45,147 nt of DNA from a virus. The stretch is taken from IMG/VR virus record IMGVR_UViG_3300010311_000419; one strand, 5' to 3'. This document shows positions 1 to 45,147 of the stretch, one piece after another. The notes beneath the pieces were generated by a model that saw only the letters and a list, made by a program, of their open reading frames with translations, was not told the origin of the DNA and did not search any database. The number at the start of each line of letters is the position of its first letter. Within the stretch, counting starts at the first letter, position 1. A program made the position numbers and the translations under genes.

Positions 1-81
1 CCGCCGAGAAAGTGCTTTTAGCGTTCGTTTCAAACTGTCCGAAGGTCTTCTCGTTCACTTGCCCAATCTCGGTGTTGATAA
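1..81. repeat. Terminal direct repeat; identical copy at 45067..45147 (circular-assembly overlap or terminal redundancy)
   Basis: Bases 1-81 read identically to the last 81 bases of the window; unique genome length is therefore about 45,066 bp. Confidence 0.9.
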
Positions 82-1546
82 CCTTTCCAAGTGATTGAAA
101 CGAAGCCGCGACTGATTCGCGCGCAGTTTCCGCTTTGCTTTTGAGAACCTCAAACTCCACGTTGTTTGCTTGATTGAGCGCTTCTTCCGCGCTCATCCCC
201 GCTGATTGGAATATAGCGATCAGATCGGCTTTTGTTTCGTTGGCTGTCGGTTTCAAGCCCGTCCAGTCTACTTTGTCGATTGCTTCGAGCGCTGTTTTAG
301 AGTCAACGCCCGCGTTAGACAGGGTTTGATATATATTTGCCGCCGCCGTTTCTACTTTGTTGTCGATGTTGGAAAACTCTAAATCATTCACCACGCCTAA
401 CGCAGCCGCGGCCTCTTTACCTGCTTGTGCGAACAACGCTTTCACTTCTTGCGCGGCCGCCTCCGCTTCTTGAGTTGTTGTGTCAAAGTTGAGGTTTTTC
501 ATCTGTTGCAGAGCTTCCGCTGAACTGTATCCGGCTTCCCGGAATGCGTTGTAAATTCTTTGAGAGTTGTTTTCGGCCGAAGATGATATTGGAGAGAAGT
601 CTATCTGATTGATTTTGTTAAGCGCTTCCGGGACGCTGTCACCCATATCTGAGAACACAGTCATCACGCTTTGCGCCAACGCTTGAACCTTGTTGTCTAC
701 TGTTGAAAAGTCCATTGCCCCAACGGCCACACCGAAGTCCGTGGCAATTTTTTCGCCAAGAGCGCCAATGGTTTCCTCTACGACTCCCGCCGCAATCTTT
801 GCGTTGTTCATCAGACCGTCGAACCCTAACTTGTTGAGTTCGTTCAACGCCTCGCCGGCCGAGTAGCCTGATTTCAGAAAAGCGTTATATATTCCAACTG
901 CCGCTTTATCTGCCGATGTAGCCAAAGGCGAGAAGTCAATTTGCGTTATCTTATCCAGCGCGTCCGGCACGCTTACGCCAAGGTCAGATAGCGTCGACAT
1001 GATGCTGTTCGCGAGCGATTTTACTTTGTCATCTACCGTCGCAAAATCAAGCGCATTCATGGCTATTCCAAAGTCTGATACCACTTTATCGCCCAAAGCC
1101 GCGATGGTTTCTTCTACCACCGCCGCGGCTATTTCAGCGTTTTCCATTAAGCCGCCGAACCCTATGTTGTTGAGTTCTTCGACCGCTTCAGCAGCCGAAT
1201 ACCCGGCATCTCTGAATGTGTCGTAAAGGTTCACGGCAACGTCTTCTGCGGATGTTTTAAGAGCCGAGAAGTCTATGTTTTGAACCGCACTTTGAATGTT
1301 CCCGGCACCAACGTTGATTTCCGCCAACGCTTCAGACACGGCGGTCTTAATGTCTTCTACAAGCTGCTGCGCGGCTGCATTAGTGTTAGCAATTTCGCTA
1401 TCCAATGTGTTGGACACGCCGGTCAGCGCCGATTCCATTTGGTTAATGCTGTTCGAGTCTACGTCTACGCTTAGCTTTTTACCGTTTATTTCGGCAACAA
1501 GACCCAATAAGTGATTAAGTTTTTCGAGAGCGCCTTTGTCCGCCAT
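1..1546 (-). CDS. Repeat-containing virion/tail-associated protein, 5' portion; frame runs off the window start and is completed by 44960..45066 across the circular junction (~550 aa total)
   Basis: ATG at 1544-1546 two bases after the stop of the 1548..1835 ORF; open minus-strand frame to base 1; about four ~110-aa internal repeats beginning DFSxL; not in the ORF track because it crosses the window edge. Confidence 0.5.
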   Translation of the reverse strand, partial: MADKGALEKLNHLLGLVAEINGKKLSVDVDSNSINQMESALTGVSNTLDSEIANTNAAAQQLVEDIKTAVSEALAEINVGAGNIQSAVQNIDFSALKTSAEDVAVNLYDTFRDAGYSAAEAVEELNNIGFGGLMENAEIAAAVVEETIAALGDKVVSDFGIAMNALDFATVDDKVKSLANSIMSTLSDLGVSVPDALDKITQIDFSPLATSADKAAVGIYNAFLKSGYSAGEALNELNKLGFDGLMNNAKIAAGVVEETIGALGEKIATDFGVAVGAMDFSTVDNKVQALAQSVMTVFSDMGDSVPEALNKINQIDFSPISSSAENNSQRIYNAFREAGYSSAEALQQMKNLNFDTTTQEAEAAAQEVKALFAQAGKEAAAALGVVNDLEFSNIDNKVETAAANIYQTLSNAGVDSKTALEAIDKVDWTGLKPTANETKADLIAIFQSAGMSAEEALNQANNVEFEVLKSKAETARESVAASFQSLGKVINTEIGQVNEKTFGQFETNAKSTFSA

Positions 1547-1547
1547 C

Positions 1548-1835
1548 TTATATGCCCTCCGTTTCAATTCGCACTTTAATCACACCGAGGTTTTCTATCT
1601 CTAACAGTTTGCTCAGCAGTTCTTCGGCTTTGGCCTTTGCGATTGTTACCTCGTCCGCGTTTACTTTTATAAGCGCTTCCGTTTCTATCAGCGCGTTCAG
1701 CTTGGTTTGTATCTCGTCGATTTTTGCAGCCGCCTCGCTTTCGAACGGGATCACGATCTTTTTGGTATTGATCGCGTCGATTGCGGCGCCAATCCCTTCT
1801 ATTTTCGCTTTCATATTTTCTAAACTCATACTCAC
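1548..1835 (-). CDS. Hypothetical tail-associated protein (95 aa)
   Basis: ORF track; start overlaps tape measure stop; shares a KxNAL...VNAD motif with the C-terminus of the junction-spanning protein and with 44620..44955. Confidence 0.45.
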   Translation of the reverse strand: MSMSLENMKAKIEGIGAAIDAINTKKIVIPFESEAAAKIDEIQTKLNALIETEALIKVNADEVTIAKAKAEELLSKLLEIENLGVIKVRIETEGI

Positions 1836-4366
1836 GCGCCCGCTTCCGCGAAGTCGAATGCCACGGCGATCTTCTTGCCGTTTAGTTTGTCCAATTTATC
1901 GCTCATGTCTTTAATGTTGAGGTTTGCTTCTTCTATCGCACCGGTGACCGCTTTGGAAAGATTGGACCGTAGCATATCGAACTTCTTGTTGTCAATCTCT
2001 TCGAGTTCTTGCAACGCTTTGTTCTTCGCGCTCGTGAAGGCGTCCGCAATGTCGTCTTTTGCGCCCGCTGCGTTCTTTTTAAGTGTGTCAAAATCGATCG
2101 CGTTGACAAACTTCTCCGCTTCCGTAGCCGAGTATCCGACTGCCAGCAGCGAGTCCGTGATTCGCTTCTTCGCGTCATCCACCGATACGGCCAACCCTTT
2201 GAAGTCGATTGTGTTGATGATATCGAGCGCCGATTTGGCGTCCACGCCCACATCCACGAACGCGCTGAGTACGTCTTTGGCCGCTTGCGCTGCTTTCCCT
2301 GGTATCGTCGAGAACTCGTAGCCGTCTATTACGCCGAGTTTGGCCGCGACCTCTTTCCCAAGCACGTCAAAGAACGTGTTAATCTTTTCTGATGCGTTTT
2401 TCGCCGACTCTTCGATCGTTTTGAAGTTGAGCTCGCCAAGCCGACTTTTGAATGAGCTGACAACGCTCTCAGGTAGTAAGTCAGGATGAACGTCTATGTT
2501 TTTGAACGCGTTCTCAATAGAACTGGCCGCGTCTTTTGCCTTGCCTTCTGCAATGTTTGCCGCCTCGCTCATTTGCTTGTCGATGCTGTCGCGTAATTCC
2601 GTCACGCCGTCGGCAGCGGATCCAAATGCCGGCTTGATTCCACCCGCGCTTTTTACGACATCTTCGATCTTCTTGTTGAGGTCAGCGTGTACGGCGGCGA
2701 ACTCCTCGAGCGTCAGTTTGCCTTTGTTATAATCCGCCCACGCGCGCGCGAGTTGTTCCATCAGGTCAAGATTGGTAGATACGGCGTTGTTGTAGTCCGT
2801 TACTTTGTTTGCGATGAACATTGTCTCGAGCGATTCCTTGACGCCCGGTATAAGGCCGCCGAGCGATGCGATGTTCGCCGTGAACTTCTCGAGGTCGGAC
2901 ATCTCGATGTTAACTCCGCTGATATCCGCAATGCCTTCTTTGAGCGCCTCGACTTCGACACGCGCTTTCTTAACCGCCTCAATAACCGGCCCGAGGGCGG
3001 CAGCCATCGCCGCAAACGCGCCGACTGCTATCCCGGCTTTGAGCGCGCCTTGGAATCCGGAGAACTCCTGCGCCGTTTTCTTGATCTCCGTCGTTACCGC
3101 AGCCGCGCCGGCCTTTAGCGCGCTGAATATGTTTTTCCCCGCGACTGACCCGAGTTCAAGTATCTTGGTTCCGACTTCCTTTATCCCCGTTGCAAGCCTT
3201 GGCAGGTCTGTCGTGTAGAGGTTCTTCATTATGTCGCCGAACTTCTTGAAGTTATCAATTGATTTGATGATCGTCCCGGCGATCGCGGATAACGCGCCCA
3301 CAAGCGTCGCGCCCATTCCGGCTATCGCGCCAAATTGCGTCACGACGCCTTTGATCGGGGCCGGCAGCTTATCGAACCACTGCACAAGTCCCTTCACTGC
3401 GTTGGCGATGCCGGTGAATAAAGGCGCAACAGACGCGCCGATCGAGTTCTTGAGCGAGGTAAACGAGTTCTTGAGGCTGGTTATCGCGCCTTTGAGCGAT
3501 CCTTCCATCCGGTTCGCCGCGTCTTTGGCCGCGCCGCCAGAGTTCTCGAGCTTCTCAATATAGCCGTCTATCGCGTCACCACCGTCTTCAAGGAGTAACG
3601 CCACCGACGCGCCCGCTTCAGCTCCGAATGCTTTTAACGCTTTCTCCGCATCGAGACCGGAATCCCTGAGCAGCTTTATCTTGTCTGTTAGAGTCAATGC
3701 CGGATTCGATAGATCTTCCAGCGAGACGCCAAGCCCTTCAAGAGTTGTCTTCAACGCCTCGGAAGGCGCGCTTAATTCGGTGAATAGTTTCCGCAAACCC
3801 TGAACGGCCTGTTCCGTATTCGCGCCCTTCTCTTTGAGCGAGAGCAACCCGGCAACCGTTTCGCTGATGGATACGCCCGCCGCGCTGGCTGCCGGTCCGA
3901 CTTTCTGGAGTTGATCCGCGAGTACGCTCATGTCGATGCTTTTGGATGCTTCTGCGAGTTGATCGGTTGTCGTCTCTAACTGTTCAAGGCTTACGCCGTA
4001 CGCTCGGACAGCTGTTTGCAAGATGCCGGATGCAGTCTCGGCAGATGCGCCGAACCCGCTCATCAACTGCGTGGCGCTCTCCATGATCACGTTCATCTCT
4101 TGGAGAGACGCGCCATTTGCCGCTAAGGCACTGAATCCCTGCGTAATCTGTTCGATCGACGTAGCGCCGTCGCCGAGTTGTGTGATCTTCTTTGACATCA
4201 TCTCGACTTCTTCGCTTGTCGCGCCAGTGCTCGTTTGTATGTCTTTGAGTTTCGCGTCGAAGTCTGCGAATGAATTAGCGGCGGAGGCGAGCCCGGCCGT
4301 TATCGCGCCGCCGATTCCCGCCATCGCCGCGCCCACGGTTTGGAGCGCCGTGCCCATCTCGTTCAA
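1832..4366 (-). CDS. Tail tape measure protein
   Basis: 844 aa, Ala/Gly-rich and coiled-coil-like, downstream of major tail protein and two small ORFs; frame stays open upstream to about 4558 behind a GGAGG at 4562-4566, so the true start may lie upstream of the TTG at 4366. Confidence 0.65.
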   Translation of the reverse strand: MNEMGTALQTVGAAMAGIGGAITAGLASAANSFADFDAKLKDIQTSTGATSEEVEMMSKKITQLGDGATSIEQITQGFSALAANGASLQEMNVIMESATQLMSGFGASAETASGILQTAVRAYGVSLEQLETTTDQLAEASKSIDMSVLADQLQKVGPAASAAGVSISETVAGLLSLKEKGANTEQAVQGLRKLFTELSAPSEALKTTLEGLGVSLEDLSNPALTLTDKIKLLRDSGLDAEKALKAFGAEAGASVALLLEDGGDAIDGYIEKLENSGGAAKDAANRMEGSLKGAITSLKNSFTSLKNSIGASVAPLFTGIANAVKGLVQWFDKLPAPIKGVVTQFGAIAGMGATLVGALSAIAGTIIKSIDNFKKFGDIMKNLYTTDLPRLATGIKEVGTKILELGSVAGKNIFSALKAGAAAVTTEIKKTAQEFSGFQGALKAGIAVGAFAAMAAALGPVIEAVKKARVEVEALKEGIADISGVNIEMSDLEKFTANIASLGGLIPGVKESLETMFIANKVTDYNNAVSTNLDLMEQLARAWADYNKGKLTLEEFAAVHADLNKKIEDVVKSAGGIKPAFGSAADGVTELRDSIDKQMSEAANIAEGKAKDAASSIENAFKNIDVHPDLLPESVVSSFKSRLGELNFKTIEESAKNASEKINTFFDVLGKEVAAKLGVIDGYEFSTIPGKAAQAAKDVLSAFVDVGVDAKSALDIINTIDFKGLAVSVDDAKKRITDSLLAVGYSATEAEKFVNAIDFDTLKKNAAGAKDDIADAFTSAKNKALQELEEIDNKKFDMLRSNLSKAVTGAIEEANLNIKDMSDKLDKLNGKKIAVAFDFAEAGA

Positions 4367-4666
4367 TTCTTTTTTATGTTCTTGGGCCGCTTTTTCCGCC
4401 GCTTTTTGTTGCGCCGCGAGTTCTTTTGTATTCTTTGCCGCCTCTTTAGCTTTATCGCTTGTGTCCTTTACCGCTCTCTCAAGGTCAGCTAAGGGCTTCG
4501 CCGCTTCGTTCGTTGCCTTTATCTTGATTTCTATCTCAGGATTGTTTGCGATTGCCGCTCACCTCCTTATTCCGCCTTCTCAAATTCAGATAACACCAAC
4601 ACGTTCTTGATCGGTTCATCCCAGCCGTTCGGATAACCGCCCATCCGTTTGATTAGCCAATACTCG

Positions 4667-5041
4667 TCAGGGATTTTGCCTAGCTTTTTCATCGCTCGCA
4701 CGAAAGGATCGCTCCTTGTCGTTGATGGATACAAGGCTAACCAGTACCGGGATCAGCGCGATCATAAATTCCGGTGTGAAGCTCTTGACAAACTCTTCGT
4801 TGATGGCGCCGTCGTACCCTTCGACCGACACAATCATCTTCGAAAACAGGTACACGATAGCCTTCATTATTTCCGGCTTAATGTTGTCCGCGTTTTGCAA
4901 TCCCTCGCCGAACGCTTTGATGTTCCCGAGGTTCTCCGCGTAATCGATGCTGGTGATCGGCCGAACCACTATTTTTTTGCCGAATATCATAATTTCCTTC
5001 TTTGTGTTTTTGGATACGTATAGCGTTATTTCTTCCGTCAT
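4667..5041 (-). CDS. Putative tail assembly chaperone (124 aa)
   Basis: Position between major tail protein and tape measure; GGAGA 8 nt upstream of ATG. Confidence 0.4.
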   Translation of the reverse strand: MTEEITLYVSKNTKKEIMIFGKKIVVRPITSIDYAENLGNIKAFGEGLQNADNIKPEIMKAIVYLFSKMIVSVEGYDGAINEEFVKSFTPEFMIALIPVLVSLVSINDKERSFRASDEKARQNP

Positions 5042-5212
5042 CTCTTTTCTCTCCCTTCAATCCGCGCTTGTCAGCGTTTTCTTACCGCTTTCAACTCGTT
5101 TATTTGCCTCTCGTACTCGCAGAGTGCGAACACCGTCCGCATAGGTGTTTTCCAACCCCACGGCAGGGATCCGATTCTTCGAAAGATGATGTACTCGATT
5201 GGTATGTTGTCT

Positions 5213-5557
5213 TTAATCACCTGCGTTTTGACGAAAGGATTTATCCTTGCCTTCTAACTGCGTGTGTTTCGCAATCTCCATCACGATTTCGATCATCGCC
5301 GATGGATTCATTGTTTTAACGACTTCTCTTGTTACTTCGCTCACACCCTCGATCTTAACAATTTGTTTTGTGAGTAGATCATACGTTCTGTCGATATCCT
5401 GCTTTTCGATCTTTTGCCCGGTTGTGAAAACTTGCGCGAGCGTTCGGAATAACGATACGCTTGTAAAGTAATCGTCCGCATATAGCGGCTTTAGAGTAAT
5501 ATCTGTATTTGCTACCTTCACGGTATACGTGTCTTGCGGTCCAATGAATAGATTCAT
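5213..5557 (-). CDS. Putative tail assembly chaperone (114 aa from ATG; track gives TTG at 5575)
   Basis: GGGAGAG then 6 nt then ATG at 5557; gene order. Confidence 0.4.
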   Translation of the reverse strand: MNLFIGPQDTYTVKVANTDITLKPLYADDYFTSVSLFRTLAQVFTTGQKIEKQDIDRTYDLLTKQIVKIEGVSEVTREVVKTMNPSAMIEIVMEIAKHTQLEGKDKSFRQNAGD

Positions 5558-5588
5558 TATTTTCTCTCCCTTCAAAAATAAAGTAGAA

Positions 5589-5606
5589 CGCGGGTTTTAC
5601 CCCGCG
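5589..5606 (-). terminator. Hairpin plus T-rich tract just downstream of the major tail protein gene
   Basis: CGCGGG-TTTTAC-CCCGCG stem-loop followed on the minus strand by a T-rich run. Confidence 0.35.
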
Positions 5607-5608
5607 CT

Positions 5609-6403
5609 CTAAGCGATGGTGAATGTTTCAAATGAGAAGGTCTGTGTCACTTCAAACTCGGAATCAGGGTCAACTCTTCCGGAGGCGCCGGTAATCTTCG
5701 CGCCAGTACCGGAGAATGTGATCTTGTGAGAAGCGCTCGATGCGTCCACATATTTAATTTCGAATGAGATCGCCGCTTTGGCCGGGTCCCACGCGCCCGA
5801 CGCAATTTTGCTTACGGTAGAGGATGCAATAACAAATTCTCCCTCGTAGGTAGCCGTTCCAATCTCCACGTCAGTCGGGGACAATGAAGTCCCGTAAATC
5901 CCGGTAACGTCTTGGTTTTTGTTGAGCGAGAAGCTACGAATCACATCCGTTTCGCTCGCCCACGTGATCGTTGCGTCCGAGAAAACGAAGTAAGTCTCTG
6001 GAGTGATCGCCGTGGGTGCTGTCGCACCAGTCGTGATGCTTAAGAACATTCCATCGAGCGAGTATTCGAGCGGCGCGTCCTCCCCACCACTGATAGTCAT
6101 GTTCCCGAAATAGCAACTCCCAAGCGTTGCATCGTGTACTCTCAACTCAACCGCGGGGGGGACTCCCTCACCGGTGTTTGTCCCGAACGCGAGAACGTCT
6201 TTGCTCGTAACCAATCCGCCAAGGCTGATCGCTTGATCGTATTTGGTCATTCTGGTCTTGGTATAACCGCCGATCCCTTTTTCTTCGGCGGCCTCGTTCG
6301 TTATCGAAGGCGATATGCTCTGGAGTAACCCGAGATGAACATTAGTCCCGGACGACTCAAGCCTGCCTACCACCTTCATTTGAGAACCTTGTAACGCTGC
6401 CAC
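5609..6403 (-). CDS. Major tail protein
   Basis: 264 aa, Thr/Ser/Gly-rich, between connector genes and chaperone/tape-measure genes; followed by terminator-like hairpin. Confidence 0.55.
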   Translation of the reverse strand: MAALQGSQMKVVGRLESSGTNVHLGLLQSISPSITNEAAEEKGIGGYTKTRMTKYDQAISLGGLVTSKDVLAFGTNTGEGVPPAVELRVHDATLGSCYFGNMTISGGEDAPLEYSLDGMFLSITTGATAPTAITPETYFVFSDATITWASETDVIRSFSLNKNQDVTGIYGTSLSPTDVEIGTATYEGEFVIASSTVSKIASGAWDPAKAAISFEIKYVDASSASHKITFSGTGAKITGASGRVDPDSEFEVTQTFSFETFTIA

Positions 6404-6407
6404 TTTA

Positions 6408-6839
6408 TCACCTCACTGTTTCGATTTGTATTTCGATTGCCGCGCCCACGACGTAATGGTTCGATGATTCAACCAGTATTCGCTCGAGCGCGTATCCGGG
6501 CACTTGATAAAACACTCGACGGTTTTCGATGCTGCTGTTCTTGTTTTTGAATATCGCCACGATCTTCTCTGCCGCTTCTGCGTTGCTCTTCTCCAGTTCC
6601 TCAGCTTGCGCGAAGGTGCCACGGTTCGCATAGATGATCGTGAAGTCGAGCTTTTCTTTTGCCGCGCCGGCGCTGCTCACATACATCGCACGATCGGCTC
6701 TTCCAGGCAATATCTCTATCAACGGATAGATCGCGTTCTTCGCCCAGTTCAGCGCGCCGATCTTGATCGTCTCCGCTTGGAACTCCGTATCCAACGTGTT
6801 CTTTATCTCGTCGAGCAACTCTTTGTACATATCAATCAC
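6408..6839 (-). CDS. Putative tail completion / tail terminator protein
   Basis: Gene order only. Confidence 0.35.
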   Translation of the reverse strand: MIDMYKELLDEIKNTLDTEFQAETIKIGALNWAKNAIYPLIEILPGRADRAMYVSSAGAAKEKLDFTIIYANRGTFAQAEELEKSNAEAAEKIVAIFKNKNSSIENRRVFYQVPGYALERILVESSNHYVVGAAIEIQIETVR

Positions 6840-7290
6840 ACACCCTTGTCAGATGCTCAAGAAGAATGTCTTTGATGTTCTCGATTCCCTTGGTATCGAA
6901 CGGCGGAATCCCGTCACTGTCAGAGTACGGCATAAAGGCCCGCTGCGGCATCTTTCGCGTGCCGGTTTGGTGATACACGCCGTAGAACACGCCGGAGAAT
7001 ACCGACGCTTCGCTCTTATCAGAACGCAGGTTGATCGATTGCTTGAGCTTGCCGTGGAACTCGAGGATTTGGCCGCTCACGCCTTTTGCCTTCTTCTTTT
7101 TCTCGATTGTGCTGTCAGCGAGCGCCGCCCATCCCTTCGGTCGCCCTTCTTGCTCAAAGTTCTCCATCACTTCTTCTTTCATATACACAGCTACGTCTCT
7201 GAGCGGTTTAGAGAGATCGGAAAGCTCCTTGTTCAACCGTTTGGTAAGCGTATCAATGCCTTTGTCGGTATAGGTAAACGTGATGGCCAT
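6832..7290 (-). CDS. Putative head-tail joining protein
   Basis: Gene order only. Confidence 0.35.
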   Translation of the reverse strand: MAITFTYTDKGIDTLTKRLNKELSDLSKPLRDVAVYMKEEVMENFEQEGRPKGWAALADSTIEKKKKAKGVSGQILEFHGKLKQSINLRSDKSEASVFSGVFYGVYHQTGTRKMPQRAFMPYSDSDGIPPFDTKGIENIKDILLEHLTRVCD

Positions 7291-7294
7291 AACA

Positions 7295-7639
7295 TCACCA
7301 CTTATCCATTACGGTTGTTGTGAATACCTGAGTGCCCGCCGTGATATAGTGTTGCGAAGAAGGGGCCGCCGCATCTGTTCCGGTTGTCTTCTTGAGCGCG
7401 CTCATCAATCGATCGTAATATGCCTGGGCCTGCTCCTGGAATCCGTGCCGCTCATATAACCGGTAAATCACGTAAGACGTTTCGTGTATCTCTTTGAGGG
7501 TTGTGTCTGTGATTGCAATAATCGAGTTGATAAACGTCTCCGCTTCCGAGAGCAGCACGGTAAGAATCGAGTCGTCAGATTCCGTCAAGCTGTTAATCAA
7601 GTCTTCCGGGAACTTAGCCTTTAGTTGCGCCACTGTCAT
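7295..7639 (-). CDS. Putative head-tail connector / adaptor
   Basis: Gene order only; first gene after capsid-gene terminator. Confidence 0.35.
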   Translation of the reverse strand: MTVAQLKAKFPEDLINSLTESDDSILTVLLSEAETFINSIIAITDTTLKEIHETSYVIYRLYERHGFQEQAQAYYDRLMSALKKTTGTDAAAPSSQHYITAGTQVFTTTVMDKW

Positions 7640-7653
7640 ATCCGGTCACCTCT

Positions 7654-7687
7654 AAAAAGGACCAGCCGGCATTATACCGGCGTGGCC
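7654..7687 (-). terminator. Imperfect hairpin plus T-tract downstream of the major capsid gene
   Basis: GGACCAGCCGG / CCGGCGTGGCC arms with TTTTT following on the minus strand. Confidence 0.3.
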
Positions 7688-7689
7688 TA

Positions 7690-8751
7690 TTAGGATATCG
7701 TGCTTGTAAATACTTTGCACGCGTTAGCGTTATACAAAATCGGGAGAGGATAGGAGAGTAGCGATATAGTCTTCGTGTGCCCTTCGGATGCTTCGGGAAT
7801 CTTCTCTTTGACGATGACATCGGTCATAATTGGGGATCCATCGGGTTTGAGTTCAAAGTCGACAACCGCGCCGTAGCCGAGAGCAAACTGGCTTGTATTG
7901 AGCAGAATCATCTTTCCGCTTGTGCTTGAGGATTCGGGGATATACTTCGTCGCAACGTTCGAATCGTTCGCGTAGGTCCCGGAATACACGTATATCTCTG
8001 GGATTCCAAACTCTTGGAACTCACCGATGAACCGAACGCTCGGCGAATTAAACCGAGGCTTAAGCAACCCAAAGTTGTAATTGTTTTTGCTGATATACTT
8101 TTCTGTTTTTGAGTGGTTCATGATCCCGCGCGCAAGATACGGGGTCATCAGGATAACGTTCGGCCACATCCCGAGTGTTTGCGCGAACGTCTCGCATTCC
8201 GCGCCGATAAGTTCGAGCGGGTCCGTTGAACTGCTCACCGCGAGTTTCCCGGTTGTGCTGATTCTGTAATCCTGCTCAAATGTTCTTTCAGTCGTTGTGA
8301 AGCTGATTTTCCCAGTCAGGAGGAGTTGTCCGAACATATACTCGATACGGCGTTTAAGCCGATCGCGAAGCCCCTGGAGTTTAACGCCGTAGGAATACGC
8401 GAAGGAACGCGTGATATCCGAAGCGTCATTCAGGTTTGCAAGTTCATTCAGATTAAACGAAGAAGTCAGAGCTTCCGTCGATTCGATGCTGTCGCGTTCG
8501 AAGATTTGGGGCGGCGTCACGGTGATGTCTTCGGCGGTGTTCTTGTAATCAATATTGCGCGCCGGATCGTCACGTAATCCGATCGAGCTCATCTTGCCGG
8601 AAGTGGTGATCATTCGCCATTTGATCGTGGTCGTCGGGCTGAATATTTTACTGGATCCAAGCATTTGCGTGAGAAAGAACGGCTCATCCCTCATCTGTTG
8701 CAATACTTTAGTCAATAACGTAGTCCAGGTAGCACTGTTGAACGTCGCCAT
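7690..8751 (-). CDS. Major capsid protein (lambda E-like position)
   Basis: 353 aa ORF after scaffold and a small decoration-sized ORF, followed by a terminator. Confidence 0.55.
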   Translation of the reverse strand: MATFNSATWTTLLTKVLQQMRDEPFFLTQMLGSSKIFSPTTTIKWRMITTSGKMSSIGLRDDPARNIDYKNTAEDITVTPPQIFERDSIESTEALTSSFNLNELANLNDASDITRSFAYSYGVKLQGLRDRLKRRIEYMFGQLLLTGKISFTTTERTFEQDYRISTTGKLAVSSSTDPLELIGAECETFAQTLGMWPNVILMTPYLARGIMNHSKTEKYISKNNYNFGLLKPRFNSPSVRFIGEFQEFGIPEIYVYSGTYANDSNVATKYIPESSSTSGKMILLNTSQFALGYGAVVDFELKPDGSPIMTDVIVKEKIPEASEGHTKTISLLSYPLPILYNANACKVFTSTIS

Positions 8752-9278
8752 TACGCCGTCACCCCTTCTCTTTCAAGTACAATGATTCCGTTCTTCGCCA
8801 GTCTCGCTTTTGTGTCCGCGCTCAGCGTGCCGTACAGATCAGAATCGGCCACTACACCGTTGAGCAGAGTCTTCGCGTATCCGATCGTTTGGTTTTTATC
8901 TACATCTTCGGAGAGCACCGCGCACGGTTCGTAGGTGTACATGTTGTAACCAACTTTGATAACTGCGTTTTTCGTATGGCTCGATATCGTGATGACCTTC
9001 GTCGAGTAGTTCGTCGTGATCTTGGTGGTAGACGTGCCAACTGATACGGATAGTATCGCGGGAGAACCATATTCGATCGCGTAAGTGGCTGCTGTTAAGG
9101 CTGTGGCTGTGCTCGTCGCCATCGTGGTCGTAACGGTCACCGCCGTAGGAGTGGCTTTGTACAACCCCGTGAGGTTATCCCATCCCATCACCTGTTTCGC
9201 GGACAGCGTCGCGTTTGTTGCAACGGATACCATCAGTTCGTATCCGCTTTCAAACCCTTCGGTTTTCAAACTCATCAT
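8751..9278 (-). CDS. Putative head decoration / capsid accessory protein
   Basis: 175 aa, Thr/Ala-rich, between scaffold and major capsid genes. Confidence 0.35.
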   Translation of the reverse strand: MMSLKTEGFESGYELMVSVATNATLSAKQVMGWDNLTGLYKATPTAVTVTTTMATSTATALTAATYAIEYGSPAILSVSVGTSTTKITTNYSTKVITISSHTKNAVIKVGYNMYTYEPCAVLSEDVDKNQTIGYAKTLLNGVVADSDLYGTLSADTKARLAKNGIIVLEREGVTA

Positions 9279-10195
9279 TTCACCTCCACGCCGGCGAACG
9301 TTTTAGCCAGCTTGTCAATGTCTACCCCTTTAGGCGCTTCTTCGGAATCGGATAATCCTACGTAGCGTTTCGTCGGGACGGTTGTCGATGTTTCGAGGAT
9401 TGATTCGAAGAACTTCTCTTGATTAGGATCCTCGACCAGTTTATCTGCCAGCATCTTCACAAGCGCGGGGGCCTTGCTCTTCGCGAGCCAGCCGTCGCGC
9501 CATTGCTGCACGTGCATCGTGTGTTTCTCTTTTTGCATTGTTTCCAGATCATCGATGAGCTTCTTGATCTGGCCGTCTTTCTCTTTGATCTGCTCTTCGA
9601 ATTGCTTGGTAAGCGTTTCCTCTAACTGTTTGTTTTGCGTTTTCAAGGCTGCGAGTTCTTCTTCGTAGCGCTTGACAACAGCAAAATCGTTCGCGTTTTC
9701 TGCCATTCTCTTAGCTCCTTTGTCGTTGTTTCCATAGGCCGTCTCTATGTCAATCTCTACATTCCAGGTTATCAAGTTGTGTTCTCCATCCGCGTCTGTT
9801 AGCGTGATACGTTGCATTCCGGGTTGTGCCGGGATAGGCGTCAGCGATATCTCCAAAAGTGTTGGCCCTTCCTCTTGCCCGGTCGTCTTGTTGATATAGT
9901 TGTCGTGATAGGCAGGGCTCAAGAAGTCATACCGGCCGCTTTTGATTAGCTTCTCACCTTCCGAAGTGAACTCGATATCCGCGGCGAGCCCCTCATCTTT
10001 TATCCGCAATGCCTTAATCTCCCCGTACTTGCCACCTTTGCTCTCGTGAGACAGAAGTACTGGTATCGGATACGGCACAATCTTCCGGTCGAGATTCTTC
10101 TTGAGTTGTTCCGCGATTCTCTTCGAGTGTTCAACCCTGCCGTATCGAGAATCGTAGAAGGTTTGGAAAGGCAGGATCAGAACTTCTTTTGTCAC
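9275..10195 (-). CDS. Putative capsid scaffold / maturation protein
   Basis: 306 aa with a long charged coiled-coil C-terminal half (EELAALKTQNKQLEETLTKQFEEQIKEKDGQIKKL), upstream of capsid genes. Confidence 0.45.
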   Translation of the reverse strand: MTKEVLILPFQTFYDSRYGRVEHSKRIAEQLKKNLDRKIVPYPIPVLLSHESKGGKYGEIKALRIKDEGLAADIEFTSEGEKLIKSGRYDFLSPAYHDNYINKTTGQEEGPTLLEISLTPIPAQPGMQRITLTDADGEHNLITWNVEIDIETAYGNNDKGAKRMAENANDFAVVKRYEEELAALKTQNKQLEETLTKQFEEQIKEKDGQIKKLIDDLETMQKEKHTMHVQQWRDGWLAKSKAPALVKMLADKLVEDPNQEKFFESILETSTTVPTKRYVGLSDSEEAPKGVDIDKLAKTFAGVEVK

Positions 10196-12360
10196 ACCGT
10201 TTTCACCTCCTGTGATTCGGTTAATAGGTTTGCAATTATGTCTTTGATCGCGTTCAATTGCGCTTCTTCCCCATGTTCCTCGGCGTGTTTACGGTATCCT
10301 TCGCTGTCGTACTGGTTGCTTAGGATCATCCGCACGGCCTCGTCTACGGTGTTGTACAGGTATTCCTCGGGATACACGTCGGTTGCTCCCCAGAAGTGAT
10401 GGATGATCGGTTTAATTCCTTTGCTCTCCGCTTCGAGGATTGCCATGCCGGTCCCTTCGGTGTAGGATGTCGAGAGGAAATAGTTCTTATCTTCGAGGAA
10501 GGCGTTCATGTCTTTTTGATGCCCTACGAAGTGGATGTTACGTTCCAGCCCAAGCTGTGTGATGATGTGTTTGAGGTATTGCCAGAGCCGGATGTCTTGG
10601 AGTTCGCCAGCCCAGAATAACTCGTATCCGGGATCCAACCGCGCGAGCTGGTTCATTATCTGCACCATCATCATCGGGTTCTTCAGCGCGTTGATATGCC
10701 CGGCGAATGCGATCTTGTATCCGGTCCCGTGGTTACCGTAGCTGAATCGTTTGGTATCCACGCCCATCGGCACGAGAGCGACTTTATCCGCAGGCACGAT
10801 CTCTTTCGCCAGCTCATAGATATGATCCGCTTCGAACATCACACAATCGGCGTTGTTGTAGTTGATTTGTTTCAGGAATCCGTTGTAAGCCTCGTAAGCG
10901 TGTACGCGGATGATGGTCTTCTTTGCCGGATACTTGTTTGTCCCGGCGATCGCGAGTTCGTTTCCGAATTCGTACCAAACGAGATCGGCCCAGTCGATGT
11001 ACTGCTTCGCGTGTTCGATGTCACTTACCACCGCCGTCTGCACGATATAATCCCGCGCGAGTTCGTGTCGCACGCCGTGGAGGAATGAAGCGAGGCCCGG
11101 CGCGACGATGATTGCGATCTTCTTGCGTTTGGTAGCCATCTCATGATTGGCTTCACCGTACAACCGAGAGTAGTAAGGCGAGAGATTGATCCGTTCGTGA
11201 TCGGCGAGCTTAAGAATAGCCGGTTCGAAGCGTTTTAAGACATTTGCGTGTTGCGTTTGCGCGAGTGTTCTTATCAATTCATCCGCCGCCCACGTCGTGA
11301 TCGTCGTGGCCTTCACATCCCGCAGAATCACGAGCGCCCTGTCGATCATCCCCGTCTCCGCTGCCGCCTTGGCGCCGATGATCAGCGCAACGTCGTGATA
11401 CTTCTCGTATTGAAGCGTGAACAGACACCCGCTCTTGTTGAACGCCGCTACCTTTGCCGTGTACGTCTCAAAGGCTTTTAAGGCGTTAAGCGGCTGCTTG
11501 AGCGCGTTAAACATCAACTCCTCAACGATGTAAGAGTCCGGGCAATCAGGAGCCATTGACCGCGCCGCCGAGATGCACGCTCTGATGATGTCTTGTTCGT
11601 TGTATTCGAGCGCTTGCAACCCGAGAAGCACGAAGATGTCGTGCATCATTACGGGGATGGCCTTCGTCATTCTTACTTCCGAAAGCAACGCCTTGCCGTA
11701 CGTATAGGCTTCTTCTTTCTGCTCACACACGAGAAGCGTTTTGTAGTATTGCGCCTTGTAGTAGAGCCGCTCCATCCCGCTGAGTGTGTCGCCTTGGAGT
11801 ATCTTTTCCATCATCGACAGGAGCCGCTTGCGCTTCTTCTCTCTGAGCTCCGGCGTCCACTGATAACCGTAATGGTTTGATATCAGGTTCGTGGTGATGG
11901 TCTCTTGTTCATATTGCGGATGGTTATGCACCGCATACTTGTAGGAGATTGTGCCGCGGCGGAATATTCGAGGGAGTGTGAGCGAGTCTTGGAGTGTGTC
12001 CGTGATGATGTTGCGCGTAATCATCATAACCGTCTTAACTTCCGGTGGCTGAGATTCAAGCAATGGCCGGAGTTCTTTTTGCGCCTCTTCCGTAAGTTCT
12101 TCATCGCCGTCGTAGATGAACACCCAGTCGCCCACACATAAAGCGATCGATGCGTTCCTGGCCTCACTGAAATCTTCTTTCCATTCGTGGTCATACAGTT
12201 TGATCTTTTGATCGTTGAACCCGATGATGATCTCTTTTGTCCGATCAGCAGAACCGGTATCAAGTATCACTATCTCATCCGCGATTGGTAGAACGCTTCG
12301 GAGCGCTCTTTCTATGTTCTTCTCCTCGTCCCGTACTATCATTGCAACGCTAACTAACAT
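10192..12360 (-). CDS. Two-domain glycosyltransferase (N-terminal GT-A/family-2-like, C-terminal GT-B/family-4-like)
   Basis: N-terminus MIVRDEEKNIERAL..ILDTGSAD and YDGDEEL (DxD-type); C-terminus FVGHQKD...EGTGMAILEA resembles the GT4 E-x7-E region; 722 aa. Confidence 0.65.
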   Translation of the reverse strand: MLVSVAMIVRDEEKNIERALRSVLPIADEIVILDTGSADRTKEIIIGFNDQKIKLYDHEWKEDFSEARNASIALCVGDWVFIYDGDEELTEEAQKELRPLLESQPPEVKTVMMITRNIITDTLQDSLTLPRIFRRGTISYKYAVHNHPQYEQETITTNLISNHYGYQWTPELREKKRKRLLSMMEKILQGDTLSGMERLYYKAQYYKTLLVCEQKEEAYTYGKALLSEVRMTKAIPVMMHDIFVLLGLQALEYNEQDIIRACISAARSMAPDCPDSYIVEELMFNALKQPLNALKAFETYTAKVAAFNKSGCLFTLQYEKYHDVALIIGAKAAAETGMIDRALVILRDVKATTITTWAADELIRTLAQTQHANVLKRFEPAILKLADHERINLSPYYSRLYGEANHEMATKRKKIAIIVAPGLASFLHGVRHELARDYIVQTAVVSDIEHAKQYIDWADLVWYEFGNELAIAGTNKYPAKKTIIRVHAYEAYNGFLKQINYNNADCVMFEADHIYELAKEIVPADKVALVPMGVDTKRFSYGNHGTGYKIAFAGHINALKNPMMMVQIMNQLARLDPGYELFWAGELQDIRLWQYLKHIITQLGLERNIHFVGHQKDMNAFLEDKNYFLSTSYTEGTGMAILEAESKGIKPIIHHFWGATDVYPEEYLYNTVDEAVRMILSNQYDSEGYRKHAEEHGEEAQLNAIKDIIANLLTESQEVKTV

Positions 12361-12365
12361 CTTTT

Positions 12366-13271
12366 TTATGCTCCTTTCGCATAGATTCTCGCGGATTCGA
12401 AGAGCGGCGCACAGTAGCGCAGCATCTCCTCGCGAGGGATAGATGGTACACGGATAAAACTCGGCAATTGGTTGTTTAGATAACTGGAGGCAACCGTCAT
12501 GAAGTAGTTACGCAGGTATTCCGCACGGTTAATCGTTGCATTTCGCGGCATATACACGCTGTCCTCAAAATGATCGACGATATATCGAAGGATCGCGTTG
12601 ATCGCTCGAATGCGCCGTTCAATCCCGTGCGTATGGCTTGATTTGTGTATGCGATAGTGGCGGAATGGTTTGTTGATCGCTTTGGTACGCAAGCCCATTC
12701 GAAGATAGTGCATGGTGTTGATCGTGTCCACGTCGCATCCGAGATACTTGATATAACCGCGGCGCTTTAAGAAGGACGCTCTCATCAATCCTTTCGAAGA
12801 GATCACACTCGACCCGTGCCGTTCGAAGGTTCGCCGTACCGCGTCTTTCGCTTCATAATCCTCAACCGGCCACATCTCCGTCGAGCGGCCGTCTTCGTAA
12901 TGCACGCAGCAACCTGAGTACACGTAATCTATCCGCGGATCAGATTCGATCAGCTTCACCGATTCCGCTATCGTGTCCGGTTCGAGCCAGTCGTCCGCGT
13001 CGTAGAAGTAAATGTACTTGCCTTTCGCCTCTTCTATCATTCGATTTGTGCCTTCCAACACGCGGCCCGAGTTCATATCCGATCGAATGATCTTAATGCG
13101 ATCGGCATAACGGTTCAGCACATCGCCGGATTCGTCGGTCGAGCAGTCGTCGTACACAATGATCTCGAGATTGCGGTGTGTCTGGTCAAGCATCGAATCG
13201 ATGCACCGTGCGAGATACCGCCCGTAGTTGTAGTTATTGATCCCGACCGTGACTAACGGCGCCGTTTCCAT
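12366..13271 (-). CDS. Family-2-like glycosyltransferase
   Basis: VGINNYNYGRYLARCIDSMLDQT...IIVYDDCSTDES and YFYDADD motifs typical of GT-A fold. Confidence 0.65.
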   Translation of the reverse strand: METAPLVTVGINNYNYGRYLARCIDSMLDQTHRNLEIIVYDDCSTDESGDVLNRYADRIKIIRSDMNSGRVLEGTNRMIEEAKGKYIYFYDADDWLEPDTIAESVKLIESDPRIDYVYSGCCVHYEDGRSTEMWPVEDYEAKDAVRRTFERHGSSVISSKGLMRASFLKRRGYIKYLGCDVDTINTMHYLRMGLRTKAINKPFRHYRIHKSSHTHGIERRIRAINAILRYIVDHFEDSVYMPRNATINRAEYLRNYFMTVASSYLNNQLPSFIRVPSIPREEMLRYCAPLFESARIYAKGA

Positions 13272-13435
13272 TTTCTCGCCTTCTCTTCTTTTGCCGTTTC
13301 TTTTGCGGTGATCCCCGCGTAGAATCCAAGGCCGAGGCCAAGACCCACGCCGATGATGAATAGTATGATGTGCATTCTCTTCACTCTCCCAAACAAAAAA
13401 GAGCCTTCCGGCTCTTCTTTGTGTTTATTATTCAC
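13253..13435 (-). CDS. Small membrane protein (60 aa)
   Basis: One hydrophobic helix (IILFIIGVGLGLGLGFYAGI) plus basic tail. Confidence 0.3.
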   Translation of the reverse strand: MNNKHKEEPEGSFLFGRVKRMHIILFIIGVGLGLGLGFYAGITAKETAKEEKARKWKRRR

Positions 13436-13446
13436 TTGGTGAATGT

Positions 13447-14379
13447 TTAGTATTGATTCAGCACCGAGAGTATCGTCGCAATATCCTCCGGCCGCTGTTT
13501 GCTTGCTGTCTTGAGGCGTGTATCGTTGATGTTCTTGTACTGATCCTTACGCTTGGAATACTTCGTGACCGGCTCGAGATTCGAACGGCAGTTGACGTGC
13601 AACGGCGGCGTGTTGGATGCGATCGCGCCCGTATCGTGCACCGGGATGAATATGTTATTGCGTTCGCGACATATATCCGTCGTGAGCATATCAAGCACCG
13701 CGTTGAAACGATATCCCTCGAGGATCGTGCTGCCTTGACACTCTTCAAGCGTCCCGACGTTATACGCCCGCGTCGCTTCGGTGATAGCGATTGCTTTCGC
13801 CCTTTGCCTTGCGAAGTCGGTGATCTTGTTACGGAGATAGGTCGTCGCCTGCTCCGCGCTCATCCCCTGCTCGATTGTGTTCTTGATAAGATCGGTAACG
13901 TGTTCGAGTGTGTCTTGCGCTTCAATCCCCGCGAGTTTGACCGTGTACTGGCTCATAAACGCCATCGCCTTCTCGCTCGGCCGGAAGTATTCGTCGAACG
14001 CTTCCGCTTCATTCTTAATGAGTTTCGTCCCGATGATCCCGAGCAATCCCTTAATGAGTTTGGCGTCGTTCTGCAAAATGATCTTGAGCACGGCCACTGT
14101 CTGGCTCCAATCAGGTGTCGCAAATCGCCGGTTAGGCGCGCGCGTGAACTTGCCCCGCGCCTGCTTGACAATATCGCCAAATCCGCTGATACGCCCGTAC
14201 AGGAACGCCGTCATCACGCCGCTCATAATCGCGTTTTGAAAATCAGGAATGATGTCGTAGGTTATGGATCGATTATCAGTTACCGCCTGCCGAAGCCGTT
14301 TCCACGGGCTCATCAGGTAGTGTGTTATTCGGTTTTCCGCGTAACTGAGCGCCGTCTTGGTCATTATCGCCGTCGGCAT
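13447..14379 (-). CDS. Head morphogenesis protein, Mu F / SPP1 gp7-like
   Basis: ITEATRAYNVGTLE and PPLHVNCRS motifs typical of this family; lies after portal. Confidence 0.65.
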   Translation of the reverse strand: MPTAIMTKTALSYAENRITHYLMSPWKRLRQAVTDNRSITYDIIPDFQNAIMSGVMTAFLYGRISGFGDIVKQARGKFTRAPNRRFATPDWSQTVAVLKIILQNDAKLIKGLLGIIGTKLIKNEAEAFDEYFRPSEKAMAFMSQYTVKLAGIEAQDTLEHVTDLIKNTIEQGMSAEQATTYLRNKITDFARQRAKAIAITEATRAYNVGTLEECQGSTILEGYRFNAVLDMLTTDICRERNNIFIPVHDTGAIASNTPPLHVNCRSNLEPVTKYSKRKDQYKNINDTRLKTASKQRPEDIATILSVLNQY

Positions 14380-15499
14380 CCGGTATCACCGCCCCTTCGT
14401 ATTCCGGGATAGATAACATGTCGCGAATCCACGGTTCCGTGGGATCCACCACGCCGCCGCTTATCAACGCGGTTATATATCCGGCCATCGCCGCCTTGTC
14501 GTCAACGCTCGGTTGCACGTTGATCGCAAACTCGCCGTAGTCTTCTTGCACGCCGAAGTTGTACTCGATGAGCCGTGTTACCAACTGGTCAAGGATTTGG
14601 TTCGCGTAGTTCGTCGCCTGCGAACGCATCGTGTCTTGGAAGAGTTGCATGTGCGTTTTGCTCATTGCATACGCGCCGGTATCCGAAGACGATGATATCA
14701 GTTGAGGTACCTGCAAGCCGCGGAAGATGAGCGTGTTAAGATACTCGATCGAATCTTGGAAACTCCGCGCCATATCGCTCCCTGGTTGAAGCGTGGATAT
14801 CTTGTCACCGATCGGCACCGATACGCCAGCCTTCGAGAACCACGACGCGAATATTGCGCGCGCTGCGTTCGGATCGGACGATTCCGCCACGACCGTCGGG
14901 ATCGCGAACTTCTCCATCGCAACCGCCCACCACTTCTTTAGGGCCGTCTTGAACTGCCAGCTTGAAAACACGGGCCTGAGAACGCTCTCCCCGTAGATGC
15001 CACCGCCGTTGCGGAGGACCAGACACTTCTCCGGCGGCAGGATAATCTTGCCGTACTTAATCGTCGTGAACTCAATCGCGAGCGATTCGTCATCTTGAAC
15101 CTTGAACGCGCATTGATACGGCGCGAGCCGTGTGATGTCGGCCACCTTAACAACGCCATCGTCGATCGTGTAGATGATCTCCCCAACCGCGTAACCGTAG
15201 CCTTGCGCCTCGTAGATCATTCGCTGGAGCACGTTGCCGATAGAGGTGTTCGAGAAGTCTATCGCTTGGTTGATTGTCTCGTCTATCCGCTCATCCGGAT
15301 GCGTGTATCTCCCGATCGATGAGTAGATCATATTCGTCGTGTACTTGAGCCCTGCTTTAATCGTCTCGTCACGCGTGAGCATCTTTTCTTTGTCTTCGTT
15401 CTCGAGGTCATCTTCGTTCAGTATCACGCCGAGAATCTCCCAGAAGCGATCCTGGAGGCTGATATATTGCGTTGTGTCTATTTTCTGCTGTTCTGCCAT
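14276..15499 (-). CDS. Portal protein
   Basis: ~407 aa immediately downstream of TerL; ATG at 15499 is preferred over the track start at 15547. Confidence 0.6.
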   Translation of the reverse strand: MAEQQKIDTTQYISLQDRFWEILGVILNEDDLENEDKEKMLTRDETIKAGLKYTTNMIYSSIGRYTHPDERIDETINQAIDFSNTSIGNVLQRMIYEAQGYGYAVGEIIYTIDDGVVKVADITRLAPYQCAFKVQDDESLAIEFTTIKYGKIILPPEKCLVLRNGGGIYGESVLRPVFSSWQFKTALKKWWAVAMEKFAIPTVVAESSDPNAARAIFASWFSKAGVSVPIGDKISTLQPGSDMARSFQDSIEYLNTLIFRGLQVPQLISSSSDTGAYAMSKTHMQLFQDTMRSQATNYANQILDQLVTRLIEYNFGVQEDYGEFAINVQPSVDDKAAMAGYITALISGGVVDPTEPWIRDMLSIPEYEGAVIPDADGDNDQDGAQLRGKPNNTLPDEPVETASAGGN

Positions 15500-15503
15500 T
15501 TCA

Positions 15504-16715
15504 TCACCACGCCGTGTATTCGGATTTTGTGCCCGTGTAGAGGCCATAACGCATCGCGTCCATCAAGTGATCCTGAAACTTGACCGGTTCATCGAGCACG
15601 CGCCCGTCTTTGTCTTCCCGCCATTTGTACGATAGCAATTCTTTGATCAGGTTCGAGCTCTCCGAGTAGACGCGGAGCTTTCGGCTCTTTGCAAAGTCAA
15701 TCCCTTTGAGCACGTCTTTCTTGGCCGGCATCGCGGTTAAACCCGCCGCCCTCAGCTCTTGGATACGGTTCGGTTCGGCGCTGTCACAATAGATTCGGCC
15801 CGATACGTTGAGTTGCTTTATCTTGTCGATCAGTTCCGCGTTCGTGAGGTGCGTCTGATAGATTAGTTCCCGCAGGTATATCTCGCCGTCGTACTCGCGT
15901 ATCTCTACGAGCGCCGTCGGGTTGTTGAACCCGAAGTCAAGCCCGTACGTAACCGTTCCGGCTTTCGGCATCTCGTTTGTGAGCCGCCAGTTATTGTAGA
16001 TAAGCCCTTTTGGGGATCCCCATTCTCCCAGCGCGTATATCTGGTAATACGTCGGGTCTTGGTCTTTAAGCCCTTCAATCACTTGCTTATAGTCGTCTCC
16101 GAGGAATCGGTTGTCTTTGTACGTTGTCTTGAGGATTGAGGCGTTCTCGACGCGTTGATCGAAGAACCTCTTCTTGAGCCAGCTATACTCGGATACGGGG
16201 TTAAACGATAAGATGATTTGGTTCGGATAGTTTGATCTGGTTCGGAGCCGAAGGTCAAGCTGCATAAAGTCTTCCGGCGTTATCTCGCTCGCCTCTTCGA
16301 TCCAGATGTCCGTTATGCCGGTGATGGATTTGAGCTTCTCCACGTCATCAAGGCCAGTGAAGAGTATCTGATTCTCGGAGATGCCGCGCACTTGTAGCGT
16401 GATGTCAAGCTCCGTCTTGTCGATCTTGAATAGCGGGTTAAGCTTCCATCCGCTTATAACGCTTCGCAAGAGGTCATACGTGCTGTGCCGATTGGTTCGC
16501 GCAACCTTCCGCACGACGAGGTATCGGTGTCCGCGTTCTTTGAGTGTTCGGTAGATGATCTTTTGCGCGACAAAGTGGCTCTTACCCGATCCGGCTCCGC
16601 CGTAGTAGATTTCGTAGCGCGTTTGATTTTTGAGATATGGAATGTATGCGTCGTTGAATTCTTGTGCTTTGCTCTTGAATCGAATATCTATAACAGTGTC
16701 ATTCGCCATCATCAT
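15504..16715 (-). CDS. terL: Terminase large subunit
   Basis: Walker A YYGGAGSGKSHF near N-terminus; 403 aa; follows terS. Confidence 0.85.
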   Translation of the reverse strand: MMMANDTVIDIRFKSKAQEFNDAYIPYLKNQTRYEIYYGGAGSGKSHFVAQKIIYRTLKERGHRYLVVRKVARTNRHSTYDLLRSVISGWKLNPLFKIDKTELDITLQVRGISENQILFTGLDDVEKLKSITGITDIWIEEASEITPEDFMQLDLRLRTRSNYPNQIILSFNPVSEYSWLKKRFFDQRVENASILKTTYKDNRFLGDDYKQVIEGLKDQDPTYYQIYALGEWGSPKGLIYNNWRLTNEMPKAGTVTYGLDFGFNNPTALVEIREYDGEIYLRELIYQTHLTNAELIDKIKQLNVSGRIYCDSAEPNRIQELRAAGLTAMPAKKDVLKGIDFAKSRKLRVYSESSNLIKELLSYKWREDKDGRVLDEPVKFQDHLMDAMRYGLYTGTKSEYTAW

Positions 16716-17031
16716 CGAACCCGATCTTGATGAGTATATTGCCCCCGTGATCGATGTCGAGGTTATCGCGTTGCCCGAGATATTGTTTGCCTAACCATAT
16801 GAGTATCGTCCGGTCACCGCTTTCCGCTGCTTTCCATTGAAGCCTGCGGAGGCTTGCACGACCACGTTGTCGCTCTTGGTTATAGAGTTCATTAAACTTT
16901 GCGTCGCGTTGGAGCGTGTCAACGGAGAGTTCGAGAACCGCAGCGATCTCTTCTTGCGTACAATGTATCACCGATAGTTTCTTCACGAGTTCGTAGTCTA
17001 TTTTTTTTCTCGGTCTTGCCATCTGTATCAC
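16699..17031 (-). CDS. terS: Terminase small subunit
   Basis: 110 aa, basic N-terminus with HTH-like segment, directly upstream of terL. Confidence 0.55.
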   Translation of the reverse strand: MIQMARPRKKIDYELVKKLSVIHCTQEEIAAVLELSVDTLQRDAKFNELYNQERQRGRASLRRLQWKAAESGDRTILIWLGKQYLGQRDNLDIDHGGNILIKIGFDDDGE

Positions 17032-17058
17032 CTTTTTTTGAGTACCGCAAAACTCGGC

Positions 17059-18216
17059 TTACTCTCTGGTTGCTTTCCTCCCTGCGAAATCTTCCCACCG
17101 CTTTACGATCACGTCGCAATACCCTGCATCAAGTTCCATCATGTAGCACTTGCGATTGAGCTGCTCGCAAGCGATGAGTGTTGAGCCGGAGCCGCCGAAG
17201 GGGTCAAGCACCAGCGTGTTGCTCATGGAGCTGTTCATAATGGGGTACGCCAAAAGCGGGATGGGCTTCATGGTTGGGTGATCGCCGTTTTTCTTAGGCT
17301 TGTCGAACTCCCAGATGGTGGTTTCCTTGCGTCCGCTGTACCACTGGTGCTTGCCGCTTTTCTTCCAGCCGTATAGCACAGGCTCATGCTGCCACTGATA
17401 CGGGGAGCGCCCCAGCACCAGCGACTGCTTTTTCCAGATACAGCAGCCGGACAAATAAAAACCGGCATCCGAAAAGGCTCTCCTGAAATTCAGCCCTTCG
17501 ATGTCGGAATGAAAAACATATATGCTGGCGTCGTCTGCCATGACTGCTTCGGTATTCTGGAACGCTGCCAACAGGAAGCTGTAAAAAGCATCGTTTGCCA
17601 TGTTGTCGTTCTTGATTTTCCCGGCACTGCCTTCATAGTTCACATTGTAGGGCGGGTCGGTCACGACCAGATTCGCCTTCTTGCCATCCATCAACCGCTC
17701 CACATCTTCACGCTTCGTACTATTTCCACAAAGCAAGCGGTGATCGCCAAGTATCCACAAGTCGCCGGCCTTGGTAATTGGTTCTTCCGGTGTCTCGGGC
17801 ACATCGTCCTCGTCCGTCAAACCGGTGTTCATATCCAAATCCATGCCAAAATCCGCTAAGTCAAATCCCAAAGCTTTGAGCTCCGACAACTCCCACTCGT
17901 TCGCCAACATGTCAAAATCCCAATCGCCCGCCATGCCACGTGGAGCATTATCCACAAGGATGAATCGCTTGCGTTGCTCCGCCGTTAGATTAGATGCCTT
18001 GACGATCCAACCGTCCGGGACATCTTTCATACCCAGCTCTTTGATTGCGCGATACCTCATATTGCCGCCGAGTATAATACCTTCATCATCAACAACTATT
18101 GGGCGGAGCGTCATAAACTCCGGATCACGTTTGATTGATTCGCACAATTTTTTGAACGCTTCATCCTTAATTATTCTTGGGTTCTTCGAATTAGCTTTGA
18201 TGTCGGATAAATTCAT
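17059..18216 (-). CDS. ParB-like nuclease domain fused to DNA methyltransferase (N6-A / N4-C class)
   Basis: N-terminal ParB-like segment; VTDPPYN (motif IV) and DPFGGSGST (motif I); GGAGG RBS. Confidence 0.8.
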   Translation of the reverse strand: MNLSDIKANSKNPRIIKDEAFKKLCESIKRDPEFMTLRPIVVDDEGIILGGNMRYRAIKELGMKDVPDGWIVKASNLTAEQRKRFILVDNAPRGMAGDWDFDMLANEWELSELKALGFDLADFGMDLDMNTGLTDEDDVPETPEEPITKAGDLWILGDHRLLCGNSTKREDVERLMDGKKANLVVTDPPYNVNYEGSAGKIKNDNMANDAFYSFLLAAFQNTEAVMADDASIYVFHSDIEGLNFRRAFSDAGFYLSGCCIWKKQSLVLGRSPYQWQHEPVLYGWKKSGKHQWYSGRKETTIWEFDKPKKNGDHPTMKPIPLLAYPIMNSSMSNTLVLDPFGGSGSTLIACEQLNRKCYMMELDAGYCDVIVKRWEDFAGRKATRE

Positions 18217-18240
18217 AGTTCCTCCCCTAAATTTTCCAAC

Positions 18241-18260
18241 AAAAAAGGGCCCGGAGGCCC
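18241..18260 (-). terminator. Intrinsic terminator between the late promoter and the first late gene
   Basis: GGGCC-CGGA-GGCCC hairpin followed on the minus strand by TTTTTT. Confidence 0.5.
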
Positions 18261-18309
18261 TTATTCATATTTCATCCGCGGTATTCTCATACCTGCGGCT
18301 ATTATATCG

Positions 18310-18338
18310 ATAATACCACAATTATGTTTTTTTGTCAA
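18310..18338 (-). promoter_or_regulatory. Near-consensus sigma-70-type promoter (candidate late promoter)
   Basis: Minus-strand TTGACA (18338-18333), 17-bp spacer, TATTAT (18315-18310); abuts the stop of the upstream ORF. Confidence 0.45.
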
Positions 18339-18820
18339 GTGGTATCGTTTTTATCTGTCATCGCTTCCTCATTTATTATCCCCGTTAGCCTCTCCAAACA
18401 GAACCGCTTCATCTTGTACAGCTTACTCGTCGAGCAGTCGAACAACACTGCCAGACGCCGCACCGGCAGCGTCCTAAACTTCATCCGGCCCCACTCGTAC
18501 TCCAGCCACGCGCTCATGGTATTCGCGGGCTCGAAGTCGTGGTTGATATAGCAGTGGAACAGGATCGTGCGGCACTCTCGCGGGAGCTGATTGTACCAGC
18601 GATCGAAGAACTTGATAAACAAACCCGCGCGCACCTGATCGTTCAGGCACGCGAGCTCGTTTGGATGCCCGCTCAGGTACCAGTCGATTTCGCCGGAAGG
18701 CAGAATCACGAGATGCACGCGGCAGCCGAGATAACGTTGCACGTTTGCCTTGTAACTCTGCAGCATCCGCACAACGTCCGCATTGGATACGCGGCTATTT
18801 TTGAGAGTGATATCGCGCAT
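18335..18820 (-). CDS. Putative late-gene regulator (candidate Q-like antiterminator); function not established
   Basis: 161 aa, several Cys/His; last early-arm gene, immediately upstream of promoter-terminator pair. Confidence 0.3.
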   Translation of the reverse strand: MRDITLKNSRVSNADVVRMLQSYKANVQRYLGCRVHLVILPSGEIDWYLSGHPNELACLNDQVRAGLFIKFFDRWYNQLPRECRTILFHCYINHDFEPANTMSAWLEYEWGRMKFRTLPVRRLAVLFDCSTSKLYKMKRFCLERLTGIINEEAMTDKNDTT

Positions 18821-19101
18821 TGGACTCTGCGATTGCGATAAGATCGGCCTTCCGTTTGCCGATCATCGCTTCAAGTTCGGATATGCGTGTAACAATTGCC
18901 TCGAGTTCGGATATTTTTGCGACATCGCCTTGTATCGCTTCCACTTTGCAGAGCCTGAGCCGGGACGTCATACGCGATATTGTTTCGATGTTTCTTTTTG
19001 TGTTGTACAGCTCTAACTCTATCGTTTGGTATGCCGTGAATATGTTTCGGAATTCTTGCTCGCCCAAGTTTCTAAGCTCCATCATGTTTCGTTCGCTCAT
19101 T
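18795..19101 (-). CDS. Coiled-coil protein (102 aa from internal ATG)
   Basis: GGAGGG RBS before ATG at 19101; heptad-like ELEA repeats; track N-terminal extension is Arg-rich and non-protein-like. Confidence 0.4.
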
Positions 19102-19650
19102 TTATACCCTCCCCAGCATCGTATCCAATATGTACCGCGACCACGATTCGAGCGGCATCTTATCGAGCTCCTCGATCGTGTGCCAACGCCACTCCGGTAT
19201 CTCGTCCGATGGTTTGAGTTCGCCTGCCCACTTCGTGCAAAACGACGCCACACCGAGATGAACGCGATCAACAGCGGTTTTGTGCAGCATAATGCTGATT
19301 CGGTATTGGAGATGTACCGGTGTTACGCCAATCTCTTCGAACATCTCGCGCCGTCTCGCGTTGTCTACCGCAGGCCAGCCGTATCCGTCGTTCTCGTCCA
19401 CGTGCCCGCCGATCCCGATGGTGAGTTGATCGTGCAACCGGCTTTCACCGCTCGTCTTTTGCCGTTTGTAAGCAAGTATCTTGCCGTTGTCGCCTCTCGT
19501 GCGGTCGAACAGCACCGTATATGGTATCAGTTGCCGGTACGCGTAGTTCGTCTCGACAATGCTCCGTTCGAGGTAGACACCGCGGGCGTTTACGTATTCC
19601 ACCACGTCATCGATGTCGCTGATCGCTGGAACGCATAGTATCTTCGCCAT
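19102..19650 (-). CDS. Nudix hydrolase
   Basis: Nudix box GGHVDENDGYGWPAVDNARRREMFEEIGV. Confidence 0.75.
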   Translation of the reverse strand: MAKILCVPAISDIDDVVEYVNARGVYLERSIVETNYAYRQLIPYTVLFDRTRGDNGKILAYKRQKTSGESRLHDQLTIGIGGHVDENDGYGWPAVDNARRREMFEEIGVTPVHLQYRISIMLHKTAVDRVHLGVASFCTKWAGELKPSDEIPEWRWHTIEELDKMPLESWSRYILDTMLGRV

Positions 19651-19651
19651 C

Positions 19652-20743
19652 TCACACCTCCGTGGATCGAATCGGCATTATGTAATGCGAGGCGTTGCCA
19701 TCTTCCAACCGCATAATCTCCGCTGGCGTGCCAAGCCGTATTGTCAGATCGCTGCTTTTAACGTGTTGCGCGGATTCCAGGAAGTAGTCTGGGTTATATG
19801 CGATTTTCAACGCCGGCCCTTCAAACGCGCACGGGACAGATACGTTCATTGCGCCTTTGCCGGTAGAACGCGCGGTGAACACGAGTTCTTTGTTTGCTAC
19901 ACTCATCAACACGCTTTCCTTTGCCTCAGCGGTAACCACGCGGGCGAACTTGACAGTCTTTATCAGCGCGTCACGGTCTACGGTTACGGTTGTTTTGTGC
20001 ATTGCGCCAATCACGCGCCGATAATCTGGATATTGGAGATCGAGCTTGCGGATGATAACCTTGGTGTCCGGAGATTCTATCCCGAACGAGGTGATATTAT
20101 TGTATAACCTCACGAGCGCCGGATAGCGCTTCAGGAATGAGAGGAATATTTTCGCCCCGCCAAGTGGTATCGTGAACGCCTCGATGTCCGGGATTGGTTG
20201 CGCGGTGTCGATTGTCGCAAGCCTGAACCCGTCCGCCGTGACGAACCGGAGATGGCCGCCAACGCTTTCGAAGTGTAGCCCGTTCAACGCGCGCATCATT
20301 GGATCGGCGGCTATCGCATAGATAACGCGGTCAATCTCGCTTGAGAGTGTCGGGATGAGTTCGATCGGTTCAGCCGTTGAATCGAATATCAGCGCCGGAA
20401 AGTCTTCTGGGTCGAGCATTGGGATGTTTGCGACTCCGCCGTTGCTGTACACGTCAAGCGTCGCTTCGTTTTCTTGCTTGATGTTCAGCTGAGCGCTCGG
20501 CGCGTTTTTGGCGATCTCAAAGAGCGTCTTGGCGTCCACGGCGGTCTTGCCCGGCGATTGCGCGCTCGCCCCTTCGAGTTTGATCCGTATCGATGTTTCC
20601 ATATCCGTTGCGTACAGGTATACGGCATCACTGCATTCGATCAGCACGCTTGATAGGATCGGCTTAATCGCCTTTGCCGGCGCAACGGATACAATGTTCG
20701 TCATCGCATTTTCGAGAGTTTTCTTGTCAACTGTAAATTCCAT
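19652..20743 (-). CDS. dnaN: DNA polymerase III beta sliding clamp
   Basis: ~363 aa; NGLHFE...FVTADGFRLA-type clamp motifs; GGAGGGG RBS before ATG at 20743. Confidence 0.75.
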   Translation of the reverse strand: MEFTVDKKTLENAMTNIVSVAPAKAIKPILSSVLIECSDAVYLYATDMETSIRIKLEGASAQSPGKTAVDAKTLFEIAKNAPSAQLNIKQENEATLDVYSNGGVANIPMLDPEDFPALIFDSTAEPIELIPTLSSEIDRVIYAIAADPMMRALNGLHFESVGGHLRFVTADGFRLATIDTAQPIPDIEAFTIPLGGAKIFLSFLKRYPALVRLYNNITSFGIESPDTKVIIRKLDLQYPDYRRVIGAMHKTTVTVDRDALIKTVKFARVVTAEAKESVLMSVANKELVFTARSTGKGAMNVSVPCAFEGPALKIAYNPDYFLESAQHVKSSDLTIRLGTPAEIMRLEDGNASHYIMPIRSTEV

Positions 20744-20964
20744 AGTCCCCTCCAATGTAGTTTTCGATTTTAAGGCTGTTTTTAGCCCCTACGGGCGACG
20801 TTCGGGTTGAGTTGCGAGTGTTTTGTCACGGCGGATTTTATCGCGCGTTTTGGGGCCGTTTAACGCGTTTTGCTCTTCGTCATCCCCGGATGCCCGAAGC
20901 AACGCCGCGATAATCATGCCGATCGGCGCGCCGATGAATATGCCGATGAGGATGCCGGCGAGCA

Positions 20965-21372
20965 TTAGAACGGAACCTCGTCTTCGTTGGATAGTATTGG
21001 CGGGACAAGCGGCTCTTCGTCGAACGTCTCGGACTTGGTTTGCTCACGGTCTCGCGTGGATCGGGGCAAGAACTCGAACCGATCCATGATCACGTCGGTC
21101 GAGTTGCGTTTTGTCCCGTCTTGCGCCTCGTAGGTGTTGGTGCGGATGTGACCTTCGACGATGAGGCCGGTTCCTTTGGCGAAGTAGTTGCTGATCGTGT
21201 CGCATACCTTCCCGAACGCGACCACACGGAGCCAATCGGTTCCGGGGTTATCATTGTTCTTGGTTTTTGGCCGGCTTACACCGAGCGAGAAGTTCGCGAC
21301 GGGATCCCCACTCGGTAGATATTTAATTTCCGGATCGCGGCCGATGTAGCCGCTGACGATGATTTTATTCAT
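20965..21372 (-). CDS. ssb: Single-stranded DNA-binding protein
   Basis: OB-fold-like N-terminus and acidic C-terminal tail ending DEVPF. Confidence 0.8.
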   Translation of the reverse strand: MNKIIVSGYIGRDPEIKYLPSGDPVANFSLGVSRPKTKNNDNPGTDWLRVVAFGKVCDTISNYFAKGTGLIVEGHIRTNTYEAQDGTKRNSTDVIMDRFEFLPRSTRDREQTKSETFDEEPLVPPILSNEDEVPF

Positions 21373-21748
21373 TGATTTTCCTCCCTCCGAATTCCGTTAT
21401 AACATTGAGCTTTGTATGCTTTCTGCCCGTGATGGCCGCGCTCACGACCATCGGGCAGCACCATTTGTCGTTTTCAAACACGATGCCTTCCAGGGCGTCG
21501 ATTAAAATCTTCAGCATATTATTTGGATCCGCAAAACGTTTGTTTTTGAATTCGAACCCAATTACGAGATAGAAGAAGTTCCCGGCCGGCAGTATCTTCC
21601 AACGCGCCCGCTTCGCCGCTTGTTTGGCGCATATTTTAGCGAGCTCGACAAACGCGCGCGCTTCGGCATCGAGGTAGAGCCGCCCGTTTTGCGAGCGCTT
21701 GAAGTAATGGTTCACGCTCGGTGGGAGATCGGGGATTTCGATGATCAT
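21365..21748 (-). CDS. rusA: RusA-family Holliday junction resolvase
   Basis: MIIEIPDLPPSVNHYF start; ATG overlaps upstream stop as ATGA; track N-terminal extension rejected. Confidence 0.75.
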   Translation of the reverse strand: MIIEIPDLPPSVNHYFKRSQNGRLYLDAEARAFVELAKICAKQAAKRARWKILPAGNFFYLVIGFEFKNKRFADPNNMLKILIDALEGIVFENDKWCCPMVVSAAITGRKHTKLNVITEFGGRKINE

Positions 21749-22302
21749 CCCTTTCCCAGCTCCTTTATCGGCGCTGTGGCCTTCCCGGCGATCTCTCGCG
21801 CGAGATTGTTCACGAACGCTATCGCCATCGGGTTGTTGGTTTGAGTTGCCGCCTTCTCCCGTTGCGCGAAGCTGCCGTATATCCGCATAAAGTGCGCGCG
21901 GGTCGGCATCAGCGTGTTCTCCGTGAGGTCGCATAGCGTTCCCCAGCCGATGGAGTTCTTCGCCGCTTCCAGCTTCCAATCATCGTATGTTGGCTCGGAG
22001 TAGTAACCATATCGCGAGATATCGCGGTACACGATACCCCACGCTTCCTCTGCGCTGAGCTCCGGGTGTTGCTGTTCGCGCATCGCGTTCACGCGTTCCC
22101 ACAGGTCGGCGGGTACGGGGGCGTATTTGCTCGTTCTTACATAATCATCCACCGCGGCTTTGAGTTCATCATCCGTCATATCGTTCAGCACGGAGTACCA
22201 CGCTTTGAGCACTTCTTTGTTGCTCGTAATGCCGCGGAGCTTTTCGTAAACGGTTCCGAGCAGCATCATTGCCTCGGTGAACACTTGCTTACTTAACGCC
22301 AT
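21745..22302 (-). CDS. Hypothetical protein of the replication module
   Basis: 185 aa ORF translationally coupled to rusA; no motif recognised. Confidence 0.4.
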   Translation of the reverse strand: MALSKQVFTEAMMLLGTVYEKLRGITSNKEVLKAWYSVLNDMTDDELKAAVDDYVRTSKYAPVPADLWERVNAMREQQHPELSAEEAWGIVYRDISRYGYYSEPTYDDWKLEAAKNSIGWGTLCDLTENTLMPTRAHFMRIYGSFAQREKAATQTNNPMAIAFVNNLAREIAGKATAPIKELGKG

Positions 22303-23218
22303 TCTTTATCGCCTCCTCCGCCTGCGCTTCCTCCCAGAATGCCTTTAGCCCCGCGAACTTCTGCGCGTTAGTATCCCGGTTGTCATAGTTTCCTTCGAGT
22401 ATCTTTTGAAGGTTCGCGGGTTTGAATATCCAATCGAATCCAGCCTTGAACGATTTTGCGCGACCAGATAAAAAATCAGAATTATTCACGCGATGGAATA
22501 GATCGTAAAAAAAACCGATATCCGGATGTTCACGCCAGCGGGCGCCCACACAATCGCGTCGCGATTTGGCCCATTCGTTCGGTTCTTGGATTTGAGGAAG
22601 GGTTGAGCAGATAGAGATGAACATCTCGTAGATATCCTGATAAGGCGTCGGGTTTGATTTCGGTTTTGGAGAAGAGCGTTTTTTCGGCTCGATGCACGTT
22701 ATATTTTCTTCTAATTCTTTAGAATCTTTCTCATCTAAAGAATTAGAAGAAAAAGTCTGTTCTGTTCTTATCTCTTCTGTTCTATTCTTATATAAGCTAA
22801 CGTTTATACTATCGTTTATACTATCGTTTATACTATCGTTTATACTATCGTTTATACTATCGTTTGTACCCCTCTTTTTATAGTATAACGGTTCCTCGTT
22901 GTTGTTTGTACTATCCTTTATACCCTCTTTTTGATAGTATAAGAGCATATATTTTCCAGCTTTTCTTTGAGTCCCTTTAGAATAAGCGAGCAGCCCGCTA
23001 TCAACTAACCTTTGCCGCGCACGAATTACGGAAGGCTCTGTGGCCCCTAACTCGGCGACGAACCGGCTGTTTGGGACGGATAGAACCTTTCTCCAGCCCG
23101 AACGGTTAAACAAATCGAGTATCTTGAAGTACATATGCACCTCAAGATGGGAGAAATGGAATTCCAAATCCATCTGCCAGAACCGATTAACAAGGTCGAT
23201 GTAGGTCATGCTCATCAC
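22289..23218 (-). CDS. Putative replication initiator (origin-binding) protein
   Basis: N-terminal winged-helix-like region; gene contains the iteron/inverted-repeat cluster, as in lambda O-type initiators. Confidence 0.5.
   Translation of the reverse strand: MMSMTYIDLVNRFWQMDLEFHFSHLEVHMYFKILDLFNRSGWRKVLSVPNSRFVAELGATEPSVIRARQRLVDSGLLAYSKGTQRKAGKYMLLYYQKEGIKDSTNNNEEPLYYKKRGTNDSINDSINDSINDSINDSINVSLYKNRTEEIRTEQTFSSNSLDEKDSKELEENITCIEPKKRSSPKPKSNPTPYQDIYEMFISICSTLPQIQEPNEWAKSRRDCVGARWREHPDIGFFYDLFHRVNNSDFLSGRAKSFKAGFDWIFKPANLQKILEGNYDNRDTNAQKFAGLKAFWEEAQAEEAIKNGVK
22704..22753. repeat. 20-bp perfect inverted repeat with 10-bp spacer in an AT-rich tract next to the iterons
   Basis: TTTTCTTCTAATTCTTTAGA ... 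TCTAAAGAATTAGAAGAAAA. Confidence 0.8.
22801..22872. repeat. Iteron-like tandem repeats: 5 perfect + 1 degenerate copy of 12 bp CGTTTATACTAT
   Basis: Read directly; encodes DSIN x5 in the initiator. Confidence 0.85.
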
Positions 23219-23309
23219 CTAATTCTTGTATTTAGTTTTTATCCGCATATATTTCACCATCTCCGTATAATAGATAGCGCCCCTCATAGGCGAGAGGCGC
23301 GTTGTTTGT

Positions 23310-24191
23310 CTATTCGGTTACCGCCGGTTCCGGTTCGGCTGGTGTAGTCGTGATATCAACCCAATCGGTTTCGTCAGCGGCCGCGAACACATCTTCGTAT
23401 TCTTTTTTGGTTGTTTCATCTTGAGTCATCGAGCGTTGGATTTCCGTGGAGAGTGGGAGATACTTCGCAAGTTGCTTAATCACGGTCTTCTTTGCCATCG
23501 CGTCGTAATCGGTCGCCCAGGGGCCGTAGTCGGGGCTCTTGGAACGTTTGCGGTACTTGTCGATATCTTGCACGCTCATCACGAGGAATGAGAAACCACC
23601 GTCTTTGAACTTCGCGATCGCGTAGTAACAATAAGCCGCGCCGCGGTTCTCCAGCGCCGGGCGGTGCATCAGCTTCGGCGTAAGTCCATATTCGTACTCG
23701 AAGGCATCGCCTCGACACACCTCGTGGACGTCGAGGGTTTGGAGCTCGCCGGAACGCCGTACTAAATCAATATATCCCTTATACCCAATTTGGAACTGCA
23801 CTTCCGTCGATTTGGTTTTGTTGTTGTAGTACGGGATGAGATACGCGTGCCCGAGGATGCCGGGTTCGAGGCCGAGCTGCGCGGATAGCATCAACGCGCC
23901 AAGAAGCGATTGCGAGGAACATTCCAAAAGTTTGGGATTCTTCCTAATTTCGGTCATCGCCACCCGTAATAGGTGGTCGCTCTTGATGTGTCGTGGGAGA
24001 ACCTTCTCAATCTCAGGCGCCATCCGCTTGAATAAATCTTGGATATTCTGATAAGGGCTTACCGCTCTGCTTTGCGCCGGCTTGATAGCTGCGGGCGCCG
24101 CGCTTCCGGTTCCCGCTGTTACCACCTGCGGGCCGAGCTTCGGAGCTTGAATAATCCTCTCTTTAATCCCGTTCATCTTTGCATCCGTCAT
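23310..24191 (-). CDS. recT: RecT-family single-strand annealing protein
   Basis: AYLIPY...VQFQIGYKGYIDL motifs; partner exonuclease upstream. Confidence 0.75.
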   Translation of the reverse strand: MTDAKMNGIKERIIQAPKLGPQVVTAGTGSAAPAAIKPAQSRAVSPYQNIQDLFKRMAPEIEKVLPRHIKSDHLLRVAMTEIRKNPKLLECSSQSLLGALMLSAQLGLEPGILGHAYLIPYYNNKTKSTEVQFQIGYKGYIDLVRRSGELQTLDVHEVCRGDAFEYEYGLTPKLMHRPALENRGAAYCYYAIAKFKDGGFSFLVMSVQDIDKYRKRSKSPDYGPWATDYDAMAKKTVIKQLAKYLPLSTEIQRSMTQDETTKKEYEDVFAAADETDWVDITTTPAEPEPAVTE

Positions 24192-25135
24192 ACCGTTTCC
24201 TCCTTCACGGTGAATCGCCGTGATTGCGATTCTGTTATGTACTGGCTATATAAATCCGGGTTGGTTTTTTCGAATAGTTTCGTATCGAAGCGTTTTGAGG
24301 CTACGTTCGCCCACTTGATAGTAAACCGCCCGACGCGGGCTCGTTCGGCGTCTTTCATCGCGTCTTTGATCTGGTTCTCGAGGTAATCTTGGGATACCTC
24401 AAGCTCCTTGATGCGCGCTTTCACGTCGATAAGTTGTTCGATGATATCCGAGTATTGCGGTGGAAGCTCCACGCTTTGGCCCGCGTTCGCGTTAGGGTAG
24501 AGGCGATTCATAATATCGCCGTGGAGCTCGGCTTTGCTCTCCGATATCGGCGGCGGGGTTTGGGTTTCTACGCAGCGCCAGAACTCCGATTCCTTCGCGA
24601 TCATCATCTCGATCAGCTCTTCGTCGCGTTCGATCTCTTTCCACTCGAACCGGTTCCCGCCGATCAGTACCGCAACATAGGCCTTCTCGGCGCCCGTGAC
24701 GGCGAGGTAGTGCGTAACTTGGATGATATATTCCTCCGGTATCTCCCCGTCCCACCACTCTTTGCTGTTCCACGCACTGGTGGTTTTGCACTCAAGGATT
24801 GCGTTCTCACCCACCACTCGGCGGTCGATGTTAGCGATCATGAATTGATGTTCCGGGTGAATCAGGATGCGGTTCACGCGTTGAACCTTCTTCCCGGTTC
24901 GCTTGGTGAACTCATCCGCAACAACCGATTCAAGCACGTTTCCCCAGTACGCGGCCTCGCCCGCTTCAGGTTGCTCGATCTCACCGCTCTTCTCGAGGTA
25001 CAGTTGCAACGGCGACTTCCACCTCGACACGCCGATCGCCGCTGCCGCGTCCGAGCCGCCTATCCCCTTCATTCTGGCGGCCTTCCATTCTTCATATGTC
25101 ATTTCTAATGTTTTAATACCAACCGCTACTTTCAT
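24188..25135 (-). CDS. YqaJ-like (lambda Exo family) recombination exonuclease
   Basis: GIGGSDAAAAIG...SPLQLY N-terminal motifs, PD-(D/E)xK-type; adjacent to recT. Confidence 0.7.
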   Translation of the reverse strand: MKVAVGIKTLEMTYEEWKAARMKGIGGSDAAAAIGVSRWKSPLQLYLEKSGEIEQPEAGEAAYWGNVLESVVADEFTKRTGKKVQRVNRILIHPEHQFMIANIDRRVVGENAILECKTTSAWNSKEWWDGEIPEEYIIQVTHYLAVTGAEKAYVAVLIGGNRFEWKEIERDEELIEMMIAKESEFWRCVETQTPPPISESKAELHGDIMNRLYPNANAGQSVELPPQYSDIIEQLIDVKARIKELEVSQDYLENQIKDAMKDAERARVGRFTIKWANVASKRFDTKLFEKTNPDLYSQYITESQSRRFTVKEETV

Positions 25136-25323
25136 AATTCATCCTCCTCTTCGTCATCCGGCGCGATAACCGAAATATCTTCGACGCGTTTTTTATTCAA
25201 ATACGAATGCAGCATCTGAACTCTCACATGGAGCGGATACGCCGGCCAACCCGCATCTTTTTCCAATTCGGTGATAGCTTTCAAACGGTCTTCCCGTGGA
25301 TACGCGCACAAATCTTTTAGCAT
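25132..25323 (-). CDS. Hypothetical early protein (63 aa)
   Basis: ORF track; GAGGAGAAGG RBS. Confidence 0.4.
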   Translation of the reverse strand: MLKDLCAYPREDRLKAITELEKDAGWPAYPLHVRVQMLHSYLNKKRVEDISVIAPDDEEEDEL

Positions 25324-25339
25324 CCTTCTCCTCTGTCTT

Positions 25340-25465
25340 TCAACACGTCGTTAGCCCCTTAATCGCTTCGCTTTTCACGAACGCGATATCACCGATCTTG
25401 TGTCTCGGTTCGGAAAGCGCGTCCAGCAGGTCAAGGTCATCATATTTCGTGCGGTATCTTTCCAT
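25340..25465 (-). CDS. Hypothetical small early protein (41 aa)
   Basis: Hand-called; GGAGGG RBS 6 nt before ATG; below track length cutoff. Confidence 0.35.
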   Translation of the reverse strand: MERYRTKYDDLDLLDALSEPRHKIGDIAFVKSEAIKGLTTC

Positions 25466-25476
25466 CGTTATCCCTC

Positions 25477-25650
25477 CTACGCCGTCAAGTACAGCTCGAG
25501 TTCGTCGAGCCCATACTTACGGCATATTTTTGTCACGCGTTCACCGCGCGCTTTCGCTGCACGCGCTTGGTAGTTGTTCTTGATTGTCCGGGTCTCCATA
25601 TCGCGGATGTAAGCTCGTAGCAAGTCTTTGATTACCTCGTTCCATTCCAT
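25477..25650 (-). CDS. Hypothetical small early protein (57 aa)
   Basis: Hand-called; AGGAGG RBS 6 nt before ATG; overlapping track ORF 25541..25759 is in another frame and lacks an RBS. Confidence 0.4.
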   Translation of the reverse strand: MEWNEVIKDLLRAYIRDMETRTIKNNYQARAAKARGERVTKICRKYGLDELELYLTA

Positions 25651-25807
25651 GTTCTTCCTCCTTTTGTTTTTGCTCCCAGCAGAAAAGCCGGTGAGCGAGT
25701 GTTTTTGATAGTTGCTCTTTTGTCACTCTCATCATCTCCTTCGTGGTACCCATATTCACTTTTCAATGACCCGACAAATCAAAGTGCCGCGGCGTGGTTA
25801 TAACGTG

Positions 25808-26026
25808 TTATTGTATTTGTGATTCGTTGCTTGAAAACGAGCGCATAAACGAGTAGAAGTCGCGCTCGGATACACCAAGGGCTTCAGCAAGTTTGATCAT
25901 TGTGTCGTGAGATGGTTTTCTAACGCCTCGTTCTAAGTGGAAGATATAGCTTTCACTAACACCGACTTTTGCGGCCAGTTCAGTTCTGGTAAGGCTTTTT
26001 TGTTTCCGTAAATCACTAAGAGTCAT
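25808..26026 (-). CDS. Cro-like HTH (XRE family) regulator
   Basis: LTRTELAAKVGVSESYIFHLERG; AAGGTGA RBS; divergent from cI-like gene. Confidence 0.7.
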   Translation of the reverse strand: MTLSDLRKQKSLTRTELAAKVGVSESYIFHLERGVRKPSHDTMIKLAEALGVSERDFYSFMRSFSSNESQIQ

Positions 26027-26131
26027 TAAATCACCTTCTTTCTTACAGAGAGTAGTATATCACGTATTTTACTCTTTGTCAATACTAAGCACAAAACCTT
26101 ACTTAAAGTCTTTTGACTAAGAGCGAAGAGG
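26027..26131. promoter_or_regulatory. Divergent switch region between cro-like and cI-like genes
   Basis: Minus: TTGACA (26082-26077), 17 bp, TATACT (26059-26054). Plus: TTGACT (26113-26118), 17 bp, TAAAAT (26136-26141). Repeated ACTAAG half-site-like motifs at 26085 and 26116. Confidence 0.45.
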
Positions 26132-26485
26132 GTGCTAAAATTGATTGCAATGGGCTTTGAAGCTAAAACAACAGGAAAAAGAATCGCGGATATTCGAGGT
26201 AAGAATAATATTAGTCAAGAGAAGTTGGCTGAAACGCTAAGCAAGAGCGTATCCCTGATTTCTCTTTACGAGGGCGGGCATCGTGTACCACCGCCAGATG
26301 TTTTGTACCAGCTTTCAGAATTGTTTGGGGTATCTGTGGATTATTTGCTTGGCCTTACCGACAACCCAAAGCCGATCGGAGGTTTACCTCCCGACTACGC
26401 TCGTCTAAAAGCGATCGAGGTGGAATTGGAGAAGATCGACCTCGCGCGGATCATCGAGATCGAGCGGCTGATGCGGAAGTTATAG
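26132..26485 (+). CDS. CI-like HTH (XRE family) repressor
   Basis: ISQEKLAETLSKSVSLISLYEGG HTH; only plus-strand gene in the early region; may start at ATG 26150 as a leaderless mRNA. Confidence 0.65.
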   Translation: MLKLIAMGFEAKTTGKRIADIRGKNNISQEKLAETLSKSVSLISLYEGGHRVPPPDVLYQLSELFGVSVDYLLGLTDNPKPIGGLPPDYARLKAIEVELEKIDLARIIEIERLMRKL

Positions 26486-26602
26486 AACGCCAATTGAACG
26501 TGTATAGAACGTGTTTGCTACACCAAGACGCGGTTCTTTCCATTTTGGAAATAACCACCCATTTTCGTGACGCCACGAAAAAGGCCAACTATCGAGTAAT
26601 CC

Positions 26603-27340
26603 TTAAAAAAGCCTCTGCTGTCTATCTTCTCTGTCAAACCTTTGCTCAAGTTCGAATATCGTCTTGTCGCGCGTGAAAGTGTTACACCTATCATTAAAAT
26701 CGCTTCCCCACTTCAGCAGAAGTTGCCATAAATAATTATAGTTTTTCTTGAGAAGGCGCAAAGAACCAAGCCTTTGCTTGTTGCAAAACCAGCACCCACC
26801 GCGAGCCAAATCGGTATATATAGGCGACACAAGATCAAGCGATTCGCATATCGCCATCGCTTCCCGCTCGGTTATTTTATAATCAACTAATGGCGCTTTT
26901 ATGTTTCCAACAATCTTACCGTGCCTTTTTGGCTCATCGTAGGCATAGCCTATATACTGAATGCCTTTGTTGGTTTGATGTTTTTTTAAGACCTTCTGTT
27001 TTAATTCGCTTACACACCAGCTTCCTATTATGTTTGGAAACCCATACATTTTGCCTGGGTATTTACCTCTTTTTCTTATCCTGTGGTAAATTTCCTCGAA
27101 CGTATAATCAGAACTAACACGCTCGACCTCTATTCCATATCGATCCAGAATAATTTTATCCGCTTTGTTTTTGAAGTCAACCATAGGCGGTAAATCCGCT
27201 GGTATATCCTTTGTAGCCCAGATTTCCGCGTGTATGATTCTTGTTAATGGCAGTTTATTCTGATGTATAACTTCTAACATTGCAAGACTGTCTTTTCCGT
27301 AACTTATTGATGCTACATACTCCAGTAACTCGTCGACCAT
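26603..27340 (-). CDS. PAPS-reductase-like (PP-loop ATP pyrophosphatase family, DndC-like) protein
   Basis: PP-loop-like SYGKDS near N-terminus and C-terminal GGCWFC; AGGAG RBS before second ATG at 27340. Confidence 0.6.
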   Translation of the reverse strand: MVDELLEYVASISYGKDSLAMLEVIHQNKLPLTRIIHAEIWATKDIPADLPPMVDFKNKADKIILDRYGIEVERVSSDYTFEEIYHRIRKRGKYPGKMYGFPNIIGSWCVSELKQKVLKKHQTNKGIQYIGYAYDEPKRHGKIVGNIKAPLVDYKITEREAMAICESLDLVSPIYTDLARGGCWFCNKQRLGSLRLLKKNYNYLWQLLLKWGSDFNDRCNTFTRDKTIFELEQRFDREDRQQRLF

Positions 27341-27649
27341 GGTAGGGTTGCTCCTCGTCAAAAATTATCCCCGCCCGCGGGGGTGGTGCGAGCGGGGAAC
27401 CAATGTGGTGTTTTTATTTCAAGAAAAAGGGGTCGAAAAATACCCCCTGCCGGTGTCCCGCCAGCAGAGGGCAAACGGAGGTATCACGTGTAGAAAGGAG
27501 GAGTTTTATCGGGGCGTTCGTTAGTCGCAATTAGTCGCAATTGGTGGTTTCGTCATTTTTTCTAGAACCTTAACCCGCCTCGGCCAGCGTTTCAGGTTTT
27601 CTATCGCTTCCGGAGAATACTCCTCTTCGAGGGGTTTAGAATATAATAT

Positions 27650-29005
27650 TCAAATTTGTTTTTCTTCTGTTTGTATTTTTTCTGATTTTCTGTTAAAGTT
27701 TATTTTCAAAATAGAACGCTGCCAACCATCGCCGTGTTGAAGCATTAGTGCCTTTTTAGTGCTACAACTTATTTCCTTCCCATTTTTATCCCTGATATGA
27801 ACTGTTCCGGCGCTTTTCACCGCGATTGCGCGTCCGGTTATGCCTTTGACTTTTACAAAATCGCCAGTCATGAATCCTTCTTTGGTCTTGTTGCGACTGC
27901 GATGACCTCTTGCAAAGCCATGTTTGTCCGGTATAATCGTTTGTCTGTTTCCACGGCCCATTATCTTGTTTATTGTTGCGTATTGTGTTTTAACATCAAT
28001 GTGCTTATCGCACAAACCAACACAAGCAGCATCAAAATAATGTTCTTTTGGCAACCCTTGATTGTGCCTGTTGAATTTCGTTCTCCCGCCAGAAGCGAGC
28101 TCAACGTCTCCAAATTCCTCTTTGAGCTTGTTGCATAAAACCCATCGGGTTGTGTTTACGCTTGCAGCATCTTTAAGGGTCTGTTTTGCGTCCTTTATCG
28201 CCTTTTCGAAATTTGCGATCATGGTTTTGGCTTTATCGCCTTTTTGTTTTGATAAGTATTCTATATATTCTTTCGGCATCATATTGGACTTCTCTTGATT
28301 GCATTTAACGCAAGCGATTGCGAGATTATCAATGCGGTCCGTGCCGCCTTTGCTTTTCGGAATCATGTGTTCAATTTCAAGAGGAACTTTTTCAGCACCA
28401 CAATAAGCGCATTTCCTACCGTATTTTTCGAGCAAGTATTCTTTCACTTCATACCCGAATAACTTTCCATGTTGATATTCAACGCCAGACACTTCGGGGT
28501 TTGCTAACTTTTGCATATCGAACTTCACGTGTTCAACTGATACAATTTGAATAGGCGCTAATGACTTCATTTTTCTAACTAAGTTAAGAGTTGAGTATAC
28601 TCTTGAAAGCATAGAGGGTGCGAAACGCCCTTTCTTTGTGCTGTTTTTTCTATTGGCCCAACGAGCTGGTCGATACCGTGTGTTTCTGTTTCTGCGGCCA
28701 CGGCGCATTTGCGACCTGTGTTTAAGGTTATCCGCGACCGTTATTTTATGCTTCACTATTCCGGCATAACGTAAAAGTAATTTGTCTTCTTTCTCTTGAA
28801 TAACAGCGATTCCTGTTTCTTTACTTCCGGGATCAATCTTTATTTGTAATGGCTCAACCTTACAATCCTCAACTTCGTTTTTTAGGCGAATCGTAAACGG
28901 AGTGTATTTGTGTATAACTGCTTTTTTGTTTTCGAGTAACTTTCTTGCTCTCTTCTCGGAGCAAGGCATCAAAGGTTCTTTGTGTTTGTTAAGTACGAAT
29001 ACCAT
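27650..29005 (-). CDS. iscB: IscB-type RNA-guided nuclease (PLMP, RuvC-I, bridge helix, HNH, RuvC-III)
   Basis: MVFVLNKHKEPLMP start; IKIDPGSKETGIAV; RSQMRRGRRNRNTRYRPARW; CAYCGAEKVPLEIEHMIPKSKGGTDRIDNLAIACVKCNQEK; KEHYFDAACVG; ~451 aa; AAGGAG RBS. Track start at 29071 rejected. Confidence 0.8.
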   Translation of the reverse strand: MVFVLNKHKEPLMPCSEKRARKLLENKKAVIHKYTPFTIRLKNEVEDCKVEPLQIKIDPGSKETGIAVIQEKEDKLLLRYAGIVKHKITVADNLKHRSQMRRGRRNRNTRYRPARWANRKNSTKKGRFAPSMLSRVYSTLNLVRKMKSLAPIQIVSVEHVKFDMQKLANPEVSGVEYQHGKLFGYEVKEYLLEKYGRKCAYCGAEKVPLEIEHMIPKSKGGTDRIDNLAIACVKCNQEKSNMMPKEYIEYLSKQKGDKAKTMIANFEKAIKDAKQTLKDAASVNTTRWVLCNKLKEEFGDVELASGGRTKFNRHNQGLPKEHYFDAACVGLCDKHIDVKTQYATINKIMGRGNRQTIIPDKHGFARGHRSRNKTKEGFMTGDFVKVKGITGRAIAVKSAGTVHIRDKNGKEISCSTKKALMLQHGDGWQRSILKINFNRKSEKIQTEEKQI

Positions 29006-29351
29006 ACAGGTATCACTCCTTTTATTTACAGCCCGAAGGCTTGCGCTTACGCGCCTTGTAACGCGAGGCATATGCCTCGTCTCTCCTCGACAATGTTATA
29101 ATGCCTTTTTACGAGCCAATCACTTGCGTACCTTCCGTGTTTACAATCGCATGTTTAGACTGGTTCGACAGAGCAGCCGGCTGGAGAAGCACCTGCTGGT
29201 GTCATGAGCAAAATAACGTAGGTCTCTAAGACCTTAGTCTGGACCCGCTTTGTAAATAGATAAGTTACAAACCGCTACACATAAGGTAAAATTAATCCGT
29301 GATTTATGTTACAGCCAAAAAGCAGCGGGCTTGAATGGCTTAACTCAACGG
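29006..29351 (-). ncRNA. Candidate omega-RNA / tracr-like scaffold for IscB
   Basis: Non-coding ~350 nt between array and iscB; consecutive hairpins including CGAGGC-AUAU-GCCUCG, GCGC-GUAA-GCGC (GNRA) and AGCC-UUCG-GGCU (UNCG); 29256-29264 is the exact reverse complement of 9 nt of the array repeat. Boundaries approximate. Confidence 0.5.
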
Positions 29352-29516
29352 GTTGCACCTTATCTATGGTTGGGGCGGGACGTATGTTACGGCGAAGATC
29401 TTTGTATCGACGACGTGCGTTGCACCTTATCTATGGTTGGGGCGGGACAATGGTTAGGCCGTTCCTGGAGTCGATCAGGGATTTTAGTTGCACCTTATCT
29501 ATGGTTGTGGCGGGAC
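29352..29516 (-). CRISPR. Mini CRISPR-like array: three 30-bp repeats, two spacers (37 and 38 bp)
   Basis: Repeats at 29352-29381, 29419-29448, 29487-29516 (third has one mismatch); plus-strand repeat GTTGCACCTTATCTATGGTTGGGGCGGGAC; spacers GTATGTTACGGCGAAGATCTTTGTATCGACGACGTGC and AATGGTTAGGCCGTTCCTGGAGTCGATCAGGGATTTTAG. Strand inferred from iscB. Confidence 0.7.
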
Positions 29517-29866
29517 GACAAGTTATTGTATGATCCCGGCTCGAGGTTATGGCGCTCGGTGCTTGTCAGTGAGCTGGCTGAATCTAAAGAGTAAGAGTAA
29601 GTTATCGTTTGGACGTATCGATTATACCTCAAAAGCATAAAAAAGCAAGCGGCGATTATACAAGAAAAAGCGAGATATACTTAATATGTATATCCCGCCT
29701 GTGTGTAGCGTAATCAGAAGATTCGATGCGGTTATTGTTGGTTTCAATCGTAATGAGAAATCGGCTTTATTTCGCGTTAAAGGCTGAATTCAAGGGGTTT
29801 GGAAGAATTTGCCCATTAACGATACACCACGTGCCGTTTTCAGGCTTCAGGGGTTTGAAATCTTAG

Positions 29867-30454
29867 TTATTCTTTTGATCGGGCTGTAACAAAAGCAGGC
29901 GTTGAAACTTCGCACGAAACAGAACAATTATTCGCGTACCGGTAAGATGGATTTCTGCTCGAGAGATCGCGCAATGCCTTTTGTTGCTCAGATGTGAGGT
30001 GAAATAAAGTAATCATGTTTGAAATCGGGAAGTATATGATCTTGGCACCGCTAAATTCGATGGATGGATAATCTTTTTCTTGGTCTCTCACCCTTATGGA
30101 TACAGGTATTTCCAAGTTTCGCAAATAGTTGCCGTATGCCTCGCCCTTGCCTTCATCTACAAACACAAGAAATACTGGGATGTTGTACTTTTCTGATATA
30201 GTCTTGTACTGGATGTAATGTTTAAAGTCGATACCTTGATCTGGATACATTTGCCGTCTTGCCTTACTCTTCACGTCCAGAATCAGCAAATCTTTCTTGT
30301 CTGGAGATGCCAGAATCCGGTCAAACGGATGAGCACCCGGCCATACTGGTTCGTATGGGATCATTTTCTTTCTGCTTTTGATATACTCATCCACCAATAG
30401 CTCTCCAAAATCACCTTTCTTGGTTTGAATTTTCTCGCGAAAAAGTTTAATCAT
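29867..30454 (-). CDS. PD-(D/E)xK-family nuclease (restriction-endonuclease-like), putative
   Basis: GDFGELLV ... PFDRIL ... LILDVKSK matches E / D / (D/E)xK spacing; ATG at 30454 is 5 nt after the upstream stop. Confidence 0.45.
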   Translation of the reverse strand: MIKLFREKIQTKKGDFGELLVDEYIKSRKKMIPYEPVWPGAHPFDRILASPDKKDLLILDVKSKARRQMYPDQGIDFKHYIQYKTISEKYNIPVFLVFVDEGKGEAYGNYLRNLEIPVSIRVRDQEKDYPSIEFSGAKIIYFPISNMITLFHLTSEQQKALRDLSSRNPSYRYANNCSVSCEVSTPAFVTARSKE

Positions 30455-31937
30455 GACACACATCACCAAGCTTTCGCAAGAAATCGGAGCTGTACTTATC
30501 CTCCTTCTCAAATCCAATAAAATAGCGTTTACATTTTGCGGCCGCCAGTAACGTGGAACCTGAACCGGCAAACGGGTCGAGAACCACTTCACCAGAACTG
30601 CTGGAGTTTTTGATTAGATATTCCAATAAAGGCTCCGGCTTCTGGCAATCGTGAACCTTATCTTGCGGGATAGCAAACTCAAGCACGTCGGGAGAAACGG
30701 GGTTGTTCAATTTTCGTTCTTTCCCGTTTGGCATCGTGCAGAACCAGATAATCTCATACTTGGAGGCATACCGTGCTTTGAAATCACACGGCGTGTGGTT
30801 ATTCTTCACCCAAGTGAGCCAGTTATCATGTACTTCAAAGTGTTTGGAGAGGATTCTTTTGAACTCGAAAGCATTTACGCAGCCGCAAAAAACGTAGATA
30901 TGAGCGTTTTCCTTGCATACCCGTTTCAACTCAACGCACAGATCATCGAAATACTCCAAGATACCCAACGAATCATCAAACTCAGGGTTGCCAGTTCTCC
31001 GGGAGGATTTGAAATCCACCCCATAAGGCGGGTCGGTGATCACAACATCAACTTCGTTATCAGATAATGATTTGATACCTTCCAAAGCATCCACACCAAA
31101 CTTGGCCTTGTTTTTCACTCCTTCGTTGAGCTGCTTGATAACGGATTCCAACCTTTTATCGCTGTACTCACCTTTGTGAATTGCCTCGAACAACTCAGCT
31201 TTCTTCTCATCCGAGATCTCCGGAGAAAGTTGCTCTTCCATCATTTTGAGCTGGCTGCGGATGCCTTTGTAGTATTCAACCTTTTCGTCCAGTTTTTTCT
31301 TGGCAGCTTTGCATCTCTCTTCTACGCAAAACCATACCATCACTTTCATCTGGTCATCCGCTTCTAATTCATACAATCCTGACGTCCGAAACCACCCCTC
31401 GGTGAAATCGCACGTTGTAATACCGCGTTCATTTTTTGGTGCAAATGTACCAAAGTTTGGTACACGGCCCTCCTGAAAAGTTTTGGCCAAAATCAGAATC
31501 TCTGCACCAATTTTTGAACGCAATGTTACGTGATTTTTTACTTTTTCCCGGCTCCACCCAATCCGCTCGCCGATCTTCTCTTGCGTGGTCCCATCATCTT
31601 GGAGCTTTGCGATCAAATCGAGCCAATCAAACAAATCCATCGGCGAGTAGGTGTCCTCGTCTTGGTTCCCGTTTATGGCGAGGGCATAGGGATCGTGGCC
31701 TTCCTCATACACAACGCACGGGACCTTATCGATGTTTAGTTCTTTAATCACGGCAAACCGATGATTGCCGTCCGCGATCAAGAATGAACCGTTGCTCTTG
31801 ACGACCGAAAGCGGGCGAGCCGGATTATAGCCGGATTCCGTGATCCGTTTCTTTATCTTCTCCAACGTGCTCGGCCGGATATCTCGAACCGGAAATGGTT
31901 TTAATCTTGTTACTTCGATCAATTCAGTAGCGTACAT
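30447..31937 (-). CDS. ParB-like (DGQHR-like) domain fused to DNA methyltransferase; paralog of 17059..18216
   Basis: N-terminal LIADGNHRFAV; VITDPPYGV (motif IV) and LDPFAGSGST (motif I); 496 aa. Confidence 0.8.
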   Translation of the reverse strand: MYATELIEVTRLKPFPVRDIRPSTLEKIKKRITESGYNPARPLSVVKSNGSFLIADGNHRFAVIKELNIDKVPCVVYEEGHDPYALAINGNQDEDTYSPMDLFDWLDLIAKLQDDGTTQEKIGERIGWSREKVKNHVTLRSKIGAEILILAKTFQEGRVPNFGTFAPKNERGITTCDFTEGWFRTSGLYELEADDQMKVMVWFCVEERCKAAKKKLDEKVEYYKGIRSQLKMMEEQLSPEISDEKKAELFEAIHKGEYSDKRLESVIKQLNEGVKNKAKFGVDALEGIKSLSDNEVDVVITDPPYGVDFKSSRRTGNPEFDDSLGILEYFDDLCVELKRVCKENAHIYVFCGCVNAFEFKRILSKHFEVHDNWLTWVKNNHTPCDFKARYASKYEIIWFCTMPNGKERKLNNPVSPDVLEFAIPQDKVHDCQKPEPLLEYLIKNSSSSGEVVLDPFAGSGSTLLAAAKCKRYFIGFEKEDKYSSDFLRKLGDVCHD

Positions 31938-32020
31938 TAAAACACCTCACATTCAAGCGGACAAGCCGCAAAGCATATTCAAAAAGCCACATCTACAATT
32001 CAACGCCCGTCGCTCCGCGG

Positions 32021-32236
32021 TCACCTCGACAATTGTCGCCATGCCTCGTACTCCTTCCGTAGATTTTCGGAATCCCCACCGAGCTTCTCCAATGCTGCAA
32101 GCACGCGTTCTGACAGCTTGAGCTGATAACCGACCATCAGATTGTGAGCCGTTATCCCGTGAACACCGGCAATACGCGCGAACTCGATCGTGCTGATTCC
32201 TTTCTGCACGAGAAACGTTTTGATTGGATTTTCCAT
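32021..32236 (-). CDS. Small HTH DNA-binding protein
   Basis: ISTIEFARIAGVHGITAHNLMVG HTH-like; first gene of the minus-strand accessory operon. Confidence 0.5.
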   Translation of the reverse strand: MENPIKTFLVQKGISTIEFARIAGVHGITAHNLMVGYQLKLSERVLAALEKLGGDSENLRKEYEAWRQLSR

Positions 32237-32257
32237 CTTTTTGCCCCCTCACTATAA

Positions 32258-33124
32258 TTTGTAAGTATATTATATCACATAGCATCACTCAACGCAAAAG
32301 GCTACAAAACACGAACCGGCAAACCGTGGGCGCAAACATCTATCTATGAGATGCTCCATAACAAGCGCTATGCCGGAATCTATACCTACCGCGGGAAGAA
32401 GCTCGGAAACAACAGCCACGCCAAACGCACGGATACGATAGAGGTTCCCGGCGTGATCCCGCCTATCGTATCGCCCGAGACATTCGAGCGCGTCAAGGCC
32501 CGATGGCGAACCAACATCACGCGCGCGCAAACCAAACACGCGCACATCTTAACCGGGATCATCTTCTGCGGCGTATGCGGCGCGCCGATGACCCTCACGG
32601 GCGGGCGTTATCCCAAGTATCAATGCTCGCGATGGAAGAATAACCGTGATACCCAATACGTGAGCGCAGGCGCGAAGACGGCAGATAAACGCGTGATCGG
32701 ATACGTTAAGAATATCATTCTCAACGAGCCCGACTTCGAAAAGATCGCCGAGAACTATAACAAGGAACACGCGCTATCAGATATGGCGCTCAAAAGCAAG
32801 GTCGAGGCCATCACCGCGGAACTCGCCGAAGTGAACTCCGGAATCGATAACGCCGTGAGCGCGATACTCAAAGGGATACTATCTGCCAAACTTGAAGAAG
32901 AAGTGAAGCGGTTGGAACTCAGAAAGAAGAAGCTGAACGAAGACCTCTTGAACCTCTCGCAAAGCACCGGGCGGCGCATCACGACCGAAGAGGTAAGAGG
33001 CATATACACGCGCTACGAAGAGATGCTGAACAGCGACGTAACCGAGCAACGTGCTCTTGTGCTTGATCTGATCGAGCGTGTAGAGGTATTCCCGGAAGGA
33101 TTTATGAACATCGCGCCGAAATAG
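32258..33124 (+). pseudogene. Large serine recombinase (integrase), N-terminally truncated: catalytic domain absent
   Basis: Frame open from stop at 32255-32257; ..KGYKTRTGKPWAQTSIYEMLHNKRYAGIYTY.. recombinase domain, zinc ribbon IFCGVCGAPMT...KYQCS, C-terminal coiled coil; no room upstream for the ~140-aa catalytic domain. Confidence 0.55.
32269..32297 (-). promoter_or_regulatory. Candidate promoter for the accessory operon
   Basis: Minus-strand TTGCGT (32297-32292), 17 bp, TATAAT (32274-32269); GAGGGGG RBS before ATG at 32236. Confidence 0.4.
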
Positions 33125-33285
33125 CCTAATTAGGCGCTGAGATGGTGCGGAGCCCTCGGCACCAGCCAAAAGAGCATAGTTAGGCGGTTCGGTATGGTGT
33201 TCGAGGCCGAGCCGTATATCATCGTCGCGGTCCGCCGCGTGGATTGAAACCCATAATAATTTTAGTAGCGAGTTGATAACAAAAA

Positions 33286-33328
33286 AGAACCCTCCATAAC
33301 GGCCACACAAGCCATCATGGAGGGTTCT
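33286..33328. terminator. Bidirectional hairpin terminator between convergent integrase remnant and late arm
   Basis: AGAACCCTCCAT ... ATGGAGGGTTCT 12-bp stem, A-run before and T-run after. Confidence 0.55.
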
Positions 33329-33342
33329 TCTTAGATAACGGA

Positions 33343-33603
33343 TCACCTCCTTTCGGAGTTTATCTCCTTCATCCACTTATCAGCGATCTCAGGTGGGATC
33401 CCACGCTCGATCATCAAATCATACTCATTCTTATTCGTGAGCTCAGCCCACCCGGTCATCAGCTCATCAGCCGCCTTCTTGCCCGCCTCGCGAGCTTCCG
33501 GCGTGATTGTGAATCGCTCAAGAATTCTTAGCCACTGCTCGTCTTTTTGAGGCGGCAGATTGCTTATTAACAGCGTTAGAAATATCAGTAACGCCTTCTC
33601 CAA
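33343..33603 (-). CDS. Hypothetical protein; last gene of the late arm
   Basis: ORF track; overlaps upstream ORF so true start may be internal. Confidence 0.3.
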   Translation of the reverse strand: MEKALLIFLTLLISNLPPQKDEQWLRILERFTITPEAREAGKKAADELMTGWAELTNKNEYDLMIERGIPPEIADKWMKEINSERR

Positions 33604-33886
33604 CGTTTCCGGTGTTAGGCTTAGGCTCCGGCTGAAACGAAGTTTGATTCTTCATCTTATCGGCTTTATCGGTAATCTCTTTCCCAAACTCGCCTATCAC
33701 CCCCCACATCTCGTTACTGTTTGATACGCCCATCCACTTTTCGGTATGATAATCAATCTTTCCGAAAACATTTTCGAGCTTATCGCCAAACTGCTTGATC
33801 AGGTTGCGAACCCAGAGCCACAACGCCGCCCCAAAGGCTACAAACAACCCGCTGATTATAATCGGTATCCAACTCTGCCAATCCAT
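33518..33886 (-). CDS. Membrane protein with N-terminal transmembrane helix (holin or lysis-accessory candidate)
   Basis: WIPIIISGLFVAFGAALWLWV helix then hydrophilic tail. Confidence 0.4.
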   Translation of the reverse strand: MDWQSWIPIIISGLFVAFGAALWLWVRNLIKQFGDKLENVFGKIDYHTEKWMGVSNSNEMWGVIGEFGKEITDKADKMKNQTSFQPEPKPNTGNVGEGVTDISNAVNKQSAASKRRAVAKNS

Positions 33887-33972
33887 AACGCATCATCTCC
33901 TTGTTATTGTTTGCTCATTATCCAGTTTGTCATTATCCAATACAGCCCGGCTCCGATTGCCGCGCCCACTCA

Positions 33973-34524
33973 TCACCTACTCGTCGCTTGCATAGCCAGT
34001 TGGATTATCATGTAGATCAACCCGCCCGCAGCCGTTATCTGTATCAAGACCTGCCAGAACTTCCTTGCGTTCGTCACTTGCACTTCTGTCCGTCCAATAA
34101 CCACGTGCCGAAGCATCTCCATCATCTGATCCATCAGTTCCTTGTTGCTCTGCGTCGTAATTTTTTTTTGCGTCTCTTCTATCGCGTCGCGAAGCTTCTT
34201 CTGATACCCGTTGTCGAGATGTTCTCTAAGCTCTTTTATCTCTCGCTTGTTATCCTCAGAACACATCTTAAGCATTCTGATTGACTCATGTATTCCGGCA
34301 AGCTTTTCATCATTTGCCACGTCCTTCGAGTTCGCTGAAACGATATGCTCCTGTATCTCCGTAATAGTGAGTTTCACGCTTTCACTGAGTTCAGCTATCG
34401 CCTCGTTCGTCTTTGTAATAATCTCGTGGAAACCTTTATTTTGTTTTCTCTGTTCGCTAACAATCACGTCGTAGCCCGCTTTTGCCTTCAAAAACTCGCA
34501 ATTTTCCAACGTTTTTTTATCCAA
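33973..34524 (-). CDS. XhlA-like coiled-coil protein with C-terminal transmembrane helix
   Basis: Coiled-coil body, C-terminal helix VLIQITAAGGLIYMIIQLAM; GGAGG RBS; position after xkdX-like gene. Confidence 0.4.
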   Translation of the reverse strand: MDKKTLENCEFLKAKAGYDVIVSEQRKQNKGFHEIITKTNEAIAELSESVKLTITEIQEHIVSANSKDVANDEKLAGIHESIRMLKMCSEDNKREIKELREHLDNGYQKKLRDAIEETQKKITTQSNKELMDQMMEMLRHVVIGRTEVQVTNARKFWQVLIQITAAGGLIYMIIQLAMQATSR

Positions 34525-34572
34525 ATTTTCGCCTCCATTCGGCTAAACGAGCCGCTATGTGCCGTCGTTACC

Positions 34573-34719
34573 TTAATCGGGTTCCGCCTCTTGCCCCTTA
34601 GGTTGCCTTGCTGCCTGTTCCTGTTCGCCTGCCTGTTCTTGTATTTCGGTAATAATAGATTCTAAAGCGTTTATCACAGCAGCTACCTGTGCACGCTTGA
34701 GTTTAAGCATATATGTCAT
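34573..34719 (-). CDS. Hypothetical small protein (48 aa)
   Basis: Hand-called; no clear RBS. Confidence 0.2.
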   Translation of the reverse strand: MTYMLKLKRAQVAAVINALESIITEIQEQAGEQEQAARQPKGQEAEPD

Positions 34720-34743
34720 ACGCTTGATTGATAGATTCTCATT

Positions 34744-34875
34744 TTAGACCTGTGGATTTGGGTTTGTAATAAGCAATTTCTGTTCCGCAGTTATCCAACC
34801 CTTTGACACAGCAATATCCAGTTTTGCAGCATCGATTTTTCCTGCCAAATACAATCGCTTCAAACTTTCAAACAT
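34744..34875 (-). CDS. xkdX: XkdX-family small phage protein (43 aa)
   Basis: MFESLKRLYLAGKIDAAKLDIAVSKGWITAEQKLLITNPNPQV; KGWIT..EQ core resembles XkdX family; GGAGGG 6 nt before ATG. Confidence 0.5.
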   Translation of the reverse strand: MFESLKRLYLAGKIDAAKLDIAVSKGWITAEQKLLITNPNPQV

Positions 34876-34877
34876 GT

Positions 34878-35207
34878 TCATCCCTCCAGTTGAGCTAATA
34901 CTAAGGTATCTACAACTTCTGTCATAATGAGATTATCGAGTATGAGTGCATCAACGGTTTCCGTTTGGCGAACAGTATGCTCGTATAAACTATCTAATTC
35001 ATCAGCACAAGAATCAAACCCATCTATACACCCCGTATCGGGGTTGACGGTATAAATTTTCCCGTGCTCATGAATATCATCTGGCACATTGAGTAACACA
35101 CCCATCTCGTTCAACCTGCTTACCGGCATCAGAGCCATTTCACCAGTTAGCGGGTAATCGTAAGCTGTAACTATTACATTGTTTTGTATTATACAAAATT
35201 TTTTCAC
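34878..35207 (-). CDS. Hypothetical protein (109 aa)
   Basis: ORF track only. Confidence 0.35.
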   Translation of the reverse strand: MKKFCIIQNNVIVTAYDYPLTGEMALMPVSRLNEMGVLLNVPDDIHEHGKIYTVNPDTGCIDGFDSCADELDSLYEHTVRQTETVDALILDNLIMTEVVDTLVLAQLEG

Positions 35208-35220
35208 ATGACCACCTCCG

Positions 35221-36306
35221 TCAAAGTTTGTTTAGAAAAGCAGATAAAGGTGCAGTTGGATTTTTGCAAGTATAACCAGTGTTATATATCCCTATGTATC
35301 GATAATGAAGAGGTATCATCACAACTTTGCCGGATGGTGTGAGTACTCCTCCATACCATTTGCCTCCTGCCGTTGAAGTATCTGGCCCTTGTGTGTATGT
35401 GTTAGCAACTGGATCATATATCCCTATGTATTGATAGCTATAAGGTATCATCACAACCTTGCCAGATGGCGTGAGTACTCCTCCAATCCATTTGCCTCCT
35501 GCCGTTGTAGTATCTGCCCCTTGTGTGTATGTGTCCGCTACTGGATCGTATATCCCTATGTATCGATAATGAAGAGGTATCATCACAACTTTGCCGGATG
35601 GTGTGAGTACTCCTCCATACCATTTGGCTGTTGCCGTTGAAGTATCTGGCCCTTGCGTGTATGTGTTCTCAACCGGGTCATATATCCCTATGTATTGATA
35701 GCTACCAGGTACCATCACAACCTTGCCGGATGGTGTGAGTACTCCTCCAATCCATTTGCCTCCTGCCGTTGAAGTATCTGGCCCTTGTGTGTATGTGTTA
35801 GCAACTGGATCGTATATCCCTATGTATCGATAATTATGAGGTACCATCACAACCTTGCCGGATGGTGTGAGTACTCCTCCATACCATTTGGCTGTTGCCG
35901 TTGAAGTATCTGGCCCTTGCGTGTATGTGTTCTCAACTGGATCGTATATCCCTATGTATTGATAGCTACCAGGTACCATCACAACCTTGCCGGATGGTGT
36001 GAGTACTCCTCCAATCCATTTGCCTCCTGCCGTTGAAGTATCTGGCCCTTGTGTGTATGTGTTAGCAACTGGATCATATATCCCTATGTATTGATAGCTA
36101 TAAGGTATCATCACAACCTTGCCGGATGGTGTGAGTACTCCTCCATACCATTTGGATGTTGCCGTTGAAGTATCTGGCCCTTGTGTGTATCCTTGTGCGG
36201 TTGATGATAAAGCTATATTGTGTGCTATTTCATCAACAGCTTGAGCATCATAGATGCTTAGATTGTCATACCTTTCATTCAGCGAGTATTTATTCAGCTT
36301 GTACAT
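35221..36306 (-). CDS. Tandem-repeat protein, putative receptor-binding / tail fibre component
   Basis: About eight ~44-aa repeats (YTQGPDTSTAxxKWxGGVLTPSGKVVMxP..YxYIGIYDPVxNT); ATG at 36306 overlaps upstream stop as TAATG. Confidence 0.5.
   Translation of the reverse strand: MYKLNKYSLNERYDNLSIYDAQAVDEIAHNIALSSTAQGYTQGPDTSTATSKWYGGVLTPSGKVVMIPYSYQYIGIYDPVANTYTQGPDTSTAGGKWIGGVLTPSGKVVMVPGSYQYIGIYDPVENTYTQGPDTSTATAKWYGGVLTPSGKVVMVPHNYRYIGIYDPVANTYTQGPDTSTAGGKWIGGVLTPSGKVVMVPGSYQYIGIYDPVENTYTQGPDTSTATAKWYGGVLTPSGKVVMIPLHYRYIGIYDPVADTYTQGADTTTAGGKWIGGVLTPSGKVVMIPYSYQYIGIYDPVANTYTQGPDTSTAGGKWYGGVLTPSGKVVMIPLHYRYIGIYNTGYTCKNPTAPLSAFLNKL
35270..36190. repeat. Near-identical 132-bp tandem DNA repeats (alternating variants, ~264-bp higher-order unit)
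   Basis: Stretches such as 35280-35350 and 35550-35620 are identical; limits approximate. Confidence 0.7.
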
Positions 36307-36644
36307 TATATAGTGACCTCTTTCCCGCTTATCATCACATATACTTTGCTGGCAGTCTCGCAATACCCTTTAATCCTATCTCCGGCAATTAAAACTTGAT
36401 CCATAAACGGAATCGTTATAGTGTTTTCTCCGCCTACTGCAGGTAGCGGATAATCCTTCACCAGATAATAGTCTGTACTCCCACTGTAAATAACAAGAGA
36501 TACTTTTTTAGCTGCTGTGTCTATGTTGCAGAACGTGACCGCCTTTATGAACCTCAACTTGCCAGAAGGCACTGCGTCTGCATCGATATATCCCAATGTG
36601 TCTGGTAAAAAACCTATCGCGAATCGTTTTGCATCCGTTGCCAC
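36306..36644 (-). CDS. Hypothetical tail-fibre-region protein (112 aa)
   Basis: ORF track; coupled to downstream repeat protein. Confidence 0.4.
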   Translation of the reverse strand: MATDAKRFAIGFLPDTLGYIDADAVPSGKLRFIKAVTFCNIDTAAKKVSLVIYSGSTDYYLVKDYPLPAVGGENTITIPFMDQVLIAGDRIKGYCETASKVYVMISGKEVTI

Positions 36645-36653
36645 ACTATCACC

Positions 36654-37544
36654 TCACAATGCTCCAAAGTCTGAACTTGCTGTACCGCCGGAGGCATTTA
36701 TAGTAATGCTGCCTGCTCCAGCATCGGTAGTTATTGTTATATTTGTCCCAGCTACAAAAGTAAGCGTGTCAGTCTTAGAATCAGCCACAACATTACTCTG
36801 ACCAGATACAGCAACTGTAGAGAAAGCGTTCTGGTTTACTTCTGCCCCATCTGCTACATTGATTATTGTCCTAACCTGAGTTGCTGTTAAATCCTCTGGG
36901 TCGCCTGTAGAAGCTGTGATTCTGCCTTTAATTGTATTAACGGCCATGTTTGCAAGTTTGGCGTTGGTTACAGCGTCATTGGCGATTGTCGTCGCCCCGT
37001 CACCAACACTTGTTACATCGCCGGAATGGTTCGGGTGTGTATAGTTATTAGCACTCTCGGCAATACCGTCCAACTTTGTCTTATCCACGGCGCTCATAAA
37101 CCCCGCTACAGCAGTTGTAGCCGCCGAATGCGCGTGTCCCGATGTCGCAAAGTCTGATGCTTTGCTGGTGCTGTCAATAAGGTTACCGCTTGCATCAAGC
37201 CCAGCAAAGTTGCCAGCAGTCGGCGAGGCCACCTTGTCAGCCTTAGAGTTCACGTCATCCGCCGAGTTTTTATCTCCCTTCGTGAGATAGGTGCAATATA
37301 CCGTCTCGCCGTTGTGTGTGACGAACGTGATCGAGTTGTAAGTCTTGTAGAAGCTGTCATAATCCCCGAGCGTGTAATCCGTGCTTGCCGCTAACTGCGA
37401 GCCCGTCTTGCCCTCGCCGGTCCACACTTCGATCGACATAATGTGATCGTGTACGAGCTGTTGAGACCCCACCGTGTTAATAACCAACGCCTCATCGGTT
37501 ATCTCCGTGCCGTTTGCGTTGTAGTTGAGATAGGTCACGCTCAT
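36654..37544 (-). CDS. Putative tail fibre protein
   Basis: 296 aa, Ser/Thr/Ala/Gly/Asn-rich beta-rich composition. Confidence 0.4.
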   Translation of the reverse strand: MSVTYLNYNANGTEITDEALVINTVGSQQLVHDHIMSIEVWTGEGKTGSQLAASTDYTLGDYDSFYKTYNSITFVTHNGETVYCTYLTKGDKNSADDVNSKADKVASPTAGNFAGLDASGNLIDSTSKASDFATSGHAHSAATTAVAGFMSAVDKTKLDGIAESANNYTHPNHSGDVTSVGDGATTIANDAVTNAKLANMAVNTIKGRITASTGDPEDLTATQVRTIINVADGAEVNQNAFSTVAVSGQSNVVADSKTDTLTFVAGTNITITTDAGAGSITINASGGTASSDFGAL

Positions 37545-37972
37545 TTCACGCCCACCTCGATCCTCACCGGCACGCGTTTGATTTGCGTCTTACTGCTGTA
37601 CACCCACGTGAACGAGAGATAATAATTTGCAAGCGGGTCATACAGTGTTTTATCCGCGTAGAACCACATCACATAAGTCCCCGTGTCGATCTTCGTGCAT
37701 GAGAGATCGGCCACCTTCTCCGGTTCTGTGTCATACGTTTCCAATTGCGCGGAATAGCTGTCCGCGTCAACGTTCGTGTATACGCCATCGACGCGTATCT
37801 GAGTTTCGACGATCTCGCCCCATGTCGATCCCCATTCCACGCGCCTGATTTCGTCATTGCTTGGCATTCCAATCACCTCATTCCGTGTAAGGTCTGTTCG
37901 TTGTTCGATAGTAGGCTTCGCAGGTTGATGTGAGGATGTTCGCGGCGTATAAATAATTGATCCGTTCAGCAA
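37541..37972 (-). CDS. Hypothetical tail/baseplate protein (143 aa)
   Basis: ORF track; coupled to neighbours. Confidence 0.35.
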   Translation of the reverse strand: MLNGSIIYTPRTSSHQPAKPTIEQRTDLTRNEVIGMPSNDEIRRVEWGSTWGEIVETQIRVDGVYTNVDADSYSAQLETYDTEPEKVADLSCTKIDTGTYVMWFYADKTLYDPLANYYLSFTWVYSSKTQIKRVPVRIEVGVK

Positions 37973-38534
37973 GAGAACGTAGCCCTTCGATCAGGCTCTC
38001 CAGCACCGTCTCGCTCAACGGCGCACATACGGGCGCAATAAGTTCGCTCACAACCGAATAGATCGCCTCTCGAGACGCGCCTCTCACGCTCAAAACATCC
38101 TCGACAACCTCGCGGATAACGCCAGATAACTCATCATCGGAATAAACGCGCTCGCGAATCGGATTTGCCGCTGTGAGAGCTGAATATACAATCTCCCGCG
38201 CGATCTCCCGCGCCTCGCCGATCTCATATATCTCCGAGCGTATGACCGCGTTCATCGCATCCAGCGCCGTGACCCTTTGGCGGGTTGTCGCGTTGAGCGT
38301 TTCGAGTTCAAGCGCGATCGCCCGGAGATTCCCGGATATGCTCGCCATCTCGTTCACCCGTTCGCGTATTGCGCCCGCTGCCGGTGTCGTATCTGTTACC
38401 GGTTCGCGAATGATCGACAGAATCTCCTCATCCGTGCGCGCAATTCGCTCCTTCGAGATAACCGCCACGCTTGCCGTCTCCCCACGATCCTTTTCGTAGA
38501 TATCTTGATTGTAGATGCGGTTCCCGTAGATCAT
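37878..38534 (-). CDS. Hypothetical tail/baseplate protein (218 aa)
   Basis: ORF track; repeated IREV/IRER elements; start may be internal. Confidence 0.35.
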   Translation of the reverse strand: MIYGNRIYNQDIYEKDRGETASVAVISKERIARTDEEILSIIREPVTDTTPAAGAIRERVNEMASISGNLRAIALELETLNATTRQRVTALDAMNAVIRSEIYEIGEAREIAREIVYSALTAANPIRERVYSDDELSGVIREVVEDVLSVRGASREAIYSVVSELIAPVCAPLSETVLESLIEGLRSLAERINYLYAANILTSTCEAYYRTTNRPYTE

Positions 38535-38539
38535 AGCGG

Positions 38540-39148
38540 TTACGGTTCGGTGCTGTAATTCTTCGAGTAGCCAGCGATATAGATGTCGTTATAGTTCATC
38601 ATCGCCGTGCCTTCCGGGATGATCGATTTGCACCAGAACGGGATAACGGAACCGGAGGAGATCGTACCGAGTGATAACGCCGAGCCGCCTGATAAATATC
38701 CCTGAGCAACGCCGCCAGAATCAAGCGAGAGATAGTGATGCGACACGGAGAGCCCGCCGCCGGTATAGTAGTCGTTTATCGAGATTGTCACGTTGATCGC
38801 GTCCGCGTCTGCCGATTCAATATATAGCATCTGCTCCAGCGTTCGGTTCGCTTCGAGCGAGTCGTTACCCGCTGCATCAAGGTTCTCGAAGAGGTACTCG
38901 CCGGAACTGAAAGCAACAACGCTTTCACCCGTGACCGGTGTCGTCACCATCGTCAGCACGCCATCCGCGAATGTGTATTGCGTTGTCTCCGTTAAGAGCT
39001 TGCCGAAGTATTCCGCCGTGCTGTATCGCCGAACGTGATCCGGTGTCGAACACGATACGGTCGCCAGCGATCCGTTACCGATTATCTTGCCAAGTTCCGA
39101 TCGGATCGCTGTTGTCTTTGCTTCATCTTTCCAAAATTTCAATGCCAT
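38540..39148 (-). CDS. Hypothetical tail/baseplate protein (202 aa)
   Basis: ORF track. Confidence 0.35.
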   Translation of the reverse strand: MALKFWKDEAKTTAIRSELGKIIGNGSLATVSCSTPDHVRRYSTAEYFGKLLTETTQYTFADGVLTMVTTPVTGESVVAFSSGEYLFENLDAAGNDSLEANRTLEQMLYIESADADAINVTISINDYYTGGGLSVSHHYLSLDSGGVAQGYLSGGSALSLGTISSGSVIPFWCKSIIPEGTAMMNYNDIYIAGYSKNYSTEP

Positions 39149-39164
39149 CGCTTATCACCGCTCC

Positions 39165-39458
39165 TCATACGAAGGAGAGCCGCATCGGCTCTCGTTTGAG
39201 TTGTTTGTATCCACCGTAGTAACCGGATAATTCCGCGAAGTAGGACCCGCTTGTCAAGTCTACGGTCTCCAGTATCACCTCGTACGTGCCAGTGCTTGAT
39301 TCGGTTATCTCCGCGTCTACGCCGAGCGTGAGGGTATACAGTACTGAAGCCGCGGAGTTGTAGAGCTTGAACACGACCGTCGAGAGCGATGTCAATGCGT
39401 CGTTGCAGGTGAACGTGAACTCCAGCGTGCCGGTGTCGCCTTGCAATATCTTAATCAC
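39165..39458 (-). CDS. Hypothetical tail protein (97 aa)
   Basis: ORF track. Confidence 0.35.
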   Translation of the reverse strand: MIKILQGDTGTLEFTFTCNDALTSLSTVVFKLYNSAASVLYTLTLGVDAEITESSTGTYEVILETVDLTSGSYFAELSGYYGGYKQLKREPMRLSFV

Positions 39459-39720
39459 TTCGTATCACTCTCCTCAAAACGCAATCGGTATTCCGTTTCA
39501 CATCCCATACCGCCGGCTCCTTCTGCTCGCACGTGAAGGAGGTGATGAAGGCTTGATCATAGAGTTCGGAAGCGGTATCGAGAAGTGTAGGCCGTGCTTT
39601 CTCAATGAATGTAACCGGCCCGGGGATCCACTTGCGTTCGTGTTCGCTTTTCAAGATCGTGAGTGTCGTGTTCTCTTTGCTTCGCTCAACGGCCAACGAA
39701 ATCAAAGCCGCGTCCATCAT
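39451..39720 (-). CDS. Hypothetical tail protein (89 aa)
   Basis: ORF track. Confidence 0.35.
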   Translation of the reverse strand: MMDAALISLAVERSKENTTLTILKSEHERKWIPGPVTFIEKARPTLLDTASELYDQAFITSFTCEQKEPAVWDVKRNTDCVLRRVIRSD

Positions 39721-39721
39721 T

Positions 39722-40102
39722 TTAGATCGTCGCTTTCACGTGTTTAAGCGTCAACGTGATGGCCGATGAGTCGTTGTTCGTTACCTGCACTTTCGCGTAC
39801 TTCATCCCTTGCAGGTTGAATCCAAACGATCGGCGCACCAGGAAAGCGTCATCCATATCCGATGGATTCACCGAGAAGGTGTAGCCGGATTCCGGTTTGC
39901 TGTCAAAGTTCACGTTATCCGCGCTCGTCAACACGTCAATCACTACCGTCCCAGATGCCACGGATGTTGCGAACGTCACGGATGCTTGCAGTATTCCGTA
40001 TATCGCCTTGTCTTCGTTTTGTACCGCCGATGTGAAAACACTCCCAGCGGATATCGATTCCGCGGTGAAAAGGGTGATTGCAGAGCTTTCTAAATAGGCC
40101 AT
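39722..40102 (-). CDS. Hypothetical tail protein (126 aa)
   Basis: ORF track. Confidence 0.35.
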   Translation of the reverse strand: MAYLESSAITLFTAESISAGSVFTSAVQNEDKAIYGILQASVTFATSVASGTVVIDVLTSADNVNFDSKPESGYTFSVNPSDMDDAFLVRRSFGFNLQGMKYAKVQVTNNDSSAITLTLKHVKATI

Positions 40103-40129
40103 GTTATTCCTCCTTATAATTGTTCTTAA

Positions 40130-42688
40130 TTATTGTATGAGCGGCGCTTCGAATAATGCACTGCTCCCAAGCATATCGTCAACCGCATACCATTTGATCC
40201 ACGCCTTGCCTGCATATCCGTCGAACGAAGGAATATAGAAATCTCCCGGTTCGTCGTCCTCGTCGAAATCAGTAAGCATCAACTTTCCGATGTTGCCGTC
40301 ATAAATGTAGTATCCTTCGGATAAGCTTGCGTATATCTTGTTGTTTGCGAAAATTGGCATATTGCCGTATGTTCTCCAGTCTATTGCGTATATTTTAGAG
40401 AAAGCCGGAGAATAATCAATGATTGCTGGGGGGATGGATGAGCTTGAAAGATAAGTACACATCAACGTTTTTTTGCGTTCGATCGTATCGATGTTTATTA
40501 ACCTTATGAAGTTTGTGTTTGAAAAATCGCCGCTTGTAAATAGCATTATTCGGTCGAAGGGTACGGAAGTATCCGGCGCCAATAAAGCATAAGAGTTATC
40601 GGGAGCAACATATATATGGGGCGTAGAATCATAACTTGTTCTGCCGGTTGAGATAAACGCGCGCGTATCAATATTGAGGAATCCAAGCGTGTGTGTCTCT
40701 TCACCTTCGCCGTTTCGCCCGTTTTTAGCTACGAGTAAATAAGTCTGCCCGCCTACGCTGATAAATGGAAGCGGATCATGCCAATCGGAATAAAAACACT
40801 GATAAGGGCTTACACTAGTTGCTCCCCATCCATATTTGTATAATCCGATTCGTTTTACTTCCATCAATGTATAATCGATGTCTTGATAATAGGTTGTTTC
40901 GCCATCGATGGTTTTGTATCCAGTTGCACTAATTATGTTAGATTTGTCAAATGTGTTTAAGTAATATGCTGTTTCTTCAATTATAATATCTAATTCATCC
41001 CTTGTAAACTCGAATCTTCTTACTTCTCTAAACATTCTATTTAATGATTCTTTGGCAGGCGCATTATAGAAAAGTTCTGTTTTCAAAGAGGCTGTAAATG
41101 TAAGTTGTTCGGGTGGTTCGGGTGATTCGTCCCCGTGTGAACACGTTCGTATGTTTGCGCCGCCCATACCCCCAACACCCAATTGTCCATCTTCGGCGTA
41201 TATATAACCACAAACGCGAGGCGGCAAAGCGCCTTTTGTACCGCCAGCGCTTTGCGTTCCGCCAGAACCGCCATAGCCGCTGTGGAAATTGTTTAAGGCT
41301 TGATCGTTTTCGCCATGACTCCCGGTATAACCGCCATCGCCTCCATGTGGTGGGTGTGTTGATTTATACAACGGCCGTACGTCTCCTTTAGGTGCTAAAC
41401 CCGTTGTGCTTCTTGATTGTGGCGCGCCGGCACCGCCGCCGCCACCGGCGACTAACATTCTGTTTTCTAATTCTGTACCACCTATTCTTATGTCTGATGC
41501 TCCGCCGCCGGTCCCACCGGATGAGTATTTTGAGAACCCTGTAATACCCGCACCACCAATATAAATATAAACCGTAGTTGTTTCTGATAAAGATAAAGTT
41601 GCGCTGACATAAGCGCCTTTCCCGCCGGAGCCTTTTAATCCTAAATAATGCCCCGGCGTGTTTTCGTCATAACTGCTATCACCGCCAGAAGCCCCCCACG
41701 CCTCAACAGAGTAATTCCCTGCCGGCAACTCAACGCTTGAATCGTTTATATAAGTAACGCCATTTAATACAACTTTGCCGTTTCCGGTGTTGATTCCAGT
41801 TTCATAATGTGCATTCGATAAGGATGCGTGTACATAAGACGAACCACCACCACCACCGCCACCACCGCCGCCACAACAAGCCCCGGAACCGCCAGCACCG
41901 CCGCCACCGCCGTAGTAACCGCCACCACCACCACCGCCACCGCTGCATCCAACATAAAAACCATATGTAGTATTAACTAATCCACCGCCGTTAGCCGAAA
42001 AAGCAGGTGGAAGTTCTGGAAGTTCTTCTGTAAGCCCATCATAATATAAAGGATTATATAATATTTCTCTGGCTTCCGTTTCATCGTTTGTGTCAACATC
42101 CTCCGGCCAGCCATCATAATGCTCGGAATCATATATCTCTTCATTTATAAGTGTCTGCGTACCGCTTGATAACGCAACTTTTACCCACTTATGCGTATTG
42201 TCTGATAGTTTAAGCAAAATATACATATATTTTCTGTTTGTTGAATAGTAAAACGCGCGTGTAGATGCTGTCTCGGTTGCGAGATTAGTGGCATACACAA
42301 AAGCGCCACCAACATCATCAAACTCTGTTAATCCGATCGGCGTGTGTATTGCTACACCTTCATCGTCAACAGAAGAATTGATGATGTACCATTTTTGATC
42401 AGCATCTTGCACTATTGAATAGCAACGTTGAATTTTTCTATCATAGATAAACGGTAGATAATCATAAATGTTAAGCCCAGAACCGGCTATAATATTTGTA
42501 TCAAAAACTTTCGCCAACGCCGCAGTCTGCGTTTCTTCGTTTAGTTCTACGGATACGATGTTATAATCGCTACCGTAGTTAGCAGCACACACAATCCCTT
42601 TCAACTCTTCGAACGTGATCCGCTCTTCGAACGTGATCCGCCCGTTCATCACGGGAAGAAACCCGAACATCTTCGCGCTTATGCTCAT
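40130..42688 (-). CDS. Glycine-rich tail-associated protein (852 aa)
   Basis: Central poly-Gly tracts (CSGGGGGGGGYYGGGGGAGGSG..GGGGGGGGGG) within beta-rich flanks. Confidence 0.5.
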   Translation of the reverse strand: MSISAKMFGFLPVMNGRITFEERITFEELKGIVCAANYGSDYNIVSVELNEETQTAALAKVFDTNIIAGSGLNIYDYLPFIYDRKIQRCYSIVQDADQKWYIINSSVDDEGVAIHTPIGLTEFDDVGGAFVYATNLATETASTRAFYYSTNRKYMYILLKLSDNTHKWVKVALSSGTQTLINEEIYDSEHYDGWPEDVDTNDETEAREILYNPLYYDGLTEELPELPPAFSANGGGLVNTTYGFYVGCSGGGGGGGGYYGGGGGAGGSGACCGGGGGGGGGGSSYVHASLSNAHYETGINTGNGKVVLNGVTYINDSSVELPAGNYSVEAWGASGGDSSYDENTPGHYLGLKGSGGKGAYVSATLSLSETTTVYIYIGGAGITGFSKYSSGGTGGGASDIRIGGTELENRMLVAGGGGGAGAPQSRSTTGLAPKGDVRPLYKSTHPPHGGDGGYTGSHGENDQALNNFHSGYGGSGGTQSAGGTKGALPPRVCGYIYAEDGQLGVGGMGGANIRTCSHGDESPEPPEQLTFTASLKTELFYNAPAKESLNRMFREVRRFEFTRDELDIIIEETAYYLNTFDKSNIISATGYKTIDGETTYYQDIDYTLMEVKRIGLYKYGWGATSVSPYQCFYSDWHDPLPFISVGGQTYLLVAKNGRNGEGEETHTLGFLNIDTRAFISTGRTSYDSTPHIYVAPDNSYALLAPDTSVPFDRIMLFTSGDFSNTNFIRLINIDTIERKKTLMCTYLSSSSIPPAIIDYSPAFSKIYAIDWRTYGNMPIFANNKIYASLSEGYYIYDGNIGKLMLTDFDEDDEPGDFYIPSFDGYAGKAWIKWYAVDDMLGSSALFEAPLIQ
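41830..41960. repeat. Low-complexity GGN/GCC codon tract encoding poly-Gly
   Basis: Runs of ACCACCACCGCCACCGCC on the plus strand. Confidence 0.7.
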
Positions 42689-44343
42689 AAGTAGTTGAAC
42701 TTCTCCTTTTTAGTTAGCGGCGCCTTCCAAAGCAACACGCCGTTCTCCCCGATCTCGATCTCGTTCTGCGAGTATTCCGATATCGTGTCGTCCTTCCATC
42801 GTATCTTTGTCTTGCCGGTCACGCGATCAATCCAGCAGTATTCGATGTTGGTTATAATGCTTGGGGCGTTTGCGTAGGATTCGGCGATCTTGCGGTACAA
42901 AATATTTCCAGGGAACACCTTCATCGTCCCGGAGGTGTTCGCTTTCTCCTTGAACGTGAGCGTCACGACCACCCCGGATGAGAGGTCGTAGTTTATTTCC
43001 GTCCGCTCAAGAACGCAATTCGCGCCCTGATATGTGTGCGCGGATTCCGATGTCGGAAAATGCACAGCGAGCGGGATCGAGCCTAACATTCCGTGTTCAT
43101 ATGTGCAAGTCGTTTCGGTGTTGTAGAGGCGCTCTTTGTATTCGTGGTTTGCAACCGCGTTCAACGCGTCAAGATCAAGTATCTGCGGCATATCGATCAC
43201 GTCCGCTTCGGCTTCGTCACCGATGATGACTTCGTGTATCTGTTCTGCCGATTGTGATAGGATGTGAAGGGTGATGTAGTTGGGGAGAGTGTATTTGAAC
43301 GCCGTAAGCAAAAGGCTTGCCATCGCTTCTTCAGGTTGAATGTTGATCGCGTCCGGGTTTGTGTCTATTTCTATTTCTGCTAAACTTTCAGCTCTCCAAG
43401 GAATAACCAATGTCAAAAATATATCGTCGTCTTCTGGGATTATAAAAAAGGGTTTGAGTGTTGCGCTAAACGTTAACCCAAGAGCGGATAAGTCGTTTGC
43501 AAGCATTTTTTCTTCGTAGAATGATTGCGCAAACACGTCGAACGCGGTATTCGTATCGTCAAAATATAATTGGTTGATACTTCCCTCTTCCACATAAACC
43601 TGCGCGTGCTTAACATAAGTCATAAATAGCACAAATATCTTTGTGTTATCGTCGTTCTTCGCGGCGAACGGAATCCACCACTGCTGGGACGCCGTGCTAT
43701 ACGTCACAGATACCTCTTCCGCCGCCCCGCTTGGATCGGTAAACGGCGCGCGTACCTTTACGGCATAAGAACCCGGGAGACTATCGCCGCCAGATACGAC
43801 GCGAATATATCCGCTCGACCGGTCAAACGCCGATCCGACCTCGTCACCGTCACCGCCATACGGGCAGTATCCACGATACGCGTCATACTCCCTCAACCCT
43901 TGCAGCCCATTCCCCTGGAACGAGAAGCTCTCGATTGTCGCGCCGAAGTAAGCCGCGGGCAGCGTGGTTTTGTAGAAGTCTTGCAAGGCGTCCGTGCCTT
44001 CGCCAGTCGGTTTTATATCGACGTCGTAGGATTCAATCTCGCCGAGCGCATCAATGAAGCTCACGTACCATCGTTTGTGCGTGCTGTCGGCTGTCTCTTC
44101 CCATCGTATTTGATAAGGATAACCGCTGAAGGCTTCGGATTGCGAACCTTCACCCGGCTCCGATTCTGATTTCGCGTAGAATATGTACTCTGTTCCAAGC
44201 GCGAACGGACACGGTTCGGTCTTCTTTGTGACGATCGTTAGCTCTGCCGTGTTCGGGGTATATCCGCGGTTGTGTGTTGCGCTGAATGATTCGATCTTGA
44301 GATCGGCAATGCTTGTGATGATTCTCGATACGTAGGCCGCCAT
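42685..44343 (-). CDS. Putative distal tail / baseplate hub protein (552 aa)
   Basis: Large ORF in the distal-tail position; no motif recognised. Confidence 0.4.
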   Translation of the reverse strand: MAAYVSRIITSIADLKIESFSATHNRGYTPNTAELTIVTKKTEPCPFALGTEYIFYAKSESEPGEGSQSEAFSGYPYQIRWEETADSTHKRWYVSFIDALGEIESYDVDIKPTGEGTDALQDFYKTTLPAAYFGATIESFSFQGNGLQGLREYDAYRGYCPYGGDGDEVGSAFDRSSGYIRVVSGGDSLPGSYAVKVRAPFTDPSGAAEEVSVTYSTASQQWWIPFAAKNDDNTKIFVLFMTYVKHAQVYVEEGSINQLYFDDTNTAFDVFAQSFYEEKMLANDLSALGLTFSATLKPFFIIPEDDDIFLTLVIPWRAESLAEIEIDTNPDAINIQPEEAMASLLLTAFKYTLPNYITLHILSQSAEQIHEVIIGDEAEADVIDMPQILDLDALNAVANHEYKERLYNTETTCTYEHGMLGSIPLAVHFPTSESAHTYQGANCVLERTEINYDLSSGVVVTLTFKEKANTSGTMKVFPGNILYRKIAESYANAPSIITNIEYCWIDRVTGKTKIRWKDDTISEYSQNEIEIGENGVLLWKAPLTKKEKFNYL

Positions 44344-44344
44344 C

Positions 44345-44614
44345 TTATTGTCTCCTCAAGAAGCGTTTCGGCAATTCTTTTATGTCGCGTTCGGTTTGTG
44401 TAGTCTTGCGCTCGTTCACGGACATTCTGGCGTATATATCGTTCACACGGGGGGTAATGACACCGTTCACCTGCTGATCCAATTCGCGCCGTAACGAGTC
44501 GAGTTTTTTGTCAACAATTTTATCGATCTGCTTGTCGATATTGATGTCTATGTTCTGTATGTTCTCGAGTTCTTTTCTAATCGCTATAAGCTCTTCAAGT
44601 ATCACGGCGTTCAC
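44345..44614 (-). CDS. Hypothetical protein (89 aa)
   Basis: ORF track; charged, coiled-coil-like. Confidence 0.35.
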   Translation of the reverse strand: MNAVILEELIAIRKELENIQNIDINIDKQIDKIVDKKLDSLRRELDQQVNGVITPRVNDIYARMSVNERKTTQTERDIKELPKRFLRRQ

Positions 44615-44619
44615 CGCCT

Positions 44620-44955
44620 TTATTGTTTGGTTTCGTTGTATACAACGTTGATCGTCCAGGTTTTTGAGGTAAGAGCTTCAAGGTTTTCTTTTAACTTGCC
44701 TGTGTGTTCGGACATCTTCTTGAGCTTCTCAACTAAATCAGCCATATCGCCGGATTGGAAGTCGCCTAAGTTATCATTTACATCTTTTAGAGCGACATTG
44801 ATCCCGACAACTACATTTGCGACTGATTCTAATGTCGACGCAAGCCGTTCTATCTTTGACTGGGCATCTGAAACGTCCGCGTTGACTGTAACGGCTTTTG
44901 TTGTCTCTAACTGATCGACCTTTTTAGTCAAAGAATCTAATACGCTTTCGGCCAT
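44620..44955 (-). CDS. Hypothetical protein (111 aa)
   Basis: ORF track; ATG 5 nt after stop of the junction-spanning gene; shares the VNAD motif. Confidence 0.4.
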   Translation of the reverse strand: MAESVLDSLTKKVDQLETTKAVTVNADVSDAQSKIERLASTLESVANVVVGINVALKDVNDNLGDFQSGDMADLVEKLKKMSEHTGKLKENLEALTSKTWTINVVYNETKQ

Positions 44956-44959
44956 CTCA

Positions 44960-45147
44960 TCACCCCTTCTTCTCCGTAACGAGGACAGTCACATTCACAA
45001 CGCGGCCGTCCAGAGCGTTAAGTTTCGCGTTAATTGCGTCGATCTGTTCTTTAGCTGATGAGCTGACCGCCGAGAAAGTGCTTTTAGCGTTCGTTTCAAA
45101 CTGTCCGAAGGTCTTCTCGTTCACTTGCCCAATCTCGGTGTTGATAA
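44960..45147 (-). CDS. 3' end of the junction-spanning repeat protein (same gene as 1..1546)
   Basis: Hand translation continues in frame from base 1 through 45066 to a TGA at 44960-44962, five bases upstream of the next ATG at 44955. Confidence 0.45.
   Translation of the reverse strand, partial: INTEIGQVNEKTFGQFETNAKSTFSAVSSSAKEQIDAINAKLNALDGRVVNVTVLVTEKKG
45067..45147. repeat. Second copy of the 81-bp terminal direct repeat
   Basis: Exact match to 1..81. Confidence 0.9.

Follow-up and report, generated by a model that had tools for sequence, protein, structure and literature searches.

A serine integrase gene stump very probably left by a lysogeny-module deletion in a temperate-phage derivative

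Deletion of the lysogeny module is an ordinary route from temperate to lytic phage, and the pattern is already well known. Papers from the Brussow group are said to describe virulent dairy phages close to temperate ones (virulent Sfi19 and temperate Sfi21), distinguished by lysogeny-module deletions. The lytic mycobacteriophage D29 carries a deletion of about 3.6 kb relative to temperate relatives, with one end-point inside the repressor gene; its L5-like temperate relatives are Kerberos, Pomar16 and StarStuff (PMC5712189). In TM4, a Cluster K mycobacteriophage, the integration cassette was lost (PMC3203893). Finally, the lytically propagated Streptococcus thermophilus phage TP-778L carries only a truncated integrase gene (PMC3952083).

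The window analysed here (the whole stretch of 45,147 nucleotides, IMG/VR record IMGVR_UViG_3300010311_000419) contains an open frame at 32258-33124 on the plus strand, which follows directly after TAA 32255-32257 and closes at TAG 33122-33124. A sequence-only reading of the window had assigned recombinase and zinc-ribbon regions to this frame, and Pfam agrees: matches to Recombinase PF07508 (E 4.9e-17) and Zn_ribbon_recom PF13408 (E 6.2e-08) were obtained, while Resolvase PF00239 gave no match in 32258-33124. The PF07508 match covers profile positions 26-101 of 102 and is thus cut at its N-terminal side. In PHROGs the sequence belongs to phrog_95, integrase (E 5.8e-43). Search of a large protein collection retrieved two intact homologs of 483 aa, P0001 and P0002, both composed of PF00239, PF07508 and PF13408. 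Alignment with intact integrases of relatives, which had been proposed earlier, identifies the remnant with residues 203-483 of P0001 (95% amino acid identity, E 2.4e-174, 98% of query); identity with P0002 is 89% over 98% of query. Zinc-ribbon cysteines C299, C302 and C318 are invariant across the alignment with intact integrases. The C-terminal region aligns with intact homologs end to end and appears heptad-like by eye.

Integrase homology does not reach the beginning of the frame. DNA homology to six intact loci (L002-L007) starts abruptly at 32278, int-derived DNA begins at 32278-32282, and from 32278 into the downstream genes the window is about 90% identical to these loci. The frame is open from 32258, as had been read, but its first part belongs to a spacer between cro and cI genes (32237-32281). 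The integrase remnant itself occupies 32282-33124 on the plus strand and consists of int codons 204-483 and the stop codon of a 483-aa large serine integrase. Of the recombinase domain, the C-terminal three quarters are left, followed by the zinc ribbon and the coiled-coil/C-terminal region. The catalytic domain had rightly been reported as lacking, but the loss is larger than the ~140 aa given then: ~203 residues are missing; besides the whole catalytic domain, these include the linker and the N-terminal quarter of the recombinase domain. The serine nucleophile is S12 in the YARVSSDKQ motif of P0001 and lies within the segment absent from the window. Since the catalytic domain with this serine is absent, the product of the remnant cannot cut or rejoin DNA. 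Judged from its sequence, the remnant is a pseudogene that corresponds to the non-functional 3' end of the former phage integrase gene; its product would have no plausible recombinase activity and cannot be functional.

The longest possible ORF in the remnant, at 32351-33124 on the plus strand, codes for 257 aa and starts from an ATG that corresponds to M227 of the intact protein. This is the first possible start codon, none being present between 32258 and 32351. On reading the sequence upstream of ATG 32351, we saw neither a GGAGG-like motif nor an evident Shine-Dalgarno sequence. Translation from M227 would drop about half of the recombinase domain. Gene callers label 32351-33124 as "Recombinase, Zn_ribbon_recom".

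An exact 81-bp direct repeat is present at the two ends of the window, which makes it a closed circular assembly of ~45.07 kb, so that no sequence is hidden beyond the window ends. It represents a complete tailed-phage genome, coding almost wholly on the minus strand. Structural genes (terminase, Mu-type portal, MuF, protease/scaffold, E-type capsid protein, tail tube and tape measure) are present together with genes for replication and recombination (replication initiator, SSB, beta-clamp, RecT/YqaJ and RusA); no endolysin was recognised among genes annotated by Pfam and PHROGs. Residues 1-202 of int, taken from P0001, P0002, P0003 and P0005 as queries, gave no tblastn match in the window at E<=10. 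An HMM built from four catalytic domains reached a best E of only 1.2 against the six-frame translation. Pfam search of 49 ORFs, including every ORF of at least 200 aa, detected no tyrosine integrase, second serine recombinase, transposase or ParA, and the two ParB_N domains of the genome are both fused to DNA methyltransferases. The genome-wide domain search for a catalytic serine domain, suggested earlier as a check, returned nothing by tblastn, HMM or Pfam; with no other integrase or transposase found, the view that this genome is without a functional integrase stands.

An assembly error, an intron, or a split gene with its N-terminal part elsewhere would also give an abrupt start of homology, and this abruptness is the sole point in favour of such explanations. 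Window sequence 31000-35000 is 100% identical in contigs from JGI 3300025629, JGI 3300009714 and ENA ERZ795047 (L008, L009 and L010); the gene layout of the window also occurs in L028, and the fourth of these independent metagenome assemblies is Logan SRR4236670. Since the joint is common to assemblies from JGI, ENA and Logan, it is not an artefact. Against these explanations stand also the differing pipelines behind the four assemblies, the gene and promoter that occupy the opposite strand upstream of the remnant, and the lack of catalytic-domain signal in any frame of the closed circular genome. Their probability is negligible.

The lysogeny module is preserved in intact form in six contigs encoding P0001 (L002-L007). 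They share the order cro-like gene, cI-like gene, three small ORFs, int and a gene of 122 aa. The leftward cro-like HTH gene codes for 75 aa (the copy of L002 matches HTH_3) and the rightward cI-like repressor for 259 aa, the latter combining HTH and peptidase S24. The 122-aa gene 3' of int is the right-hand neighbour in the window, too. Layout of cro, cI(S24) and int was also found in a lineage with 42% integrase identity (two NCBI MAGs).

The immunity type of the window is represented by two further contigs. L024 carries an identical copy of the 71-aa gene located to the left of the remnant, then intergenic sequence running past the break of the window, then an intact HTH+S24 repressor of 228/233 aa, and the contig stops just after cI. 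L038, in which the left gene is a 76-aa variant, contains the intergenic region of the window, cI, a 159-aa zinc-ribbon/membrane ORF and an int N-terminus 99% identical to P0001. The ancestral order for this type is cro-position gene, ~125-bp intergenic region, cI (228 aa), 159-aa ORF and int. Intact int on one contig with the exact 71-aa allele was not seen, L024 and L038 included. A decaying temperate lineage, one of the options raised by the sequence-only reading, agrees with this picture: intact relatives carry both repressor and integrase at the same locus.

The deletion junction is located at 32278-32282, where the cro-cI intergenic region is joined to int codon 204 (...TATATCACATA followed by GCATCAC...). 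At base level, the window reads ...TATATCACATA and then GCATCACTC... across the joint. The left parent continues from ...TATATCACATA into AACTTATGAGG... (in L024, ...CACATA is followed by CACTTATAAGG...), and the right parent passes from ...GGTGAGATTATC into GCCACGCTC... (in L002, ...GAGATCATC is followed by GCATCACTC..., which begins with GCATCAC). Microhomology at the joint is imperfect, CATA versus CATC, i.e. 3/4 bp. Window positions 32036-32281 correspond to L038 1679-1924 and 32288-32398 to L038 4090-4200, which places the flanks of the joint at L038 1924 and 4084/4090. In comparison with an L038-like parent, ~2.16 kb is absent, from 45 bp upstream of the cro-position gene to int codon 203. 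What was lost is ~80 bp of the intergenic region, the cI gene, the 159-aa ORF and the first 203 int codons. Since both flanks are collinear with L038 and meet in a simple new joint, the locus arose by deletion through illegitimate recombination, not by insertion.

We observed homology of the remnant to intact integrases, an exact junction, the ancestral arrangement in relatives, lack of any other recombinase and recurrence across samples. Very probably the remnant is what a lysogeny-module deletion spared of int, in a genome that is otherwise complete and descends from a temperate phage. In its ancestor, the module would have been placed between the end of the late operon and the start of the early operon, and would have consisted, in rightward direction, of a LexA-like cI (HTH and S24), a small ORF, a 483-aa large serine integrase and a probable attP. 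One illegitimate deletion of ~2.16 kb would have fused the position 45 bp upstream of the cro-position gene to int codon 204; alternatively, the same state may have been reached in two steps via an L015-like intermediate. With such a deletion, cI and the operator-like sites near its promoter would have gone, along with the small ORF and the part of int that encodes the catalytic half of the protein. Selection would have acted on the loss of cI, and int would have been lost as a side effect.

Genes to the left of the joint deserve attention, as they had been regarded as an accessory island that may have replaced the int 5' end. The cro-position gene (32021-32236, minus strand, 71 aa) is the first gene of the leftward early operon; in L024, it and the intact cI point away from each other. 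The collection's index lists it in 163 blocks. The gene itself had been detected correctly, but its designation as an HTH gene is positional and made by eye: the 71-aa protein has no Pfam match even at E<=5 and no PHROG match. Its positional counterpart in L002 is the 75-aa HTH_3 protein. The next gene, at 30447-31937 on the minus strand, codes for a 496-aa ParB_N-N6/N4 methyltransferase (Pfam), and a 241-aa ORF and an RRXRR-HNH gene complete the start of this operon. The early operon of the window occupies the same position as the cro-led operon of intact relatives.

If these genes (HTH gene, ParB-methyltransferase, 241-aa ORF and HNH) had been inserted as an island, they would have overwritten the 5' part of int. 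Region 27517-32277 indeed has no nucleotide similarity to L002-L007 and its proteins are at most 30% identical to positional counterparts. However, the same genes are found beside intact cI in L024, so this unlikeness to L002 reflects a different immunity/early-module allele rather than an insertion at the joint. The spacer up to 32281 is native cro-cI intergenic sequence, found in L024, L038 and seven other alleles, and the left-hand genes run in the same direction as the remainder of the early operon, of which they form the beginning. An inserted island is thus highly improbable. The proposed replacement of the int 5' end has to be given up: the genes on the left are the phage's own early operon, and ~2.16 kb was lost and none inserted.

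From the ancestral intergenic region of ~125 bp, 45 bp are retained at 32237-32281. Up to the break, L024 (2804-2848) and seven other alleles have exactly this sequence. The intact region contains three motifs of ATATCAC/GTGATAT type, including ATTATATCAC / GTGATATAAT and the palindrome TATCAAATATATGATA, which we infer to be operators. One of the three operator-like motifs, ATATCAC, is kept in the window and two are deleted.

The retained segment also holds part of a putative early (cro) promoter, situated at 32269-32297 on the minus strand (TTGCGT at 32297-32292, N17, TATAAT at 32274-32269). Both the opposite-strand gene at 32021-32236 and this TTGCGT-17-TATAAT site are present as described from the sequence alone. 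The site had been taken for the promoter of an accessory operon; we read it as the early (cro) promoter, with an ancestral -10 and a -35-like hexamer supplied by the joint. The -10 is of extended type, TGATATAAT at 32277-32269 having TG one base upstream of the -10. Since the -10 is identical in all alleles and in intact L024 and L038, it is likely to mark the ancestral early promoter. The joint sits seven bases upstream of the -10, so TTGCGT is antisense int sequence; it is the reverse complement of int codons (...AACGCAA...), and the ancestral hexamer at this place is ATAAAC. The site is absent from the output of a consensus promoter scan, since TTGCGT agrees with the -35 consensus at only 3/6 positions. 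Sister alleles keep the old -35, so the TTGCGT hexamer is not required. The early promoter would have outlived the deletion with its extended -10 just inside the retained 45 bp, TTGCGT being a by-product of the joint.

In the opposite direction, a promoter-like site TTTCCA-17-TATAAT (10/12) at 32230-32258 on the plus strand overlaps the cro-position gene at its start and includes the TAA that closes the frame; all alleles, as well as L024 and L038, have kept it. This putative promoter may originally have been directed towards cI, and its present orientation is towards the remnant.

Other alleles of the locus show that the module was deleted repeatedly. In L015, ...CACTTATAA is joined to int codon ~166, which leaves an ORF of 298 aa. 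The remaining 840 bp of int in L015 are identical to those of the window, which may thus have arisen from a genome of L015 type through another loss of ~120 bp. In L011, L017 and L036, ...TATCAAATA is joined to the last 26 bp of int. L013 has a left end-point as in the L011 type and a right end beyond int, at window 33184. L012, L014 and L016 are of L011 type and have an inserted block of ~2.9 kb, located between window 33165 and 33278, that contains eight small genes. Two alleles end inside the repressor gene: in L022, cI codon ~107 is joined to window ~33240 at a 7-bp microhomology (GCCGCGT), and in L023 the break is at cI codons 7-8. In P0004 and P0006, the HTH region of cI is fused in frame to the int C-terminus, at different int points; they belong to two other immunity types and each occurs in two sequencing runs. 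Altogether, at least eight distinct junctions including that of the window were found, all of which remove the S24 part of the repressor and all or part of int. Six or more primary deletion events probably lie behind them. No intact lysogeny module was present among the ten places listed for the 71-aa gene. In viral contigs, cI protein search recovered only the truncated L022 allele, and a pattern for the S24 region of cI had no match.

Left end-points were counted from the C of CAT, the reverse complement of the ATG of the cro-position gene. They are located at 48, 57, 94, 94 (L023, within cI codons 7-8) and 448. Such a distribution agrees with selection for preservation of the early promoter. 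Site-specific recombination, considered on account of a fixed BLAST left boundary at 32281, was rejected as left end-points differ at base level.

The 843-bp remnant contains no stop and no frameshift. Its dN/dS against intact int is 0.12, compared with 0.10 between intact genes over the same part. With these values and an intact frame, the deletion is too recent for decay to show. Lack of visible decay fits a recent deletion, and retention for a reason would be compatible with it too. One such reason might be that the 257-aa protein is made and kept for a function, e.g. binding of att sites against integrases of co-infecting relatives. Not only the frame, intact over 843 bp with dN/dS of 0.12, but also the promoter-like site at 32230-32258, which faces the remnant and makes its transcription possible, and two relatives with in-frame cI-HTH::int-C-terminus fusions can be cited for this idea. 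It is nevertheless very unlikely, since sister alleles without all or nearly all of int (L011, L013, L017, L012/14/16, L022, L023 and L036) are at least as common, and the only start codon, M227, is not preceded by a visible ribosome-binding site and would cost the protein half of its recombinase domain. Besides, the remnant is identical to that of L015, which left no time for selection to be tested.

A broader version of the same idea is that C-terminal fragments of int are repeatedly kept and expressed, either alone (window, L015) or fused to the repressor HTH (P0004, P0006). This is a long shot. Such fragments could be catalytically dead att-site binders or uncleavable chimeric repressors; if so, they would disturb integration or immunity of co-circulating temperate relatives.

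Sequence downstream of the remnant was inspected for an attachment site, as had been recommended for 33125-33340, and a candidate core was found at 33143-33164. It is a 22-bp imperfect palindrome, TGGTGCGGAG-CC-CTCGGCACCA (inverted repeat I3), positioned 19 bp past the int stop codon and formed by a 9/10 inverted repeat around non-palindromic CC. The core is exactly conserved 3' of int in 22 fetched loci, including L034 and L035, whose integrase is 89% identical and whose flanks have diverged; in L020 and L021, the lineage of P0006, 21/22 positions are conserved. As neither strand has a T-run after the core, an intrinsic terminator can be dismissed. Position, size and symmetry of the core match those generally known for attP cores of serine integrases. 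We regard 33143-33164 as a candidate attP that is still present in the window. Two other elements of this region were rejected. Inverted repeat I2 (33124-33138 / 33171-33185) was considered as part of attP, and conservation of its left arm does not extend to L002 or L034. A GGTTCGAGG-like string near 33205 was considered as a tRNA-derived att site, and ARAGORN finds no tRNA in the window. A strong stem-loop terminator at 33277-33337, read on the minus strand, marks the end of the leftward late operon and the right border of the former lysogeny module.

A second pair of divergent HTH regulators is encoded at 25808-26026 (minus strand, 72 aa) and 26132-26485 (plus strand, 117 aa). The pair matches Pfam HTH_3/HTH_19 and falls into PHROG families of transcriptional regulators and repressors. 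This is probably what had been described as a cI/cro switch kept by the genome. The pair does remain, but the module's S24 repressor and two thirds of its operator-like motifs are deleted. Intact relative L002 encodes an HTH protein of 126 aa that shares 54% identity with the 117-aa protein. Since intact relatives also carry this counterpart, the second pair is not the module's own repressor.

Taken at the level of its genome, the phage is likely to be a lysogeny-defective derivative of a temperate phage, with strictly lytic growth. The second HTH gene (26132-26485) could confer some immunity or a carrier state. Alternatively, the phage might still be temperate in practice and integrate with the integrase of a co-infecting or resident relative acting in trans. 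To this end it would have the retained candidate attP core at 33143-33164 and the retained 117-aa repressor-like gene, and intact and deleted relatives occur in neighbouring ENA accessions (ERZ795066 and ERZ795047), whose numbers suggest a shared study series. Such a lifestyle seems unlikely, as the deletion took the S24 repressor belonging to the module along with most operator-like sites, and no integrated relative was found in 185,579 reference genomes, whose only match is a short contig of phage type.

None of 50,697 GenBank phage records matched positions 31000-34500 in megablast, so the window has no close relative among cultured phages. Among GenBank phages, the closest integrase was found in Marinitoga camini virus 1, where it is annotated as "resolvase" (36% identity, 97% of query). 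Search with back-translated P0001 detected no relative, and hence no integrated prophage, in the 185,579 reference genomes. In an exact-pattern genome scan, the right half of the candidate attP had one match, in a 3.6-kb L011-type contig binned in "Thermotogae bacterium ADurb.Bin062"; this is a phage contig and not a host junction. The Marinitoga camini virus 1 match and the Thermotogae bin give a weak but consistent hint that the host belongs to Thermotogota.

The label "recombinase" given by gene callers to 32351-33124 may lead lifestyle predictors to call this phage temperate. Since the gene is dead and the repressor is gone, it should be scored as lysogeny-defective. Wider value lies in the allelic series, which comprises one intact arrangement and at least eight deletion junctions at one locus and covers several immunity types and many metagenomes of anaerobic-digester type. 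It represents a natural, sequence-resolved record of repeated temperate-to-lytic transitions in uncultured phages, possibly of Thermotogota, and could be used to measure how often, and by which junction chemistry, wild phages lose lysogeny. In addition, the search for attP of P0001-type integrases is narrowed to one small conserved candidate.

Compared with large serine recombinases of Bxb1, phiC31 or A118 type, the remnant aligns throughout its recombinase domain, zinc ribbon and C-terminal region, but unlike them it is without the N-terminal catalytic domain. TP-778L, Sfi21 and Sfi19 have tyrosine integrases, whereas that of the window is a serine integrase. Moreover, the truncation in TP-778L resulted from aberrant excision by recombination between two integrase copies, whereas the window carries an internal deletion. 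TM4 has wholly lost its tyrosine integrase together with attP; in contrast, the window keeps a 280-codon stump of a serine integrase and a candidate attP, and here repressor and integrase would have gone together in a single event. As in D29, an otherwise complete genome lacks lysogeny DNA, and sister alleles L022, L023, P0004 and P0006 likewise end inside the repressor. Unlike in D29, the ~2.16-kb deletion of the window takes the whole repressor gene, and its other end-point lies inside the integrase, which is kept in D29; host and phage lineage are unrelated.

The left end-point of the deletion alleles that keep only the last 26 bp of the integrase gene (L011, L017 and L036, the L011 group) is shared with L013, whose right end-point lies beyond the gene. 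In both cases it falls at the exact centre of the palindrome TATCAAATA/TATGATA (the slash marks the end-point). This palindrome belongs to the ancestral intergenic region, represented by positions 2886-2901 of the related locus L024, and has been deleted from the window. Either the palindrome is a hot spot for breakage, or L013 represents a second deletion in an L011-type genome.

In other related loci, the N-terminal HTH region of the repressor is joined in frame to the C-terminus of the integrase. Two such fusion proteins were found, each of them in two runs: P0004 (L018, 825-1472; also L019) and P0006 (L020, 6001-6636; also L021). Their break points differ, and two other immunity types are concerned. 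P0006 consists of the complete HTH and the linker as far as the start of S24, followed by the coiled-coil region of the integrase; it could conceivably represent an uncleavable DNA-binding protein.

Some deletion alleles have been refilled. A block of approximately 2.9 kb, comprising eight small co-directional genes, one of which encodes a STIV_B116-like domain, occupies the emptied lysogeny locus in L012 (1335-4136), L014 (1739-4356) and L016 (1364-3981). Its insertion point lies between the equivalents of window positions 33165 and 33278. A different gene, coding for 460 aa, is found at the same place in L034 and L035. The lysogeny locus acts as a hot spot for cargo.

The window itself is delimited by an exact 81-bp direct repeat (1-81 and 45067-45147), as is characteristic of an assembly that is circular or comes from a concatemer. 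With the repeat counted once, the genome measures about 45,066 bp. All genes described below are located on the minus strand. Early-region genes encode a PAPS-reductase-like protein (phrog_424; 26603-27361) and a 473-aa RRXRR and HNH nuclease (27650-29071), and the replication genes include one for the beta clamp of DNA polymerase III, in full length (19652-20755). Fusions of a ParB_N domain with an N6/N4 DNA methyltransferase are encoded by two separate genes, one at the beginning of the early operon (30447-31937) and the other directly upstream of the terminase gene (17059-18216).

Two glycosyltransferase genes (10192-12360, coding for 722 aa that include both a GT2 and a GT1 domain; 12366-13271, coding for a GT2 protein of 301 aa) are embedded in the head-morphogenesis block, between MuF/portal genes on one side and protease/capsid genes on the other. 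This is an unusual site for such genes, and their position hints at virion glycosylation. In the tail region, an 852-aa protein (40130-42688) contains an ALK/LTK glycine-rich domain (PF12810, E 6.5e-24). A further protein of 380 aa (35221-36363), with weak Kelch-like matches, is composed of about seven tandem repeats of approximately 44 aa each (...YTQGPDTSTA..KW.GGVLTPSGKVVM.P..Y.YIGIYDP...). Since its versions in relatives are 319, 336 and 363 aa long, repeat copy number varies. The protein probably binds the receptor or forms a fibre.
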